A stretch of 63,585 bases of DNA, counting the filler. It is 6 parts of 6 records of this genome, joined end to end, with 100 filler letters (N's around TTAATTAATTAA, not from the genome) between each part and the next. Parts side by side here need not be neighbours in the genome. Positions count along the whole stretch, not along the records: positions 32,797 to 42,413 come from SRR20825010_2546; 5 more parts are not named here. The stretch is one strand, 5' to 3'. This document shows positions 1 through 63,585 of this stretch, one piece after another (the stretch's first letter is position 1; every line of letters starts with the position of its first letter). The notes below the pieces were generated by a model. It had not been told where the DNA came from, searched no databases, and saw nothing but the letters and a program-made list of their open reading frames with translations. Position numbers and translations under genes: made by a program.

Positions 1-82
1 CGCGCATGCGCCGGGTGAGGGGAGACAGCGGCTGCCCCATGCATAGCGTTTGCGGCGTTGCTCCACTCACCCGCGCCGGAGT

Positions 83-709
83 TTACCGGGTCGTGGCCGA
101 AAGCGTCTCGGCAAGCGCCTGCTTCGGTTTCAGATTGCAGTAGGCCGGGCGGTCGCGTTCGAAGCGCCAGCCCTCGCCGAGCGGTCCGGCATCGACCTTG
201 TCGAAGCCGAACTGATTGTAGAGTTCGGCGACCACGGCCTTTGCCTCATCATCATCGCCGGCAAGCGGCAGGGCGAGGCGATCGGCCGCACCCTCCGGCC
301 GTCCCGCGACGTCAAGGTCGATCATGCGGATGGCGTTGAAGGCCTTGACGATACGGGCGTCGGGGAGATGGGCGGCGATCATTTCGCTGGTGGTGGTGTC
401 GCCCCGGTCCAGCGCCTCGATATGGCCGTCGCGCTCGTGATAGTAGTTGATGGCGTCGATCACGATCTTGCCCCGGAAGCCCTCCGGCGGCAGCGCGCCA
501 TAGGCGGTCAGTGGAACGGCGAGCACGATAGCGTCGCCGAAGGCGATCGCCTCGCCGACTGTGCCGACGGCACAGCCGAGGGCGCTTTTCATGCTGAAAA
601 GGCTTTGCGGTCCGCGCGAATTGCTGAGCATCACCTCATGGCCGGCCTGAACCGCCTTCTGCGCCACCGAGCGGCCGACAAAGCCCGCGCCGATAATTCC
701 GATTTTCAT
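83..709 (-). CDS. NADP oxidoreductase, F420-dependent/pyrroline-5-carboxylate reductase-like Rossmann family
   Basis: Start re-called at MKIGIIGAGFVG (GxGxxG); NSRGP, DAINY and VKAFN motifs; GGAG RBS-like sequence upstream. Confidence 0.85.
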   Translation of the reverse strand: MKIGIIGAGFVGRSVAQKAVQAGHEVMLSNSRGPQSLFSMKSALGCAVGTVGEAIAFGDAIVLAVPLTAYGALPPEGFRGKIVIDAINYYHERDGHIEALDRGDTTTSEMIAAHLPDARIVKAFNAIRMIDLDVAGRPEGAADRLALPLAGDDDEAKAVVAELYNQFGFDKVDAGPLGEGWRFERDRPAYCNLKPKQALAETLSATTR

Positions 710-811
710 GTGTTTTCTCCTTGTCATGCAATGATGACCCGGCTTAAACCTCCACCAGAGGTTTTTAAATATCGGAAAAACATACACTCTCCCAACCAAA
801 AGGAGATAATC

Positions 812-1729
812 ATGGACCGGCTCACCAGCATGGCCGTCTATGTCAAGGCGGTTGATCTCGGCTCGTTTGCGGCCGCCGCAGATGCGCTCGGCATCTCGCC
901 ACAGATGGTCTCCAAGCACATCGTGTTTCTGGAGGACAGGGTTGGCACAACGCTCCTCACCCGCACCACCCGCCGCCAGAGCCTCACGGATATCGGCCGC
1001 GCGTTCTACGAGCGCTGCCGTTTGATTCTTGGCGAGGCGGAGGCCGCGGAGGGGCTGGCCTCGGAGATGCATCGTCACCCCAAGGGTCTGCTGAAGGTCA
1101 ACGCGCCGAAAACCTTCGGAACGCTTGCGCTCGCGCCTTACGTCACCCGGTTTCTCGAAAAAAACCCGGAGGTGCAGGTCGAGGTCACGCTCGAGGATCG
1201 GTTCGTGGACCCGCTGGAGGAGGGCTTCGATGTCACCATCCGGATCGGGGGTGCGGAAAGCGCCGGCCTCGCCTCCATTGCGCTGGCGCCTTACGAACTG
1301 GTGGTCTGCGCCGCGCCCTCTTATCTCGCCCGTCACGGCGCGCCGGAAACCCCACAGGACCTGACCGGCCATGAATGCCTGATCTTCGGCCAGCGCGCCG
1401 GACAGACGCCATGCCGCTGGCTGTTTACCGAAAATGGCCGGGAACGGGAAATTCAGGTCAGCGGCCGGCTGTACAGCAATGACTGGCTGATGCTGTTGCG
1501 CGCCGCTGTCGAGGGCCACGGCGTTGCGCTCGGCTCGGATATCATCCTGCGGGAGGAATTGAAGGCCGGCCGCCTGGTGCGTCTTCTGACCGATTATCGC
1601 ACGCCCCCGCGCCCGATGCAGGCACTCTATCCGGCCCGGCGCAAACCAAGCGCCAAGGTGATGCGGTTCGTCGAAGGGCTTGCCGAGGCGTTTCCGCCCC
1701 GGCCCGATGTTCAGCCCGCGGCGCGATAG
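812..1729 (+). CDS. LysR-family transcriptional regulator
   Basis: MDRLTSM...GSFAAAADALGIS...LLTRTTRRQSLT HTH; AAGGAG RBS; divergent from the oxidoreductase. Confidence 0.93.
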   Translation: MDRLTSMAVYVKAVDLGSFAAAADALGISPQMVSKHIVFLEDRVGTTLLTRTTRRQSLTDIGRAFYERCRLILGEAEAAEGLASEMHRHPKGLLKVNAPKTFGTLALAPYVTRFLEKNPEVQVEVTLEDRFVDPLEEGFDVTIRIGGAESAGLASIALAPYELVVCAAPSYLARHGAPETPQDLTGHECLIFGQRAGQTPCRWLFTENGREREIQVSGRLYSNDWLMLLRAAVEGHGVALGSDIILREELKAGRLVRLLTDYRTPPRPMQALYPARRKPSAKVMRFVEGLAEAFPPRPDVQPAAR

Positions 1730-1923
1730 GCCTCGGGGGTAACGAAAACCTCGTCGGCGCGGCCATAGCCGCCATCGCCGACCTCCTCGATCAGCACCAT
1801 GGTGTGGGGCCGCGCGGCTTCGCTGAAATACTCGGTCAGCATGTCGGTGACGCGGTGGACGATTTCTTCCTTTTGCGCGCGGGTCAGCGCTGCTTCAGGG
1901 GTCTTGATGTTGACGAATGGCAT
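1711..1923 (-). CDS. 4-oxalocrotonate tautomerase family protein
   Basis: 70 aa, N-terminal Pro after Met (MPFVNIK), VLIEEV...GYG pattern. Confidence 0.85.
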   Translation of the reverse strand: MPFVNIKTPEAALTRAQKEEIVHRVTDMLTEYFSEAARPHTMVLIEEVGDGGYGRADEVFVTPEAYRAAG

Positions 1924-1950
1924 CTCGGTTCTCCTTGTTAGATCGTGTGG

Positions 1951-2679
1951 TCAGATCATGCCGCCATTGACGCGCAGCACCTGGCCGCTGATGAAGCGGG
2001 CCTCGTCGCTGACGAGAAACGCGACGGCTCCGGCGATATCGCCGGGCTCGCCCAGACGGCCGGCGGGAATCGTCCTGGTAATGTTGGCGACCAGTTCCTC
2101 GCTCTTGCCGCCGAAGAACAACTCGGTCGCAACCGGACCGGGCGCGATCGCATTGACGGTGATGCCCCGTGCGGCAAGCTCCTTGGCGGCGATATGCGTC
2201 ATGGTTTCGACGGCGGCCTTGGTTGCGGCATAGACGCCGTAGGCCGGAAGCCTGGTGCCGACGACGCTGGTCGAGAAGTTGACGATCCTGCCGCCATCGG
2301 CAAGCCGGTTGGCGGCTTCGCGAAGGCCGCGAAACGTGCCGCCGAAATTGACGGCGACCTGACGCTCGAAATCGTCGTCGGTGACCTTGCCGAGTGGCGC
2401 GAGCGCGATCATGCCGCCATTGTTGACGAGGATGTCCGCCTGTCCGAACGCGGCTTCGGCTGCGTCGAACAGGGCTTTGAGGCCGTCATCTGCTCCGATA
2501 TCGGCCTTGACGGCAATGGCCTTGCCGCCATTTTCCTCGATGGATGCGACCACCTCGTCCGCGGCGGCGACGTTCGAGGCGTAATTGACGACGATGTCGA
2601 TGCCGTCGGCGGCGAGCCGCCTTGCGATTTCCGCGCCGATCCCGCGCGATGCGCCGGTGATGATGGCTGTTCTGGTCAT
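1951..2679 (-). CDS. Short-chain dehydrogenase/reductase (SDR)
   Basis: TGASRGIG, NNGG, catalytic YAATK, VNAIAPG; start at MTRTAII with GGAG RBS. Confidence 0.93.
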   Translation of the reverse strand: MTRTAIITGASRGIGAEIARRLAADGIDIVVNYASNVAAADEVVASIEENGGKAIAVKADIGADDGLKALFDAAEAAFGQADILVNNGGMIALAPLGKVTDDDFERQVAVNFGGTFRGLREAANRLADGGRIVNFSTSVVGTRLPAYGVYAATKAAVETMTHIAAKELAARGITVNAIAPGPVATELFFGGKSEELVANITRTIPAGRLGEPGDIAGAVAFLVSDEARFISGQVLRVNGGMI

Positions 2680-2783
2680 GATAAACTCCATATGTCTGCG
2701 ACTGGGCTGAAGATAAGCTCCCGCCTGAACGAAACAATCACAGAAAATTTGACAAGATAATTCGGCTGTGGTGAACAATTGCC

Positions 2784-3677
2784 ATGGACAGATTTGACCG
2801 CATGCGCCTGTTCGCCCGGATCGTCGAGCGCGGCAGTTTCTCTGCCGCCGCTCTCGATCTCGCCCTTGCGCGCTCGACCGCCACGGAGGCGATCAAGGGG
2901 CTGGAGGCCGATCTCGGCGTGCGGCTTTTGGACCGCACCACCCGCCATGTCGCGACGACGCTCGACGGCGCCGATTATTACCGGCGCTGCATTGCGATCC
3001 TTGCCGATGTCGAGGAGGCCGAGGGGGCGTTCAGGGCCGGCAATCCGGATGGGCTTCTGCGCATCGATGCGCACCCGCACCTGACCCGCAATTTCCTGCT
3101 GCCCGGCCTGCCCGCCTTTCTGGCGCGATATCCCGATCTCAGAATCCATTTCGGACAGGGCGACCGCTATGTCGATCTGGTGCGCGAGGGCTTCGATTGC
3201 GTCATCCGGGCGGGCGAACTGGAGGATAGCGGCCTGATCGCCCGCAGGCTCGGCGCGCTTGGCGAGGTCACCGTGGCGAGCCCGGCCTATCTGGAGCGGC
3301 ACGGCGTGCCGGAAACGCCGGATGATCTGGCCGGGCATATGGCGGTCGGCTTCATCTCGTCGCGCACCGGCGAGGTGATGCCGCTCGAACTGATCGAGAA
3401 CGGCCGCACCCGCTACGTGACGCTCAAGTCCCGTGTGACCGCCAATGATTCCGGCACGGCCAATGCGCTGGCGCGGGCGGGGTTCGGGCTGGTGCAGGCG
3501 CCGCGCTATCATTTCGCCGAGGCGCTGGAGGCCGGCACCATGATTGAGGTCCTGCCGGACTTCCCGCCGCCGCCAACGCCGCTCACCGCGCTCTATCCCC
3601 AGAACCGCCACACCGCGCCGAGGCTGCGGGTGTTTCTCGAATGGGTGCAGGCGATTTTTTCCGGCGGCGAGGTCTGA
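2784..3677 (+). CDS. LysR-family transcriptional regulator
   Basis: MDRFDRM...GSFSAAA...RLLDRTTR HTH; divergent from the SDR. Confidence 0.93.
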   Translation: MDRFDRMRLFARIVERGSFSAAALDLALARSTATEAIKGLEADLGVRLLDRTTRHVATTLDGADYYRRCIAILADVEEAEGAFRAGNPDGLLRIDAHPHLTRNFLLPGLPAFLARYPDLRIHFGQGDRYVDLVREGFDCVIRAGELEDSGLIARRLGALGEVTVASPAYLERHGVPETPDDLAGHMAVGFISSRTGEVMPLELIENGRTRYVTLKSRVTANDSGTANALARAGFGLVQAPRYHFAEALEAGTMIEVLPDFPPPPTPLTALYPQNRHTAPRLRVFLEWVQAIFSGGEV

Positions 3678-3684
3678 GCGGGTT

Positions 3685-4584
3685 CTAGCCGTGCTCGCGA
3701 AGAAAGGCTTCCAGGAACTCGGCGAGCTTCAGGGCGGCGAAGGTGGGCGTGGGGCCCTCGGCGCGCACCAGCCGCATATCGCTGGCGATCTCCGCCGCTT
3801 TTGCGAAGGGGCGGAGAACGAGCTGGCCGTCGCGAAGCTCGCGGGCGACCGTCATCGCCGGCAGGATCAGCACAGCCGCGCCGCGCCGGGCAAGCTCCTT
3901 CTGGAGCTCCAGCGAGGATGTTGTGAAGGCGACATCCACCGGCGCGAACCCTCCCGCGCGCTGGCGATCGTCGAAATCGCGGCGGATGCTGAAGGCGCGG
4001 TCGGGCATGGCGATGGCGTGGCGACGAATGGCCGCGAGCGTGATTTCGTTTTCGCCGGCAAGCGGGTGGTCCGGCGCCATCACCGGATCATGCCTGACCG
4101 ACAGTGAAAACAGCGTCTCGATCCGCGCATCCGATGGCGAGAACATCGTGACCGCGATATCGGTCTCGCCGGTGGTCACCGCGTTGAGCGCGATTTCCGC
4201 CGACGTCACCGTCACGGCGATCGAGATTTTCGGATAAAGCGCGTAGAACTCGGCAAGTGCGGGAGCCAGGATCGCGTTGATCACCGCGCCGTTGACATGG
4301 ACCGAGACATGACCGGCGTTCAACCCCCGCAGATCGTCGATCACCTGCCGTGCGCCTTCGAGATCGCGGATCATCGCCTCGACGCGTTCGGCCAGCAGCG
4401 CGCCGGCGGGCGTCAGCGCAATGCCGCGCGCGCCGCGTTCGATCAGGACGGCGTTGAAATAGGCCTCGAGATTTTCAAGCTGGCGGCTGACGGCCATCGG
4501 CGAGACGCCCAGCGTCACGGCCGCCTGCCGGATCGAGCGCGAGCGCGTGAGTTCGTTGAAATAGACAAGAGCCTCGATCTGCAT
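3685..4584 (-). CDS. LysR-family transcriptional regulator
   Basis: Start at MQIEALVYF; SIRQAAVTLGVSPMAVSRQLENLE HTH; substrate-binding domain follows. Confidence 0.9.
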   Translation of the reverse strand: MQIEALVYFNELTRSRSIRQAAVTLGVSPMAVSRQLENLEAYFNAVLIERGARGIALTPAGALLAERVEAMIRDLEGARQVIDDLRGLNAGHVSVHVNGAVINAILAPALAEFYALYPKISIAVTVTSAEIALNAVTTGETDIAVTMFSPSDARIETLFSLSVRHDPVMAPDHPLAGENEITLAAIRRHAIAMPDRAFSIRRDFDDRQRAGGFAPVDVAFTTSSLELQKELARRGAAVLILPAMTVARELRDGQLVLRPFAKAAEIASDMRLVRAEGPTPTFAALKLAEFLEAFLREHG

Positions 4585-4691
4585 GGCGGTCTCGCATTTG
4601 CCGGAAACTTGATTGAGCCATCCGGCCGGCCACAAGGCAAGGTCGGTCTGAGATGATCCCTCCATGAATTTTGTGCGACGGCCTTGCCATT

Positions 4692-4709
4692 TGGTATTAA
4701 ATTGGTATC
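4692..4709 (+). promoter_or_regulatory. Putative NagQ operator (tandem TGGTATT-like direct repeat)
   Basis: TGGTATT-aaat-TGGTATC with 11-bp period just upstream of the GntR gene heading the nag operon; matches the direct-repeat motif described for proteobacterial NagQ. Confidence 0.65.
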
Positions 4710-4731
4710 TTTTCTCCAGCAGGAGACGAGC

Positions 4732-5478
4732 GTGCGGGTTTTTCAGGATTTCGACATTTCGGGTGACGGGCCGATCTACCGGCGGCTGAAGGCCGAACTG
4801 GCAAGGGCGGTTGAAAGCGGGGCGCTGGCCCATGGCGAAGCCCTTCCGCCCGAGCGCGACCTCGCCCGGATCGTCGGCGTCAGCCGGGTGACCGTGCGCC
4901 GGGCGATCGCGGAACTGACCAGCGAGGGTTTCCTGCAGCGCCGCCATGGCGCCGGCACTTTTGTGCTCCGCCCGCCGGCGCGGATCGAGCAGCCGCTGAA
5001 GCGGCTGACATCGTTCACCGAGGATATGCAGGCGCGTGGCCTTACGCCGCGCTCGCTGTGGCTGGAACGCGGCCTGTTTGCCGCAAGCGCCGAGGAAGCC
5101 GCAGCGCTGAAGCTTGGCGCCAATGCCGCCGTCGCCCGCCTCAGCCGTATCCGTCTTGGCGACGACCTGCCGATGGCGATCGAACATTCCACGCTGCCCG
5201 CCGACATTATCGAGCGGCCCGACCTTGTCGAAACCTCGCTTTACGGCGCGCTCGCCGCGCGCGGCGTCACCATGGTGAAAGCCGAGGAGCGGATCACCGC
5301 CTGCATCCTGACCTCTGCGCAGGCGGCGCTTCTGACGGTGTCACCCGGCGCGCCGGCACTTGCGATCCGCCGCACCGGTTTTACGGCCGGCGGCCGGGCG
5401 GTGGAACTGACCAGAACCTATTATCGAAGCGATATCTATGACCTCGTCGCCGAGCTGACCTATGCCGGCGACCCATGA
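4732..5478 (+). CDS. GntR/HutC-family (UTRA) regulator of GlcNAc utilisation, NagQ-like
   Basis: LPPERDLA...GVSRVTVRRA...HGAGTFV wHTH plus UTRA domain; GTG start with AGGAG RBS; precedes nagB-II and nagA. Confidence 0.88.
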   Translation: MRVFQDFDISGDGPIYRRLKAELARAVESGALAHGEALPPERDLARIVGVSRVTVRRAIAELTSEGFLQRRHGAGTFVLRPPARIEQPLKRLTSFTEDMQARGLTPRSLWLERGLFAASAEEAAALKLGANAAVARLSRIRLGDDLPMAIEHSTLPADIIERPDLVETSLYGALAARGVTMVKAEERITACILTSAQAALLTVSPGAPALAIRRTGFTAGGRAVELTRTYYRSDIYDLVAELTYAGDP

Positions 5479-5494
5479 AACGGAAGATGACTGC

Positions 5495-6523
5495 ATGACC
5501 GACATTACCAATATGCGCCGCGAAATCGACGAGATTCCCGAAGCCGCCGCCCGGCTTCTCGACAGCCAGAGCACGGCGCTCGCCGCCGCCGGCCGGGCGC
5601 TCGCCGAAAAGGACCCCGCGGTGATTGTCACCATCGCGCGCGGCTCGTCCGATCACGCGGCGCTGTTTCTGAAATACGCGATCGAACTGACCGTCGGCAT
5701 TCCGGTCGCCTCCCTCGGCCCGTCGCTTGCCTCGATCTATGGTGCGAAGCTCAGGATGAACAAGGCGGCCGCCATTTCTGTGTCGCAGTCCGGCAAGAGC
5801 CCGGATATCGTGGCGCTTGCAAAGGCCGCGCGCGATGGCGGCGCGCTGTCGCTTGCGCTGGTCAACACCATCGCCTCGCCGCTTGCCGAGATCGCCGATC
5901 AGCCGATCGATATCGCCGCAGGCCCGGAAAAGGCGGTGGCCGCGACCAAATCCTACGTCAATTCGATCGTGGCCGGTCTTGCCGTGCTGTCGGAATGGGC
6001 CGATGACGCGGCGCTCAAGGCCGCGCTCGCGAAATTGCCGGGCGATCTCGAAAAGGCGCTGGCCTGCGACTGGTCGGCGCTGATCGATCCCTTGAAGCAT
6101 GCGCAATCGCTCTATGTGCTGGGACGCGGCCCGAGCTTTGCGATCGCCAGCGAAGCCTCGCTGAAATGCAAGGAGACCTCGGAACTCCATGCCGAGGCCT
6201 ATTCCTCGGCGGAAGTGATGCACGGCCCGGTCTCGCTGGTGGAGCCGCGCTTCCCGGTGATCGCGTTCGCCGCCCGCGACAAGGCGGAGGACAGCGTCGT
6301 CAGGATCGCCTCCGGCCTGGCCAAAAAGGGAGCGTCGGTGTTTCTTTCGTCGGATCGCGGCGAGGGCACCGGGATGCTGCCGCATGTGGCGACCGGCCAT
6401 CCGCTGACCGATGCGCTGGCGCTGATCGTGCCCTATTACAGCGTCATCGAGAAACTGTCGCGCGCCCGCGGCTTCAACCCGGATGCGCCGGTGGCGCTCA
6501 ACAAGGTGACGGAGACCGAATAA
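5495..6523 (+). CDS. SIS-domain glucosamine-6-phosphate deaminase (NagB-II type)
   Basis: ARGSSDHA, SQSGKSPD, VAATKS, LKCKE and HGP motifs of a double SIS protein; no glutaminase domain. Confidence 0.88.
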   Translation: MTDITNMRREIDEIPEAAARLLDSQSTALAAAGRALAEKDPAVIVTIARGSSDHAALFLKYAIELTVGIPVASLGPSLASIYGAKLRMNKAAAISVSQSGKSPDIVALAKAARDGGALSLALVNTIASPLAEIADQPIDIAAGPEKAVAATKSYVNSIVAGLAVLSEWADDAALKAALAKLPGDLEKALACDWSALIDPLKHAQSLYVLGRGPSFAIASEASLKCKETSELHAEAYSSAEVMHGPVSLVEPRFPVIAFAARDKAEDSVVRIASGLAKKGASVFLSSDRGEGTGMLPHVATGHPLTDALALIVPYYSVIEKLSRARGFNPDAPVALNKVTETE

Positions 6524-6525
6524 TC

Positions 6526-6835
6526 ATGAAGAAGGCGATCCGCGGCGCACGGATATTCGATGGCGAAGGCTTTCTCGAAGGCCGCGCGCTGGTGTTTTCC
6601 ACGGAAGGCATCGAGGCAATCGTCTCGGCGCGCCACATTCCGGACGAATGCGAGATCATCCCGGCCGATGGCCAGGTCCTGGCGCCCGGCTTTGTCGATC
6701 TTCAGGTCAATGGCGGCGGCGGCCTGCTGTTCAACAACGCGCCGGATATCGAGGGGCTTCGCACCATATGCGCCGCCCAGATCCGCTCCGGCGTCACCGC
6801 GCTGCTGCCGACGCTGATCACCGACCGGCCGGATG
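6526..6835 (+). CDS. nagA: N-acetylglucosamine-6-phosphate deacetylase (5' fragment, cut by contig end)
   Basis: PGFVDLQVNGGGG and GVTALLPTLIT motifs. Confidence 0.88.
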
Positions 6836-6935
6836 NNNNNNNNNNNNNNNNNNNNNNNNNNNNNNNNNNNNNNNNNNNNTTAATTAATTAANNNNNNNNN
6901 NNNNNNNNNNNNNNNNNNNNNNNNNNNNNNNNNNN
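6836..6935. other. Artificial contig spacer
   Basis: 44 N + TTAATTAATTAA (stops in all six frames) + 44 N. Confidence 0.99.
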
Positions 6936-9322
6936 TGGCTTGGCCATGCATCCCCCCATTTCTGTTTGAGAGCCGCAAGCTCGGCATTGGCCTGTGGGCC
7001 GCTCTTGTAAAATCGGCGGGACTTGCCGAGTGGCGTCAGATCCACATCTGCGATGACGCTTTCCTCGTATCCCGTGGTCTCGTCGCGTTTGATAATCAGG
7101 ACACGCCTGTCATTTTTCCTGCGGCTACGTGTGCGACCCTGAACAAAGAGCATTTGCTCGGCGTTCAAGTTGAAGGGACGCAAGCTTTCTTCCGTGACCT
7201 TCGAATTCGGGAAGAAGATGAAAACGGCCGTGTTTTCAATAATTGCTTCGTAACCCTCGGACTTTGTGAGGGCTGCCGGGTCCTGGAAGATCATGCCGCA
7301 AATACCGCCAAGCTTACGGTATTCACGCCACATCACCTCACTTAGGTTTCTGAAGCCGAGGTTTTGGCGCAGTCTGGCCGCTTCCTCGATGGTCATCACA
7401 AACCCGTCATCCCGGCCGGCAACCGACTTTGCAATCGCTTGGGAAATGTGCGCCACAACCGGCCCGCCAAGGGACGGATCGGCCAAAGCCTCGTTCATGT
7501 TGAGGCCGACCATGTGGGACTGGTTCAGAACACCACCGAGGCTGTCCCGAGGAGCGTTGAAAATATGACTGCGAAGGCCCTTGTTGCCCTTGTCGTCAAC
7601 AACCCATTGGGCAAAAGCTTCGCGTAGGGCCGAACGACGGGCGAATGCGTAAGGGTAGATGGCATTGATCGTTCGTTCAGGCGGCTCAAGCTCAAAGGTC
7701 AATTCAACGGCATGATCAAGATCTCGGATGTCTTCCTTGTCGAGATCGATACCTGCAATCGACTTGAGAATAAGCCTTATACGTTCCCTGTTTCCGGGGG
7801 TGTCTTCGCCGACATCCAGCGGGTTCAGAGCAAGGCCGTCATAGGCCTGATAAAGCCCACCCATTGCCTCAATCATATATCTAGAACCTTCCTGTGAATC
7901 GAACAGGTAGGAACGGACATTCGGGAACTTTGCCAGCCCGCCAAGCAGATGCATCATCAGAGTGGATTTGCCACTGCCGGCCGGAGCAAAAACCAGAAAG
8001 TTGCCGAGCGTGAGCGGCTTGTTCACGACATGGAACTGGAATGCATAGGTTTGGCCGCTAGGGGTGGCAAACCAGCGAACGGGGGCAGGGCCAAGCGGGC
8101 TTTCCAGCATACCGGTTGCGGAATGCGGGAAGGCCCATATCGCTGCAATATTCTGATCGCGAAGATCAAGACTTGCCATCATCCGCCCGCCCGGGGGCAG
8201 CAAGCCACCCTTACCCGGTTTGGGCAGGCGGAAGAACCAGCAGGCAGGCGCACCGGCTGTCTGGATGGAATAACCGATACGCTGATCACCGAGAATGACG
8301 GCAATTTGTTGGATCAGAAGATCGAGCGCTTCTGCCGTTTCGGCGCGTGCAATAATACAGAATTGCGAGGCAAACAGTCCGACATTGCCCGACGCGAGAT
8401 ACTTGAGAAGGGCGTCTGTTTCCTTCGCTGCCGCCGGGTTACCGAACCACGTGCTTTCTTCAGATTTTTGCCGACGCTTGAAAAACATTGTGGCCTGATC
8501 GCGTCCCCAGGGCTCGCAGACCTGACTGATTTCAATGTCACCCTCCAAGGTCAGGATTTCTCCCATGAACCGGGCAGAGATCTGTTCGGGCCAATGGGTG
8601 ACCGTGATGATCTTCTGGAATTTTTGCTGCGGAACATTCGTCGTTATTGTGCCGCTAATTTTGTCAAACGAGATATCGGAGGCGGGTAAACCTCCCGATA
8701 TATTGCGGCTGGCAGACGGCAGGTCGTGCCGGTATTCCCCGCAGACCAGACCGTTCAGGAAACCGGTCAGCGGGCAGGCTTCGTCATTAGTTTCGGCTTT
8801 GCGCAGAACCGAAGGACGATAGGGGGCGAGCAATGCATCTATCTTTTCTTCGGCTTCACTAAGCGGGCGCATTTCCGAAGCAGAGAGCATCAGGTACCAG
8901 TCGATAAAATAACTGGCCTTGAACCGTTCGGCCTCAGCTGTTCCGATCTCGTCTAAAACAGCGTTGGGCCATGTTGCCTGATTGCTAATTTGGCGCTGGC
9001 GTTTGACGCCAATGAAGCGGATAGCAACACCGGTTTTGCCGAGCTCCATAATCAGATCAGAACGACCATGCATCATCGTGTTCTGCTCGACATCAATCCG
9101 AGCGTCGTAGCTGGTGCCTTCGATGTGCCATACCCGCGAAACGGAACCGTCCTTGTTCCGGATGGTCACATCGTCAATCTGATCGATGCAATCGAGTTCA
9201 AGCTCATCCTGTAACCAGTCTTGCTGCAGGTCGCCGAGCATCAGTTTGCGGGCAGCCGGTACGGCAAGACCAGCACCCATCAAAGATATCATTCCGGTGG
9301 AGATTACCTCGGGCCAAATCAT
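6936..9322 (-). CDS. virB4: VirB4/TrbE-family type IV secretion ATPase (extreme 3' end cut by contig end)
   Basis: About 800 aa; Walker A APAGSGKS, Walker B-like TIEEA, WREYRKLGG, FQDP; follows virB2 and virB3. Confidence 0.88.
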
Positions 9323-9624
9323 TCTGACTGACCTCCGGCAGACAGGATAGAGAGTTTCCCTTTGCGTTTGACCCAGTATCGCGGGGCAAGAAGAAGCTGC
9401 TTGTCAAAGAATGGATCGTTACGATAACGACGAACGAGAATAAGCCAGCTGCCAACGATCCCGATTGCTCCACATGGGATTGCAAGCACCAGAGATCGGG
9501 CGATCAAGGGTATTACAAGTGCTGAAACTCCAAACGTGGCCGAGACGAAGAGCAACCTTAAAGGAAGGCCTGCGATGGTCATTTCGTGCTGAATGTGGGT
9601 CTGGACGAGGCTTGCGGCTTTCAT
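9319..9624 (-). CDS. virB3: VirB3/TrbD-like T4SS inner-membrane protein
   Basis: 101 aa, TIAGLP motif, two TM helices, DPFF motif; 4-nt overlap with virB4. Confidence 0.8.
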   Translation of the reverse strand: MKAASLVQTHIQHEMTIAGLPLRLLFVSATFGVSALVIPLIARSLVLAIPCGAIGIVGSWLILVRRYRNDPFFDKQLLLAPRYWVKRKGKLSILSAGGQSE

Positions 9625-9637
9625 TGCTACCTCGCGA

Positions 9638-9982
9638 CTATTCGATGAATGATAGAAGACCGTCGGCCATCAAAGGGCCGGCGACTGCGATAATTCCGCC
9701 AATCACGCGGATAAATGCTTGTTTGGGGTCCATTTGACCTGTGAGTGCCCCCCAGCCGCCCCAAAACATTAGGCCCAAGCCGAGCATTACAGCGACAATC
9801 GCCCCGACACCTTCTGAAATCAGGTTCAGCCCGTCGACGATCCAGCTGTACCACTTCTTGTCGGAGCCACCTGCGCCACCCTCACCACCAAGATCGACGC
9901 CTTGGGCGAGAGCCTGTTCTGCAAGCATGATGGAGAGCAGAACATTGCTGGTGACAGCTCCGATGAATGATTTGATTTTCAT
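9638..9982 (-). CDS. virB2: VirB2/TrbC-like pilin
   Basis: Signal peptide ending ALAQ, two hydrophobic helices, position upstream of virB3; GAGGA RBS. Confidence 0.75.
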   Translation of the reverse strand: MKIKSFIGAVTSNVLLSIMLAEQALAQGVDLGGEGGAGGSDKKWYSWIVDGLNLISEGVGAIVAVMLGLGLMFWGGWGALTGQMDPKQAFIRVIGGIIAVAGPLMADGLLSFIE

Positions 9983-10012
9983 TAGATCCTCGTCTGTATT
10001 TGAATTCGTCAA

Positions 10013-10450
10013 TTAGCGAGCGGCCGCAAAAAGCAGACCGACGTTGAAAACGACGGCAATCAGGTTCACGGCAGTGATTATCGATAGGTACAGAAGGTTT
10101 TTCCTGAACTTGCCCGTAGCGCGATCCGCCTGACGGGCGGCCTCGTTCATGGCTTCAACACGCTCGCGAACGACATCGCCAATTGCCTCATTTTTGAAGG
10201 TCTTGATCGAAATATCGACATCGCGCGTGAAGGTGTCGGCAGCGGCTTGTACTGCTTCGGCCAGAGCTCGACGTTCCCGTTCGTTATACCGCTCTTGCTG
10301 ATCAAGCCCGACACGCAGCATTGTGAAAACCAGCAGGATCGGATCGTCTTCTCCGACCGTGACCCCATGCTGCTTCCACAGAAATGTGCGAAGTTCATCG
10401 ATTGTCTCGATGCTATTTGGAAGCGGCGGCATATCGTCGAGAGCAGACAT
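10013..10450 (-). CDS. traM: TraM-like conjugal transfer protein (IncP type)
   Basis: KQHGVTVGEDDPILL resembles the IncP TraM HGIAVGRDDPVLI motif; C-terminal TM; TGATG coupling to traL. Confidence 0.75.
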   Translation of the reverse strand: MSALDDMPPLPNSIETIDELRTFLWKQHGVTVGEDDPILLVFTMLRVGLDQQERYNERERRALAEAVQAAADTFTRDVDISIKTFKNEAIGDVVRERVEAMNEAARQADRATGKFRKNLLYLSIITAVNLIAVVFNVGLLFAAAR

Positions 10451-11196
10451 CAGAGCATCGCCTCTTCCATGATGTTGAAGAGGGTGCCCCACGTTGTTCT
10501 GAGGCGCTGCTTTTGCATGATCTTGAAGTCAGGAGACGCAATAGCTTCCTCGAAAGACAACCGCGCCTGTGTCATCTGTTTGATGTCAAAGCCGTAGGTG
10601 GATTGGCGGAGTTCGGGAAGCCGGACTAGACTGTGGTAACGGTCCTTGTTTTTCTTAAAGAGGGCCGTTTGTTCGAAGCCTTCGGGCTCCATACCCGGGC
10701 GGTTTCTTTCCACCCGGCCGTAGACGAATTCATTGATCCAGACGACTACGGCAACGTCAGGAAGGTGAACCAGCACCTCCGCCAGTCCCCGTAACGTGTC
10801 ATCCAGTGCTTGCCCGCCCACCAGCACACAATGCAGCCGGACTTCGTGACCGGCTTCACGCAACATTGAAAGAACCTGTGATTCCAGAAGGTAGGATAGA
10901 AGCGGCAGGAATGTGCTGGCACCATTATCGATATTGGCGGCAGCGTTTTCGGGAAGTGCTACGATGTCTTCGATCAAATAATCGAAATAGCGCGGGTTGA
11001 TTTCGTCGTCCCGATCGCCAAGCTTTACAGCTTTCACCGGAAAGGCTTTATAACCGGCAAGCGTCTGATTGACCGGGTCAGTATCGAAACCCTGAGCCTC
11101 AATCTGGCGCTTGGCGTAATACTGCATCAACAGGCTGTTGATGAAGGACTTGCCGACGCCACCCTTGCCCTGAAGAGTGATGTTAATCAACGCCAT
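10450..11196 (-). CDS. traL: TraL-like P-loop NTPase (IncP type)
   Basis: LQGKGGVGKS, DTDPVN, IDNGASTFLPL, GGQALDDT and QKQRL, collinear with RP4 TraL as recalled. Confidence 0.88.
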   Translation of the reverse strand: MALINITLQGKGGVGKSFINSLLMQYYAKRQIEAQGFDTDPVNQTLAGYKAFPVKAVKLGDRDDEINPRYFDYLIEDIVALPENAAANIDNGASTFLPLLSYLLESQVLSMLREAGHEVRLHCVLVGGQALDDTLRGLAEVLVHLPDVAVVVWINEFVYGRVERNRPGMEPEGFEQTALFKKNKDRYHSLVRLPELRQSTYGFDIKQMTQARLSFEEAIASPDFKIMQKQRLRTTWGTLFNIMEEAML

Positions 11197-11416
11197 CAGC
11201 GATAACTCCGTCTGAAATGATGATTTTGATACCGAGCGAACTGGCGAGTTTGAAAAGCTTCGCACCTTCAAGTTCCCCGGTACCGTTTTCGAAATTGCGA
11301 TAGGTTCTTTCAGACACACCAATCAGGCTGGCGGTCTTGATCTGAGACATGCCAAGCGCTTTGCGCTGTTCATGGATACGACGATGGAAAGCGAGATAAT
11401 CGGCTTGCCAGTTCAT
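11183..11416 (-). CDS. XRE/Cro-family HTH regulator
   Basis: RKALGMSQ...LIGVSERTYRNFENG HTH_3 pattern. Confidence 0.85.
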   Translation of the reverse strand: MNWQADYLAFHRRIHEQRKALGMSQIKTASLIGVSERTYRNFENGTGELEGAKLFKLASSLGIKIIISDGVIADGVD

Positions 11417-12105
11417 TCGACCTCCATCGGCCGAACCGGCTCTACCAGTCTTTCGAACTGATCAATTGGTAACGGGAGATCGGGGAGATCGAACTCTTCA
11501 ATCTCTCCGTATGCCGGAAACGATATCTGGGGAGGCGTTTCAACAAGCACACTTTCGACCAACCACTGGGCGAGAAGCACACCAATAAAACTTCCAAGAA
11601 CACAGCCGATAAAACGTGTAAGGAAGGGCGGCCAGCCAGTTTCGCCAGCAGGCAATCTCGGGGCGCTTATTTCTGCACCGGAGTGTTCGGGGTTCTCATG
11701 CGGCCAAGGTTGTTCAATCTTGCCTGACGCGAAAGCTGCCAAATGAACATTCGCTTGTGCAAGTTCCTCAAGAAGCTGAAGCAGCAGCCCAAGAGCCCAC
11801 CCATCACGAATTCGGTCGTCTGCTATCTTCTCCCATTCATCCGGGCAGAATGGGTAATTCAGCGATACATGAAGGTAAGCCAGTGAACGTGCCAGAGCGT
11901 CACGCTGTTCTTCATTAAGATCAAGCGTTTCGCCACCGATAACGAATTGCAGACCGATATCTCTTGCGCTCTCGGCAAGGCGGTGAAGCGTTCGTTTGGT
12001 GATGTTGAACTGGTGAAATTGAGAAATCGCCGATATCAGGGCAGGATCGACAATGTCGACAGCTATCCGGTGTTCGGCATTCGCACTGCTTTGAGAGGTC
12101 ATCAA
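11413..12105 (-). CDS. Hypothetical protein with one C-terminal TM helix
   Basis: 230-aa ORF with 4-nt overlaps to both neighbours; hydrophobic FIGCVLGSFIGVLLAQWLV. Confidence 0.6.
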   Translation of the reverse strand: MMTSQSSANAEHRIAVDIVDPALISAISQFHQFNITKRTLHRLAESARDIGLQFVIGGETLDLNEEQRDALARSLAYLHVSLNYPFCPDEWEKIADDRIRDGWALGLLLQLLEELAQANVHLAAFASGKIEQPWPHENPEHSGAEISAPRLPAGETGWPPFLTRFIGCVLGSFIGVLLAQWLVESVLVETPPQISFPAYGEIEEFDLPDLPLPIDQFERLVEPVRPMEVE

Positions 12106-12431
12106 TTTGCACCCGCCCCTGACTCTTGGTCATCTTCAAAGGCTGGTGAAGATTGAACTTTCTTTCCCGTCGTTTCCGCATAGTCGCAGACTAGGCTGTC
12201 AGTGCGAGGATCCAACGTGAGTTCGTCAGATTGCAGGACAAGCGGCTTCTTTCGCTGAACCGTGATGACGCGGCACGTGATCAGACCGGCAGGCAATTGC
12301 GGATTGGGCTCAAACATCAATCCGTTGCGACCAGACGGCCATTTTTCAACATCATATACCAGCCACCCTGCAAACGCAGATGGGCTCCCCAATATGACTG
12401 CGAACAATCCTGCTACGACTAGGCGTTTCAT
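12102..12431 (-). CDS. Hypothetical exported protein
   Basis: Signal peptide MKRLVVAGLFAVILGSPSAFA; AGGGG RBS; Cys pair. Confidence 0.65.
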   Translation of the reverse strand: MKRLVVAGLFAVILGSPSAFAGWLVYDVEKWPSGRNGLMFEPNPQLPAGLITCRVITVQRKKPLVLQSDELTLDPRTDSLVCDYAETTGKKVQSSPAFEDDQESGAGAN

Positions 12432-12601
12432 TGACTTCCCCTAAATTTCTGTCCTTGACGCCTTAGGCCCGACCCGGTCTTCAAACCGGGTAACGGGCGG
12501 AGGCGTTGGGGCGTTTATGGCTCACCAGACCGCACCCGAAGCACGGAGGTGATTGACTTGACGGGAAGGCGGATCGTTGCCGCAGGAGGTAACCATTCTG
12601 G

Positions 12602-12976
12602 TCATTGCTCGGCCTCATTCGGTTGTGGATCGTCGTCCCAAATTTGCATGCGCCCTGTCTCAACCCGGCCTTCAATGGCGGATGTATCGGAGGCCTTGCC
12701 CGAGACAGGGGGAGCACTTTGCAAAACAGCCACAGCCGTATGAGCAGGCAATTGCCTGACTGCGTTGCTGGCATTGATGAGGGGAGGTTCGGGAGACGTG
12801 CTGGACGAAAGGGTGTCGAACCAGGAATAGAAGGATCGCTGGGACATGGTGATGCGACCTGCTGAACGCAGATCGAGGTAAATCCGGTTTCTGGATTTAC
12901 CTTTCAGATGCTCATCGAAAATCTCATCGCATAGGGCGATGAACTCGATTTTTGCCTGTCCCCAAGTGGCGACCAT
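12602..12976 (-). CDS. traK: TraK-family oriT-binding protein (IncP type)
   Basis: GQAKIEFIAL...IYLDLRSAGRITMSQRSFYSWF resembles the TraK core; Pro-rich tail; heads the traL-traM operon. Confidence 0.7.
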   Translation of the reverse strand: MVATWGQAKIEFIALCDEIFDEHLKGKSRNRIYLDLRSAGRITMSQRSFYSWFDTLSSSTSPEPPLINASNAVRQLPAHTAVAVLQSAPPVSGKASDTSAIEGRVETGRMQIWDDDPQPNEAEQ

Positions 12977-13174
12977 CTACTACCCCATCAGGTCATTAAC
13001 GACTTGACAAGGAAGAGAAAGATATGATCCCAATCTATCACGGGTTAGCGATCTAATCGCTCTATTGAGCTAAAATCTGCAAATCCCGTGGAAGTGAATC
13101 GAACATCGGCGATTGTCCCCGCAACCACTTCTGTTATAACTCGCTCCTGTGCGAGATATAGCAGTGCTCTAGAT

Positions 13175-13214
13175 CAAAACACCCTGCTCGGTGAAAGTCG
13201 AGCGGGGTGTTTTG
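13175..13214 (+). terminator. Strong hairpin, putative intrinsic terminator
   Basis: CAAAACACCCTGCTCG / CGAGCGGGGTGTTTTG stem followed by T-rich tail. Confidence 0.65.
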
Positions 13215-13376
13215 TTTCATAGGTTACGGTTTACGAGTTGCGAATTTTATTTTCTGTAGGAATGGTTGTCTCAATTGGGGGCTATATTGATCGGTAATTC
13301 TACTGTTCACGTAACGAAATTGATCGAAAAGATAGAGATGCGCTCTCGCTTTGAGATATAGCGACCGTCTTTAGCC

Positions 13377-13401
13377 TGAACTTACCGATATCCCAAACGT
13401 C
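13377..13401 (+). promoter_or_regulatory. ECF sigma promoter, class A (TGAAY-N16-CGTC)
   Basis: TGAAC-ttaccgatatcccaaa-CGTC upstream of DUF418; same motif at both biosynthetic operons. Confidence 0.7.
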
Positions 13402-13436
13402 TTTCCTTTAACGCGTTATCATCAAAGGAAAGATAA

Positions 13437-14603
13437 ATGTTCAAGCAACGCGAACCTTCAATTGATGCACTTCGTGCGTTTGCCCTGTTTGGGATACTCG
13501 TGGTCAATCTGCCATTTTTTGCCATTACGTATGGCTTTGCCGGTGGGGTATGGCAGGATGCAACGCCACTTTGGGCGAATGTCATCGCTGCTGGTGTGAT
13601 TCAGGGGCTGTTTGAAAGCAAGTTTATCCTGATCTTTTCTGCGCTGTTTGGTTTTGCTGCCTTTCAACAGTTTCAGCGTTACGGTCTGTCATTCTACATT
13701 CGACGTCTCGTGGTCTTGGCATTGTTTGGCGTGGTGAACCTGACGCTGCTGTTTGAAGCAGATATTCTTTTACCCTATGCGGTCATTGGCCTGTTGTTGG
13801 TCTTTGTGCGCAATCATTCGGTACGTTCTCTTCTGACCTATGCCATCGGACTATGGGCTTGGGCTGTTATTGGCAATGCCTTGTTTGGTGTAAACATGAC
13901 GGTAAACCCTGTACCTTATGTTGCGCCGGACATACCGGTTTCCGAAGTGCTGGCGTCGGGGAGTTTTGTTGATGTCATGGCCATCCGGCTCGATAGCTGG
14001 AGCGGGTTCCAGCTTTACTGTCTTTGGAGCAATTACCTGTTGGTGGCGGCAGCGATGTGCGGCGGGTTGGCCGCCGCGCGATATTGTGATGCACTTGGAT
14101 TTGATGTTCTGATTGGCAGGTTGCGATTGATTGCATCGTTTGCGGTCATTCCGGCAATTCTGGGTAGCGTGGTTTATGGCGTGTTGGCCGCCTTGCCAGC
14201 ATCAGCAGAGCCAGAACGCTTCTTTATGATGGCCCTGATTTTGCGTCCGTTGTTCGCTGTGCCGCTGTCTCTTGTTCTGGTGTCAGTAGCGATGTGGGGC
14301 TTCATGTCGAGATCATGTAACGGTTTGACATCATTTATTGCGCCAGCAGGACGCATGTCACTGACCATCTACCTTGGCATGTCGTTGATCATGGGGTTTG
14401 TATTTTTTGGATATGGTGCCGGATTGCACAATCAGGTCAGTTTGGTCGACTGTTTGTGGATTTCATTGGTGATGTATCTGGGATGGGTTGTATTTGCACA
14501 AGTCTGGTTCAGGGGGGCATCGCGCGGCCCGCTTGAATGGATATTGACGTTGTTGACTCGACCCGGATCGCGACGGATTGAGGTTTCGGTGAGCAGCAGT
14601 TAG
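13437..14603 (+). CDS. DUF418/YeiB-family polytopic membrane protein
   Basis: IDALRAFALFGILVVN, FSALFG, DILLPYA, GRMSLTIYL and GPLEW motifs. Confidence 0.88.
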   Translation: MFKQREPSIDALRAFALFGILVVNLPFFAITYGFAGGVWQDATPLWANVIAAGVIQGLFESKFILIFSALFGFAAFQQFQRYGLSFYIRRLVVLALFGVVNLTLLFEADILLPYAVIGLLLVFVRNHSVRSLLTYAIGLWAWAVIGNALFGVNMTVNPVPYVAPDIPVSEVLASGSFVDVMAIRLDSWSGFQLYCLWSNYLLVAAAMCGGLAAARYCDALGFDVLIGRLRLIASFAVIPAILGSVVYGVLAALPASAEPERFFMMALILRPLFAVPLSLVLVSVAMWGFMSRSCNGLTSFIAPAGRMSLTIYLGMSLIMGFVFFGYGAGLHNQVSLVDCLWISLVMYLGWVVFAQVWFRGASRGPLEWILTLLTRPGSRRIEVSVSSS

Positions 14604-14626
14604 TTCTGTCTGTTTGGCAAAGAACG

Positions 14627-14652
14627 AAAAGGGCGCCGTCTGGGCGCCCTTT
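14627..14652. terminator. Bidirectional intrinsic terminator
   Basis: AAAAGGGCGCC-gtctg-GGCGCCCTTT between convergent genes. Confidence 0.8.
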
Positions 14653-14680
14653 GCTTTTGGTCGTTCCGGAAAGCCCGCGT

Positions 14681-15877
14681 CTACCGTTTCAGACCGACGG
14701 CAATTGCCTGTTTGAGGTCGGCAAGCAGGTGTTCGGGGTTCTCAAGCCCGCCATAGATGCGGACAAGTTGGGGGTTGAGTTTGAAGTGACGGAACGCGCT
14801 GACATCGTATTTCTGATCAAGTACCGCAGCCGCAGGCACGACAAGGCTTTCAGGGCCGCCCCAACTGACACCCAGGCGAAATATTCGAAGTGCGTTGCTA
14901 AAAGCCCGGATATCAACGGCGTCATCAAGAATGATCGAAAACAGGCTGGAATGACCGTGCAGGGTTTTACTTCCGGGGTGGTCACTGAAACCGGAATAAA
15001 GCACGGATGAAACCTGTGGATGCACGGCAAGATTTCTGGCCAGATATTCTCCGTTCAGGGCGTGCCTTTGCATGCGCAATTCGAGGGTATCAAGCCCACG
15101 CAGAAGAAGCCATGCTTCAAACGGGCCAAGCTTTCCACCAAGATAGGGGAAGGTCGATGCATTGATACGGTCGATCAATGATTGACGCCCTGTAACAACG
15201 CCTGCCACGGTATCGCTATGCCCTGACAGGAATTTTGATGCGGCATGAATGACAAGGTCAATGCCGTGATCCGCAGGTTTTTGAAAAACAGGTGTCGCCC
15301 AAGAATTATCAATGACCGTAATGACATCGTTTGACTTCGCAGCAGTGGCGAGTTTTTCAAGGTCCTGTAACTCGAAGGTCAGCGATGTCGGGCTTTCCAG
15401 AAACAGTAACCTTGCATCCGTAATAGCGGCAATAACGGCATCGGTATCTTTGCCATCGACATAGTCAATCTCGACCCCCATTGGCCTGAGAATCGTTTCA
15501 AACAGGCGATAGGCATCCGAATAGACATTATGGACAGTCACAATTCGATCACCTGGCGCAACAAGAGCCATGACCGTTGCGCTGATAGCACCCATCCCAC
15601 TGGCAAACGCCCGGGAGGCTTCGGTATTCTCCAGCCGGGCGATTTCGCGCTCGAACGCCATGACAGTCGGGTTGTCGCCACGGGCATAGATCGGTCCCCC
15701 CGGATTCCCGGCATAGGCATTTGCCATGTCGTCAAAATCACGGAATGCGAAAAGGGATGTTTGATAAATCGGTTGAGAAACAGCACGGAAATGTCGTTCA
15801 TAATTTGGGTCATGCGCACCCAAATGCCGTGTTTCTCCCTGATGTATACTCAATGGTTTTGAGGGCAGTTCATTCAT
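14681..15877 (-). CDS. PLP-dependent Cys/Met-metabolism-fold enzyme, VbsL-like (putative epimerase)
   Basis: YARGDNPT, FASGMGAI, LESPT, DNSWATP, HAASKFLSGHSD (PLP Lys), GVSWGG; third gene after acyltransferase and MATE, as in vbsADL. Confidence 0.8.
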   Translation of the reverse strand: MNELPSKPLSIHQGETRHLGAHDPNYERHFRAVSQPIYQTSLFAFRDFDDMANAYAGNPGGPIYARGDNPTVMAFEREIARLENTEASRAFASGMGAISATVMALVAPGDRIVTVHNVYSDAYRLFETILRPMGVEIDYVDGKDTDAVIAAITDARLLFLESPTSLTFELQDLEKLATAAKSNDVITVIDNSWATPVFQKPADHGIDLVIHAASKFLSGHSDTVAGVVTGRQSLIDRINASTFPYLGGKLGPFEAWLLLRGLDTLELRMQRHALNGEYLARNLAVHPQVSSVLYSGFSDHPGSKTLHGHSSLFSIILDDAVDIRAFSNALRIFRLGVSWGGPESLVVPAAAVLDQKYDVSAFRHFKLNPQLVRIYGGLENPEHLLADLKQAIAVGLKR

Positions 15878-17232
15878 GATGAAAGCTCCTTGATGGGAAG
15901 TGATCTGATCCCCGAAAAGGTAAGGAAACCCGCAAGCAGGGTCGTCAGCACAGCGGCAAGTGCCGGTGCCATCACAATTCCATCAAACCCGACGGCCATT
16001 GGTAAAAGGATGGCGAGCGGGATCTGGATGTAACCTTGTGGGGCCATGCTTACCATCGCGGCGTGCCGGGCATTGTTGGCGGCCTGAAACCGCGACACCA
16101 TTGGTTGGTAAATCCCGATGCAGGCGATCTGGATGGCGAGAATATCAAGCAGATGCCCTCCAAATTCGACAAGCTCTGCACGATCAACAAATGCCGTGAT
16201 CAGTAGATCACCAAACAGAAATGCAATAAGGGCACAGCTTAACGAAAAACCAGTGCAATAAAGAACGATCCCTTTGAAAACGGCATCAAAGCGATTTTGA
16301 TTATGGGCACCGGCCGCATAACTCAGGATAGGTTGTGCTCCAAGGCAAAAGCCGATGATTGGCAGGATTGCCAGCAGCACGATGCGAAGAGAAATGGCCA
16401 GTCCGGCCAGTTCATCCTCGGTTCCATGGACGTTTGCCGCCTGCATCAAAATGGCAAAGCAAACGGATGCAAGTATAGTCGTCGAGCTTGCCGGTATGCC
16501 AAGCTTTGCGAAAGGATAAAGGGCAGGTCGCCATTTCAGTTGACGAAGAGCCGATACCGCTGGATGCACACGGCCCAGACGTATGCGGAAGTAATAGATA
16601 TATGCGCAAAGGGCCGCGACCTGCGAGATAACGGTTGCCCAGGCCGCGCCGGCAACACCCATGTCAAACCCGAAAATCAGGATCGGATCAAGGGTCATGT
16701 TCAGACCAAACGATCCGATCAGGGTGTACATGGAGAACCGGCTGTTGCCTTCGCCTATTGCAATGAAATCACATACGATCTGCAAAAGTACCAGGATGGC
16801 GCAGGCACCAAGAATCCGCATATAGATTGCAGCTTCACCAAAGGCGTCACCGCTTGCACCAAGGATATGCAGGATCGGAACATGAAAGAGGAAGATCAGG
16901 GTGGCAACGATAATTCCGAATATGATCGCCAGCGCCAATGCGAGTGAAGCTGCACGAGTTGCATTATTTGCATTTCCACGACCAAGCGCGCGACCAATTT
17001 CGGTTGAGGCCGTGATACCCAATCCATGACCAATGGCACCGACAAGCATGAAGCACGGGATGGAGAGTGTTACACCAGCCATGGCACTGAGCGCATAATG
17101 CGAGACAAAAAAGGCATCGACAACCTGATTGATCGCATTGATCGAAAGCCCCGCTACAGAAGGCAAGGCCAGTCGCAGGATCAAACGCATGATCGCAGGA
17201 TCATTCAAGTCCGGAAGTTCGCGTTTACGCAT
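15874..17232 (-). CDS. MATE-family efflux transporter, VbsD-like siderophore exporter
   Basis: About 12 TM; NMTLDPILIFGFDMGVAGAAWATVISQ MATE signature. Confidence 0.9.
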   Translation of the reverse strand: MRKRELPDLNDPAIMRLILRLALPSVAGLSINAINQVVDAFFVSHYALSAMAGVTLSIPCFMLVGAIGHGLGITASTEIGRALGRGNANNATRAASLALALAIIFGIIVATLIFLFHVPILHILGASGDAFGEAAIYMRILGACAILVLLQIVCDFIAIGEGNSRFSMYTLIGSFGLNMTLDPILIFGFDMGVAGAAWATVISQVAALCAYIYYFRIRLGRVHPAVSALRQLKWRPALYPFAKLGIPASSTTILASVCFAILMQAANVHGTEDELAGLAISLRIVLLAILPIIGFCLGAQPILSYAAGAHNQNRFDAVFKGIVLYCTGFSLSCALIAFLFGDLLITAFVDRAELVEFGGHLLDILAIQIACIGIYQPMVSRFQAANNARHAAMVSMAPQGYIQIPLAILLPMAVGFDGIVMAPALAAVLTTLLAGFLTFSGIRSLPIKELSS

Positions 17233-18314
17233 CAGGATATATCCTCGTTACGAACAAAGTCCGGAACATGAAGCCGGTCATCAAAGAACCGTTCACGCAG
17301 CAGCATCACCAAAAGAGATGTTTTGTGCGGGAAGCGAACCTGTTTGAGACCGGCAAAGCCTGAACGTAAAAGATTGCGGATTTGCTGATCATGACCAGCG
17401 TCGGGCTCGCCGACGATCCGCTGGGTGCGAGGATCATCAAGGAACATATAGTGCATCAGTGATGGCAACCATGCTGTAAGGTATTCCTTGCCGCGAAAAG
17501 CTTCCTCACCGATTGCAACATGCCAGCCACGATCAAAATCCTCGGCCGTGTAGTGTTCGCCCAGCCGGTCCTCCTGGGCCCAATAGAGTTCGAAATACCC
17601 GAAAGGTGCATCATCAAAAAATCCGATAAGCGGTTCTGTCCGGGGATCATTCAGCCGGTTTTCAAGGAAGGACTGGTGCTTCGCTTCCGTGCCAGATTCT
17701 TCCCAGAAAACATCTACGCGTGGGTCATTCATCCATTTATGGAAATACCCAAGGTGGCGCGTTGGATCAGCCCGTTCAAAACGGATCGTTTTATTGATCC
17801 ATGGAATGTAGCGGGAATAGAGCGTCTGGTGCGCGCTTGGTCGACGAACCGGATGGCGACGGCCATTCGTTGAGGTGTAGCGTAGCGGAAAGCTATTCCT
17901 TTCAGGATGCTCCAGCCAGTTAAGAGACAGTTGGTATAGGTCACCTGAATAGATGGTATTGTCGCCTGCAGTGTGAGTAATCAATCCACTTCGGGCCATC
18001 TGGCTAAGCCAGTCAGGATCAAGTTGATTGGGAAGGCGGATTTCATAGCGTGCCGGATGAACGGCAAAAAGCGCCTCGGCCAAAGCAGCCAAACCATATT
18101 GGTCAAGAACACATAAAGTCATACTGGCGATATCATCAAGGACGATCTGATTTGATGTCAGTGTAAAATAAAAGTCGTGATTCTCGTTTTCGCCAGACAT
18201 GTGCAGGTGCCCACCTTCGACTACGGAATGCCGCCTGCCCACCTGCTGGAAGTGTTTGATCTGAAATGTTTTCATCGAGGATTGTGTTGGGCTTTCTTGT
18301 GTCATGACATTCAT
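17232..18314 (-). CDS. N-hydroxy-ornithine/lysine acyltransferase (IucB/AlcB GNAT), VbsA-like
   Basis: RHPVR, WMNDPRV, GYFELYWAQED, DRGWHVAIGE and RIVGEP motifs. Confidence 0.9.
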   Translation of the reverse strand: MNVMTQESPTQSSMKTFQIKHFQQVGRRHSVVEGGHLHMSGENENHDFYFTLTSNQIVLDDIASMTLCVLDQYGLAALAEALFAVHPARYEIRLPNQLDPDWLSQMARSGLITHTAGDNTIYSGDLYQLSLNWLEHPERNSFPLRYTSTNGRRHPVRRPSAHQTLYSRYIPWINKTIRFERADPTRHLGYFHKWMNDPRVDVFWEESGTEAKHQSFLENRLNDPRTEPLIGFFDDAPFGYFELYWAQEDRLGEHYTAEDFDRGWHVAIGEEAFRGKEYLTAWLPSLMHYMFLDDPRTQRIVGEPDAGHDQQIRNLLRSGFAGLKQVRFPHKTSLLVMLLRERFFDDRLHVPDFVRNEDIS

Positions 18315-18376
18315 GTCCGGGACTCCTTGTTTCCATGGTGCCAGCCCATTGGGGCCGATTATCTTGCTCTAGTCCG

Positions 18377-18401
18377 GACGAGTGAGAGGGCAGGAAGTTC
18401 A
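18377..18401 (-). promoter_or_regulatory. ECF sigma promoter, class A, for the acyltransferase-MATE-PLP operon
   Basis: Minus strand TGAAC-ttcctgccctctcact-CGTC (N16). Confidence 0.7.
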
Positions 18402-18434
18402 GTGATCTTTTTTGCGTTTGCGTGCAGAAAAAAC

Positions 18435-18459
18435 TGAATTTACATCCGAACGGATCGTC
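18435..18459 (+). promoter_or_regulatory. ECF sigma promoter, class A, for the NRPS-hydroxylase operon
   Basis: TGAAT-ttacatccgaacggat-CGTC (N16). Confidence 0.7.
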
Positions 18460-18491
18460 TCCCCTGCAAATGCAATAATTGCTTTGTCAGC

Positions 18492-21230
18492 ATGGAGACG
18501 ACCATGAACTGTTCTCAGGCGGTATCTGCCGCTTCTTTTGATTTGGCTACAAAGCCCTTTTCCAAGTCAGACCAGCACTTGATTGCGAATGGATTACCCT
18601 GGGCAGAGGCCCCTTGGCCCATGACGGGGTATCCACATGAAGTCATTGACCGTTTTTGCCAAAGCGATCCGGACCGGACAGTCATTCTGGCGACGAACGA
18701 TGACTGGTCGCGCAAACGTTTGAAGCAAACCTCGGACGCGATTGCACATGCGCTTGTGGCAAGGGGTGTTGGGGTTGGTGACGTTGTTGTTGTTGTTTTG
18801 CCGAAGTCAGCGATGGCGATTGCCGCTATTCTGGGGATCTGGAAGTCAGGTGGTGCGTTTGTTCCGGTGGACCCACAGCATCCCGAAACCCGCAACCGGC
18901 ATGTGCTATCTGATTGCGGTGCGCGTTTCGCCGTAACCAGCCGCGATAGTTTGGCAAGCTTGGGCAACCATGATCTTGAAGCCGTTCTGGTTGAAGATGT
19001 CGGGACAGAGGAAGTCCGGTTTGAAGCTGCAACACCGAGTGCAGATCAATTGGCCTATGTCATTTACACATCTGGTTCGACAGGAAAGCCAAAGGGCGTG
19101 ATGGTTGATCACGGTCCTCTCGTTGATCATCTGAACGCGACTGGTCCGCTTTATCTTATGGATGAAACATCGCGGGAACTGCCATTTCTTCCTTTTTCTT
19201 CGGACGGTGGCCACGAACGATGGATTGTCCCGCTGATGGCCGGGGGTAGCATTCTGTTGCCAGACCAGCTTCTCTGGACACCCGAAGACACGGTCGGTGC
19301 GATCCGCAATCACGGTATTACGCATGCATCGTTTCCCACAAGCTACGTTCATGAATTGGCCGGTTGGTTACGTGAAAAGGAACAGACACTTGATCTGACG
19401 CTTTGTTCTTTTGGTGGCGAGGCAATGCCAAAAGAAACCTTCAATCGCATCGCTCGTGCGATCAATTCACGCTATCTGATCAATGGTTACGGCCCGACCG
19501 AAACGGTGATGACCCCAATGTTATGGCGGGTTAATCAGGATCAGCTTTGTGAGACGGTGACCGCCCCGATCGGACGTCCGGTTGGTGATCGTTGGGCCTA
19601 TATCCTTGACGGTGATGGCAATCCGGTTGCCGATGGCGAGATCGGTGAAATCCATCTTGGTGGATATTGTGTGGCACGCGGCTATAACAATTTGCCGGAA
19701 AAGACCGACAGCCTTTTTGTTTATGACAAATTTGCGCTTGCCGATGACGCGCGGATGTATCGCACCGGTGATCTGGGGCGTTTCTTGCCAGACGGCATGA
19801 TACAGTTTGCCGGACGTGTCGATGATCAGGTCAAAATCCGTGGTCATCGGATTGAACCAGCGGAAATTGAAACTGTCCTGCGCGGGTTTGATGATGTTGC
19901 CAACTGCGTGGTTATCGCGGCGGATGTTGCATCCCGGCTTGAACTGATTGCCTATGTGGTTCCGCGATCGGGTGCGTCGGTTGATACCCGCTCAGTTCGT
20001 GCGCGCTTGCAGCAGCTTTTACCAAGCTCAATGGTGCCTGGTTACATCATTGAGATGACGATGCTTCCGCTCAATGCCAATCACAAGGTCGACAAGGCAC
20101 AGCTTCCTCTGCCACGTCGGGAAGGTACGATAACGCTTCCTGCAAATGATGATGAGATCGCTGTGCTTGCGATCTGGAAATCGGCACTGGGACTTGATGA
20201 CATTGGCGTTAGCGATAATTTTTTTGAAATCGGGGGAAACTCGATCACCGCTCTTCGGGTGCTGGGAAAGATTCGTGAACAGTTCCCGGATAGAAATGCT
20301 GAAATCACCGATCTTTTCAATTTCCCGACAGTCCGAACCTTTTTGACTGCGCTTTTTGAACCGGAATGCAAACCGGGTGCTGACATCGTGCATTTGCAGA
20401 AAGGCAGGTCAGAGCAGCCCGTTCTTTATTGTTTCCCCGGGCTTCTGGTCAGCACGCGTGAATATATGAAACTGGTTAAAAGCCTTGGTGCGGATCAATC
20501 GGCTGTGGGGTTCATGTGCCATTCGCTTTCAGACAGTCAGGAACTTGACGTTTCTGTATCAAACATTAGCGCACGCTATGCCGAGATCGTGCATCGCGAG
20601 GCCAAAGGACGATCCTGTGCATTTCTTGGCTGGTCGTGGGGAGGCTTGCTTGCCTATGAAGCCGCCCGGATGTTGGGCCGCGATATTGATCTGCGTCTGA
20701 TCGGTATGGTCGATGTTTGTGACATGGATGATGATTTTGATCTGAATGCCCGACCAAAATTCCAACCGGGGGAGCGTGAGGAGATCGAAAGCAACATTCG
20801 CCGCTGGCTACAACAAACCGCAATGCGCGAGGAATGGGAACGCCTTTTGGCGCTGATGGATGATCTTGCCTATGCGCAGTTTGTCCATTTCGTCGGTAAA
20901 AGCGAATTTGGCCTTCCGATAGATGGTCCAGGAATTGGGACACGGGAGCACACTTTTTGGGTGCTGATTGATAATGCCCTTGTCTTTCGGCGCCATGAAC
21001 TTCTTCCTTATGACGCACCAATCGCATCCTGGCTGGCAGGTGATACCGTAAGTCGCAAGCTTGATCTCATTGACTGGCAGGCCCTGTCACGTCGGGCCGA
21101 GCAACCAGAACACATTCCTGGCACAGACCATTTGACCATCATTGGTGACCCTGCATTTCACAGACTGTTTGGACGACGTTTGCAACGTGCGTTTGAACAG
21201 ACAGTCAGCTCCGAATTTTCAGGCAATTAG
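18492..21230 (+). CDS. Single-module NRPS (A-T-TE), VbsS-like
   Basis: A domain YVIYTSGSTGKPKG, NGYGPTE, YRTGD, KIRGHRIE; T domain FFEIGGNS; TE GWSWGG and C-terminal DH; no C domain. Confidence 0.93.
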   Translation: METTMNCSQAVSAASFDLATKPFSKSDQHLIANGLPWAEAPWPMTGYPHEVIDRFCQSDPDRTVILATNDDWSRKRLKQTSDAIAHALVARGVGVGDVVVVVLPKSAMAIAAILGIWKSGGAFVPVDPQHPETRNRHVLSDCGARFAVTSRDSLASLGNHDLEAVLVEDVGTEEVRFEAATPSADQLAYVIYTSGSTGKPKGVMVDHGPLVDHLNATGPLYLMDETSRELPFLPFSSDGGHERWIVPLMAGGSILLPDQLLWTPEDTVGAIRNHGITHASFPTSYVHELAGWLREKEQTLDLTLCSFGGEAMPKETFNRIARAINSRYLINGYGPTETVMTPMLWRVNQDQLCETVTAPIGRPVGDRWAYILDGDGNPVADGEIGEIHLGGYCVARGYNNLPEKTDSLFVYDKFALADDARMYRTGDLGRFLPDGMIQFAGRVDDQVKIRGHRIEPAEIETVLRGFDDVANCVVIAADVASRLELIAYVVPRSGASVDTRSVRARLQQLLPSSMVPGYIIEMTMLPLNANHKVDKAQLPLPRREGTITLPANDDEIAVLAIWKSALGLDDIGVSDNFFEIGGNSITALRVLGKIREQFPDRNAEITDLFNFPTVRTFLTALFEPECKPGADIVHLQKGRSEQPVLYCFPGLLVSTREYMKLVKSLGADQSAVGFMCHSLSDSQELDVSVSNISARYAEIVHREAKGRSCAFLGWSWGGLLAYEAARMLGRDIDLRLIGMVDVCDMDDDFDLNARPKFQPGEREEIESNIRRWLQQTAMREEWERLLALMDDLAYAQFVHFVGKSEFGLPIDGPGIGTREHTFWVLIDNALVFRRHELLPYDAPIASWLAGDTVSRKLDLIDWQALSRRAEQPEHIPGTDHLTIIGDPAFHRLFGRRLQRAFEQTVSSEFSGN

Positions 21231-21243
21231 AAGGACTCAGAAG

Positions 21244-22554
21244 ATGGATAAGCTGGATCTGGTCGGGATCGGGATTGGTCCTTTCAATCTTAGTCTTGCG
21301 GCACAACTTGATGACGTTCGCGATGTGAAATATGCATTTCTGGAACAAAAGGCTGAATTTGCCTGGCATCCCGACATGATGCTGCCCGGTGTTGAACTTC
21401 AGACATCTTTCCTGAAGGATCTTGTGACCCTTACCAACCCGACAAGCAAATGGTCGTTTCTGTCCTACATGGTCAGCCAGAAACGTATGCTTGATTTCAT
21501 GAATGCCGATTTTGCAGCCGTACCGCGTCGGGAGTTTGCAGCGTATCTGAAATGGGTTGCGGATCATCTTGGCGGGCTTCTGTTCAATAATGCGGTGCGG
21601 GAAGTCGAATTTGACGGCAATGACTTCCAGGTGCGTTCAGACAATGGCACCTATGTGGCGCGCAATCTTGCAATTGGCATCGGAAAGCCTGCTTTTGTGC
21701 CCGGTTGGGCACGTCATCTGCCGGTTGAGAAATGTTTCCATACAAGCCAGGCAAAATCGCGATTGCCTGATTTGCATGGCAAACGGGTCGCGGTTATCGG
21801 CGGTGGTCAGAGCGGGGCGGAGCTTGTGGAGTATCTGCTTGGCGGAAATGACGGGAATGTGGAAGAAGTCCTTTGGCTGTCACGGCGGGATAATTTTGAG
21901 CCACTTGATGATACGCCGTTTGTGAATGAATATTTCACCCCCGGATATGCTGATATCTTTGCCAGATTGCACGATAGCCGGAAGCAGGAGCTTATGTCGC
22001 GCCAGAAGCTGGCAAGTGACGGGGCTTCGCTTTCGACATTGAAGTCGATCTATCAGCTGATCTATCGGCAAAGATATCTTGATGAGGGTAACGTCATTGC
22101 GCGATTGTTGCCGCAACGTGAGGTCTTTCAGGTTCAGCATGATGGGGAAGATTTCAGGATAGCGGCGCGCAACGGCCTAAATCAGGATGTTGAATTCTTC
22201 CATGTCGATGCATTGATCCTTGCAACAGGGTATGAAACGGCCTTGCCGGAATTCATGGCACCATTGCGCCCACGTCTTGAAGAAGGTGTGTCTGGTGCCT
22301 ACCGGCTTGATGCGGATTTTCGTGCCTGTTGGGATGGCCCGGCTGATCGTAGCATCTTCGTTCAAAATGCCGGGCGTATTGATCTGGGAATCTTTGAACC
22401 ACAGCTCAGCCTGATGGCATGGCGCAGTGCGAAGATCGTCAATGCACTGATGGGGCAGAATGTGTTCGATCTCGATCAAAACCGGCCAATTGTCGATTGG
22501 GTTGCAGATGGGACGCATGTGGCAGATGGCGCTGTGGTTCAGGCGTGGGGATAG
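21244..22554 (+). CDS. L-ornithine/lysine N-monooxygenase (VbsO/PvdA/IucD family)
   Basis: GIGIGPFNL, WHPDMM, QTSFLKDLV, GGGQSGAE and LATGY motifs; AGGA RBS. Confidence 0.93.
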   Translation: MDKLDLVGIGIGPFNLSLAAQLDDVRDVKYAFLEQKAEFAWHPDMMLPGVELQTSFLKDLVTLTNPTSKWSFLSYMVSQKRMLDFMNADFAAVPRREFAAYLKWVADHLGGLLFNNAVREVEFDGNDFQVRSDNGTYVARNLAIGIGKPAFVPGWARHLPVEKCFHTSQAKSRLPDLHGKRVAVIGGGQSGAELVEYLLGGNDGNVEEVLWLSRRDNFEPLDDTPFVNEYFTPGYADIFARLHDSRKQELMSRQKLASDGASLSTLKSIYQLIYRQRYLDEGNVIARLLPQREVFQVQHDGEDFRIAARNGLNQDVEFFHVDALILATGYETALPEFMAPLRPRLEEGVSGAYRLDADFRACWDGPADRSIFVQNAGRIDLGIFEPQLSLMAWRSAKIVNALMGQNVFDLDQNRPIVDWVADGTHVADGAVVQAWG

Positions 22555-22569
22555 TATGGTGTGATAATT

Positions 22570-22616
22570 GATCGGCAAGCGGCCGGGATAAATAGTTTTT
22601 ATCCCGGCTGCCGATC
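22570..22616. terminator. Hairpin between convergent genes, putative terminator
   Basis: GATCGGCA..GCCGGGATAAA / TTTATCCCGGC-TGCCGATC. Confidence 0.6.
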
Positions 22617-22628
22617 CCTCCTTACCAA

Positions 22629-23192
22629 TCAGGCGGGACGCACCAGTTCGGCATTTTGCAGGGCCTTGCGACAACTTTGATCGGCCAGGTGAATATAGGC
22701 GCAGACAGATGCCTTTGAAACGCCGATATCTCTGGCAATGACGTTTTGCGCATACCCATCGACACGGTGGCGATAAAAAGCATTGCGAACATGGGGCGGC
22801 AGTTCCTGCAAGGTGTGTTCAATGACGCGCAGGGCCTGACATCCGCTTAGTCGTGCTTCCGGACAATTGGCAGTACCTGCCGGGCAGAACTCGGTTTGGT
22901 CACTGCCTGAAAACAGGCTGCGTTCAAATGTCATCTGCCGCACCTTGTCAATGGCCATGTTGCGTACAATGCGGGTGATAAATGCACTTGGCGTGGAGAC
23001 TTCCTCGTCAATCTGTATAGTTAGAAGTTTGGCATATGTGTCCTGAACAATATCATCTGCAAGATGTGGGCATTTGACGATGGATTGGGCAATGCGACGC
23101 AGCTTTCCTTCAATGTCCCGGGTTTTGATCAGCAGTTCGTGTCTCTGTTTGTGCTCAAAGGATTTCGGCTCAAGTCGGTTTGATAGGTGCAT
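22629..23192 (-). CDS. Iron-starvation ECF sigma factor (RpoI/PvdS-like)
   Basis: ADDIVQD, RIVRNMAID (region 2); LPPHVRNAF...IARDIGVS (region 4); no adjacent anti-sigma; GGAG RBS. Confidence 0.85.
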   Translation of the reverse strand: MHLSNRLEPKSFEHKQRHELLIKTRDIEGKLRRIAQSIVKCPHLADDIVQDTYAKLLTIQIDEEVSTPSAFITRIVRNMAIDKVRQMTFERSLFSGSDQTEFCPAGTANCPEARLSGCQALRVIEHTLQELPPHVRNAFYRHRVDGYAQNVIARDIGVSKASVCAYIHLADQSCRKALQNAELVRPA

Positions 23193-23219
23193 TTTCCAAT
23201 AGTCTCCATTGGTTTGCTC

Positions 23220-23246
23220 GCAAGTGAAATTAATAGTCACTTGCAA
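23220..23246. promoter_or_regulatory. Inverted repeat with Fur-box-like sequence upstream of the ECF sigma
   Basis: GCAAGTGA-aattaatag-TCACTTGC; contains a degenerate 7-1-7 motif. Confidence 0.45.
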
Positions 23247-23340
23247 ATTTGGGACGTGGCTTTGCACTCTCCGTGAGGTCGATACATCTTTTGTTTTTTG
23301 AGCAGGGCCTGATGGTGCTCCAAACCCGCCTCATGATTCA

Positions 23341-23371
23341 TGAGACGGGATTTCTGATCGCTTTCAGTAAG
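23341..23371 (-). promoter_or_regulatory. ECF sigma promoter, class B (CTTACTGAA-N9-AAATCCCGTCTCA)
   Basis: Both blocks and their spacing are identical to the motif at 30591-30621. Confidence 0.75.
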
Positions 23372-23425
23372 GAAAACTGCGTGTCCGGAAAGTGAACGCA
23401 GTTATGCAAGGGGCTTGTGGAATTT

Positions 23426-24211
23426 CTAGAGTTTTGCGAGCGGGCAGGTGGGGCATATTTTGACACTGGTGAGCAAATACCGCAGGCAACAGACACGCCT
23501 GGAAAGACTGCCATCTTCTGATTGTTTGGTGCTGTATGGATTTGCCAGAGGGTTGCGCATATCGTCGGGGCGTTTTGCATCACTGATCAGCGGTACAAGC
23601 GAGATACGGCTGTCCTTGAGAACGTGTTTTTCGACATAGGCAATTAACACGCCAACATTTGACCAGAATACTTTGGGGGAAACCTTTGATGAGGTTGAAA
23701 GCGACATGATCAGAGGGGTGAGATGCATGGAGATCAGATCATCAAAATGTGCCCATGAACAAGGTGCCACAGGATCGGTGACCGTTTGGCGAACGTGCCT
23801 GTCGGTTAAATCAAACCCCACCGGGCAATTGACGTCATCTGACTTCATGCTGACAAAGCCAGCCTGAAACGGCAGTACTACTTCCCCCCAGGCACCCATG
23901 ACCAGCATAGGCGATAGAAGAAGCCCGAAATACCACTGTGACCACATCGAAACCGCGGCACGACGATCATCATTGGGATATTTCATCTTGCAATAGTGAT
24001 CCAGCAGCGGGGAAAGGCATTCGGGATCATGCAAGTCAAAACAGTCAATACCGGCCTTGGCGTCGGCAGTAACGTGATGACGTTCGCCGAGCCCCTGATA
24101 GGGGCCCTGAAAAACCTGAGCCTTGATTTCCGAAAGCAGTTTGCTTTCTGTCCCGTTGATGGAGGGCTGCCGCGGCGGCAGGTTCGATTGATTGTGTGGT
24201 GCTGACATCAT
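23426..24211 (-). CDS. fhuF: Ferric-siderophore reductase FhuF
   Basis: SMWSQWY, FWSN and C-terminal RRVCCLRY...CPTCP [2Fe-2S] motif. Confidence 0.9.
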   Translation of the reverse strand: MMSAPHNQSNLPPRQPSINGTESKLLSEIKAQVFQGPYQGLGERHHVTADAKAGIDCFDLHDPECLSPLLDHYCKMKYPNDDRRAAVSMWSQWYFGLLLSPMLVMGAWGEVVLPFQAGFVSMKSDDVNCPVGFDLTDRHVRQTVTDPVAPCSWAHFDDLISMHLTPLIMSLSTSSKVSPKVFWSNVGVLIAYVEKHVLKDSRISLVPLISDAKRPDDMRNPLANPYSTKQSEDGSLSRRVCCLRYLLTSVKICPTCPLAKL

Positions 24212-26214
24212 GATGAGGTTTGTCCGATACGCATAAGAAGCCAAACCAGAACCGGTCCGGCAATGATCGCAGCCATCAGGCCAGCAGGTATTTCCCACGG
24301 AAAGAACAACATCCGTCCAAGCCAATCGGCACTCACCATCAGGGCGGCACCGATAAAAGCAGCTCCGATACTATGTGAAAGCGCGTGGCGGAACCCGGCT
24401 AATCGCGCAAGATGTGGGGCAATCAAGCCGGCAAAGCTGAGCGGCCCTACCAGCAATGTTGCCGCGGCCGTCAGAATGGCAGCGAACAGCAACATGCTGC
24501 CACGTGACACCGACAGGTCCACACCCATCGACTTTGTGGTGATGGGGCCTAGCGGAAATAGATTAAGCCAGCGTGCAAGCGCAGGCAGGATTGGCAGGGC
24601 GGTAACAGCAACGATTGCAAGAATAGTGGCACGGTCGAAGCCCAGCCCGTAAGTGGACCCCGAACTCCAGGCCAGAAGGCGTGCGGCACGTGGGTCGCCA
24701 CCTGCCATCAGGAATGCAATGAAACCATCAAATAATGCTCCGATTGCAATTCCGGCAATAAGAATGCGCTCCGGTGCATATCCCGATTTCCGCGTCAGGA
24801 CAAAAATCGCAACCAGTGTCACGAATGCGCCAATTGCGGCCCCGGAAATCAGAAGCCACACAGATGGTGCGTCAATCGCAAAGATGATGGCGATCATGCC
24901 AATTGCCGCCCCGGCACTAACACCGAGACTTTCGGGGCTGGCCATCGGGTTTGCTGTCATGCGCTGCAAGACGGTTCCGGCAATTGCCAGCATTGTTCCA
25001 GCCGCGATTGCCCCCAAAATGCGCGGGCCACGCCATGGCCAGACAGTTTGCAGATCATTTGTCCATTGAAGTTGCCAGAACCCATTTACGTCACGTCCTA
25101 TGAATATCGCACCCGCAATGGCCAGCAGGACACAAGTTCTAAGGATCATTCTGCTTTGCCGAAGGCTCCTATCCTTCGTCGGGATTGCTGTTGTGCTGCG
25201 TGATGGTGGGGAATTGGCACGTAGTTGCCTTATGAGAATAATTAGTAATGGCCCGCCGAAAACACCGGTCAAGGCCCCTGCAGGAACAAGAGTTCCGAGA
25301 TGACCCGAAAGGACCTGTACTCCTTGGTCGGCGGCACAAAGCAGTAGAGCTCCAAACAGTGCAGATGCGATCAGTTTGTGGCGCAGGCGTCTTATACCGA
25401 TCATGCGTGTGATTGCGGGACCAGCCAAGCCAACAAAACCGACAATACCAACTGCGGCAACGGTAACTGCCGTCAGCCAGCAGCCGATCAGGAGGCACAG
25501 CATACGCAGTCGGGCCGGTGATGCACCAAGGGCCGTTGCCTGATGATCATTCAGGTTCAGCATCTCAAGCGGGCGGGCCAGCATAATTGCAACGACCATC
25601 CCGATCGCGACTTTGATGGTCAGCGGATTCAAAATGTACCAGCCATCCTGAGTAAGATCACCGCTGCCCCAGATAAACAGGCTTTTGAGCCATTCATGAT
25701 GAATGATTGCAAGGGCGGTGGTCACAGCCCCGCAATAAAGCCCAATGATCATACCCGTCAGGATCACCACCAACGGCGAGAAACCGCTACGTCGGGCCAA
25801 GGCAAAAACCAACATACCGACCACTAAAGCACCCAGCAGGGCAATCATATCGTGGCCAATGACAAGTGCGCCGGGAACATACAGTGTTGCCAGTGTCAGA
25901 AACAGTTTTGCCCCACCAGCAAGGCCAAGTGTGGACGGTGACGCTAACGGGTTTTTGAGGGTGTGCTGAAACAGTGCACCGGCCGTCGCCAAACCTGCAC
26001 CGGCGACAAAGGAGATCAAAAACCTTGGCACCCAGCCATGGGTTAGCAACAAGGATTGTGTACCCGACGCAGATGCAAGATCGAAAACTATTGCAGGGTT
26101 CAGGCTTCCCGTTTCGATATACAGTGAAAGGGCGCTTAGCAGCAAAGCTGCAATGAAAATCGTCGTCGGTATGGTGCCCAGATATGCGGGGTGGTTACGC
26201 AATGTTGTTGTCAT
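24208..26214 (-). CDS. fhuB: Fe3+-hydroxamate ABC transporter permease (fused halves)
   Basis: Duplicated NPLASPSTLG / NPMASPESLG FecCD motifs; 668 aa. Confidence 0.93.
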   Translation of the reverse strand: MTTTLRNHPAYLGTIPTTIFIAALLLSALSLYIETGSLNPAIVFDLASASGTQSLLLTHGWVPRFLISFVAGAGLATAGALFQHTLKNPLASPSTLGLAGGAKLFLTLATLYVPGALVIGHDMIALLGALVVGMLVFALARRSGFSPLVVILTGMIIGLYCGAVTTALAIIHHEWLKSLFIWGSGDLTQDGWYILNPLTIKVAIGMVVAIMLARPLEMLNLNDHQATALGASPARLRMLCLLIGCWLTAVTVAAVGIVGFVGLAGPAITRMIGIRRLRHKLIASALFGALLLCAADQGVQVLSGHLGTLVPAGALTGVFGGPLLIILIRQLRANSPPSRSTTAIPTKDRSLRQSRMILRTCVLLAIAGAIFIGRDVNGFWQLQWTNDLQTVWPWRGPRILGAIAAGTMLAIAGTVLQRMTANPMASPESLGVSAGAAIGMIAIIFAIDAPSVWLLISGAAIGAFVTLVAIFVLTRKSGYAPERILIAGIAIGALFDGFIAFLMAGGDPRAARLLAWSSGSTYGLGFDRATILAIVAVTALPILPALARWLNLFPLGPITTKSMGVDLSVSRGSMLLFAAILTAAATLLVGPLSFAGLIAPHLARLAGFRHALSHSIGAAFIGAALMVSADWLGRMLFFPWEIPAGLMAAIIAGPVLVWLLMRIGQTSS

Positions 26215-27155
26215 GATGATGTCGCCTCGGCATTCTCCGGCGTGGCTTGGGTAAGCGACTTTGCCAGCAGGTCGGCAAAACGACCGGCGGCAAACAGGCC
26301 ACCAAATGTTGCAATCGGGGGCATCCTGATCAGCCCGTAGCGTTTGATCGGTGGAAGTTCGGAAAGAATGGGACTGTGATCAATTGCCCGGTCAACATTG
26401 TCAGGCACCGGTTCGATGGCAATCATTGCGGCATCGGTATATTGCGCGACCTGATCAATCGAAACGGTCGCAAACCCCCAATGATTGGTTGGGCCAGTCC
26501 AGGCATTCTGGATGGGGAGTTGCGCAATAACATCCTGCATCAGACTGTTTTGGCCAAATACACGCATGTGTCTGGGGGACAGCATGCTGGTAATCAAAAC
26601 CGAACGGGCTTTTGGAGTTGAAAGTTGTCGGGCAGCATGTTCAATTCGCGCAGCTGTATCAGCAACCAGTCTATCGGCGGCGTTCGGGTGACCGGTGACG
26701 TCGCCAATTTTGCGTGCTGCGGTAACCGCATTTGAAAACGGGGTTTTGCTGCTGCTGTAAATGTCGATTTTTTCAATCGGTGCCAGATCACGTAGGCTGG
26801 CATATTGGTTTGCATAGAAGCTGCTGGTCAGGATCAGATCAGGTTTAAGCTGTGCCAGACGTTCAAGGCTTGGCTGGAAACGTGCGCCAAGGTTAATGAC
26901 CCTATCTGGAACAGCCGGTTCCTGCACCCATGCCCGATAACCCGGAATATCGGCCATCGCTAACGGAACAATCCCCATCGCCAGTGCCGTTTCGCTGATT
27001 GCGCCGTCTGCGATCACGATGCGTTTGGGAACTGCCGCCGATGTGGTTTCTGCCATCAGGCCGGATAAAGCGTAACCGCATCCTGATATAATCGATGCCT
27101 GCGTGACAAGGCGCAGGAATGATCGGCGTGAATATAAATGGATTGGTTTATGCAT
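26211..27155 (-). CDS. fhuD: Fe3+-hydroxamate periplasmic binding protein with Tat signal
   Basis: SRRSFL twin-arginine signal; GARFQPSLERLAQLKPDLIL; NAWTGPTNHWGF. Confidence 0.9.
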   Translation of the reverse strand: MHKPIHLYSRRSFLRLVTQASIISGCGYALSGLMAETTSAAVPKRIVIADGAISETALAMGIVPLAMADIPGYRAWVQEPAVPDRVINLGARFQPSLERLAQLKPDLILTSSFYANQYASLRDLAPIEKIDIYSSSKTPFSNAVTAARKIGDVTGHPNAADRLVADTAARIEHAARQLSTPKARSVLITSMLSPRHMRVFGQNSLMQDVIAQLPIQNAWTGPTNHWGFATVSIDQVAQYTDAAMIAIEPVPDNVDRAIDHSPILSELPPIKRYGLIRMPPIATFGGLFAAGRFADLLAKSLTQATPENAEATSS

Positions 27156-27169
27156 TGAAATTCGTCCCG

Positions 27170-27967
27170 TCACACATTGGCCAAGGCAACAGGATGCCCA
27201 TTGGTTGGATGGGGCTGGACAAGCATGTCGATGCCGAAAATATCGCGCAGAATATTGGGCTGCATAATGGTTTGAGGGGATGCATCCGCAATCAGATGGC
27301 CATTTTTCAAGGCAACGATTTGATCGGCAAAGCGCGCAGCCAGATTGATATCGTGCAAAACGGCGATGATGCACAAGCCATCTTGCTTGCTGAGTTCTGC
27401 AAGCAAAAGCAGGATTTCATATTGATGGGCAAGGTCGAGTGCTGAAATTGGCTCGTCCAGAAGCAGGCAAGGTGCCTGCTGGGCCAGCGTGACTGCGATC
27501 CATGCACGTTGCCGTTCTCCACCAGACAGGGTGTGGACAGCACGTTGACGTAATGATTCCAGCCCGGTCAGAGCAATGGCACGTTCGATTGCTTGTTTGT
27601 CGTGGTCCTGTAATCGCCCGAATGGTCCGTGCCAGGGATACCGTCCCAGAGCGACCAGTTCCTCGACGGTGTAATCTGCGCCGTCGCCGGGATCCTGTGC
27701 CAGATAGGCAACGTTTTTTGCAAATTCGCGTGTGCCAAAGCTTGCAATATTTTCGCCATCAAGGGTGACGGTCCCCCCCGATGGTTTGTTCAGCCCAGCC
27801 AGCATTTTAAGGGCCGTCGATTTACCAGAACCGTTATGGCCCACAATTGCAGTCAGGCTGCGCGCCCGAAATGTAACGGAGACTTCCTTAAGAAGGATTG
27901 AGCCCTCCGATGTTTGGAAATGGGTGTCCTGCATGGCAAGAACGGCGGGGCGGTCAGACAAATCCAT
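27170..27967 (-). CDS. fhuC: Fe3+-hydroxamate ABC transporter ATPase
   Basis: GHNGSGKS, LSGGERQRAW, LLLDEP, VLHD. Confidence 0.93.
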   Translation of the reverse strand: MDLSDRPAVLAMQDTHFQTSEGSILLKEVSVTFRARSLTAIVGHNGSGKSTALKMLAGLNKPSGGTVTLDGENIASFGTREFAKNVAYLAQDPGDGADYTVEELVALGRYPWHGPFGRLQDHDKQAIERAIALTGLESLRQRAVHTLSGGERQRAWIAVTLAQQAPCLLLDEPISALDLAHQYEILLLLAELSKQDGLCIIAVLHDINLAARFADQIVALKNGHLIADASPQTIMQPNILRDIFGIDMLVQPHPTNGHPVALANV

Positions 27968-28031
27968 GGCGATGAACCAGTTTCTTGGAAATGCAGAAAA
28001 TCCGCGTTGGACGCGGATTGCGGAAAACGGA

Positions 28032-28057
28032 CCCGGGGCGCGGTATTGCGCCCCGGG
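28032..28057 (-). terminator. GC-rich hairpin immediately downstream of the receptor gene
   Basis: CCCGGGGCGC-ggtatt-GCGCCCCGGG, followed on the minus strand by TCCGTTTT. Confidence 0.55.
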
Positions 28058-28065
28058 ATGCGCGG

Positions 28066-30525
28066 TTACCAGTCGTATTTTAATGTTGCTGCAATGGTCT
28101 GCCCCTCGTTCTGGTAGCAGTATCCGTTGTTGCAAATGTCGGCTTTGTTGTCGGCGAGGTTGGTGCCGTTGATGGCGAGTGTCAGGCCTTCAAGCTTGTC
28201 GCTGACCGCACCGAAGTCATATCGGATTGCGGCATCAAGCAGTGTGTAAGACTTGTTCTTGCTGGTGTTGGTATAGTTGGCATAGCTTGAGTCGATGTAG
28301 CGAACACCAACGCCAAGTCCGAAGCCACTCAGAGGTCCGCTCTGGAAAGTGTAATCCACCCAGGTCGATGCGGTTTTTTCCGGCGTTACGAGCGGCGTGT
28401 TGCCACGGTAGGAGCCTTTGACGATCTTGGCATTGTTATAGGCAAAGTTTGCAACAAGGCTCAGGCTTTCGGTCACATTTGCCTTGCCTTCGATTTCAAG
28501 CCCGCGTGATTCAAGTTTGCCGATAGGCTCATAATACGAACCAATTGTGGCACTGTAGCCTGCATAGCGGGCAACATTGTCCTCGGTCAGCCGATAGGCA
28601 GATACGGTGACTAAACTATCGAACCCGATTGGTTCGTATTTGACGCCAACTTCATATTGTTCACCTTCGGTCGGGGTGAGCATCTTGCCGTTGATATCCT
28701 GACTGGTGCTTGGCAGGAATGAAGTGCCCCAACTGACATAGGGCGATACACCGTTATCGAACGCGTAAAGTGCGCTGGCATTAAAAGTCGTTGCGGTGTT
28801 GTAGTCTGTTGAGCCGGTATTTGTCAGGCGGCTGATGCGCTTGCGCTCTGCATAGTCGAAACGAACGCCGCCATTGAAATGCCAGTTCCCGTATTCCAGC
28901 TGATCCTGAACATAGACGCCTGTCTGGTTATAAGTAACATCATCCAATGTCGTGTAGGCAGGCGTGCTGCCGGAAATTGATCTGTTTGGGTCATCAAGAT
29001 AGAAGCTGTAGTCGCTCAGCACCGCACTTGAACCAAATCGATAATCGGATTTCGAGTACATTAAATCCAGACCGGTCAGCAATTCATGAGAAACCTCTCC
29101 GGTTTCAAAGCTGGTAATTGCCTGATTGTCGACCTGTGCGCTCCAGAGCGTTTCCTGGACGGCCTGCGCCACGCGTCGATATTCGTTGGCGTCAGAAGGA
29201 TTCCAGCCAGCCCCGGCAACGCCCCCGGTGAGATAGCGGGCCGTGAGGTCAAAATAACCAAATCGGGTGTTTTGAGCCAGGGTGACCGGCACGGAGTTCA
29301 GATGGTGGGTGAGTTCATAGCCGACCTGAAACTGATCTTGCTTCTGATAGTCGTAATCTGCGTCACTGGTACGATAGTCAAGGACTTCGCCATTCAGGTT
29401 CAGCAATGTCGCAGATGCGTCCGTCTCGTCATGTTGTAAAAGGGTATAAACGGTCAGGTCCGTGTTCTCATTGGGTTGCCAGCGAATGGTTGGCGCGAAC
29501 ATCTGGCGATCATCCTGGATGTCATTGCTTGTTTCGCCATAACGCGCCATGCCGACAAATCGCGAAGCCCATTCGCCATTCTCGCTGATATCCAGATTAT
29601 AGTCGAAACCACCTTCATAGGATTCCGTGTCGGTGAAACGTCCATAGACGTTGTTTTTGGCATCTTTGTGCGGGCGTTTGGTGACGCTATTTAGCAAGCC
29701 GCCGGGTGTCGTCTGGCCATATAGTGCCGCCGTCGGGCCCTTCACGATCTCAAGCTGTTCAAGGCTGTAAGGTTCGGTTCTGAAGGTTGCGTAAACACCT
29801 GTCATCTGCCGTAGGCCGTCACGATAATCGCCATAGATATGAACCGGATAGCCACGGACATAGACCTGATCGAAGCGTGGATCATAGCCGTAATTATTGG
29901 TTGCGACACCTGCGGTATAGGCGACTGCATCCTCAATGCTGGCGACTGCGCGGTCTTCAATTTCCTGTTCGGTCACGACCGAGATGCTTTTGGCGGTTTC
30001 GATCAGGGGAGTGCTGGTTTTGGTTCCCGAACTGCTGGTTGTTGCGACGTAACCATGCGCCAGTTCGCTTGAGCTTTGTGCATTTGCTTCGACATAGACC
30101 GGATCAACAACAGTCGACGCATCCACATCGGAAGTTTCCATCTTTGACAGGGAAACAGTGCTCTCGCCCGTGAACCGATAGGTCATACCGCTACCCAGCA
30201 GCAGGACTTTAAGTGCATCAGAAGGCGTGTAACTGCCTTCCAGTTCCGAACTTTGCAAACCGTCGACACGGTCCAGATCGTAGAACAATTGCAAATTTGC
30301 CTGATCGGCAAAAGTCAACAGCGCCTGATTAAGGTCCTGTGACGGGATTGAAAATTCCATCGGTGTTGCACTGCTTACCGACGTATTGTCCTGTTGTGCT
30401 TTCGCCGTGGCTGGAACCCCCGTAACGATCAACCCGGCAGCAAGTGCAAACAAACTTGCACCACATATCAACTGATATGCCAAACCTTTTGCCAACCGGG
30501 CTTTGCCGGCTTTATTTACCTGCAT
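28066..30525 (-). CDS. TonB-dependent siderophore receptor/transducer with N-terminal signalling (STN) domain
   Basis: Signal peptide, FSIPSQDLNQAL STN domain, SGTKTSTPLIET plug, KGPTAALYG, C-terminal W. Confidence 0.93.
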   Translation of the reverse strand: MQVNKAGKARLAKGLAYQLICGASLFALAAGLIVTGVPATAKAQQDNTSVSSATPMEFSIPSQDLNQALLTFADQANLQLFYDLDRVDGLQSSELEGSYTPSDALKVLLLGSGMTYRFTGESTVSLSKMETSDVDASTVVDPVYVEANAQSSSELAHGYVATTSSSGTKTSTPLIETAKSISVVTEQEIEDRAVASIEDAVAYTAGVATNNYGYDPRFDQVYVRGYPVHIYGDYRDGLRQMTGVYATFRTEPYSLEQLEIVKGPTAALYGQTTPGGLLNSVTKRPHKDAKNNVYGRFTDTESYEGGFDYNLDISENGEWASRFVGMARYGETSNDIQDDRQMFAPTIRWQPNENTDLTVYTLLQHDETDASATLLNLNGEVLDYRTSDADYDYQKQDQFQVGYELTHHLNSVPVTLAQNTRFGYFDLTARYLTGGVAGAGWNPSDANEYRRVAQAVQETLWSAQVDNQAITSFETGEVSHELLTGLDLMYSKSDYRFGSSAVLSDYSFYLDDPNRSISGSTPAYTTLDDVTYNQTGVYVQDQLEYGNWHFNGGVRFDYAERKRISRLTNTGSTDYNTATTFNASALYAFDNGVSPYVSWGTSFLPSTSQDINGKMLTPTEGEQYEVGVKYEPIGFDSLVTVSAYRLTEDNVARYAGYSATIGSYYEPIGKLESRGLEIEGKANVTESLSLVANFAYNNAKIVKGSYRGNTPLVTPEKTASTWVDYTFQSGPLSGFGLGVGVRYIDSSYANYTNTSKNKSYTLLDAAIRYDFGAVSDKLEGLTLAINGTNLADNKADICNNGYCYQNEGQTIAATLKYDW

Positions 30526-30558
30526 TATGCAGACCCCCATCTTCGATATTTTCTTAAT

Positions 30559-30577
30559 AACGCAAATGATTTGCATT
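30559..30577. promoter_or_regulatory. Fur-box-like operator
   Basis: AACGCAAATGATTTGCATT with palindromic GCAAAT-n-ATTTGC core, between the class B promoter and the receptor start. Confidence 0.65.
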
Positions 30578-30590
30578 TGCTGATGCTAGG

Positions 30591-30621
30591 TGAGACGGGA
30601 TTTGCATTCTGATTCAGTAAG
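30591..30621 (-). promoter_or_regulatory. ECF sigma promoter, class B, for the receptor-fhuCDBF operon
   Basis: CTTACTGAA-N9-AAATCCCGTCTCA, repeated at 23341-23371. Confidence 0.75.
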
Positions 30622-30706
30622 ATAAATTTCTATTTTTTGTTTTTCTTCAGGAGGAAGGTCGGGAAATGGCCGAAATGCGGCTTTTCCGGAAGACTGGGCG
30701 TCCGAT

Positions 30707-31750
30707 TTAGTAAAGGAATGTCAGCAGCGGTGTGATGGAAACCTTGCGGATAGACAGCTCTGTCGCAATCAGGTCCAGCCCGACTTGTGGATCGCTCATG
30801 TCGAAAACACCACTTACACGCTTTCGTGCAACGGCTTCATTGGCGATCAGGATTTTTCCATGCTGATAGCGGGAAAACTCGGCAACCACTTCACGCAAGG
30901 CAACCCGGTCAAAGATCAGCTTGCCCTTTTGCCAACTCAGAACACGGTCCGAATTGACGGGATAGATATCTTCAAGTGAATATCGGCTGTATCTGACAGC
31001 CTCATTGGGGCTCAGAACGAGCGATTTTGTGGGGCGCGCGCCGTTTGTCAGGCTGACTTTCACGTTGTGTTGCAATACGGAGACCGACGCATAATCATCG
31101 AATTTGTCGATGACAAAACGGGTCCCTAAAGCGCGTGCTATACCGTCGCCGGTGGACACGACGAACGGACGATCACCGGCATTCTCCATCGGAACTGCCT
31201 GAAAGTCGACGAGGCCGGTAAAAATTTCGATCCGTCGTTCCTGTTCACTGAATTTGACGTCAATGGCGCTATCGGGGCCAAGTGTTATCTTGCTGCCATC
31301 GTCAAGGGTGATCGTCCTGATTTCGCCAGGTGCAGTATGATAATCTGCCCCCCAGACCAAAGCCGGATCACCCATCAGCACCCTGCCGGAAAACAGTGCG
31401 ATGAGCAGACAGGCAGCCAGGGCAATCGCGGCCCATTTTCCGATACCTGTGCGAGGCGGTTTTTTGCCTTTGCCTGTAATTACCGGAAATGGCCGGATTT
31501 CGGCGTTCTGCCTGTCTGCCTCATGCATAGAGCTTTGCGCCGCATTTACGCCGTCAGAAAACAGACTGGCATCCATCATCGCAAGTGCGTGATTGGCATC
31601 GGCAAATGCTTGCTGGTGGGAACGGGATTGTGCAAGCCAGGCATCAAGAGCTTTGTGTTCTGCATCATTCAGGCCGCCGTCAATCATCCGCGCAACCCAG
31701 TTGGCGGCACAAAGATCAATGCTTTCCTGCGTCTGTTGCGTTTGATTCAC
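30707..31750 (-). CDS. FecR-family anti-sigma/sensor
   Basis: AANWVAR...WLAQS N-domain, one TM, LDDGS, ALGTRF, WQKGKLIF, VSGVF. Confidence 0.92.
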   Translation of the reverse strand: MNQTQQTQESIDLCAANWVARMIDGGLNDAEHKALDAWLAQSRSHQQAFADANHALAMMDASLFSDGVNAAQSSMHEADRQNAEIRPFPVITGKGKKPPRTGIGKWAAIALAACLLIALFSGRVLMGDPALVWGADYHTAPGEIRTITLDDGSKITLGPDSAIDVKFSEQERRIEIFTGLVDFQAVPMENAGDRPFVVSTGDGIARALGTRFVIDKFDDYASVSVLQHNVKVSLTNGARPTKSLVLSPNEAVRYSRYSLEDIYPVNSDRVLSWQKGKLIFDRVALREVVAEFSRYQHGKILIANEAVARKRVSGVFDMSDPQVGLDLIATELSIRKVSITPLLTFLY

Positions 31751-31844
31751 GTTACTGATCCGCGCCCGAAAATCGCTGTTTCATTTGGTCCATAACTTTA
31801 GGACGTTCAAAGTACAAGAAAAGGCTAAAAAATTTTGCACCAGA

Positions 31845-32360
31845 TCACACGCCTTTCTTGCCCCGCCGTGCCATGACGTGGGCAATGGCACGGGCAATAT
31901 GCTTTTGGACCGAGCTGTCGGAGATACCAAGTCTCTCGGCAGCCTGATGATAGGTAAGCCCATCTACGCGCACCAGCACGAAGATATTGCGCGTCCTTTC
32001 GGGAAGTTCATCAAGGGCACGCCGCACGAAATCAAGTTCAGACTGATCGCCGACAATTTGTTCTGGCGAGGGGGCATTGTGAGGGATCGTTCCCAGATTG
32101 CTGTCATCAGCCCGATTCACCGGGTTACGCTTTTGTGCACGAACATGGTCCACGGCAAGATTGTGGGCAACCCGATACAGGTAGGAGCGTACATGCGTCA
32201 CATCATTCGATTTATTCTGCCGGGCGTGTTCGGTAACACGCAGGAATGTTTCCTGTGTCAAATCCACAGCAATATCAGCGTCGCGCAACAGGCGAGTGAG
32301 ATAAATCTGCAATTCCCTTTGATGGGAAAGGAATAGCGTTTTGATGTCGGTTATTGCCAA
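31845..32360 (-). CDS. FecI-family ECF sigma factor
   Basis: DLTQETFLR, YLYRVAHNLAVD, LPERTR...GLTYHQAAERLGIS; adjacent fecR. Confidence 0.92.
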   Translation of the reverse strand: MAITDIKTLFLSHQRELQIYLTRLLRDADIAVDLTQETFLRVTEHARQNKSNDVTHVRSYLYRVAHNLAVDHVRAQKRNPVNRADDSNLGTIPHNAPSPEQIVGDQSELDFVRRALDELPERTRNIFVLVRVDGLTYHQAAERLGISDSSVQKHIARAIAHVMARRGKKGV

Positions 32361-32406
32361 ACCGAAAACCTGACTCTAATGATCCGATACTTGTTGAGTT
32401 ATCAAA

Positions 32407-32425
32407 AATAATACTCATTCGCAAT
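32407..32425. promoter_or_regulatory. Fur-box-like operator upstream of the fecI-like gene
   Basis: AATAATACTCATTCGCAAT, degenerate 7-1-7. Confidence 0.55.
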
Positions 32426-32696
32426 TAAATTGGGCCGTGTAACGGTTTAAAGAATGTGAAATATGCTGTTAGATCGCTGTTCTGCTGATCAATCCACGCC
32501 CTTCAAGCAGAAGAAAACGAGCAATAACTTATTCATTCTGCAGCATTAAATCCGTGCCATACGACAATTCCCTTTTCTAAGGGCAACCAGATTTCAATTG
32601 TCAATTTCAGGCGTACGAATTGGGGGCAGCCCTGGGGCATATATAAAGTTTTTCAGATTCTTCGAAAAAAAGTTCTTGATTTGTTCTTTTGTTTGT

Positions 32697-32796
32697 NNNN
32701 NNNNNNNNNNNNNNNNNNNNNNNNNNNNNNNNNNNNNNNNTTAATTAATTAANNNNNNNNNNNNNNNNNNNNNNNNNNNNNNNNNNNNNNNNNNNN
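32697..32796. other. Artificial contig spacer
   Basis: 44 N + TTAATTAATTAA + 44 N. Confidence 0.99.
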
Positions 32797-34305
32797 CCGC
32801 ACTACCCACACACCGAGCGCAAGGAAGAAACCAAAACCTGCAGCGATTGCCACTTGTCACGCGAGGATGACAACAATGCCATCATGGCCCAACTGCTGTT
32901 GCAAGGTACCAACTTCGTGAACTTCATCGGCTTCAATGCATGGCTGGGCGGCACGGAACACATTGCAGCAGTCACCGTGACGGAATGGGACGAACCCCAA
33001 ACCGTCTTGGGCAGTTACCTGCACAAGTACGCCTACCCCGATTATTACCAAAACCACTTGAACCGCGACCGTGAACTGGCTGACACCGTGGTGCCAGCCC
33101 TGATGGACCACACCACCAAAGGCGTGGCAAGTTGCATTCAACTTCGCGGCGAATACGTGTTTGTGGCCGAGGGCAAAGGTGGTTTCCGCGCCTACGATGC
33201 CGCCAGCGTGGCCAACAAGGGCTTCGGTCAGCGGGTTATTACCGCACCGTTTAGCCCGCTGGGCCAAGACACCCATGTGGCGACGAAAAACGCCACCTGC
33301 ATGGCTTTGCCCACCAACCAACCCATCAACCCCGAGAAAAACCAGGGCGACCTGATGCGCATTACCAATATGGAACAGCCCTTCCACCCCATTTACAACT
33401 ACGCCTTTGTCACCGACAGTGAAGAAGGCCTGATTGCAGTGAATGTGAACACCCTGGCCGATGGCGAGCCACGCAACAACTTCTTTGAACGCGCTGTGAC
33501 CTGGAATGAAAACGGTGTTTTGAATGGGGCAAGCCACATTACATTGGGTGGGCACTACGCCTACATCACCACGCCCAAAGGGCTGGTGTTTGTCGACATC
33601 AACAACCCCTTGAAGCCGCGCCACATCACCACCCTGCCCTTGCAGAATGCACGCGCCACAGCGGTGCAATTCCGCTACCTGTTTGCCACCACAGGCAAAG
33701 GGTTGGAAGTGATTGACATTACCCACCCGGAGAAGCCTGAACACACAGGCGCAGTGGTACCCATGGCGGATGCGCAACGCGTTTATCTGGCCCGCACCTA
33801 TGCCTATGTGGCTGCAAAAAAACAGGGCGTGGTGATTGTAGACATTGAGCGCCCACGCAAGCCCGTGGTGTATCAACAATTTACTGCTGACGGCCAACTG
33901 AATGACGCGCATGATGTGGTGGTGGGCTCCACCAACGCATCGCTGTTCGCGTATGTGGCCGACGGTGTAAATGGTTTGAAGGTGTTGCAATTAACATCGC
34001 CGGACACGCAGCCAAAGTTCTATGGCTTCTCGCCTGCGCCCATGCCTGAATTGATCGCCTGGCGCAAAACGCCAAGCCCGGCGTTGTCGGTGTCGAAAGG
34101 TTTGGATCGCGACCGTGCCGTGGATGAAACAGGCGGGCAGATTGCCGTGTTTGGTCGCATTGGATCGCGCCCATTCACCCGCAAGGAAATGGAAGCGTTT
34201 TACCTGCGCCCGGATGGCCGATTGTGGACAGTGACCGACAAGGTTGAAAAGGAAAACTACTTGCCCAAGCCCAAAGTGAATTCAGTGGCTTTCAGAAAGG
34301 ATTAA
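32797..34305 (+). CDS. LVIVD-repeat beta-propeller protein carrying c-type heme motif(s) (5' truncated)
   Basis: Frame open from the contig start: PHYPHT...KTCSDCH (CXXCH), then repeated YAYxA..GLxxxDIxxPxxP units. Confidence 0.85.
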   Translation, partial: PHYPHTERKEETKTCSDCHLSREDDNNAIMAQLLLQGTNFVNFIGFNAWLGGTEHIAAVTVTEWDEPQTVLGSYLHKYAYPDYYQNHLNRDRELADTVVPALMDHTTKGVASCIQLRGEYVFVAEGKGGFRAYDAASVANKGFGQRVITAPFSPLGQDTHVATKNATCMALPTNQPINPEKNQGDLMRITNMEQPFHPIYNYAFVTDSEEGLIAVNVNTLADGEPRNNFFERAVTWNENGVLNGASHITLGGHYAYITTPKGLVFVDINNPLKPRHITTLPLQNARATAVQFRYLFATTGKGLEVIDITHPEKPEHTGAVVPMADAQRVYLARTYAYVAAKKQGVVIVDIERPRKPVVYQQFTADGQLNDAHDVVVGSTNASLFAYVADGVNGLKVLQLTSPDTQPKFYGFSPAPMPELIAWRKTPSPALSVSKGLDRDRAVDETGGQIAVFGRIGSRPFTRKEMEAFYLRPDGRLWTVTDKVEKENYLPKPKVNSVAFRKD

Positions 34306-34308
34306 GCC

Positions 34309-35658
34309 ATGAAAGCAAATGCCTTGAACCGACTCTGCAACCGCGTATTGTTTAAGCTGTGCGTAACCTTGGTGCTGGCTGTGCCCACGGCCAGCATGGC
34401 GCAAACCATGCCGCACCAGTCACTCCACCAATCGGTGGGCACGGTGAACTGCGCCAGCAGTACCTGCCACGGCAGCATTGCTGAACGCACCGCCACGCCA
34501 GTTCTGCAAAACGAATACACCACTTGGCTGCGTGAAGACCCGCACACCCAAGCCTATGCCGTGTTGAAGAATTCACAATCGCAACGCATTGCGAAAAACC
34601 TGGGGCTTGCACAGCCTGCACATGAAGCCAAGGTTTGCCTGGATTGCCACAGTCACAATGTGCCTGCCAGCAAGCAAGGCCCACGCTTTGACAAAAGCGA
34701 TGGCATTAATTGCGAAGCCTGCCACGGCCCGGCCGAAAAATGGATTAAAACCCACGTAGAGCCCAAAGCCAGCCATGCGAAAAACATTGAAAATGGCCTG
34801 TACCCCACCAACGACCCCTATGCCGCAGCCAAACTGTGCACCAGCTGCCATGTGGGCGATTCAAGCCGCCCGATTACCCACCAAATTATGGGCGCAGGCC
34901 ACCCACGCATTTCCATTGAAGTTGAAACCTTCATGGCCTTGGAGCCCCCGCATTACAAAATTGACGAAGATTGGGTTCAGCGCAAAGGTGCCTACGATGC
35001 CGGGAAAATCTGGGCCATGGGTCAGTTTGCAAGCAGTGCCAATTTGCTGGAATTGATTGCCGACCCCAAGCGAAATCGCCAAGGCATCATGCCCGAACTG
35101 ATGATGTTCGACTGCCACGCCTGCCATTCACCGATGAGCAAAAAAGACTGGTCCAAAGACCTGGCCCGCAGCCCCGGGCAGGCCCGCATCAACAACTCCA
35201 GCCTCATCATGGTTCAGGCTATTGTTCGCGCCGCTGCACCACAACACAGCAGCGATATCGCCAAACTGGTGAACCAATTGCACATTGCAAGCACCTCGCC
35301 AGCAGCCAATATGAACGAAGTTGAACGCGCAGCAAATGTACTGCACGCGCAACTGAACACGGTGCGCAAAGTGGTGGCCACGGTGCCATTCAATGAACGG
35401 GTACTGGAGAAAATCCTGAAAGACCTGGTGAACATGGCGGCTGGAAACCAGTACGCGGATTTTGCTGGTGCCGAACAAGCCTACATGTCGATCAGCAGTG
35501 TGGCCAACGGTTTGGCCCGCAAAGGAAATTCACGCATTGCGCAAACCGTGAATTCGAAAATGGACCGTTTACTGAAATTGCTCAGCAACGATGAAGCTTA
35601 TGACCGCGAAGCATTTCAATCCGAACTGCTGGCTTTGAAAGCCGCGGTGGGAGGTTAA
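34309..35658 (+). CDS. Periplasmic multiheme cytochrome c (c554-like) with helical C-terminal extension
   Basis: Signal peptide; CASSTCH (CX4CH), CLDCH, CEACH, CTSCH, CHACH. Confidence 0.9.
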   Translation: MKANALNRLCNRVLFKLCVTLVLAVPTASMAQTMPHQSLHQSVGTVNCASSTCHGSIAERTATPVLQNEYTTWLREDPHTQAYAVLKNSQSQRIAKNLGLAQPAHEAKVCLDCHSHNVPASKQGPRFDKSDGINCEACHGPAEKWIKTHVEPKASHAKNIENGLYPTNDPYAAAKLCTSCHVGDSSRPITHQIMGAGHPRISIEVETFMALEPPHYKIDEDWVQRKGAYDAGKIWAMGQFASSANLLELIADPKRNRQGIMPELMMFDCHACHSPMSKKDWSKDLARSPGQARINNSSLIMVQAIVRAAAPQHSSDIAKLVNQLHIASTSPAANMNEVERAANVLHAQLNTVRKVVATVPFNERVLEKILKDLVNMAAGNQYADFAGAEQAYMSISSVANGLARKGNSRIAQTVNSKMDRLLKLLSNDEAYDREAFQSELLALKAAVGG

Positions 35659-35661
35659 ACC

Positions 35662-38124
35662 ATGCAAGAAAATATCAAACCCATGTTCGCCGATGTACCG
35701 GCTGAACTTGACATTGCCATCGTGGGCTCCGGCCCCGCGGGCTTGTCTGCTGCCTCACGCGCACAAACACTTGGATGCAACTATGTGTTGTTCGAGGGTG
35801 AAAACCATGCCTCTGACACCATTTACAAGTACCAGAAGGGCAAGCATGTCATGGCCGAACCCGGCTTCCTGCCTTTGCGCAGCGGCATGCCATTTGAAGC
35901 AGGCAAGCGCGAACACATTCTGGGTACCTGGGACAAACAGCTGGCTGATCAGCGCGTCAACATTCAATACAAAAAGAAAGTGGCCACCATCAAGAAGCTG
36001 AACGATGGTGCCGGGCCTTTCGAACTGGAATGTGAAGACGGCAGCAAAACCACCGCACGCACGGTCATTCTAGGCATCGGCCTGCAGGGTAATATTCGGA
36101 AAATTGGCACCGATGGCGACGATCTGCCCAATGTGCAATACACACTGAGCGACCCCGATGAATTTCAAAATGAAACCATCATCGTGATTGGCGCAGGCGA
36201 TGCAGCAATTGAAAACGCCTTGGGCTTGATGCGCAAAAACAAGGTGTTTCTGGTGAACCGTCGCGAAGAATTTGCGCGCTGCAAGGAAGGCAATTTGAGC
36301 CAGATCCTGGCGGCCGACACCAATGAAGATGTGAAAATTTTGTACAACACCAGCACCCTTCGCATCGAAGAAATTGCAGATGCAAAGGACGGTGAACCTT
36401 GCATGAACTACGTGTTCAAAGGCCCTGAAGGTGAACAAACCATACCTGTACACCGAATTATTGCGCGCTTGGGAGCCACCCCACCCCGCACGTTGGTGGA
36501 AAGTTTTGGTGTGCAGTTTCCAAACAGCGACCCCAGCGCTGTGCCTGCCTTGTCTGAAAGTTATGAATCGAATGTGCCGGGTTTGTTCATTGTAGGTGCC
36601 TTGGGCGGCTACCCGCTGATTAAACAGGCCATGAACCAGGGCTACGAGGTAGTGGACACCATCATGGGCTTGCCCGTGGTACCTGCAGATGAGCCGCTGC
36701 TGGCGACCAAGTTCAAGCCGCTGGGTGATCGAAGTGTGTCGGAAGTGCTCGATTTGATTTTGAACAACGTACCGATTTTCTCGGGCATTACCAAGTTGCA
36801 GCTGCGCGAATTCATGCTGGAATCCGATTTGCTCAAACTTTCCAAAGGGCAAATCGTTTTCAGAAAAAATGATTACACCAGCACTTTCTTTTCCATCGTG
36901 GAAGGTTCAGTTGATATTGACCTGGTGGGCAAAGATGGCAAACCCATGGTCATCAACCTGAGCAAAGGCAACTACTTTGGTGAAATGGGCTTGATCAGTG
37001 GCAGACGCAGAACCGCCACCATTCGTGCAGGCGAAGGTTGCGTGCTGGTTGAAACACCCCGCAAAGCCATGCTGAAGCTGATTGCATCGGTTGAAAGTGT
37101 ACGCAAAACCATTGATGAAACGTTTGTACGCCGGGCCATTTCAACCTACCTGGCACCACCTTTGGACAACGCCGCCATTGATGAACTGCTGAGTGATGGC
37201 ATTGATGTACGCCGCTATGCCAAGGGCGAGGTCCTGTTCAAAGATGGCGACGCCGCCGATGGTTTGTATTTGATTCGCCGTGGATCTGTAACGATCTCGA
37301 AAATGATCAAGGAAAAAGACGTAGTGTTGTCGTATGTATCAGCGGGCAACTACGTGGGTGAAATGGCCTTGCTGAACAACAATCCACGTTCAGCCACGGT
37401 AACCGCCTCGGTGTTCACAGAAGCCCTTGTGCTGCCTGTTGCGCCCGTGCAGCGCGTGCTGGCGGCCAATCCCGACTGGAAGGCTGTGTTGCAGGCTCAA
37501 GCCAGCAAGCGGGTAAAAAACAATGTGTTCCGTGAAGACGAGGCCTTCCGTGACACTGACCTGATCCGCTTTCTGATGAACGAGGGCTTGGGCGAAGCAA
37601 CCGATGCGCTGATCATCGATGAAAGCCTGTGCGTGCAATGTGACAACTGCGAAACTGCGTGTGCAGACACCCACGGTGGCACATCCCGCCTGGACCGAAG
37701 TGCCGGCCCTACTTTCCAGAACATTCACATCCCCACATCGTGCCGCCATTGCGAACACCCGCACTGCATGAAAGACTGTCCACCGGATGCCATTCGACGC
37801 AATGAAAGCGGTGAAGTGATGATTGCAGATTCCTGCATTGGCTGCGGCAACTGCGAGCGCAATTGCCCCTATGGCGTTATTCAAATGGCAGTGAAAGCGC
37901 CACCCAAAAAAGGAAATATGCTGACATGGCTGTTATTTGGCCTGGGCGACAAACCCGGCGAGCGCGAAGCCGCTTACGACCCCAATGCCATCAAGAAAGC
38001 AGTGAAATGTGACATGTGTGCCGGCAGCAGTGGTGGCCCAGCCTGCGTACGCGCCTGCCCCACGGGTGCAGCCATTCGAATTTCACCCGAAAAGTACCTG
38101 GTCAGGCAAAGCGAATTGAGTTGA
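35662..38124 (+). CDS. Fusion: FAD/NADPH oxidoreductase (TrxB/YpdA-like) + 2 cNMP-binding domains + 4x[4Fe-4S] ferredoxin
   Basis: GSGPAG, GAGDAA, NRR; FGEMGL..RTAT and VGEMAL..RSAT; CVQCDNCETAC, CRHCEHPHCMKDCP, CIGCGNCERNCP, CDMC..CVRACP. Confidence 0.92.
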   Translation: MQENIKPMFADVPAELDIAIVGSGPAGLSAASRAQTLGCNYVLFEGENHASDTIYKYQKGKHVMAEPGFLPLRSGMPFEAGKREHILGTWDKQLADQRVNIQYKKKVATIKKLNDGAGPFELECEDGSKTTARTVILGIGLQGNIRKIGTDGDDLPNVQYTLSDPDEFQNETIIVIGAGDAAIENALGLMRKNKVFLVNRREEFARCKEGNLSQILAADTNEDVKILYNTSTLRIEEIADAKDGEPCMNYVFKGPEGEQTIPVHRIIARLGATPPRTLVESFGVQFPNSDPSAVPALSESYESNVPGLFIVGALGGYPLIKQAMNQGYEVVDTIMGLPVVPADEPLLATKFKPLGDRSVSEVLDLILNNVPIFSGITKLQLREFMLESDLLKLSKGQIVFRKNDYTSTFFSIVEGSVDIDLVGKDGKPMVINLSKGNYFGEMGLISGRRRTATIRAGEGCVLVETPRKAMLKLIASVESVRKTIDETFVRRAISTYLAPPLDNAAIDELLSDGIDVRRYAKGEVLFKDGDAADGLYLIRRGSVTISKMIKEKDVVLSYVSAGNYVGEMALLNNNPRSATVTASVFTEALVLPVAPVQRVLAANPDWKAVLQAQASKRVKNNVFREDEAFRDTDLIRFLMNEGLGEATDALIIDESLCVQCDNCETACADTHGGTSRLDRSAGPTFQNIHIPTSCRHCEHPHCMKDCPPDAIRRNESGEVMIADSCIGCGNCERNCPYGVIQMAVKAPPKKGNMLTWLLFGLGDKPGEREAAYDPNAIKKAVKCDMCAGSSGGPACVRACPTGAAIRISPEKYLVRQSELS

Positions 38125-40389
38125 TTACTTCGTGTCGAACTGCGTCACGCCATCCCAAGTTTCGGGTGGAGGATTTGCCTGAAAATAGTCGATCCGGCTT
38201 TCATACAGCGCACGCAAAGTCGGGTTCACAACTTCATTGGTTTCCAGACTGTTCAAAGCCGCTTTGGCATCAGCCCACTGCTGTGCACGAAACGCATTCA
38301 ACATCGCGTGCCATTTTCCAGCGCACTCAAAAGTGCTTTCAGCCAACGCGTTGCGCTCGCCCAAGGGTGCGTAAATCGACACTGGTTCGTTCTTGCCTTT
38401 CACCTTCACGGCATCCAGCTCTTGAAACAACATGCCAGACACCGCCATTTTGGTATGAGGTCCTACAATCACGCCAACGCCGTAGGTTTTTGTAATGCCT
38501 TCAAGCCGCGAACCCAGGTTCACCGCATCACCCATGACCGTGTACGCACGGCGAATTTTCGAACCCATGTCACCCACGCGCATTTGACCCGTGTTAACAC
38601 CGACACCGATCGCCAGTTTGGGCCAGTCGCGGGCCATAAACTTTGCATTCAGGCGCACGGCTTCTTCCTGCATGGCAATGGCCGCCTTGGTTGCCAGTTC
38701 AGCATGTTCCGCATCGGCAATGGGTGCCCCCCAAAACGCCATAATGGCGTCGCCGATGTATTTGTCCAAAGTACCGCGGTGTTCGCGAATAATTTCAGAC
38801 ATCACCGTGAGGTATTCATTGATGTATTCGCGCAGTTCGTTGGGCTGCAGCGTTTCAGAAATGGTGGTGAACCCGCGAACATCCGAGAACAGCACGGTAA
38901 GTTCCCTGCTTTCCCCTTCCATGGAATAGCGCTTTGGGTCAAGCGCCATTTCGGTCACCAGTTCTGGTGCCACGTACTCGCCAAACAGGTTCACCATCTG
39001 CTTTTTACTTCGCGATTCCGCAAGGTAACCATAAGCCACATCGAACACAACAATGGCCAACACCAGCAGCAACACCACTGCCACAGGCAGCACCACCCCT
39101 GCCTGAAAATACAGCAGCGAATTGATGGCGACGCTGGCCACCAAAATACCCAATGCCACCAGCAACGACCAAATCGCGCTGAGAATGGGCATCATCACGC
39201 TGAGCACCACACCTACAACCAACACAGAGATGAACAGAAGCCCCTGGGAATATTCCGGGCGCAACTTGTAAACACTGTCCAACATACCGCTGATCACATT
39301 GGCATGCACTTCAACGCCAGGATAAGCCGGGTTCACAGGTGTGCTTCGCAAATCAAGCAAACCGGGGGCAGTGGTGCCAATCAACACAATACGGCCTTCA
39401 ATGTCTTCAGGTTTCAGTGCACCGGCCAGCACATCCGCAGCGGAAACATACCGATATCCGCCACCCTTTGGCCCCCCCTTGGCCCTGAAATTTACACGGG
39501 TCAACAGACCGCGCTCAACAGGAATATCCAATTCAACGTCTGGCGAACGCAAGGCGATCATCTCAACCGCACCGTAATCATCGTCGACACCTTCCGGAAA
39601 CACCGGAATAACCTGCGGATTGCCCAAAGCACGCCGAAGGGTACCCAGCGCAAAGCTTTGGTAGTAAGCATCGTTGAATTGGGCCAGCAAAGGAATGGAG
39701 CGCACAGTACCGTCTTCATCAACCATGGGGTTGAAATATCCGCCATCTGCATGGCGTTGCAACACAGGTATATTGCCGCCGTAGCCTTGCCAATTGGTGC
39801 TGTCCAATTGAAGTGTGCCAAGTTGGCTTTTCTTGAAAATGGCAGGTGGCAACGCCCCCGACAAGGCCGTTGAATCCTGATTCAGGTAATAACCCAACAC
39901 CACGGGGCGTTCTGCCAATACTTTCGCCAATTGGGCATCGCGGTCAAATTGCCGGGCAATTTCGGCTTTCAGACCTTGCAATTCACTTTTCAGGCCGGGC
40001 TTGCTTTGAACAATCGAGTCAAAGGCCTGCAGGGCATCGCTTTGCTGGGGCTCTGCAAACACAATATCGAAACCCACTGCGGCTGCGCCCAGTTTGTCGG
40101 TCAACTCGACAATCAGCTTTGCAACCACATCGCGAGACCAAGGCCAGCGCCCTACTTCAGCAAGACTTTTCTCATCAATGTCGACAATGACAATTCGGGG
40201 ATCCATTTCGGGCTTCTGTGCCTCTGCGCGCAAGCGCACGTCATACACCAGATAATCCAGGCGCTTGACTACATCCGATGGCACAAAACCCAACACGTGC
40301 AACAAGGCAATCGCGGTGAAAGAGAACCCCACTCCAATTCGGAATGCCTTGCCAGCCACGCGTCTCCACGACTTGAACAATATCCTCAT
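38125..40389 (-). CDS. CHASE2-domain class III adenylyl cyclase
   Basis: IVDIDEKSL..GRWPWSR CHASE2, PGVEVHA, three TMs, FSDVRGFT, DKYIGDAIM, YTVMGDAVNLGSRLE. Confidence 0.95.
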   Translation of the reverse strand: MRILFKSWRRVAGKAFRIGVGFSFTAIALLHVLGFVPSDVVKRLDYLVYDVRLRAEAQKPEMDPRIVIVDIDEKSLAEVGRWPWSRDVVAKLIVELTDKLGAAAVGFDIVFAEPQQSDALQAFDSIVQSKPGLKSELQGLKAEIARQFDRDAQLAKVLAERPVVLGYYLNQDSTALSGALPPAIFKKSQLGTLQLDSTNWQGYGGNIPVLQRHADGGYFNPMVDEDGTVRSIPLLAQFNDAYYQSFALGTLRRALGNPQVIPVFPEGVDDDYGAVEMIALRSPDVELDIPVERGLLTRVNFRAKGGPKGGGYRYVSAADVLAGALKPEDIEGRIVLIGTTAPGLLDLRSTPVNPAYPGVEVHANVISGMLDSVYKLRPEYSQGLLFISVLVVGVVLSVMMPILSAIWSLLVALGILVASVAINSLLYFQAGVVLPVAVVLLLVLAIVVFDVAYGYLAESRSKKQMVNLFGEYVAPELVTEMALDPKRYSMEGESRELTVLFSDVRGFTTISETLQPNELREYINEYLTVMSEIIREHRGTLDKYIGDAIMAFWGAPIADAEHAELATKAAIAMQEEAVRLNAKFMARDWPKLAIGVGVNTGQMRVGDMGSKIRRAYTVMGDAVNLGSRLEGITKTYGVGVIVGPHTKMAVSGMLFQELDAVKVKGKNEPVSIYAPLGERNALAESTFECAGKWHAMLNAFRAQQWADAKAALNSLETNEVVNPTLRALYESRIDYFQANPPPETWDGVTQFDTK

Positions 40390-40405
40390 GCCAGATCAGT
40401 TCTCA

Positions 40406-41878
40406 TCATGGTGCACATTGGGGCGCCGCAAACGGTGGCGATGCCAGTGTGTTGTCTTTAACAATGACGTCAGGTGGTGAGGTCAGCAATTGGGGCGGCA
40501 AGTTGCTCAGCGTTTGTACAAAAGCACCCTCCCCCCTATTCACCTCAAGCGGATCCTGATTGGAATTGGAGATAACAATGACACCGTCATTCACAGCCAC
40601 AAACAGCTGCGAATTTTCATCAGAACCACCATCTTGTTGAAGCGACTGCACTGGCGTTGACGACAATGTTTCAAAGTTGGCCGGTGTGTTTTCAGGCAAA
40701 GGCCCAGAGTTGGGTACATTTCCCAGCACATTCGGCAGCGAATTAAGCACCTGAATATTCACGCTGCCAGCAGGAATAATCGCAGACTGCCCAGCGTTGA
40801 TAATAGAATTCACTCCGCCAGATGTCACGATCAGTTGCCCGTTTCGCAACTCAACCGTCAGGTTTGACGAACCAGAACACACCACCAAACTGCCTGCTTG
40901 GGATGTACACGACACATCCAATGCGGTTCCCCGAATACCCACAGTGGCAGTTTCAGTGAAAAACTTCACGTTGTTCGGTTCTGCCTTTGCGATGGCACCA
41001 GTGACCGCCCGCACAGCACCTTTGAGCAACTTGAACGAAGCCACTGATGTTTGTGGCGAGGCAGATGCATAGCGATAAGCAGCCACCTGCATACTGCTGC
41101 CGCCGGGCAAGGTTAATCGGGTGGAATCAGCCATGCTGAGTACCGCAAAACCACTTTCAGCCACTTCAACAGTGTCACCGGCAAACACAGCCGAACCCTT
41201 TTGCAAGGATCGGCGTTTCCCCTCCGGGGAAATGGAAAAAGTTTCACCAGTCAGCTGGGAAACGCGCCCGGCAACGTCGGCATTGGATGTGTTGGTAACA
41301 GTGGCTTTGTCAGACTCGCCTTTGGCCAAACGCGTACATTCATCACCTTTGCACAAACGCGCAGTGAAGTCGGTACCCCGAATACCAATGGTGGCGGTTT
41401 CACTTTTCAGTGAAAATGCATCGGCGCTGCCACGCTTGCCGATCAGACCTGTCAAAGTGCGCAATCCGCCCTTGACGAGCTTGAACTCGGCCTTGTCCGC
41501 AATGGGTTGCTCTGGTTGATACTCGTAATTCTCAACCACGAAGCGTGTATTGGGGCGCAAAGCCACTTGCGTGGTGTCGACAAATTCCAGCACGGTTGTG
41601 CTTTTGGCCTGGGTGTTGATGATGTCGCCGACATTCAGCTTGGTGCCTGCCCCGGCGAATTTGTTTTTTCCATCGGCGGTTTGCAGGTTCACCAATCCTG
41701 TGACCACCTTGATCATTCCCACGGAAGGTTTGCCAGATTGGTCAGCTGCTTGAGCCACATTCGGCATCAGGTCTTTGGCTTGAACGTTCTGCGCCACTAC
41801 CGGGCTACACACCCCCAACGAAAGCGCCATCAACGACACGCTGAACAATGAGCGAATACCAAGGATTGAGTTGTACAT
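40406..41878 (-). CDS. Exported protein with tandem FecR-like domains
   Basis: Signal peptide; two repeats ending TATIGIRGTDF and TATVGIRGTAL; no sigma-binding N-domain; start could also be 41899. Confidence 0.82.
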   Translation of the reverse strand: MYNSILGIRSLFSVSLMALSLGVCSPVVAQNVQAKDLMPNVAQAADQSGKPSVGMIKVVTGLVNLQTADGKNKFAGAGTKLNVGDIINTQAKSTTVLEFVDTTQVALRPNTRFVVENYEYQPEQPIADKAEFKLVKGGLRTLTGLIGKRGSADAFSLKSETATIGIRGTDFTARLCKGDECTRLAKGESDKATVTNTSNADVAGRVSQLTGETFSISPEGKRRSLQKGSAVFAGDTVEVAESGFAVLSMADSTRLTLPGGSSMQVAAYRYASASPQTSVASFKLLKGAVRAVTGAIAKAEPNNVKFFTETATVGIRGTALDVSCTSQAGSLVVCSGSSNLTVELRNGQLIVTSGGVNSIINAGQSAIIPAGSVNIQVLNSLPNVLGNVPNSGPLPENTPANFETLSSTPVQSLQQDGGSDENSQLFVAVNDGVIVISNSNQDPLEVNRGEGAFVQTLSNLPPQLLTSPPDVIVKDNTLASPPFAAPQCAP

Positions 41879-41889
41879 GTCGGCGGCCC

Positions 41890-42411
41890 TCATTTGCACA
41901 CCGCCGAAGCGCGTTGGGGATCACTTTGCGTGCTTTGAAGCTCAATGTCACCGGACTGCTGGGAAACAGTAGTGCCTGCTGTACTTTGGTTGGCCGCTTC
42001 CACTGCCTGCTCTTCCTCGGTGGATGTTGTGGTGCTTGAACTGGTGGTGCTGGATGACTGCGTAGTGGTTGTGCTGGTTGGGGTAGTGAATGCCTGGTCC
42101 AGGTTCTGGTTGATCGTTGAGGTGCTGGTGGTACCCGTGCTGCCCGTTGCGATGGTGCCGGAACTGGCCTGCGCAATGGTGCTGGTGCTCAACTGCTGAA
42201 TTGAGCCCAAGGTGTTGACCACCGGATCCGTAAACGAATACCCCAAACCTGTGTTCAGTTTGGACACACTGCCAAAAACGCCATTGATGGAACTGGCTTC
42301 CAGGAAGGCATATTGATTGCCGCTGCCCAGATTGCCGCCAGAAATATCGATCAAATTCAATTGACCCGCCAGGTTGGCAATGCCATTGACAACAATGCAG
42401 TCAAAATCAAC
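41890..42411 (-). CDS. C-terminal fragment of a filamentous-haemagglutinin/passenger-like surface protein
   Basis: Open frame from the contig edge (VDFDCIVVNGIANLAGQL), Gly/Asn beta-helix-like segment, Ser/Thr-rich linker, ends SAVCK. Confidence 0.6.
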   Translation of the reverse strand, partial: VDFDCIVVNGIANLAGQLNLIDISGGNLGSGNQYAFLEASSINGVFGSVSKLNTGLGYSFTDPVVNTLGSIQQLSTSTIAQASSGTIATGSTGTTSTSTINQNLDQAFTTPTSTTTTQSSSTTSSSTTTSTEEEQAVEAANQSTAGTTVSQQSGDIELQSTQSDPQRASAVCK

Positions 42412-42413
42412 AC

Positions 42414-42513
42414 NNNNNNNNNNNNNNNNNNNNNNNNNNNNNNNNNNNNNNNNNNNNTTAATTAATTAANNNNNNNNNNNNNNNNNNNNNNNNNNNNNNN
42501 NNNNNNNNNNNNN
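42414..42513. other. Artificial contig spacer
   Basis: 44 N + TTAATTAATTAA + 44 N. Confidence 0.99.
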
Positions 42514-42514
42514 G

Positions 42515-43129
<615 letters not shown>

Positions 43130-43143
43130 TACTTAGAATGATC

Positions 43144-43167
43144 GTCATTCCTGCGTAGGCAGGAATC
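43144..43167. repeat. REP-like palindrome
   Basis: GTCATTCCTGC-gtag-GCAGGAATC between atpD and atpC. Confidence 0.6.
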
Positions 43168-43185
43168 GCACTATATAAAACGCTT

Positions 43186-43446
43186 ATGTTCTTAGAAATA
43201 GTAACACCAGACGAAAAAGTCTTTGAAGGGGAAGTGAACAGTGCTTCATTTCCCGGAAGTGACGGGTCTTTTCAGGTATTGAGCAACCACGCACCGATGA
43301 TTTCTACCTTGGGAAAAGGCGATATCAAACTTGAAAAGGTTGTGGATAAGCGAACCGAACTGATTCACCTGATGGTGGATGGAGGTATCGTGGAGGTGCT
43401 CAACAACAAAGTGACCGTATTGGCTGAAAAGATGATCAGCGAGTAA
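43186..43446 (+). CDS. atpC: F0F1 ATP synthase epsilon subunit (short Bacteroidota form)
   Basis: LEIVTPD, PGSDG, NHAPMISTL, GGIVEV; follows atpD. Confidence 0.95.
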   Translation: MFLEIVTPDEKVFEGEVNSASFPGSDGSFQVLSNHAPMISTLGKGDIKLEKVVDKRTELIHLMVDGGIVEVLNNKVTVLAEKMISE

Positions 43447-43472
43447 ACACTTCTTTAGAAGAAGAAAATCAG

Positions 43473-43504
43473 AAGCCGTTGCATTAATTTGTAACGGTTT
43501 TTTT
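43473..43504 (+). terminator. Intrinsic terminator of atpDC
   Basis: AAGCCGTTGCA-ttaatt-TGTAACGGTTT plus T-tract. Confidence 0.8.
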
Positions 43505-43579
43505 GTTGTTTTATATTGAAACAGTTTTGTTGTATACTAGCAATTATGATTTCTAATAGAGCCCGTAGATTTTCTTTTT
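43475..43579 (+). repeat. Direct repeat, copy 1 (intact, about 105 bp)
   Basis: First part recurs at 44255-44310 and second part at 45101-45150. Confidence 0.85.
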
Positions 43580-43641
43580 GTTTGGTATTTACTTTCTCAA
43601 TCCAAGGATGAATAGTAAGAAAACCCTAAGAGTATTCAAAG

Positions 43642-44238
43642 ATGAAAACTAAGCAAGTATCCATATTCTTACTGCTGTGCGGCCTGACACTGCTAGTGTC
43701 GTGCAAGCAGGATGAAGAACCTGACCTAATCCCCAATTATTATTGGGGAGAGGCTTCTTTCGACCTAAACGATATCCGATTAGAACCTAAAATCATTGGA
43801 GTTTCGGTACAACTTGAATGCTCTGAAACATTTGGTTTGATAATGGATAACTATAGTTTGGATGGGCTAAGAAATGCCTCATTGACATTCTCTTTTATTC
43901 CGATCAAATTGGGAAATGGGATTTTGGTAAATGAGAGACTCTTAAATAATGAAAATAACACGCCGAATCATTCGGCCTGTAGTGATTCAATTGGTGCAAG
44001 TTTTATTCCATTGTATGATGATGGGGATGTTTTGGCAGATCGCTATGATCTTGATGCTACAGCTGGTACGAATAGCTTCGAAATCACAGCATACAACGAA
44101 TCAACAAGAGAAGTTTCCGGAACCTTTGATGTGACCTTCGTATTGACCTATGACCATCCGGTTACACCGGACACACCCGATACAGTCAGGTTTTTCAACG
44201 GGAAGTTTCATACGAAAATTATAGAAAGCCTACCGTAA
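43642..44238 (+). CDS. Hypothetical lipoprotein
   Basis: Lipobox LLVS-C followed by acidic KQDEEPD; beta-rich body (VSGTFDVTF...GKF). Confidence 0.75.
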   Translation: MKTKQVSIFLLLCGLTLLVSCKQDEEPDLIPNYYWGEASFDLNDIRLEPKIIGVSVQLECSETFGLIMDNYSLDGLRNASLTFSFIPIKLGNGILVNERLLNNENNTPNHSACSDSIGASFIPLYDDGDVLADRYDLDATAGTNSFEITAYNESTREVSGTFDVTFVLTYDHPVTPDTPDTVRFFNGKFHTKIIESLP

Positions 44239-44254
44239 ACTCAGAATTACAAAA

Positions 44255-44310
44255 CCGTTGCGTTAATTTGTTACGTTTCTTTTGTTTTTTTATATTGAAA
44301 CAGTTTTGTT
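44255..44310 (+). repeat. Direct repeat, copy 2, left part
   Basis: CCGTTGCGTTAATTTGTTACG...TATATTGAAACAGTTTTGTT. Confidence 0.85.
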
Positions 44311-44331
44311 ACGCCTAATTAAATCTGAAAC

Positions 44332-45015
44332 TTGAAACTAGGAATTCCAAATTTTATTCCCACTCTTGGATATCTTTTTTTTGGAGGCATGAGCACTTTT
44401 TTTATAGTTCTACTCTTTCAAAAACTAGATACTGCGGAAACTGGCGCAACTGTTTTCATGATAGTGTTTATACTTCTGATATTGTTCATGTTCGGATTAA
44501 TGAGTTATCGATTTAAGATAATTTTCATGAATTCAACCCAGGTGATAGTCATATTCCCTTTTCGATTTCAATCCAAAAAATTACTCCTCAGGGAAATTGA
44601 TAGTTTGGATTGGAACTTGTGGGAAACTCATAAACTTGGAGACTACCGGAAATTAACTTTCTCAACTAATTCTGGATTTCGATCAAACATATCAGACTTT
44701 GAATTTTGGAACTACGACAGCCTTGAAAAGTGGTTGTTGGATAACACTAAATCAGAATACAACCTTAAACAAAAAGATAAAATCGAATTGGATCAAGCTA
44801 AATACAATAAGTGGCTCAACCTAGTTACCATTCCATTATTGATTTTCTTTTGGTATATCTTTTATGAAAACCCGTCACCTGCTGCAATCAATCCGATTAG
44901 AATTGGCTTACAATTAACAATAACAATAATTATTTGGAGGCTTACTGAACGGCTGATAGACTATCAGAAACGAATAAATAGAAATAAGCATAATAGGCAA
45001 ATCGCTAAAAATTAA
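44332..45015 (+). CDS. Hypothetical AT-rich membrane protein (about 4 TM)
   Basis: 227-aa ORF, TTG start, hydrophobic segments, visibly lower GC than neighbours. Confidence 0.65.
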   Translation: MKLGIPNFIPTLGYLFFGGMSTFFIVLLFQKLDTAETGATVFMIVFILLILFMFGLMSYRFKIIFMNSTQVIVIFPFRFQSKKLLLREIDSLDWNLWETHKLGDYRKLTFSTNSGFRSNISDFEFWNYDSLEKWLLDNTKSEYNLKQKDKIELDQAKYNKWLNLVTIPLLIFFWYIFYENPSPAAINPIRIGLQLTITIIIWRLTERLIDYQKRINRNKHNRQIAKN

Positions 45016-45100
45016 TCGGCTTATGAGCTCCTTGAAAAGGATATCTGAATCAGATAGTTTTAAGGAAATTAACAAACTAACCTGGGGGTTATGGCTGATC

Positions 45101-45150
45101 GCTATATGCTAGCAATTATGATTTCTAATAGAGCCCTGGCATTTTCTTTT
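45101..45150 (+). repeat. Direct repeat, copy 2, right part
   Basis: GCTATATGCTAGCAATTATGATTTCTAATAGAGCCC matches 43529-43564. Confidence 0.85.
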
Positions 45151-45317
45151 ACTTGTAGGTTTTACGCCGTTTTTAAACATAACAGACTTTAAATTTTGCC
45201 GCCATTTTCGCGTTCTTCAGATTAGTTTCCTTTATTTTAAGGGAGTTGTGTCAGGTGCTTGTTAGAAAAACAGGTCAGAAAATAGTTCGACCTGATCAAT
45301 GCAATAAACAAATAAAG

Positions 45318-46325
45318 GTGCGATCATTACTACTACACGTCCTCTTTCTAATCACAGGAAGCGCAGCTCTTTTGGCTCAGGAAACAAAATACCTGGGAAG
45401 GGTTATCAGCTCCGATTCTCAAAAGCCTGTAAAGAATGCCACGATCACTGTCAAAGACAGTAGTTCCGCTACGTTCAGCAATTTTTTAGGCTACTTTGAA
45501 TTGACAGGTGAAAAAATGGAGGTCATTGTTTCTCACGTATCGTATGAAACGGTGATCATCACACTTAGTCCTGACAATCCCAAGATTCAGATTCCGATAG
45601 CTCCGAGTGTTTATCGTCTTAAGCCTTTGGATGATTTGGACCGATCGCTGGTTCAGAAGTTTGTATACAAAGAGGAGGTTTGGGCCAATGAGATGGATGG
45701 CCGGAAGACATACTCCCGTGTGGAAATGTTGGCTGATTTTCCGGGAGGGCTGAGGGAGTTTCACAAATACCTGGTAAATGATTTGATAGCCAATCGCGCT
45801 TCGCTGAAAGAATCCTTTTCATCTACCATTCAGTTTCGGGTCGACGAAGTTGGTGCTGTTGTTGTCGATTCAATTATCAATCCTCCTTTCTTCCCGGATT
45901 ATTTAATGAACCTTTTTAACAATAGTCCAAAATGGATTCCTGCATTTCAGAATAATCAGCCGGAAACGGTACATATGGAGCAAAAAATAGCCTACGATCC
46001 GGACGCAAATATTTGGGCTGTTGTGGAAGCCCCGCCGGAATACATCGGAGGATTATTGGCATTCTACGATTTTATCAAGGCCAATTTAAAGTACCCCTCT
46101 GAAGCCAAAAAGCAGGAAATTGAAGGCAAGGTTTATGTTTCGTTTCTGGTTGACAAAGGGGGGCAGCTCCAGAACATTTCCATTGACTCAGGTTTGGGTT
46201 ATGGGTGCGACGAGGAGGCCATGCGGGTGGTTTCCCTGACTTCCGGGCAGTGGGTGCCCGGTCAAACCAGAGGCCGCCCGGTTGAGGTCAAATTGGTTCT
46301 CCCCATTTCCTTCAAGAACCGTTAG
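45318..46325 (+). CDS. TonB-family protein: CarboxypepD_reg-like N-domain plus two TonB C-terminal domains
   Basis: GRVISSD..PVKNATI..SHVSYE; FPGG..WIPA; YPSEAKKQEIEGKVYVSF..GCDEEAMRV. Confidence 0.82.
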   Translation: MRSLLLHVLFLITGSAALLAQETKYLGRVISSDSQKPVKNATITVKDSSSATFSNFLGYFELTGEKMEVIVSHVSYETVIITLSPDNPKIQIPIAPSVYRLKPLDDLDRSLVQKFVYKEEVWANEMDGRKTYSRVEMLADFPGGLREFHKYLVNDLIANRASLKESFSSTIQFRVDEVGAVVVDSIINPPFFPDYLMNLFNNSPKWIPAFQNNQPETVHMEQKIAYDPDANIWAVVEAPPEYIGGLLAFYDFIKANLKYPSEAKKQEIEGKVYVSFLVDKGGQLQNISIDSGLGYGCDEEAMRVVSLTSGQWVPGQTRGRPVEVKLVLPISFKNR

Positions 46326-46396
46326 ACTTTCCTGAAGTTTTTGGGGTCGGTTTATTGGGGATTTTGTTAATTTTATTCAAATTAATTCACCGCAAC

Positions 46397-46789
46397 ATGG
46401 CCACCATTACCCAAATTTATTTCTTTCATGACATTGATCCGGATGAGGTCTATGAAGCATATATGAGCAGTAGCAAACACTCTGCCTTCACCGGTTCTGA
46501 CTGTGAATTGGCTACAAAAGTTGGTGGGTATTGTACTATGTACGACGGATATATTCAGGCAACAAACATAAAACTTGTTCCGGGAAAAACAATTGTCCAA
46601 ACCTGGCTGGCTGAAGAAGACGAATGGCCGGATGGACACCTGTCTACGATCCGGATTGAGTTAGCAGCTAAAGAAGACGGAACCCAGCTCACCTTTACGC
46701 ATACAGACGTACCCGATGCACTCGAAGACTCGCTGGCCAAAGGTTGGTTCGAATACTATTGGGAACCGATGGAAAGTTATTTCGGTTAG
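46397..46789 (+). CDS. SRPBCC/Aha1-like domain protein
   Basis: EVYEAY, KVGG..MYDG, IVQTW, GTQLTFTH, GWFEYYW. Confidence 0.88.
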   Translation: MATITQIYFFHDIDPDEVYEAYMSSSKHSAFTGSDCELATKVGGYCTMYDGYIQATNIKLVPGKTIVQTWLAEEDEWPDGHLSTIRIELAAKEDGTQLTFTHTDVPDALEDSLAKGWFEYYWEPMESYFG

Positions 46790-46805
46790 TTTTCGAAGGA
46801 ATAAA

Positions 46806-48350
46806 TCACGAAATCTTATCCGCCATCACATTGTAGATCGGGTCTTCGATGATGTTTACGTCAATTATTTCCTCCGCATTTTTAAGCAGCAATCGGCAGT
46901 CGGCACTGAGGTGTTTCAGGTGGATTTTCTTTCCTGCTTCGGCGTAGCGTTCCGTTAGTTTATTCAGCGCTTCAATTCCCGACATATCCGCAACGCGACT
47001 TTCTGCAAAGTCAATAATCACTTCATTTGGATCGTTTTGAACGTCAAATTTTTCCGTGAAGGCCGTAACCGATCCAAAGAACAGGGGGCCGAAAATCTCA
47101 TAATGTTTTACCCCAGCTTCATCAACAAACTTCCGTGCTCGGATCCTCTTCGCATTTTCCCAGGCAAAAACCAATGCCGAAATAATGACACCAATCAAAA
47201 CAGCTAAAGCGAGGTTGTGGAGCAACACCGTAATAAGCGCAACCAATACAATTACAATCACATCGTGTAGCGGCATCTTACCAAAGGTTTTTAGGCTGGC
47301 CCACTCGAAGGTTCCAATGGCCACCATAATCATCAGGCCCGTCAATGCCGCCATGGGCAGTTGTTCAATAAGGCTTGCTCCGAACATGATAAAAACGAGC
47401 AGCATAACCGCCGCTACGATACCAGAAAGTCGGGCTCTTGCCCCAGCTGAAATATTGATCAGACTCTGGCCGATCATGGCGCAACCACCCATCCCAGAAA
47501 ACAAGCCCGAGAGCACGTTGGCCGTGCCTTGCGCTACACATTCTTTATTGCCCCGTCCGCGTGTTTGCGTGATTTCGTCAATTAGATTTAGCGTAAGCAA
47601 ACTTTCAATCAAACCAACTCCGGCGATTATTAGGGAATAAGGAAAAATGATCTGAAGTGCTTCCCAGGTAAACGGAAGTTGTGGAATGTGAAATGGAGGA
47701 AATCCGCCTGAAATAGATGCGATATCGCCAACCGTTTTTGTATCTACATTGAAACCAATAACAATACCCGAAACAACAAGAATAGCCGTGAGCGAGGCGG
47801 GAATTACCTTCGTGATTTTCGGAAGCCCCCAAATGATGAGCATAGTAACGAAAACCAACCCGAGCATCATGAAGAGCTGCGAACCGGTCATCCATTCTAA
47901 AATTCCATCTGCATTTGTAAATTTAAATTGATCCAGTTGTGCCATGAATATGACAATGGCCAACCCGTTTACAAAACCGAACATTACAGGCTGTGGTACC
48001 AGACGGATGAATTTACCGAGCCGCAATAGACCTGCACCGATTTGCAGGATGCCAGCCAGAATAACTGCCGCAAAGATGTATTCCACGCCATGAGAGATCG
48101 CGAGGCTGACGATGACTACCGCCACTGCCCCTGTGGCCCCTGAGATCATGCCCGGACGGCCACCGAGTATGGAAGTGATCAGACCCATTACAAACGCAGC
48201 ATATAGGCCTGTCAATGGTGACAACCCGGCGATCAGAGCAAAAGCGATAGCTTCAGGAATTAAAGCGAGTGCCACGGTCAGTCCTGAAAGGATTTCGCTT
48301 TTGTAATCTACTTTTTGTTTCAGATCAAATAATTGGAAGTAGGCCTTCAT
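46806..48350 (-). CDS. SulP-family anion permease with STAS domain
   Basis: GLTVALALIPEAIAF, GGRPGMISGATG, GCAMIGQS, GPLFFGS. Confidence 0.93.
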   Translation of the reverse strand: MKAYFQLFDLKQKVDYKSEILSGLTVALALIPEAIAFALIAGLSPLTGLYAAFVMGLITSILGGRPGMISGATGAVAVVIVSLAISHGVEYIFAAVILAGILQIGAGLLRLGKFIRLVPQPVMFGFVNGLAIVIFMAQLDQFKFTNADGILEWMTGSQLFMMLGLVFVTMLIIWGLPKITKVIPASLTAILVVSGIVIGFNVDTKTVGDIASISGGFPPFHIPQLPFTWEALQIIFPYSLIIAGVGLIESLLTLNLIDEITQTRGRGNKECVAQGTANVLSGLFSGMGGCAMIGQSLINISAGARARLSGIVAAVMLLVFIMFGASLIEQLPMAALTGLMIMVAIGTFEWASLKTFGKMPLHDVIVIVLVALITVLLHNLALAVLIGVIISALVFAWENAKRIRARKFVDEAGVKHYEIFGPLFFGSVTAFTEKFDVQNDPNEVIIDFAESRVADMSGIEALNKLTERYAEAGKKIHLKHLSADCRLLLKNAEEIIDVNIIEDPIYNVMADKIS

Positions 48351-48620
48351 AAGATTTTGTGGATTAGGTTCTACCGGGGTAGCGGAACCGTATGAATTGG
48401 TTGAGGCCGCAAAGTTAGGTTTTTTATGATTGGATGAAAAGGATTGTGCCAAATGCCGCTGAACCATTGTATCTAGCTACCCACAAGAAATAATATGTAG
48501 GCACGACCGAAATGATCTTTGGATTTTCCTTTTAACCTCCGTTAGTGAAGCAATTATCTTTGGCCCATTTTTCACAAAGCCTACATTTTCTTCTACCTTC
48601 GCACTCTTAATTTTTAGCGC

Positions 48621-49928
48621 ATGCGACAGAAACTTTTACGTGAAGGAGCAAACGAACTGTCTTACGAGATACGAGGGATCGTTCGGAAGGCTGAGCAGCT
48701 TGAGTTGCTCGGATATCCTATCTATTGGGAAAATATTGGTGATCCGATTCAAAAAAACCGGAAGCTGCCAGCATGGATGAAGGAAATCCTGGCCGGGTTG
48801 CTTTACGAGGATGAGACGTATGGATACAGCCATTCTAAAGGTATGCTCCCAACGCGCAAGTTTCTAGCCGACCTTAACAATAAGCGGGGTGGCGTACAGA
48901 TCGAAGCTCAAGACATTACTTTTTTTAATGGTTTGGGGGACGCCATTCAGAAGATTTACCAGTACTTGTTGCCTACTTCTCGTGTAATCGGGCCGTCTCC
49001 CGCTTACTCAACGCATTCTTCGGCAGAGGCGGCACACGCCAACCATCACCCGATTACCTATAAACTCGACCCTGAGAATTCATGGTACCCGGACATGGAC
49101 GACTTGTATAATAAAATCAAGTTCAATCCGAATATCGTCGGTATCCTTATCATTAATCCCGATAATCCAACGGGTATGGTCTATCCACGAGAGATTTTAG
49201 AGCGAATGGTTGCCATTGCTAAGGAGTTTCATTTATTTCTGATCTGTGATGAAATCTACATGAACATCGTTTACAATGGAGCCAAAACGGTTACACTTGC
49301 CGAGGTAATTGGTGATGTTCCAGGGATTTCGTTGAAGGGGATTTCAAAAGAATTCCCATGGCCAGGAGCGCGATGTGGCTGGGCGGAATATTACAATGGC
49401 AGAAAAAATGATGAGTTTGCTCGCTTGTGCCAGACCATTGACAATGCCAAAATGATCGAGGTGAGCTCTACAAAATTACCTCAGCGGGCCATACCGAAAA
49501 TGATGCAGGATGCACGCTACCCTGGCTTCATTCAGGAAACCAATGACCGAATAGGTCAGCGAAGTGCCTTGCTTAATCAGGATTTTAAGGGTATCCCGTA
49601 TATCACATTTAACCAAACGAATGGTGCTTTTTATAACACCATGATTTTTAAGCCGGGTGTTTTGAATGCCAATCAAAAACTTCAGATTGAAGACCCGAAG
49701 GTTGCGAAGCTCCTGGAGGAGTGGCTGGATCAGAAAAATATGGCATTGGACAAGCGATTTGTTTATTATTTGCTTGCCGCAAAACAAGTGTGTATCGTAC
49801 CTATTTCATCCTTCTGCTCCGATTTGCTCGGTTTCCGAATCACCCTGCTCGAAGAAAATGAGGAGCTGCGAAAGGAAACTTTCAAGCGAATCAGAGACGG
49901 GATAATGGAGTATTGCCAATCGGCTTAA
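48621..49928 (+). CDS. PLP-dependent aminotransferase class I/II (AlaA-like)
   Basis: YEIRG, NIGDP, INPDNPTG, DEIY, GISKEFPWPGARCGW. Confidence 0.9.
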   Translation: MRQKLLREGANELSYEIRGIVRKAEQLELLGYPIYWENIGDPIQKNRKLPAWMKEILAGLLYEDETYGYSHSKGMLPTRKFLADLNNKRGGVQIEAQDITFFNGLGDAIQKIYQYLLPTSRVIGPSPAYSTHSSAEAAHANHHPITYKLDPENSWYPDMDDLYNKIKFNPNIVGILIINPDNPTGMVYPREILERMVAIAKEFHLFLICDEIYMNIVYNGAKTVTLAEVIGDVPGISLKGISKEFPWPGARCGWAEYYNGRKNDEFARLCQTIDNAKMIEVSSTKLPQRAIPKMMQDARYPGFIQETNDRIGQRSALLNQDFKGIPYITFNQTNGAFYNTMIFKPGVLNANQKLQIEDPKVAKLLEEWLDQKNMALDKRFVYYLLAAKQVCIVPISSFCSDLLGFRITLLEENEELRKETFKRIRDGIMEYCQSA

Positions 49929-52328
49929 TTATTCATACCTCAGAGCATTCACCGGATTTATCTGTGCCGACTTCAACGTTCTCAAGCTGGCAATAGTCAG
50001 GGAGATAACGACAATACTGAGCGCAGGAACCGTGAAAGTGATAATGTCCATCGCTTTGTAATAGGTAAAAATCGAAGCGATCATGGAGTCTATTAAGAAA
50101 TACCCCAAACCGACCCCAAGAATGGAAGAGACTAATAGCAGCGCAAAATAGTCTTTGTTGATGAGGTAAACGATATGTCCAAGGCTTCCTCCGAGTACTT
50201 TTCGGACGCCAATTTCTTTAATTCTTTTGATAAGGTTGATGGAAACCAGGGTGAACAATCCCAAGCTGGATAGTGTAAATGCAACAATTCCTAAAAAGCT
50301 AAAGATCATTGTGATGTTTTGATTCACCTCCTTCGCTTCCCGTAGCAAATCATCCTGATAAAAACCGGCGAAAATTTTATTCGGAATTTTGGAGTTCCAA
50401 TCCTGTTCCAGGTAGTCGTGCACCTCTTTCACATTTTGTAAGTTGACTTTTGCAATGAGATAACTATAGGTGCCATCGTCCTGAAATCTCAAACTTTTCA
50501 ATCGAATACCGACTGGATCTATTGATCCCCAAAAACCATACATATAGAAATTTTTAACAACCCCTACTACAGTTAGGGTTGTTGAATCGTTGATGGCCAC
50601 TCGTTTTCCAATAGGCTCTTTCCAGTCAAATGCTTCTGCCATTTTCTCATTTATCACGATGGAGTTTTGGCTGTCCGAAGCTTCAAGTTCTTTTGAAAAG
50701 GCCCTGCCCTGAACAATTTTTAATCCCATAGTTTCCAGGTAGCCAACCCCAACATCCAGCATACTGGCATTTACCTCCTGATCCTCGCTTTTTAACGTAA
50801 GTCCATAATCGCCATTTCCGATGTGGTTCTTGGCACTGGCTATTTGTTCTATATTCGGATTGGCATTCATAGAGGCCAGCGTTTTTTGGTATTGATCTTC
50901 ATTCAATAGGCTCACCCCTATAATCTGGTCCCTATTAAACCCCATGTCGAGGGTGTCCTGATAACGCGCGTTTTGGATGAAGGCAACACTGGCAAAGATG
51001 GCAATGACCGTAAAGGTGTATTGGCTGGCCAGAAGCACTTTAGTGAGGCGACCAGCCCCGCCAATACTCATGCTTCCTCGCAGGATTCGAACCGGTTCGT
51101 ATTTGCTGATATAAAGGGATGGGTAAAGCCCAGCCAATAACGTGGTGAAAATAAGTAGCAGAGCCAGGAAGATATATAATTGAATGTCCTGCGCCAGGTT
51201 CATTTCCAGCTCCATGCCCCCCCACATGGCGCTGTATATCGGTACCAAATAGGTGGCCATGGCAACAGATACCAAAATGGCCAGAAAGCAAACGGTCAGG
51301 TTCTCAGCCATGAACTGCATAATTAGCTGTCGTCGGCTACCACCCATAACTTTGCGTATGCCAATTTCTTTTAGCCTTCGATTCGACGTGGCAATGGCCG
51401 TATTCGTAAAGTTGAAACAGGCGACCAAAAGGATTAAAAGAGCCATTATCTGAGGTGTGAGTACTGCAGCAGTTGGCATGGCATCACGCAGGTTGTCCCA
51501 GCGAATGTCATTTGAGATGTGCGCGTGGTTGTTCATCGGGCTCAGCAAAAATTCCGAAACGACAAAGTCCGATCGCACGTCATTTTGTATCGACACATAT
51601 TTGGCCAAAAGTGGCTCGACTGTCTCCGCTCTTGCCGGATCGTTGAAATATAAAAAGGTGGCCTGTGCGAATGCGCCCCAGTTTCCTTTCACATTGTCGT
51701 CGTACATTCTGAAGCGGTTTTCAAAGCCAACGAGCATTTCGAAATGTACCGAAGAGTTTTGAGGGGCTTTTTGCACCACCCCCGAAATCACAAAATTGAA
51801 GCTCATACCCGTATCGTCAAACACCGTCAGCACCTTGCCGATTGGATCCTGATCCCCATAAAACTTCCGGGCATATTCCTGGGTGACAATGGCCTTATCC
51901 AAATCGTGGTACGCTGATAAGTTTCCGCTGATCAAGGGAAAGGTAAATGACTCCAAAAATCCGGGATCTGCGTAGGAAAGGCTTGTGTTGAATACTTTGT
52001 CCATGTTCACATCGCGCGCCGTAAACACGTGGCTTTCGAACCGGAAAACCCGATCGACACCTGCCAAGTCGTTTTTAATTGCCTCAGCCATCGGCATAGG
52101 CACCCTTCCGTATTCTCGAAAGTCTCCCTGGTTCTCTCTGAGGTTATGGATTTTATAGATGTGATCGATATTGGCATGGTTCTTATCAAAGTCCCAGTTA
52201 TTCTTGGAGTTGAGGTAGGCCACAATACAGCACGCCAGAGCCAAACCAAGCCCTAGAATATTGATTGACACAAAGACTTTGTTTTTGAGAAGGTTGCGGA
52301 GCGTGACTTTAAAGTAATTTTTGAACAT
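49929..52328 (-). CDS. MacB/FtsX-type ABC transporter permease (Bacteroidota duplicated form)
   Basis: MFKNYFKVTLRNL, two KEIGxRKVxGGS motifs, ends NPVNALRYE. Confidence 0.93.
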   Translation of the reverse strand: MFKNYFKVTLRNLLKNKVFVSINILGLGLALACCIVAYLNSKNNWDFDKNHANIDHIYKIHNLRENQGDFREYGRVPMPMAEAIKNDLAGVDRVFRFESHVFTARDVNMDKVFNTSLSYADPGFLESFTFPLISGNLSAYHDLDKAIVTQEYARKFYGDQDPIGKVLTVFDDTGMSFNFVISGVVQKAPQNSSVHFEMLVGFENRFRMYDDNVKGNWGAFAQATFLYFNDPARAETVEPLLAKYVSIQNDVRSDFVVSEFLLSPMNNHAHISNDIRWDNLRDAMPTAAVLTPQIMALLILLVACFNFTNTAIATSNRRLKEIGIRKVMGGSRRQLIMQFMAENLTVCFLAILVSVAMATYLVPIYSAMWGGMELEMNLAQDIQLYIFLALLLIFTTLLAGLYPSLYISKYEPVRILRGSMSIGGAGRLTKVLLASQYTFTVIAIFASVAFIQNARYQDTLDMGFNRDQIIGVSLLNEDQYQKTLASMNANPNIEQIASAKNHIGNGDYGLTLKSEDQEVNASMLDVGVGYLETMGLKIVQGRAFSKELEASDSQNSIVINEKMAEAFDWKEPIGKRVAINDSTTLTVVGVVKNFYMYGFWGSIDPVGIRLKSLRFQDDGTYSYLIAKVNLQNVKEVHDYLEQDWNSKIPNKIFAGFYQDDLLREAKEVNQNITMIFSFLGIVAFTLSSLGLFTLVSINLIKRIKEIGVRKVLGGSLGHIVYLINKDYFALLLVSSILGVGLGYFLIDSMIASIFTYYKAMDIITFTVPALSIVVISLTIASLRTLKSAQINPVNALRYE

Positions 52329-52743
52329 GTCGGCAGTAGTGGCTTTAGGTTTCGATGAATTTAGGAGAAGTCGATTCTGACCCTAGTTTATGGTTGAATG
52401 AAAGACTCGGAAAACTCCTATTGGTTGCATTTTCCGTTCATTTTAATTGCGTTTTGAATTAACTATCGAGGTTCAGTCAGCCAATAAGTATGCCAATGCA
52501 GAAAAGTATCAATTATGGCTATAATGGCTGTACTCAACCGCAAACTGGTGTTCGTTATTGAACTATGGTGTTGCGCAAATGGACAGAATAAGGGCTTAAA
52601 ATTTAAATCTGGGTACCACGTATTTTACCTCTTACGAGCTCAAACGAATCGAAAAAACCTGCGAGATCACTATCTGGAGTCATCTCAAATGTTCTATCAA
52701 CCGCTCTGGGGTTAGTCGATTTGTTTGCTATATGAGAAGGCAA

Positions 52744-53613
52744 TCAATCAAAAACAATCGTTCTGTTGCCGTAGACCAGGGCCTTGCGCTGAAGGTGGGT
52801 ATAGATGGCTCGGGAAAGCACGATTTTCTCCAAATCCTTTCCCTTACGCACCAGGTCAACCACAGAATCTTTGTGTGAAATTTTCACTACATCCTGCTCG
52901 ATGATTGGCCCGGCATCCAGGTCGGCCGTCACGTAGTGACTAGTCGCCCCGATGATCTTCACCCCTCGCTCGTGTGCCCGGTGGTAGGGTTTTGCTCCAG
53001 CAAAAGCCGGAAGGAAGGAGTGGTGGATATTGATGATTTTATTTGGAAAATGGCTGATAAAATCGTCACTCAATACTTGCATGTATCTGGCCAGCACGAT
53101 AAAATCAATTTTTAGCTTTTTCAGAAGGGCTATTTGTTGCGCTTCCATCTCTGCCTTGTTTTCTTTTGTTACATCAAAAAGAAAGAAGGGGATGTCGTAG
53201 CGATTTGCCACCTGCTCATGATCCCTGTGATTGGAAATAATGGCCGGAATTTCGATTTGCCATTCGCCAGAATAATGCCGGGAAAGAATATCGTTAAGAC
53301 AATGTGAGCTTTTCGAAACAAAAATCGCCATGCGTGGAAGCTTATCGGTGAAGTGCAGCTGCCAGGTCATTTCGTATTGGCTTGCCACTTCCGCTTCAAA
53401 AACAGACTTAATTTCCTCCTTAGGGATGTCGAATCCTTCCAAATCCCATTGTACGCGCATCAGGAAGATGCCATTTTCCTTTTCCACATGTTCGTCCAGA
53501 TCCACGATGTTACCATTGTGATTGGTGAGAAACTGCGTAATGATCGCTATCAGTCCTTTACGGTCGGAACAGTGAATAAGAAGTATTGCATTGAGCTTGG
53601 AGTAATCCGTCAT
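52744..53613 (-). CDS. purU: Formyltetrahydrofolate deformylase
   Basis: ACT N-domain, LARYMQ, INIHHSFLPAF, GATSHYVT, GPIIEQ. Confidence 0.96.
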   Translation of the reverse strand: MTDYSKLNAILLIHCSDRKGLIAIITQFLTNHNGNIVDLDEHVEKENGIFLMRVQWDLEGFDIPKEEIKSVFEAEVASQYEMTWQLHFTDKLPRMAIFVSKSSHCLNDILSRHYSGEWQIEIPAIISNHRDHEQVANRYDIPFFLFDVTKENKAEMEAQQIALLKKLKIDFIVLARYMQVLSDDFISHFPNKIINIHHSFLPAFAGAKPYHRAHERGVKIIGATSHYVTADLDAGPIIEQDVVKISHKDSVVDLVRKGKDLEKIVLSRAIYTHLQRKALVYGNRTIVFD

Positions 53614-53765
53614 TTTTTCCGTGTTTCGAAATCTTGCGCAAATTAATGATAATTGAAATTACGAAGGGACATGAATCGTAAGCTTTCAACTAATTTAAGT
53701 AACGTTGTGTCTAAGGGTAATCCGGCCTACATGTAACGGAGCAGATCATACATTTTAAATTGATT

Positions 53766-54344
53766 ATGAAATCCAAAGTAATTTTCACCTGTATTCTAAT
53801 TGCTGCTTTGCATCTTTTCGCTTTGCTACCTTCCTGTGATTTGTTTGGGGGATGTGGCGACACTGTGAACATTGAAGCACCTGTAGACCATGCTGTTTTG
53901 TTTGCATACTCCTTGAATTACATTGAAAACTCCGGAATACTGAAGGAATTCCCTCTTGACAGAAGAAACTTAAGAATTTCCATTGGACTTGCCACCAGTG
54001 ATACCATAGATTTATATACCCAATTGCCCCGCTCGTTCTTTGTGAGTTCGGTTTTGGCTCTTGACTGTGCAGATCCTATTCTGAGACTTACTGAGCACAT
54101 TGAGCACATCGAAATCTGGCAACTCTCGGAGAAACCCGAGGAGCTAACGAGCAGTTTTTTAGTGGACGATTTTAGTGGCGATTTATATCAAGAGTTAGGG
54201 GTTTATCTGCAGCAAGAGGAACGGTTCTCATTAAATCTGGTCTATAAAGACAGTCTACTTAATGGTGAAGTCTCACTCTTGATAAAAACGCAGCTGAGCG
54301 ATCAACGCGTTTTTTCTGACACCCTAGAAATCATTTTGAAATGA
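53766..54344 (+). CDS. Hypothetical lipoprotein
   Basis: Signal with LLPS-C; overlaps the next ORF by 4 nt. Confidence 0.65.
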   Translation: MKSKVIFTCILIAALHLFALLPSCDLFGGCGDTVNIEAPVDHAVLFAYSLNYIENSGILKEFPLDRRNLRISIGLATSDTIDLYTQLPRSFFVSSVLALDCADPILRLTEHIEHIEIWQLSEKPEELTSSFLVDDFSGDLYQELGVYLQQEERFSLNLVYKDSLLNGEVSLLIKTQLSDQRVFSDTLEIILK

Positions 54345-55111
54345 AATATTTTCTGCTAGCTGTGTCCTGTCTGAGCTTGTATTGTGCCAATGGTCAAAGC
54401 AACTATACCATGAGTTATTATGTGGATCGGGTAGTAAAATACAATTCTGTGCCTACATATAGTGCCGAGGAGGTACTGTACCGACGAGATGAATATGTTC
54501 GGTTTCAGGGGAACAAATGGATATCTGAAAAGGATCAAATATGTGCTTGGATTGATTTTGATATTGGATGGTCAGTTTCCAATCTTGAAATTGGATATAA
54601 GCGTCTTTTTCAGGGGCTCAGTTCCGGTGTTTTTTTCAGACGAAATACATTCTATTGTTTCGATTATGAAAATTATCCTGATGATTATGAAAATCAACCT
54701 ATTATTAATCAAGCGGGTTTGAGCTTGGGGTATGGGCAGGAGCGCAGATTTTTTTCGTACCAAATCAGTCCCCAAATTACAATAGGACATGATTCGAAAT
54801 GGAAAACTTTTGATCGTACTGAATACACGGATTCCAACTTTCGCGCATTAAATGAGGAGGTTTTTCAAATTCGAAATTTCCGAACAGCAGGTATAGAGAT
54901 TCAGCTGAGCCTTCGATTAATAAATCGCGAAAAATGGAATTTCGGGATAAGTTATCAGTGCACTGCGCGTAGAGACTTTTATGATTTTGCCAACAAGTCA
55001 AGCAGGTATGAATGGAGCAGGCAGGAAGTTGTAAGATCGGATAGCTATGTGAATAAGCATCGATACGACCGTATTCAAAATCACTTTGGGTTTGTGTTAC
55101 GAATTCCCTGA
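54341..55111 (+). CDS. Hypothetical secreted/outer-membrane beta-barrel-like protein
   Basis: Signal peptide; aromatic amphipathic strands; C-terminal FGFVLRIP. Confidence 0.6.
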   Translation: MKYFLLAVSCLSLYCANGQSNYTMSYYVDRVVKYNSVPTYSAEEVLYRRDEYVRFQGNKWISEKDQICAWIDFDIGWSVSNLEIGYKRLFQGLSSGVFFRRNTFYCFDYENYPDDYENQPIINQAGLSLGYGQERRFFSYQISPQITIGHDSKWKTFDRTEYTDSNFRALNEEVFQIRNFRTAGIEIQLSLRLINREKWNFGISYQCTARRDFYDFANKSSRYEWSRQEVVRSDSYVNKHRYDRIQNHFGFVLRIP

Positions 55112-55116
55112 GGTGC

Positions 55117-55716
55117 TCACAAATTAGGCAACTTCCATTTAAACACAACCGCCAGTATCCTGAAAGTGATGATAAATGAAGCCGTGCAAATGACGTTGAC
55201 TTCTGTGGACAAACCCGAATAGATTAGGAGTACATAGAGAACACCACCGAAAATACAGGTGAGAGCGTAAATTTCCTTTCGAAAAATCAACGGGATTTCA
55301 TTGCAAACGATATCGCGAATTACCCCACCAAAAACGGCTGATACCATTCCCATGAGGATGCTGATAAACGGTGAAATGCCAATATCCAGACTTTTTTGCA
55401 GACCTAATATGGTGAATACGGCGATTCCGATGGTGTCGAACAAGAAAAACGTGCGGCGAAGTTTCTGTAGTTTTTGTTTGAAGATCAAAGCGAGGGTTAT
55501 GCCAAGCATGATCATGATGAGGTAAAGGGAGTTGTTCATCCAGGCCACCGGAGTACTCCCAATGAGCACATCACGCAGGGTGCCACCACCCAGGGCGGTA
55601 ATAAATGCCACCGCGGAGATCCCGAAAACATCTAGTTTCTTTTCGTAGGCCGTCATAGCACCACTGATAGCAAAAACCATAGTGCCTAGAATGTCGATGA
55701 GATAGAGAATGTTCAC
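55117..55716 (-). CDS. TRIC/YadS (UPF0126) family membrane protein
   Basis: FAISGA, TALGGGTLRDVL, FDTIG, FGGVIRDI, EIYA. Confidence 0.92.
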   Translation of the reverse strand: MNILYLIDILGTMVFAISGAMTAYEKKLDVFGISAVAFITALGGGTLRDVLIGSTPVAWMNNSLYLIMIMLGITLALIFKQKLQKLRRTFFLFDTIGIAVFTILGLQKSLDIGISPFISILMGMVSAVFGGVIRDIVCNEIPLIFRKEIYALTCIFGGVLYVLLIYSGLSTEVNVICTASFIITFRILAVVFKWKLPNL

Positions 55717-55903
55717 TTTCTTGGGGTTTGTGCGAAAGTAAGGTGTTTAGGGCTGTTTGAGAAAAATGATGTTCCTTTTCAACCCCTAGAACTTGGTTCT
55801 TGCAGAATTGTTTTCAGAATTTCCGTCACCTCATGCGATCTATCGTACACCATAAAATGACTGCCTCCTTCGATGATATAAGTGTGGGGACTTGACCATT
55901 GAC

Positions 55904-56003
55904 NNNNNNNNNNNNNNNNNNNNNNNNNNNNNNNNNNNNNNNNNNNNTTAATTAATTAANNNNNNNNNNNNNNNNNNNNNNNNNNNNNNNNNNNNNNNNN
56001 NNN
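55904..56003. other. Artificial contig spacer
   Basis: 44 N + TTAATTAATTAA + 44 N. Confidence 0.99.
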
Positions 56004-56034
56004 ATCCCGCAGCCCTTCAGGAAGGAGGCGCTGG

Positions 56035-57105
56035 ATGTTTGATCACACGACTCTCAACAACCCTACGGCATCCCAAAATGCTGCAAATATGGCCGCATCA
56101 AACGCCCCATTGCACAGTGCTGTCACAACCAACAGGGCGGATCGGGATACACAAACCAACGCGCAGCTGAACCAGCAGCGCGCGATCATTGATCAGATTG
56201 ATCTCAGCATCGAAGCCAACAAACGCATCGAACAATCCATATCTGCAATCCCGCGCCCTGTACTGGATGTTCCAGCAAACCCGCTTGCGGCCTTTGACGC
56301 GTTAAAACCCGCCTATGACGATGCCCAGACCCGGATGAACAGCGAAGCCTTCATTGTTCTGTCGATGATGGGCATCCCGCCAGCCAAAGCGCGTGCAATG
56401 GCCAATGCCATGACCGACAGCGCCCAGAAAATGACTTCCGCAGGTTCCAGTAAAACCAGCGGTGCGGCGTCCGCTCAGGAACTTTCCATCAGCTCGCGTC
56501 AGATCGAAATTAATGTCACAGACATCGAAGCCCGGTTTTCAAAAATTGCCGGTAATGCCAACATTTCCATATCGGAATTCACCGCCCAGATCGAAATAAT
56601 CCGCGTCGAAATCGCCCAAGCCTTTCAGGTTGATCCCTTGATCCTTGATCTGGACGGCAACGGAATCGACGTCACCAGCCTTGAAAACGGCAAGCAGTTT
56701 GACATTGATGGCGACGGATCAATTGATCAAACCGCATGGATAAGCGGTCACGATGCGCTTTTGGCCCTTGATCGCAACGGGGATGGCAAAATCAATGATG
56801 GTCGCGAACTTTTTGGTGACCAGAATGGTGCCAAAGATGGGTTTGATGAACTTGCCAAATTTGACGACAATCTGGACGGCCTGATCGATAAGCAAGACGG
56901 CGTATTTACCTCGCTTGTCTTGCTGCGTGCGGATGGACGTCAACAAAACCTGTCAGAAGCTGGCATAAAATCTATCTCGCTTTCCATGATCACCCCGCTT
57001 GATCAACGTCTGATCGGTGGTGATCTGGTCGCAGAGTCGAAATTTGAACGCGATGACAGCTCCATCGGACAGGTTGGCGAAGTATTCTTTGACGTCAAAG
57101 CCTAA
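56035..57105 (+). CDS. Protein with C-terminal FrpC-type Ca2+-dependent self-processing module
   Basis: VDPLILDLDGNG, FDIDGDG, DALLALDRNGDGKINDGRELFGD, GFDELAKFD, LSEAGIKSISL; AAGGAGG RBS. Confidence 0.8.
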   Translation: MFDHTTLNNPTASQNAANMAASNAPLHSAVTTNRADRDTQTNAQLNQQRAIIDQIDLSIEANKRIEQSISAIPRPVLDVPANPLAAFDALKPAYDDAQTRMNSEAFIVLSMMGIPPAKARAMANAMTDSAQKMTSAGSSKTSGAASAQELSISSRQIEINVTDIEARFSKIAGNANISISEFTAQIEIIRVEIAQAFQVDPLILDLDGNGIDVTSLENGKQFDIDGDGSIDQTAWISGHDALLALDRNGDGKINDGRELFGDQNGAKDGFDELAKFDDNLDGLIDKQDGVFTSLVLLRADGRQQNLSEAGIKSISLSMITPLDQRLIGGDLVAESKFERDDSSIGQVGEVFFDVKA

Positions 57106-57374
57106 GTCACCTGCCAATTTCATAAAATCATCATTCCACCGGCCTCGATTGCCCCTGTTAAAACCGGGGCGATGGGTTCTGTTCTGGTTTAACGGGTAAT
57201 TGATTTACGCATATCTCGAAGCCCGAAATTAAGCGTTTCACAATTTGGACAGATTGCTTTGCGAAAAAACCCGTCCTCTACGGCGAAGCCTTGTGCAGAA
57301 AACGCTTATGTGGTTTACCCGTGGGGAGAGGCGCTGGGGTGAAAACCCCTCTGAAATCAAAGTCTGGAGAAACT

Positions 57375-58253
57375 ATGCTGCGCAAAACCCTTCTTGCCGC
57401 GTCGCTGGCATCCGTCATTTTTGCTTCCCCTGTCATGGCACAGGACGCTGCACCAACCGAAGATCCGGTTCTGGCGACGGTTAATGGCGAAGAAATCCTG
57501 GAATCTGAAGTGCGTGCAACCCAACAGGGTTTGCCGCAACAGTATCGCCAGCTTCCGTTTGAAATGCTCAAAGGTGAGCTGCTGACACGTGAAATCAATC
57601 AGCGCCTGCTGATGATTGCCGGTTCTGATGCCGGTCTTGCCGACGACGCAGAAGTCAAAGCACGCGTCGAAGCGCTAGAGCGCCGCGTTGTGGCCGAGAC
57701 CTTCCTTGATCGTGCGCTTGACGATGCGATCACGGATGACGTCATCAAAGCTAAATATGACGAATTCGTCGAAACCAACGTGCCAGAAGCACAGGTTCAC
57801 GCCCGCCATATTCTGCTTGAAAGCGAAGAAGACGCCAAAGCCATCATCGCAGAACTTGACGATGGTGCCGACTTTGCCGAACTCGCCAAAGAAAAATCCA
57901 CCGGCCCATCGGGTTCGAATGGCGGTGATCTTGGTTTCTTTAACCGTGCAGACATGGTCGCACCGTTCGCCGAAGCAGCCTTTGCAATGGATGCAGGCAG
58001 CTACAGCAAAGAACCGGTTCAGACCCAGTTTGGCTGGCACGTGATCTTGGTTGAAGAAGTCAAAGAAGGCACCCAGCCGACCCTTGATGAAGTGCGTCAG
58101 CAGTTGCTTGCAGAAGCAACCCGTGATGCGATCACTGAAATTGTTGATGGCCTGCGCGAAGAAGCGGACATCGTCAACAATGTTGAAATCGAAGCTGAAA
58201 AAGCTGCTGCCGAAGCAGCAGACAAAGCTGAGAAAGAAGCTCCGGCTGAATAA
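57375..58253 (+). CDS. PpiC-type (parvulin) peptidyl-prolyl isomerase
   Basis: Signal peptide; VHARHIL, FAELAKEKSTGPS..GGDLG, TQFGWHVI. Confidence 0.95.
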   Translation: MLRKTLLAASLASVIFASPVMAQDAAPTEDPVLATVNGEEILESEVRATQQGLPQQYRQLPFEMLKGELLTREINQRLLMIAGSDAGLADDAEVKARVEALERRVVAETFLDRALDDAITDDVIKAKYDEFVETNVPEAQVHARHILLESEEDAKAIIAELDDGADFAELAKEKSTGPSGSNGGDLGFFNRADMVAPFAEAAFAMDAGSYSKEPVQTQFGWHVILVEEVKEGTQPTLDEVRQQLLAEATRDAITEIVDGLREEADIVNNVEIEAEKAAAEAADKAEKEAPAE

Positions 58254-58307
58254 ACCAAGGGATCATCACGTCGGGTTTGCCCTGACGGATGTTCAAATCA
58301 CTTGATT

Positions 58308-58345
58308 GCAAACGGGGTGTTGCCATTGGCGTCACCCCGTTTTGC
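58308..58345 (+). terminator. Putative intrinsic terminator
   Basis: AAACGGGGTG..GCCA / TGGC..CACCCCGTTTT. Confidence 0.6.
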
Positions 58346-58446
58346 GTTCCCCCATCCATAATCAGACAAAATGCTTCCTGCTGCTTGCTTTTCACCACCA
58401 TTGCGGCAGGATGGGTAAAACATCCCTATTAAAGGAACCTGCAAAG

Positions 58447-59493
58447 ATGGCTGCGACGTCGCTTTCTCCGCTTGCCCCCGCTTCATTCCCGGACCTTCCG
58501 ACCATTGCCGGTGTCAAACTTCATACCGCAACACTTGGTATTCGCTATAAAGGCCGCCCGGATGTGTTGCTGGCGGAATTGGAACCGGGCACGCAGGTTG
58601 CCGGTGTTTTCACCACTTCGACCACAGCATCCGCAGCAGTCCGATGGGGCCGCGAAGCACTTAAGGGCGGGGCCGCACGTGCATTCTTTGTCAATGCCGG
58701 GAACTCTGTTGCCTTTACCGGCAAGGCCGGTGAAACCTTTGTTGCAGACAAGGTCGAAGCAGCCGCCAAGGCGCTTGGTTGTGCCAAAAGCGAAATCTTT
58801 ACCGCATCAACCGGCGTGATTGGCGAACCGACCACCGCCAACCGCATTACAGATGCGATGGATGAAATTCTGGCCAATGATGCAAGCTGGTTGGATGCCG
58901 CCAAGGCCATCATGACCACAGACACCTTCCCGAAAGGTGCCTCTGCAACCGCGACCATCAACGGCACCAAGGTCAGCATCGCCGGATTCACCAAAGGATC
59001 GGGCATGATCGAGCCAAATATGGCCACCATGCTTGGCTTTGTCTTTACCGATGCCGCCCTGCCTCACAGTGTTTTGCAGACATTGTTGTCTGATATTAAC
59101 AACCGCAGCTTTAACGCCATCACCGTTGATAGCGACACCTCGACGTCCGATACGGTTCTGCTTGCGGCAACCGGCAAAGCGGGCAACAGCCCAATTGCTG
59201 ATGTAAACGATCCGGCACTTGTCGAATTCAAGGATGCGCTGGAAACCGTCTTGCGCGACCTTGCCCATCAGATCGTCCGCGACGGCGAAGGTGCGACCAA
59301 ATTCATCACCATCAATGTCACCGGTGCGGTTAGCGAAAAAGAAGCCAAGATTGCGGCCAAGGCGATTGCCAACTCACCGCTGGTTAAAACGGCGATTGCC
59401 GGCGAAGACGCCAACTGGGGCCGGATTGTCATGGCTGTCGGGAAATGTGGTGTTACCGCAGATCCGAACAAACTGACCGTTTCAATCGGCGGC
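58447..59493 (+). CDS. argJ: Bifunctional ornithine acetyltransferase/N-acetylglutamate synthase (3' truncated)
   Basis: [45 protein letters not shown]. Confidence 0.96.
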
Positions 59494-59593
59494 NNNNNNN
59501 NNNNNNNNNNNNNNNNNNNNNNNNNNNNNNNNNNNNNTTAATTAATTAANNNNNNNNNNNNNNNNNNNNNNNNNNNNNNNNNNNNNNNNNNNN
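59494..59593. other. Artificial contig spacer
   Basis: 44 N + TTAATTAATTAA + 44 N. Confidence 0.99.
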
Positions 59594-59594
59594 C

Positions 59595-61022
59595 ATGATC
59601 AACTGCAACCCGGAAACCGTTTCCACCGACTACGACACCTCGGATCGGCTCTACTTCGAGCCCATTACCCTGGAAGACGTGCTGGAAATCATCCACGTCG
59701 AAAAACCCAAGGGCGTGATTGTCCAGTACGGCGGCCAAACCCCGCTGAAGCTGGCCCGTGGCCTGGAAGCGGCGGGTGTGCCGATTATCGGTACCAGCCC
59801 GGATGCCATCGACCGCGCCGAAGACCGGGAGCGTTTCCAGCAGATGATCGGCCGCCTCGGCCTGATTCAGCCGGAAAATGCCACCGTGCGCAGCCACGAA
59901 GAAGGCATCCTGGCGGCTCGCGAGATTGGTTATCCGCTGGTGGTACGCCCCTCCTACGTGCTGGGTGGTCGGGCCATGGAAATCGTCTATGACGAGGAGG
60001 AGCTGGTTCGCTACATGCGCAATGCCGTGCTGGTCTCCAACGACAGCCCGGTGCTGCTGGATCACTTCCTCAACGCCGCCATCGAAGTGGACATTGACGC
60101 CATCAGCGACGGCAAGGACGTGGTCATCGGTGGCATCATGCAGCACATTGAGCAAGCGGGCGTGCACTCCGGTGATTCCGCCTGTTCCCTGCCGCCCTAC
60201 ACCCTGCCGAAAGACGTGCAGGATGAAATGCGCGAAGCGGTGCGGAAGATGGCCATTGAACTGGATGTTATCGGCCTGATGAACGTGCAGCTGGCCTGGC
60301 AGGGTGGCGAGATCTACGTGATCGAGGTGAACCCGCGGGCGTCCCGTACCGTGCCGTTTGTGTCCAAGGCCATCGGGGTGTCCCTGGCCAAGGTGGCGGC
60401 CCGTTGCATGGCTGGCAAGTCACTGGCAGAGCAGGGCTTCACCCAGGAGATCGTGCCGACTTACTATTCCGTCAAGGAATCGGTGTTCCCGTTCAACAAG
60501 TTCCCGGCGGTGGATCCCATCCTGGGGCCGGAAATGAAGTCCACCGGTGAGGTGATGGGTATTGGTGACAGCTTCGACGAAGCCTTCGCCAAGGCGGCCC
60601 TGGCCTCCGGTGAGCGCCTGCCGGCCAAGGGTACGGCCTTCATGTCCGTGCGGGACGTCGACAAGCCCGGGGCCGCGAAAGTGGCGCAGGACCTGATTGA
60701 CGCTGGCTTCAAGGTGATTGCTACCACCGGTACCGCCAAGGCGTTGAAACAGGCCGGGCTCACTGTTGATCGGGTGAACAAGGTTCGTGAAGGGCGTCCG
60801 CATATCGTGGATGCCATTAAGAATGGTCAGGTGCAGCTGATTATTAACACCACCGAAGGTCGCAAGGCGATTTCCGACTCGGCACAGATTCGCCAGTCGG
60901 CCCTGCAGACCAAGGTAACCTATACAACGACACTGGCGGGCGGCGAAGCCTTCTGCAGGGCCATTAAATTCGGCCCCGAGCGCACTGTGCGCCGCCTCCA
61001 GGATCTACACGCAGGAAAGTAA
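59595..61022 (+). CDS. carB: Carbamoyl-phosphate synthase large subunit (5' truncated)
   Basis: [39 protein letters not shown] domain. Confidence 0.98.
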
Positions 61023-61026
61023 GACT

Positions 61027-61506
61027 ATGGCTGACAGAGTACCCATGACAAAGGCGGGTGAAATCCGCCTACGTGAGGAGCTTCAGAAACTGAAGTCCGA
61101 AGATCGTCCCCGGGTGATCGCGGCTATTTCCGATGCCCGCGAACACGGCGACCTGAAAGAGAACGCGGAATACCACGCCGCTCGGGAGCAGCAGAGCTTT
61201 ATCGAAGGGCGTATCCAGGAGATCGAGGGCAAGCTGTCCGCAGCCCAGGTGATCGACGTTAACACCATCGAAAACACCGGCAAGGTGATCTTCGGCACCA
61301 CGGTGCGACTGCTCAATGTCGATACCGATGAGCAGGTCAGCTACCAGATCGTTGGTGAGGATGAGGCAGATATCAAGGCCGGAAAGCTGTCCATTTCCTC
61401 GCCGATCGCGCGGGCGCTGGTGGGTAAAAGCGAGGGCGACGTGGTTGCCGTGCGAGTGCCTTCGGGGACCGTTGAGTATGAAATCGAGCAGGTAGAGCAC
61501 ATCTGA
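61027..61506 (+). CDS. greA: Transcription elongation factor GreA
   Basis: [27 protein letters not shown]. Confidence 0.97.
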
Positions 61507-61533
61507 CATTCGTCGGATGCGGATTCTGCAAAC

Positions 61534-61566
61534 AAAAAGCCGGCTGCGAATAGCAGCCGGCTTTTT
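61534..61566. terminator. Bidirectional intrinsic terminator
   Basis: AAAAAGCCGGCTGC-gaata-GCAGCCGGCTTTTT. Confidence 0.9.
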
Positions 61567-61596
61567 ACATTGTGCGGCTTTAGCGTGCTGACAGCG

Positions 61597-61908
61597 TCAG
61601 TGTTTCTGGCGCAGCAGGTTGGACAGCTTGGGGTTGGGCTTTTTCGCCCGGCGCAGGATCACGGCGATCTTGCCGATGGTCTGCACCAGCTCGGCACCGG
61701 AGGCTTCGCACAGGGCGGCAACGGCTTCCTGGCGGGTTTCGCGGTCCTGGCTGGCAACTTTGATCTTGATCAGCTCGTGGTCGTTCAGGGCCCGCTCGAG
61801 TTCCTCCTGAAGCCCTTCGGTCAGGCCCTTGTCGCCGACTATGATAACGGGCTTCAGGTTGTGGGCGATGCCCCGGTATTCCCGGCGCTGTTCCGGCGAA
61901 AGACTCAT
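61597..61908 (-). CDS. yhbY: CRM-domain RNA-binding protein YhbY
   Basis: AHNLKPV, HELIKIK, VQTIGK; conserved synteny. Confidence 0.93.
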   Translation of the reverse strand: MSLSPEQRREYRGIAHNLKPVIIVGDKGLTEGLQEELERALNDHELIKIKVASQDRETRQEAVAALCEASGAELVQTIGKIAVILRRAKKPNPKLSNLLRQKH

Positions 61909-62072
61909 TATGTGATCTCTTTATGGGTGCGATTAATAAAACGTCAGCGGCGAAATGCTCGCCAATTCCGTATAATCGCGGGATTGTATCAGATCAATCG
62001 GCCGGTGAAATCGCCGTTACCACGTACCCAGATGATTGGAGGTCCAATTGGAGCGCTTTATGGAGGTAGGTC

Positions 62073-62693
62073 TTGGCTCGCTCGAAAACCAGTGACCGCT
62101 GGCTGAAGGAACATTTTGATGATGTCTGGGTCAAAAAGTCCCGGGAAGACGGCTATCGTTCGCGGGCCAGCTACAAGCTGATTGAGCTCGACAACAAAGA
62201 CCGCCTGTTTCGGCCCGGGCAGACCGTTGTGGATTTGGGTGCCGCGCCTGGTGGCTGGTCCCAGGTGGCGGTAGAGCGGGTTGGTGACAATGGCACGGTG
62301 GTCGCCAGCGATATTCTCGAGATGAACCCGATTGCGGGTGTGGCGTTCGTTCAGGGCGATTTCACCGAGCAGTCAGTGCTGGACGAATTGCTGGATTTAC
62401 TGGGTGATCGCCGCGCTGACGTTGTAATTTCGGATATGGCACCCAATATGAGTGGTATGGCAGCAGTGGATATTCCCAACGCCATGGGCTTGGTGGAGCT
62501 GGCGCTGGATATGGCTCAGCAAGTCCTGAAGCCCGGCGGCGTGTTTGTCGCCAAGGTATTTCAGGGAGAGGGATTTGATGCCCTGCTGGCTGAAATGCGT
62601 AAAAGTTTTGGCACCGTTGTCAGCAGGAAGCCTGACTCCTCCCGTGCAAGATCCAGGGAGATTTATCAGGTGTGCAAGGGATTTAAGGGCTGA
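62073..62693 (+). CDS. rlmE: 23S rRNA Um2552 2'-O-methyltransferase
   Basis: [34 protein letters not shown]. Confidence 0.97.
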
Positions 62694-62845
62694 CCCGCCC
62701 CGGAACGGAATGACCGTGGGATTGACACCCCCGCAGTGGTCGATACGGATAGGCCGATTCTGGTGGACGGGCGTACAATTGGTGTAAGGTGTCAGAAAAG
62801 GCTTTCTCCTGACGGGGCGATCCTTCAATTCACAGGTGACGATCC

Positions 62846-63585
62846 TTGAACGATATGGCAAAAAATCTGGTTCTCTGGCTGATTATAGCCGCCGTACTGC
62901 TGATGGTGTTTCAGAATTTCACGCCCACCACCAGCGGACAACAGGTCAATTATTCGCAGTTTGTGGAAATGGTGCAGGACGGACAGGTCCGTCAGGTCAC
63001 CATTGACGGTCTGCAGGTTCAGGGTACCCGTGGTGACGGCTCCCAGTTCCAGACCATCCGCCCCCAGGTGTCCGACAACAAGCTGATGGATGATCTGCTG
63101 GCCAACAACGTGGAAGTCATCGGTAAGGAGCCGGAGCGTCAAAGTCTCTGGACCCAACTGTTGGTGGCTGCCTTCCCCATCCTTATCATTATCGCGCTGT
63201 TCGTATTTTTCATGCGACAGATGCAGGGCGGTGGCGGTGGCAAAGGGCCTATGTCCTTTGGCAAGAGTAAAGCCCGCCTGATGAGCGAGGATCAGATCAA
63301 AACCACCTTTGGTGACGTTGCCGGTGTCGACGAGGCCAAGGAAGACGTCAAGGAGTTGGTGGATTTCCTGCGGGATCCCAGCAAGTTCCAGCGTCTTGGT
63401 GGCAGTATCCCCAAGGGCGTACTGATGGTGGGTCAGCCGGGTACTGGTAAGACCCTGCTCGCCAAGGCGATTGCCGGCGAGGCCAAGGTGCCATTCTTCT
63501 CAATCTCCGGTTCGGACTTCGTGGAAATGTTCGTGGGCGTGGGTGCCTCTCGTGTCCGTGACATGTTCGAGCAGGCCAAGAAGCA
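62846..63585 (+). CDS. ftsH: ATP-dependent zinc metalloprotease FtsH (3' truncated; absent from the ORF track)
   Basis: (M)[57 protein letters not shown]. Confidence 0.97.

Follow-up and report, generated by a model that had tools for sequence, protein, structure and literature searches.

The closest described relatives of the locus analysed here are the PCC4 cluster, known from a bioinformatic description (He et al. 2017, PMC5566968), and the ptdABCDEFG cluster (Elbon et al., 10.1101/2023.11.21.568154); the accessible text of these reports establishes a function for neither. As described there, both share with our locus a FAD/NAD(P) oxidoreductase, a cNMP-domain Fe-S protein, a ferric-reductase-like membrane protein with two WX3HX13H motifs, a decahaem and a tetrahaem, and, according to the available part of He et al. 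(2017), the FRD domain has the same HX13H spacing. The word 'cyclase' occurs nowhere in the ptd preprint, and 'cyclic' nowhere in He et al. (2017). By its description, a trio of an FHA-nonahaem, a five-helix membrane protein and a 4Fe-4S protein in Ferrigenium straubiae (10.64898/2026.01.22.701106) resembles the inner core of the locus; that account, as far as accessible, has no outer module and mentions neither 'cNMP' nor 'cyclic', and the Limnobacter decahaem lacks the FHA domain. A Gallionellaceae locus (L069) shows the order fusion gene, membrane protein gene, FHA-haem gene. CHASE2 class III cyclases encoded at one locus with FecR and a phosphodiesterase are also familiar, from cyclase-phosphodiesterase-FecR clusters (Mo et al. 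2022, PMC9239204) and from CyaD1/SpdA/Clr of S. meliloti (PMC4222275). In the available descriptions of these systems the effector is a CRP-type regulator; in the present case the role may fall to an electron-transfer enzyme or to a cNMP-patatin. The Limnobacter cyclase module also adds TpsA/TpsB. A literature search, mostly without subscription papers, found no study of the function of the cluster or of its control by cyclic nucleotides. The original prediction that no system of this architecture had been characterised therefore needs qualification, since bioinformatic descriptions exist, and holds for functional work within that search.

The window, that is, the whole stretch of DNA that was analysed (63,585 nucleotides), consists of contigs strung together by N44-TTAATTAATTAA-N44 spacers, and positions 32797-42413 are exactly one Limnobacter contig of 9.6 kb with both ends cut. 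This contig carries the end of a seven-gene redox operon meeting a CHASE2 adenylyl-cyclase operon stop to stop (Table 1). Domains, cofactor motifs, gene order and co-occurrence, as given below, were read from sequence. The observations made in the original prediction were confirmed. The redox operon is tight, with gaps of 3 nt between the LVIVD, cytochrome and fusion genes (34305/34309 and 35658/35662); Pfam matches and, for the haemagglutinin-like fragment, identity to a longer protein (L003) agree with a converging operon of haemagglutinin-like, tandem FecR and CHASE2 cyclase genes, the stop codons of fusion and cyclase abutting with 0 bases between them; and the membrane component and the TpsB, both suggested as possibly missing from the cut contig, are present in relatives. 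The junction of fusion and cyclase genes was found again in 19 of the 23 Limnobacter genomes that carry the fusion, and one public contig, possibly from the same sample (X2), spans the whole of this stretch, so that the junction is no assembly artefact. The contig was absent from the nearest genome compared (G001). Relatives supplied the missing genes, namely those for a di-haem-b membrane protein, a decahaem, an HbpS-like lipoprotein, a barrel-like protein, TpsB, a class II phosphodiesterase and a cNMP-patatin.

Table 1. Predicted features of the Limnobacter contig, in positions of the window
Feature	Position	Strand	Basis
Decahaem-propeller protein, C-terminal 502 aa; 5' end open, contig-cut	32797..34305	+	PF08309 E 7e-20; CSDCH
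Periplasmic cytochrome c, 449 aa	34309..35658	+	PF13435; 4 CxxCH and 1 CxxxxCH; N-terminal hydrophobic stretch
Cytoplasmic fusion protein (FUS), 820 aa	35662..38124	+	Pfam and NCBIfam; conservation; PDB sequence matches; model and fold search; no transmembrane stretch
CHASE2 class III adenylyl cyclase, membrane-bound	38125..40389	-	PF05226 E 1e-59; PF00211 E 1e-20; four hydrophobic stretches
Exported tandem-FecR protein	40406..41899	-	PF04773, 2 stretches; N-terminal hydrophobic stretch
TpsA-like (haemagglutinin-like) protein, C-terminal 173 aa; contig-cut	41890..42413	-	90% identity to the end of a 1785-aa PF05860 protein (L003)

In the fusion protein (FUS), a Pyr_redox_3 domain (E 9e-30) is followed by two cNMP_binding domains (E 4e-40) and then by a domain with 16 Cys in four groups, all of them invariant in 78/78 aligned homologues. 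FUS is, as had been predicted, a TrxR-fold FAD/NAD(P)H module joined to two cNMP domains and a HycB/DmsB-type 4x[4Fe-4S] domain. Fold search with the FAD module gave TM-scores on target of 0.77 to 7apr and 0.65 to 3ab1; the best match was YpdA/Bdr, and TrxR-type ferredoxin-NADP+ reductases share the fold as well. The four-cluster domain is like HycB wire subunits, with PDB sequence matches to 7z0s_B and 7qv7. These matches lack tandem cNMP domains between the two parts, and no solved structure was found to unite a TrxR-type flavin module with a HycB-type ferredoxin. Assignment of FUS to thioredoxin reductase TrxB was rejected (73.9 bits with TIGR01292, whose cut-off is 343; CxxC absent, with no paired Cys before residue 657), as was membership of the YpdA/Bdr family (TIGR04018, 102.7 bits against 339.9). 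The structure model of FUS had a pTM of 0.58 and does not fix the relative placement of the domains.

Both cNMP domains of FUS contain the CAP-family phosphate-binding cassette G-E...R-x-A. The pocket residues G440/E441/R450 and G566/E567/R576 were kept in 77-78 of the 78 homologues and are near-invariant, against a mean top-residue share of 0.62-0.66 over the cNMP domains; both pockets appear to be under strong selection. These residues do not discriminate between cAMP and cGMP. The cluster is common: matching stretches numbered at least 586 among species-representative genomes, sampling of 401 genomes from the phylum found it in 13, and named carriers include Limnobacter, Tahibacter, Rudaea and Alcanivorax.

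The gene for the five-helix membrane protein (MEM) lies outside the window and was seen in relatives (G002-G004). Two WX3HX13H motifs were found in 83/83 MEM sequences, the SGxxG motif reads T/SGxxG in Limnobacter, and FUS and MEM form a single open frame in two genomes (G442 and G464). A membrane-anchored decahaem with 10 CxxCH is encoded upstream of the part of the operon seen in the window (L088, L090, L092); most decahaems carry an FHA-like cytoplasmic domain. The window cytochrome, which had been called a five-heme protein, has four CxxCH, and the fifth haem depends on an atypical CxxxxCH, kept in 51 of 53 homologues; no PDB match was obtained for it. The haem-bearing LVIVD propeller was recognised correctly but its haem content needed correction, since the part in the window holds one CxxCH, while the full-length protein of a relative (L003) has 1301 aa and 10 CxxCH. 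The gene product is thus predicted to be a secreted decahaem-propeller protein of ~1300 aa. Fold search with its model (pLDDT 62.6) returned only generic propellers (Z 30), while for the haem part no PDB sequence matched and the Atlas offered nothing but uncharacterised neighbours; we therefore make no catalytic assignment. Identity of 62-85% across orders and widely spaced haems suggest that it resembles an enzyme rather than a wire.

Taken as a whole, the redox cluster is recognisable from its gene products as a variant of the PCC4/ptd clusters known from bioinformatics. Identities between Limnobacter and G248, whose cluster is ptd-type by description only, were 52% for FUS, 33% for MEM, 29% for the decahaem and 40% between the window cytochrome and the G248 protein with 4 CxxCH, which would make the cytochrome the counterpart of the tetrahaem PtdD. 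Compared with the available description of ptd, PtdC and PtdE are fused in Limnobacter FUS, and the pentahaem PtdA and the porin PtdB appear to be replaced by the HbpS-like lipoprotein, another barrel-like protein and the LVIVD decahaem. [quoted passage not shown] In its features, the barrel-like protein resembles alginate-export channels; no NCBIfam family was matched at E 1e-4. An MtrCAB/PioAB conduit, with its MtrA-type decahaem and MtrB-type barrel, was rejected on two of the gene products, the barrel-like protein without an NCBIfam family at that threshold and the window cytochrome, which scored 23 bits against 192 for TIGR03508. The LVIVD gene described in Tenderiales was also set aside as a relative, the accessible part of its published description being that of an unrelated gene.

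The window cyclase retains the residues D, K, D, T, N and R, and is predicted to be an adenylyl cyclase: in this class two Asp bind metal, Lys and Thr/Asp recognise adenine, and Asn and Arg act on the transition state. The 173-aa fragment at the end of its operon gave no useful Pfam match by itself; outside the window, in relatives (L003, L089, L091), a PF05860 TpsA stands beside a PF03865/PF08479 (POTRA/ShlB) TpsB. The cyclase module, as seen in relatives, includes its own PDEase_II and a cNMP-patatin, and in one Limnobacter genome (G018) a class II phosphodiesterase gene lies 87 nt behind FUS. Among 351 Burkholderiales genomes, an orthologue of the window cyclase was present in 158, of which 143 lack FUS, and it was not adjacent to FUS in the 12 non-Limnobacter double carriers for which a position was listed. 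The operon is therefore no signal source dedicated to FUS; with the cNMP-patatin to serve as well, it is a plausible but probably shared source of cAMP.

Among the closest relatives outside Limnobacter, redox operon and cyclase were mostly unlinked, the outcome that the original prediction had named as counting against it. A cyclase lay within the fetched flanks at 1 of the 76 closest non-Limnobacter FUS loci, a CHASE2 gene lay within 30 kb of FUS in 2 of 50 genomes taken from this set (1.3 expected), and 21 of the 50 had no CHASE2. A link specific to Limnobacter was overturned by evenly drawn samples of the phylum and of an order. Linkage in the phylum sample was 8/12 against 0.5 expected, though not as eight independent events, since 7 of the 12 genomes belong to one order. 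In 221 genomes sampled from one alphaproteobacterial order, 44 had FUS and a CHASE2 cyclase, 4 FUS only, 5 the cyclase only and 168 neither; the two lay within 30 kb of each other in 26 of the 44, and 5 of 7 FUS genomes without the usual cyclase orthologue had a different CHASE2 cyclase within 30 kb. The five cyclase-only genomes form one clade, and the FHA-decahaem was not found in them with one query. In this order a class III phosphodiesterase gene immediately follows the decahaem gene at 21 of 23 loci and the linked cyclase gene at the remaining 2. The enzyme is Rv0805/SpdA/CpdA-like (best PDB match Rv0805, E 3e-24), with scores below the NCBIfam cut-offs (134-141 bits against 400 for the SpdA model; 66-97 bits against 225 for the CpdA model); according to the accessible part of PMC4222275, specificity in this class is not predictable from sequence.

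The linked cyclases, which share 27-36% identity with the window cyclase, form at least five distinct clades and are distributed over four different regions of the FUS tree. Searches with PF00211 found a class III cyclase somewhere in 19/19, 20/21, 12/12 and 4/4 non-Limnobacter FUS genomes, one genome being counted twice. A phylogenetic control with RpoB on 39 hand-picked genomes gave 7 independent pairs, 5.3 concordant and 0 opposite (sign test, median p 0.0625); it points the same way as the association and is not significant (p about 0.06), and co-loss could also be explained by loss of one linked block. The link between cyclase and FUS is thus not universal but recurs in separate lineages.

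We propose, with a probability of about 0.55, that the cluster carries out cNMP-gated transfer of electrons from NADPH to the periplasm, with FUS as a cytoplasmic head under allosteric control by a cyclic nucleotide. What we infer is ligand binding, gating, preference for NADPH, the direction of transfer, which periplasmic carrier follows which, and the final acceptor. Electrons would pass from NADPH through FAD to the four [4Fe-4S] clusters of FUS, on to two b-haems in MEM, and then through the membrane-anchored decahaem and the 4/5-haem cytochrome to the decahaem-propeller protein; the HbpS-like lipoprotein and the outer-membrane barrel would cooperate with this periplasmic haem chain. The ligand of FUS is most likely 3',5'-cAMP, which would be made by CHASE2 cyclases that sense the envelope (FecR/TpsAB or CHAT/TpsAB modules). 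The genes of these cyclases adjoin the cluster in some lineages and lie away from it in others, and a phosphodiesterase in or beside the operon would shape the signal. A second messenger may switch electron flow here, because FUS has cAMP-type sensor domains and genes for cyclases and phosphodiesterases have been acquired nearby in several lineages. NOX5/DUOX and ferric reductases likewise pass electrons from NADPH through FAD and two b-haems across a membrane, under second-messenger control. The analogy is one of working only: here the flavin module has a TrxR rather than an FNR fold, an Fe-S relay is present, cNMP would take the place of Ca2+, and c-type haems are the likely acceptor.

More tentatively, and with somewhat greater doubt than belief, aerobic proteobacteria might possess a NOX-like, second-messenger-gated electron export, in which surface contact or damage, acting through TpsA/FecR/CHASE2, would raise local cAMP, its binding to the tandem cNMP domains would open NADPH flow via the di-haem-b protein into a periplasmic assembly of 25 haems whose last member is the decahaem-propeller as a new catalytic enzyme, the operon phosphodiesterase would shut the flow off, and unrelated cyclases would have been recruited at least five times. 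The interpretation in the original prediction is partly supported. Its locus with a signal source of its own gains from the adenylyl cyclase residues and the recurrence of cyclases, and loses in that the source is not dedicated; co-occurrence across genera fails among the closest relatives and reappears in the alphaproteobacterial order; and an electron-transfer enzyme as effector in place of CRP agrees with the conserved FUS pockets, while the cyclase operon has a candidate effector of its own.

The juxtaposition in Limnobacter could be inherited chance, with a self-contained cyclase operon acting on the cNMP-patatin and FUS still gated, by the general cAMP/cGMP pool or another ligand. We consider this unlikely, though it deserves real weight: the module has its own phosphodiesterase and patatin and mostly occurs without FUS, the two operons are unlinked in one Limnobacter genome (G013) and split in another (G018), the 4 genomes with linkage in a set of 19 Burkholderiales reduce to 2 events, where 1.75 genomes would be expected, and CHASE2 cyclase, phosphodiesterase and FecR clusters are, in the accessible text of PMC9239204, mobile between genomes. 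Against chance, G086, G133 and G029, which together are sister to Limnobacter in the FUS tree, carry in the same position an unrelated CHASE2 cyclase/TpsB module that likewise converges on FUS, and non-orthologous replacement of the cyclase was seen in the alphaproteobacterial order too.

It is improbable that the connection is reversed, so that the redox chain reports periplasmic redox state to cAMP signalling, or transcriptional, so that cAMP-CRP controls the operon, with a minor role for the cNMP domains. A redox-responsive cyclase, CyaC, is described in the available part of PMC10463352, and most decahaems have the cytoplasmic FHA-like domain. Of 34 upstream regions, 9 contained CRP-like boxes with at most 2 mismatches, where shuffled sequences gave about 2.5, but these come from related sequences and share no position; in Sphingobium herbicidovorans the cyclase module has a Crp/Fnr gene in front of it, but in that one record only among all loci examined. 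Clr-like and FNR boxes occurred about as often as expected by chance, and so did the matches of promoter and terminator scans (13 terminator-like matches against 14.6 expected, none at the operon junction), and one RNA run contained the stretch in 8 short pieces, too thin to indicate transcription. The invariant pocket residues of FUS favour direct binding. Very improbable, in our estimate, is an inward conduit for extracellular electron uptake (Fe(II), Mn(II) or humic oxidation) with FUS making NADPH. TrxR-type ferredoxin-NADP+ reductases do work reversibly, but reduction of NADP+ by c-type haems is uphill, and the carriers Limnobacter, Tahibacter, Rudaea and Alcanivorax are aerobic heterotrophs. 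The alginate-export-like barrel and the enzyme-like conservation and haem spacing of the decahaem-propeller also argue against such a conduit. PCC4 was modelled in this way by He et al. (PMC5566968), and the FHA-nonahaem trio of Ferrigenium was proposed to link Fe(II) oxidation to quinone (10.64898/2026.01.22.701106), as far as the accessible text of each goes.

To return to cNMP-gated electron export, the cyclase and phosphodiesterase links offer a concrete handle on it: they point to a likely ligand and to the probable origin of the signal, and two strains are in culture. Bacterial cAMP acts mainly via CRP-type regulators, channels and a few enzymes, and an electron-transfer chain gated directly by cAMP would, if true, be a new kind of cAMP output. 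The cultured strains that carry everything are Limnobacter humi NBRC 111650 (L006) and Sphingobium herbicidovorans MH (NZ_CP020539.1, B6S01_RS18380-18455).

The window is a string of six contigs from different organisms (GC 0.38 to 0.66) with N44-TTAATTAATTAA-N44 spacers between them, and genes on either side of a spacer are unrelated. The redox and cyclase locus fills one complete contig of 9,617 bp, spacer to spacer. All six predicted genes were found on it as originally called, including the tight operon with 3 nt between plus-strand genes. The stop codons of FUS, a cytoplasmic flavin/cNMP/Fe-S fusion protein, and of the facing CHASE2 adenylyl cyclase abut. A public contig, which may come from the source sample, covers the stretch without a break and shows 75 differences. 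The nearest relatives belong to Limnobacter (L003 at 95% identity, L. humi at 83%). A further FecR-bearing contig of iron-uptake type, carrying ECF sigma factor, TonB-dependent receptor and ABC genes, is unrelated to this locus.

Coordinates of the features discussed
Feature	Location	Strand
Redox and cyclase contig	window 32797-42413	
FUS	window 35662-38124	+
CHASE2 cyclase	window 38125-40389	-
Invariant RRR, cNMP pocket A	FUS residues 448-450	
WLLFG segment, Fe-S domain	FUS residues 752-762	
Iron-uptake-type genes, including FecR	window 26211-32360	
ccm and CcmH/CycH-TPR genes	L088:8451-15389	
ccm and CcmH/CycH-TPR genes	L090:5862-10329	
Glutamate dehydrogenase	L142:3124-4476	
Glutamate dehydrogenase	L102:6218-7585	
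GAF-GAF-PAS cyclase and PycTM gene	L152:5164-8002 (G750)	

In Limnobacter relatives, the redox side runs from divergent ccm genes through MEM (a di-haem-b inner-membrane protein, 271 aa), a membrane-anchored decahaem protein, an HbpS-like lipoprotein, a barrel-like protein, an LVIVD decahaem protein (1301 aa) and a 4+1-haem cytochrome to FUS. The facing operon comprises, from its far end, cNMP-patatin, PDEase_II, TpsB, TpsA (1785 aa), tandem FecR and the CHASE2 cyclase. The membrane conduit and TpsB that the original prediction suspected to be missing are present in these relatives, the former as MEM. Of 26 genomes of the genus examined, 23 carry FUS, and in 19 of these it abuts the cyclase; the exceptions are unlinked (G013), split (G018) or fragmentary (G014, G020). 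In G018 (L094, L095) MEM still faces the cyclase, the remaining redox genes lie elsewhere and a class II phosphodiesterase stands directly behind FUS, which may reflect rearrangement or an assembly error. FUS and the cyclase disagree in their identity to the window (for example, 74% versus 85% in G006, G008, G010, G011 and G015; 94% versus 85% in G009), which suggests recombination between the two operons. The region 5' of MEM in L088, L090, L092 and partly L095 contains a conserved GGATACTAACA-N-CGTAACATT element in which TAACA recurs at a spacing of about 22 nt; it may be where a regulator binds, or a promoter of the ECF type. Genes for ccm and CcmH/CycH-TPR proteins flank the cluster, mostly divergent from its first gene, also in L143 and L152.

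The flavin module of FUS has a thioredoxin reductase fold lacking CxxC; its GxGxxA motif precedes an invariant Asn-Arg, a combination that we take to be NADPH-type. FUS also has a pair of cNMP domains and 16 cysteines that are all invariant. The top fold matches were YpdA/Bdr and TrxR-type FNRs, and the top sequence matches were PKG/PKA regulatory domains and HycB subunits. cNMP pocket A holds an invariant RRR, and a conserved hydrophobic segment of the Fe-S domain could dock on the membrane. Two WX3HX13H motifs were present in 83/83 full-length MEM matches, and a single open frame encodes both FUS and MEM in G442 and in G464; motifs and fusions support a putative direct path from Fe-S to haem b.

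A search of species genomes gave at least 600 matching stretches, at least 586 encoding a relative, and the best 80 of 586 were examined. Companion counts around these 80 loci are lower bounds owing to short contigs and the 10-kb flank limit: decahaem at least 57, LVIVD at least 50, HbpS-like at least 49, barrel-like at least 48, MEM at least 47 and small cytochrome at least 31. About ten alphaproteobacterial loci (L148, L211-L214, L216-L221) showed FUS-MEM-decahaem-phosphodiesterase alone in the sequence retrieved; the outer four genes may be missing there or lie at another site, and the inner core may work alone.

The check proposed originally, for linkage of cyclase and redox cluster across genera, gave almost none in the closest non-Limnobacter loci; linkage recurred in an alphaproteobacterial order. 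Among the best 80, a local HMM detected a cyclase in just 1/76 non-Limnobacter loci. When 50 of these 76 genomes were searched further (mostly longer contigs, together with L052, already known to be positive), 29 contained CHASE2, within 30 kb of FUS in 2 against 1.3 expected. Among 351 evenly drawn Burkholderiales genomes, 21 carried FUS, 158 an orthologue of the window cyclase and 15 both (uncorrected p 0.02); the two were not adjacent in the 12 non-Limnobacter Burkholderiales genomes with listed positions. Two clades of the FUS tree, the Lysobacterales and the other Burkholderiales, show no linkage.

However, in a phylum sample of 401 evenly drawn genomes, FUS occurred in 12 besides the centre, and 8 of these had a class III cyclase no more than 26 kb away; in 3 genomes the linked cyclase was the sole class III cyclase found. 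Seven of the 12 fall in one order, which we infer from 65% matches to Sphingobium to be Sphingomonadales. Of 221 genomes of that order, 44 had FUS and a CHASE2 cyclase, 4 FUS alone, 5 the cyclase alone and 168 neither; 3 of the 44 are weak matches (about 30% identity), leaving 41 with strict orthologues. The pair lay within 30 kb in 26 of the 44, distant on one replicon in 6 and on separate contigs in 12, and 5/7 FUS genomes without a strict cyclase orthologue had a different CHASE2 cyclase no more than 30 kb away. An RpoB tree was built from 39 genomes chosen by hand (40 were tried); on it both traits required 10 changes and cyclase-only genomes formed one clade, and of seven independent pairs 5.3 were concordant and none was opposite (p 0.0625). 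The sister group of Limnobacter in the FUS phylogeny (G086, G133, G029) has an unrelated CHAT-CHASE2-cyclase-TpsB module that converges on FUS; G248 and L052 are further linked cases. Linked cyclases fell into at least 5 clades (quick tree, 186 columns), and all except that of G716 retain the complete set of adenylyl residues. In S. herbicidovorans MH, Crp, CHAT, CHASE2 cyclase, TpsB, a TpsA-like gene and the outer four genes are co-directional and face FUS-MEM-decahaem-phosphodiesterase. Beside the G750 cluster, a GAF-GAF-PAS class III cyclase is followed by a Pycsar effector-like PycTM membrane gene.

A class III phosphodiesterase lay directly behind the decahaem gene in 21/23 loci of the inferred Sphingomonadales, and in the 2 remaining loci it immediately followed the linked cyclase; none was found in the first 80 loci or in Burkholderiales loci. 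Such enzymes may act on 2',3'-cNMP, according to the SpdA paper (PMC4222275).

We consider a cNMP-gated electron chain the most likely reading (probability about 0.55): NADPH electrons would pass to periplasmic multihaem proteins, and the cyclase supplying the chain would be a neighbour in some lineages and lie far off in others. The Limnobacter cyclase operon has its own phosphodiesterase and candidate effector, since it encodes PDEase_II and cNMP-patatin, and this favours the rather unlikely alternative of a chance neighbour with a shared nucleotide pool, against which speak the unrelated module converging on FUS in the sister group and the non-orthologous cyclases linked in the inferred Sphingomonadales. 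Reverse or transcriptional coupling of redox chain and cyclase is improbable, and inward electron uptake more so. For the periplasmic end of the cNMP-gated chain, we infer a candidate enzyme fed through a channel in preference to an Mtr-type wire, because the decahaem-propeller protein is 62-85% identical between orders and the barrel-like protein resembles alginate-export channels by its features. The decahaem-propeller has no solved relative, and in its model the propeller part alone folds.

The finding is real, and is a variant of a cluster kind catalogued before. Elbon et al. (bioRxiv 10.1101/2023.11.21.568154) name ptdABCDEFG, which includes a gene for a cNMP Fe-S protein, and state that what the cluster does is unknown; He et al. 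(PMC5566968) describe PCC4 and an HX13H membrane protein; and the inner trio appears in a Ferrigenium preprint (bioRxiv 10.64898/2026.01.22.701106). G248, which fits the ptd/PCC4 description, has four genes in common with the Limnobacter cluster but a different outer module, making the latter a variant and not a strict member. CHASE2-phosphodiesterase-FecR clusters were already known (PMC9239204). Our literature search found no study of cyclic-nucleotide control of the FUS/MEM/decahaem cluster, and no report of the apparent repeated recruitment of cyclases and phosphodiesterases to it; such recruited enzymes make the redox cluster directly testable.

In 12 + 3 loci of alpha-, beta- and gammaproteobacterial lineages (among them L142, L102, L052, L043 and L080), the cluster has a gene for NADP-specific glutamate dehydrogenase nearby, a hint of some connection with NADPH or nitrogen balance. 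In 16-17 Lysobacterales loci (L029-L081), ispG and a conserved gene of about 580 aa lie 5' of FUS.

Follow-up and report, generated by a model that had tools for sequence, protein, structure and literature searches.

A flavin, tandem cNMP-binding and four-cluster Fe-S protein encoded tail-to-tail with a CHASE2 cyclase in a multihaem locus of Limnobacter type

Genes at the locus

The gene under study encodes a flavoprotein of 820 amino acids and lies in a window of 63,585 nucleotides, which is a chain of contigs joined by spacers of the form N44-TTAATTAATTAA-N44. Its own contig piece occupies positions 32797-42413, all of which is covered by an independent 66.5-kb DNA contig, and carries only the last three genes of the operon. 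The first four operon genes, including that for the membrane protein discussed below, lie off this piece and are deduced from relatives with a flavoprotein 83-95% identical. The neighbourhood implied by the original prediction is partly an artefact of the joining of contigs, and the FecI/FecR/TonB genes at 28066-32360 were rejected as neighbours of the flavoprotein gene, a contig junction lying in between.

The piece opens with the 3' part (502 codons; 32797..34305, plus strand) of a gene for a decahaem-LVIVD beta-propeller, which is cut by the contig start and has one haem motif left (TCSDCH); full-length relatives comprise 1250-1307 amino acids with 10 CXXCH motifs. A Tenderiales preprint considered as a literature lead for the LVIVD protein was set aside, its own LVIVD protein being unrelated. 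There follows a periplasmic tetrahaem cytochrome c of 449 amino acids (34309..35658, plus strand), which has a signal peptide, four CXXCH motifs and one CX4CH motif. The flavoprotein ORF (35662..38124, plus strand) begins 3 nt past the stop of this gene, with an ATG start and the sequence GGAGG 8 nt upstream. Near-identical contigs from metatranscriptome X18 fall within the flavoprotein and LVIVD genes and may represent DNA carry-over; the lack of X18 cover over the cyclase gene carries no meaning.

Convergent with the flavoprotein gene, at a spacing of 0 nt, is a gene for a CHASE2 and class III cyclase protein of 754 amino acids (38125..40389, minus strand). Independent DNA contigs span the junction. 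A look for promoter-like or terminator-like sites there gave none, which says little. Directly upstream of the cyclase gene is that of a secreted FecR-domain protein of 497 amino acids (40406..41899, minus strand), and the cyclase-side operon also includes a gene for a large two-partner-secretion exoprotein, of which the contig end leaves only the 3' portion (41890..42413, minus strand). The exoprotein fragment shows 89% identity to L001, and its homologue in L. humi is a protein of 1778 amino acids with a TPS domain, preceded by an ShlB-type gene. Neither a phosphodiesterase gene nor a TPR gene was seen on the contig piece 32797-42413.

In class III cyclases an Asp pair binds metal, a Lys together with an Asp/Thr serves adenine recognition, and an Asn and an Arg act on the transition state. 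The cyclase was aligned to CyaB (3r5g) and Cya2 (2w01) through FSDVRGFT, GTLDKYIGD and YTVMGDAVNLGSRLE; its catalytic positions align to those of CyaB, and a Lys stands where the guanylate cyclase Cya2 has Glu. Adenylate-type residues are present in GTLDKYIGD (Lys) and YTVMGD (Thr), and the product of 38125-40389 can be assigned from such residues to the class III adenylate-type cyclases.

Modules of the flavoprotein

The original prediction of a four-module order, from flavin through two cNMP sensors to Fe-S clusters, was upheld by the ORF, Pfam and motif alignments. Pfam places Pyr_redox_3/2 at residues 17-327, two cNMP_binding stretches after it (PF00027; 136.1 bits, cut-off 27.5) and Fer4 families at residues 650-805, and finds no output domain, that is, no DNA-binding, kinase or cyclase module. 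An AlphaFold2 model of the protein has a mean pLDDT of 86.8 and a pTM of 0.76. As predicted there is no signal peptide, nor is there a TAT motif; residue 16 is already the start of the Rossmann strand, and the flavoprotein is predicted to be cytoplasmic. N-terminal FHA domains occur in some family members (P0131, P0135).

The TrxR-fold FAD/NAD(P)H domain (residues 16-335; 35707..36666, plus strand) was delimited by alignment and Foldseek. It carries the two dinucleotide motifs (GSGPAG, residues 22-27; GAGDAAIENA, residues 177-186) and a basic NADPH-type motif (N199-R200-R201...R206), in which R201 is variable (Arg in 10 of the 44 sequences of the family alignment). That both motifs and the basic NRR motif are present and the CXXC of thioredoxin reductase absent, as first proposed, was confirmed by alignment to C. 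jejuni TrxR (3r9u): HRRDEFRA of the latter aligns to NRREEFAR, and its CATC position is YTLS in the flavoprotein. Across the family, Cys is found in 0/44 members within alignment columns 152-169, the CxxC region. Foldseek matched the domain only to Bdr/YpdA and TrxR-type ferredoxin-NADP+ reductases (FNRs) (6gar, 3ab1, 3lzw; probability 1.00; TMt 0.63-0.77), and the TrxR fold, FAD and NAD(P)H motifs and missing CxxC are the features of a TrxR-type FNR. The proposal of a YpdA or FNR type rather than a thioredoxin reductase thus stands for the FNR type, but membership of YpdA is not supported. The YpdA/Bdr model (TIGR04018) gave 102.7 bits against a cut-off of 339.9, as TrxB (TIGR01292) gave 73.9 bits against 343.45, and GGGPCGL of YpdA 7a7b aligns to GSGPAGL, which puts Ala26 at the YpdA Cys position. 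The conserved Cys of the YpdA/Bdr GPCGL motif acts as Cys14; at position 26 the 44 family members have Ala (34), Gly (7) or Ser (3). In TrxR-type FNRs an aromatic residue of a C-terminal extension stacks on the flavin; past residue 335 the chain of the flavoprotein runs into the cNMP module.

Of the two cNMP-binding domains, A with its C-helix (~residues 375-497; 36784..37152, plus strand) has the cassette G440-E441...R450-T-A and B (~residues 503-602; 37168..37467, plus strand) the cassette G566-E567...R576-S-A, both of the canonical form GE..8..R[TS]A. The claim that GE..R is kept in each (as RTA and RSA) was borne out by the family alignment, with Glu and Arg retained in both cassettes in 14/14 closer relatives. 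Over all 44 sequences both cassettes have Glu and Arg in 24 and neither has them in 11; under the strict pattern GE..R[ST] the corresponding figures are 12/44 and 15/44. The G375 sequence has no match to GE.{7,9}R[STA], yet by alignment it has Glu and Arg in both cassettes. Since the cassettes are not universal across the 44 sequences, cNMP control cannot be a requirement for the core function. When the short form was searched for across the phylum, the matches were mostly unrelated tandem-cNMP proteins of ~405 amino acids, only ~14 rows being of the family, and no frequency was drawn from it. DSSP on the AlphaFold2 model gives a predicted helix of 37 residues (604-640; 37471..37581, plus strand) that links domain B to the Fe-S domain without a break.

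The Fe-S module is a HycB/HydN-like four-cluster ferredoxin domain (residues 646-807; 37597..38082, plus strand), as judged by profile scores and alignment. Its sixteen Cys fall into four motifs (residues 657-667, 694-706, 725-735 and 783-799) and are invariant in 44/44 members, in keeping with the four clusters first proposed. The DmsB/NrfC label given to it then was not sustained: the scores for DmsB and NrfC (TIGR02951, 52.5 against a cut-off of 214.1; TIGR03149, 41 against 377.6) fall short, there is no signal peptide, and the domain is nearer to soluble wires of the HycB/HydN type (7z0s_B, E 1e-17, aligned end to end with the motifs in HycB order). HydN (56.2 against 260) and AegA (71.9 against 1003) also fell below their cut-offs, as did all equivalog models, and HycB/HydN-type here denotes a likeness of domain and does not place the protein in the HydN or HycB family. 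In a lower-confidence loop that separates cluster motifs 3 and 4, a short helix is predicted at the conserved hydrophobic motif MLTWLLFGLG (residues 753-762; 37918..37947, plus strand). The hydrophobic character of this supposed insert is real (consensus LLxWLLFGxG in ~30/44 family members), but it adds no length, the loop of HycB being equally long there. The LLxWLLFGxG element plausibly docks on a partner.

Conserved gene set, membrane partner and cyclase linkage

The flavoprotein gene lies beside at least one other gene of a multihaem system in 74 of 80 related genome loci, the other six having short flanks. Besides the flavoprotein, the system comprises a 5-TM two-haem-b membrane protein, a membrane-anchored decahaem cytochrome, an HbpS-like lipoprotein, a secreted protein, the decahaem-LVIVD propeller and the tetrahaem cytochrome, and the flavoprotein is a member of this conserved seven-gene envelope multihaem operon. 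Three different gene orders are seen with one conserved gene set: the tetrahaem gene is directly upstream of the flavoprotein gene in 27/80 loci and the membrane-protein gene directly downstream in 47/80. The flavoprotein is encoded at 586 loci or more, and the system is present in hundreds of proteobacterial species.

The membrane partner has 5 TM segments, two WX3HX13H motifs and one SGXXG motif. A new observation is that the flavoprotein is fused to this haem-b membrane protein in three genomes (G046, G186 and G022), as single ORFs of 1118-1135 amino acids; the metagenome protein P0124 has the same fusion. A flavin-less cNMPx2-FeS form also occurs, encoded in a module of three genes whose other two products are this membrane protein and a tetrahaem cytochrome. 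The partnership of the two proteins follows from the directly downstream position in 47/80 loci and from the natural fusions, and the 5-TM protein with its two WX3HX13H motifs is the predicted docking partner of the flavoprotein.

The cyclase gene adjoins the flavoprotein gene in 4/4 Limnobacter-type loci. L. humi has two class III cyclases, of which the neighbour is one, and four other cNMP-domain proteins. A class III cyclase is present in 15/15 genomes with the flavoprotein and lies within 26 kb on the same contig in nine of these, with no cyclase on the same contig in the other six, although the linked genomes are partly kin (five of one family) and the counts overstate independence. The linked cyclase is the genome's sole class III cyclase in G144, G324 and G036, and is of CHASE2 type in these three and in G366 and G375, as well as in L050, where the link is loose, a glutamate dehydrogenase gene (gdh) lying in between. 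At closer range, a cyclase is found within 10 kb in only 5/80 loci. CHASE2 cyclases occur in or beside the multihaem system in at least four different arrangements. This recurrence and the tail-to-tail placement of a CHASE2 cyclase with the flavoprotein gene are new, and together these two observations on an adenylate-type cyclase strengthen the case for cNMP control.

Proposed role and relation to known systems

The most likely role of the flavoprotein is that of an NAD(P)H-fed, cAMP-conditional input to the membrane protein; the fuller proposal, in which it is the cytoplasmic electron-input subunit of the multihaem system and transfers electrons via that protein under the condition of cAMP, we hold to be moderately probable. 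NAD(P)H, probably NADPH, would reduce the FAD of the TrxR-fold domain, which, its disulfide lost, may work like a TrxR-type FNR. Electrons would run along four [4Fe-4S] clusters of the HycB-like domain, itself presumably seated on the cytoplasmic face of the 5-TM two-haem-b ferric-reductase-like membrane protein, and the latter would take them across the membrane to the membrane-anchored decahaem cytochrome, with the tetrahaem and decahaem-LVIVD proteins as the next carriers. The PKA-R/PKG-like cNMP tandem, whose last helix runs on into the Fe-S domain, could place this transfer under the control of a cyclic nucleotide, the binding of which could, as first suggested, reposition flavin and clusters, and in Limnobacter the ligand would most likely be cAMP from the tail-to-tail CHASE2 receptor cyclase. 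More tentatively, it is possible that this cyclase senses a surface signal and that cAMP on the tandem sensor opens or closes the transmembrane electron wire at the protein level.

Known effectors of cNMPs comprise transcription factors, kinases, channels, exchange factors and a few enzymes, and a literature search found no oxidoreductase or electron wire described as one. If the proposal is true, a 'second-messenger-gated electron valve' would add a class to the cNMP effectors and provide a novel control of electron export to the envelope. Gating of the flavoprotein by cAMP would couple electron flow directly to envelope sensing, and would offer an experimental handle on the multihaem system through addition of cAMP and the two arginines. 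Limnobacter is suited to testing this, having intact cassettes, few cyclases and one of these encoded against the flavoprotein gene.

A reading that we consider unlikely, but not negligible, is that the cNMP-like domains are structural spacers, dimerisation modules or binders of other ligands, with no control by cAMP or cGMP, and that the cyclase uses other effectors. Such a reading would account for the 11/44 representatives with Glu and Arg in neither cassette and for the 75/80 loci with no cyclase within 10 kb, and the four other cNMP-domain proteins of L. humi could be the cyclase targets. However, the cassettes are canonical here and in 14/14 closer relatives, CHASE2 cyclases recur with the system in four or more arrangements, in three genomes such a cyclase is the only one, and the cNMPx2-FeS unit is retained also in forms that have no flavin domain.

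Electrons might also flow the other way, from periplasmic cytochromes (supplied, for instance, by Fe(II) or a different external donor) through the haem-b protein and the Fe-S wire to NAD(P)+ on the flavin domain, under cNMP gating, which we regard as rather improbable. TrxR-type FNRs are reversible enzymes, which suits this direction. In the available text of He et al. (PMC5566968), inward electron flow is proposed for PCC3 and PCC4 in iron oxidisers, but there the model stops at the quinone pool and not at NAD(P)+. Moreover, electrons would have to leave the positive side of the membrane for the negative one and climb from haem c potentials to those of [4Fe-4S] clusters and NAD(P)+, which would be doubly uphill, and the operon encodes no energy-coupling subunit.

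There is little likelihood that the flavoprotein is a redox or cNMP signalling sensor that reports the state of the cytochrome chain and does not conduct. Fe-S clusters and flavins do act as sensors in other proteins, and the FHA domains of certain family members would fit, but an output domain is absent here, the four-cluster chain is wire-like and fusion to the two-haem membrane protein fits conduction. The notion of a soluble low-molecular-weight-thiol or thioredoxin disulfide reductase (YpdA/TrxB-like) unrelated to the cytochromes can practically be dismissed, for although YpdA and TrxR are the top NCBIfam and PDB sequence matches of the N-terminal domain, their scores are far under the cut-offs, CxxC and the YpdA Cys are both missing, and the gene is embedded in a cytochrome operon in 74/80 loci.

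With TrxR-type FNRs (6gar, 3ab1, 3lzw) and Bdr/YpdA (7a7b) the flavin domain shares the two-Rossmann TrxR fold without CxxC and the basic NADPH-type motif, but identity is ~19-21%, the YpdA Cys is missing and two sensor domains connect the domain in cis with the presumed Fe-S acceptor in a single fused chain. The tandem A-B cNMP domains with canonical phosphate-binding cassettes resemble those of PKA regulatory subunit, PKG and CRP (E 1e-23 to Plasmodium PKG), whereas the output of the flavoprotein would be an oxidoreductase on the same chain. In HycB, HydN and the N-terminal module of AegA the four Cys motifs follow one another as they do here, and the loop between motifs 3 and 4 is equally long; the loop here differs in its conserved hydrophobic LLxWLLFGxG motif, and the partner is a haem-b membrane protein and not a hydrogenase or formate dehydrogenase. 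In NOX / ferric reductase and in Fre-MsrQ, electrons pass from NAD(P)H to flavin and over two stacked b haems across the membrane. The NOX / ferric reductase analogy is also drawn in the available part of He et al. (PMC5566968). In contrast to NOX and Fre-MsrQ, the path proposed here has an intervening four-cluster Fe-S wire with two cNMP sensors, and the acceptor would be a multihaem cytochrome chain.

The family already has in silico entries, under the name PtdE and as the PCC4 Fe-S gene, and the relatives of the present locus combine a cNMP and Fe-S protein, a 2xHX13H membrane protein and multihaem cytochromes as those do, with the membrane-protein gene lying off this contig. According to the accessible text of He et al. 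2017 (PMC5566968), PCC4 subgroup II has an Fe-S (pfam13247) gene upstream of a 5-TM inner-membrane protein with two WX3HX13H motifs and SGXXG, as in the partner here, and the Fe-S and membrane genes are annotated as a single gene in one genome; cNMP and flavin domains are not mentioned in that text. The ptdABCDEFG cluster (bioRxiv 10.1101/2023.11.21.568154), which is in silico only and whose function is called completely unknown in the available description, likewise groups a cNMP-binding Fe-S protein, a ferric-reductase-like membrane protein, a decahaem and a tetrahaem cytochrome (PtdE-PtdF-PtdG). By that description, PtdE has 'two 4Fe-4S clusters' but lacks a flavin domain, and PtdC appears as an FAD/NAD(P) oxidoreductase in its own right, whereas here a TrxR-fold domain is fused to four cluster motifs. 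The present system has an HbpS-like lipoprotein and a decahaem-LVIVD propeller and no separate PtdC, while ptd has, as described, a pentahaem PtdA and a porin PtdB; in addition, the flavoprotein gene here is last in its operon and is not adjacent to the membrane-protein gene. Finally, CHASE2 cyclases with FecR-domain partners appear in the accessible accounts of a Campylobacterota cluster (PMC9239204) and of CyaD1/CyaD2/CyaK of S. meliloti (PMC5498481). The gene pair at 38125-41899, a CHASE2 cyclase and a FecR-domain protein, is of the same kind, but differs from those systems, as they are described there, in abutting the 3' end of the gene for a cNMP-binding redox protein.

Architecture of the flavoprotein

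The flavoprotein gene (35662-38124, + strand, 820 open codons) begins 3 nt past the stop codon of the cytochrome gene before it and has a GGAGG 8 nt ahead of its start. Pfam places a pyridine-nucleotide-disulfide-oxidoreductase fold at residues 17-327, two cNMP-binding domains (136 bits vs cut-off 27.5) and 4Fe-4S families at residues 650-805. All motifs of the original prediction were found, including GSGPAG and GAGDAAIENA: the basic NADPH-type NRREEFAR aligns with HRRDEFRA of thioredoxin reductase (TrxR), both cNMP cassettes are intact (GE..8..RTA and GE..8..RSA) and the Fe-S domain carries sixteen cysteines in four motifs. The CxxC is indeed missing, with YTLS at the position of CATC in TrxR and a cysteine at the disulfide site in none of 44 aligned family members (32-83% identity); the sixteen cysteines and the flavin motif are invariant across that alignment. 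An AlphaFold2 model built from it was confident (mean pLDDT 86.8, pTM 0.76). Foldseek against the PDB returned analogues for the flavin domain only, namely Bdr/YpdA and TrxR-type ferredoxin-NADP reductases (TMq <=0.33), so the whole arrangement is absent among solved structures.

Of the two types proposed for the flavin domain, YpdA or ferredoxin-NADP reductase, the second has TrxR-type analogues in the Foldseek results, but YpdA membership fails (102.7 bits vs cut-off 339.9), and the cysteine of the YpdA motif GPCGL, which we take to be catalytic, aligns with Ala26. The Fe-S domain, previously labelled DmsB/NrfC-type, is instead nearest to soluble HycB/HydN-type wires (HycB 7z0s_B, E 1e-17) and missed every NCBIfam equivalog cut-off by a wide margin. 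Its predicted hydrophobic insert is conserved in character (consensus LLxWLLFGxG, modelled as a short helical stretch within a loop of lower confidence), but is not an insert: the loop of HycB is equally long there, and the conserved hydrophobic motif is the special feature. In one representative protein (P0128, 1212 aa) long repetitive insertions lie within both cNMP domains.

Gene neighbourhood and probable membrane-protein partner

The window chains six contig pieces through N44-TTAATTAATTAA-N44 spacers (6836-6935, 32697-32796, 42414-42513, 55904-56003 and 59494-59593), and gene neighbourhoods are therefore unreadable across them. As the flavoprotein piece begins at 32797, the upstream LVIVD gene is truncated at its 5' end. 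An independent 66.5-kb DNA contig from a public run covers the entire piece (32797-42413) with 52 differences, and the 38124/38125 junction is bridged by a second assembly. Minus-strand genes for a FecI-like ECF sigma factor, a FecR anti-sigma factor and a TonB-dependent siderophore receptor that carries an STN signalling domain (28066-32360) make up an unremarkable iron-signalling trio; they sit on another piece, and the spacer at 32697-32796 rules them out as neighbours. The next piece opens with a 195-codon ORF (42542-43129) resembling, by eye, the C-terminal part of the F1 ATP synthase beta subunit.

A genome scan found at least 586 stretches encoding relatives, annotated at source only as 'cyclic nucleotide-binding domain-containing protein', and a 50%-identity library held 840 clusters at E <=1e-30; the flavoprotein is a widespread, not rare, uncharacterised subunit. 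The complete operon of Limnobacter humi supplied the genes for local tblastn queries against the best 80 of these at least 586 relatives (52-95% identity, nearly full length). At least one further gene of a single multihaem system lay beside the flavoprotein in 74 of the 80 loci, and the other six all had little flanking sequence on one side or both. Its seven genes encode a 5-TM membrane protein (two WX3HX13H motifs, one SGXXG motif), a decahaem anchored in the membrane, a lipoprotein containing a pair of HbpS-like domains, a 577-754-aa secreted protein, a decahaem-LVIVD propeller fusion (~1300 aa), a tetrahaem and the flavoprotein. The flavoprotein is last, right after the tetrahaem, in 27/80 loci, including the window, and first, with the membrane protein directly next, in 47/80; in three genomes (G366, G036 and G144) there are two convergent operons.

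Some further observations concern these loci. The tetrahaem (34309-35658, + strand) has, beyond its four CXXCH motifs, a CX4CH (CASSTCH) near the N-terminus, a possible fifth haem site. Opposite-strand genes before the L. humi operon (locus L085, 1-7389) resemble a cytochrome c maturation (ccm) cluster in membrane topology and sequence starts only. Near-identical soil metatranscriptome contigs fall within the flavoprotein gene (35700-35968, 36805-37213 and 37204-37385), which hints at expression only weakly, if at all.

The Fe-S wire probably delivers its electrons to the membrane protein, since the gene for this protein is immediately downstream in 47 of the 80 loci, natural fusions of the whole flavoprotein to it exist, and a flavin-less cNMPx2-FeS form accompanies it in genome G005. 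The fusions comprise a 1110-aa metagenome protein (P0124) and, in three genomes of one genus, single ORFs of 1118-1135 aa; only about a dozen residues separate the domain of the last cluster motif from the first membrane helix, which places the Fe-S domain on the cytoplasmic side. In G005 the flavin-less form (440-480 aa) makes up a three-gene module together with that membrane protein and a small tetrahaem. Sensor-plus-wire and haem-b protein thus form the constant core, with the flavin domain as an added input.

Predicted cyclic-nucleotide sensing and the neighbouring cyclase

The cNMP tandem aligns with the paired A and B domains of PKG and of PKA regulatory subunits. All 14 closer relatives retain Glu and Arg in both cassettes; across the wider 44-sequence set both cassettes have them in 24 and neither in 11. 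Adjoining the 3' end, with 0 nt between stop codons, is a CHASE2 receptor-class III cyclase gene (38125-40389, - strand). Its catalytic positions are complete, with Lys in place of the Glu of the guanylate cyclase Cya2, as well as Thr; on the Lys/Thr rule, which we take to be diagnostic, the predicted pattern is adenylate. A FecR-domain gene precedes it, and this pairing has been published before (PMC9239204; PMC5498481).

The adjacency recurs in all four Limnobacter-type loci, and L. humi encodes just two class III cyclases and five proteins with cNMP domains. A class III cyclase is encoded in 15/15 flavoprotein-encoding genomes, and a class I cyclase in none of the 13 tested. In 9/15 a cyclase shares the contig at a distance of <=26 kb; since some of these genomes are kin (five belong to one family), the nine represent roughly four or five independent lineages. 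We estimate the chance of such closeness at ~1-2% for a lone cyclase in a 3-Mb genome. The linked cyclase is the sole one in G144, G324 and G036; it heads the tetrahaem-to-LVIVD operon in G366, G036 and G144, separates the system's two halves in G375, and is CHASE2-type in all five. In G005 it is FIST-type, 4 kb off: this class III gene (L109, G005:C34, 3469-6744) is near a second copy of the flavoprotein gene, and the genome also encodes the flavin-less form.

The cyclase ends a minus-strand gene string (window 40406-42413; locus L004 14715-22448) of ShlB-type transporter, 1778-aa TPS-domain exoprotein, FecR-domain protein and cyclase, the FecR-like gene's start overlapping the exoprotein gene's end; the secreted filamentous protein may be part of the cyclase's sensing side. 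FHA domains recur on the system's cytoplasmic side, at the flavoprotein N-terminus in two representative clusters (P0131, P0135) and at that of the membrane-anchored decahaem in Alcanivorax (L071, 13241-14923), and locus L006 has a Ser/Thr kinase gene 3.4 kb downstream; a second input may thus come through phospho-threonine signalling.

Proposed electron flow and relation to known systems

Electrons would most likely pass from NAD(P)H to the FAD, then through the four clusters to two b haems and outward to the cytochromes, a path similar to export of the NOX/ferric-reductase kind into which an Fe-S wire has been inserted. The main rival is inward flow, as proposed for iron oxidisers by He et al. 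(PMC5566968); we infer that membrane potential and the redox ladder favour the outward direction. The AlphaFold2 model gives cNMP domain B a C-helix that runs unbroken for 37 residues and ends at the Fe-S domain. Ligand binding shifts this helix in known cNMP domains, and TrxR-fold enzymes operate through large domain rotation; it is therefore plausible that ligand could set where the wire sits with respect to the flavin or the membrane protein. The original observation is thus confirmed and its interpretation partly supported, sharpened by a likely partner and a likely ligand source, and the Limnobacter version lends itself well to testing whether cAMP controls an electron wire directly.

Full-text literature searches for experimental work on this architecture returned nothing. 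The closest published descriptions, both genomic only in the portions available, are PtdE-PtdF-PtdG of the ptd cluster (10.1101/2023.11.21.568154) and the PCC4 subgroup II Fe-S gene with its inner-membrane protein (PMC5566968). Set against those portions, in which we found none of them described, the features distinguishing the system here are the fused TrxR-fold domain, the flavoprotein-last order with decahaem-LVIVD and HbpS-like proteins, and the tail-to-tail CHASE2 cyclase.
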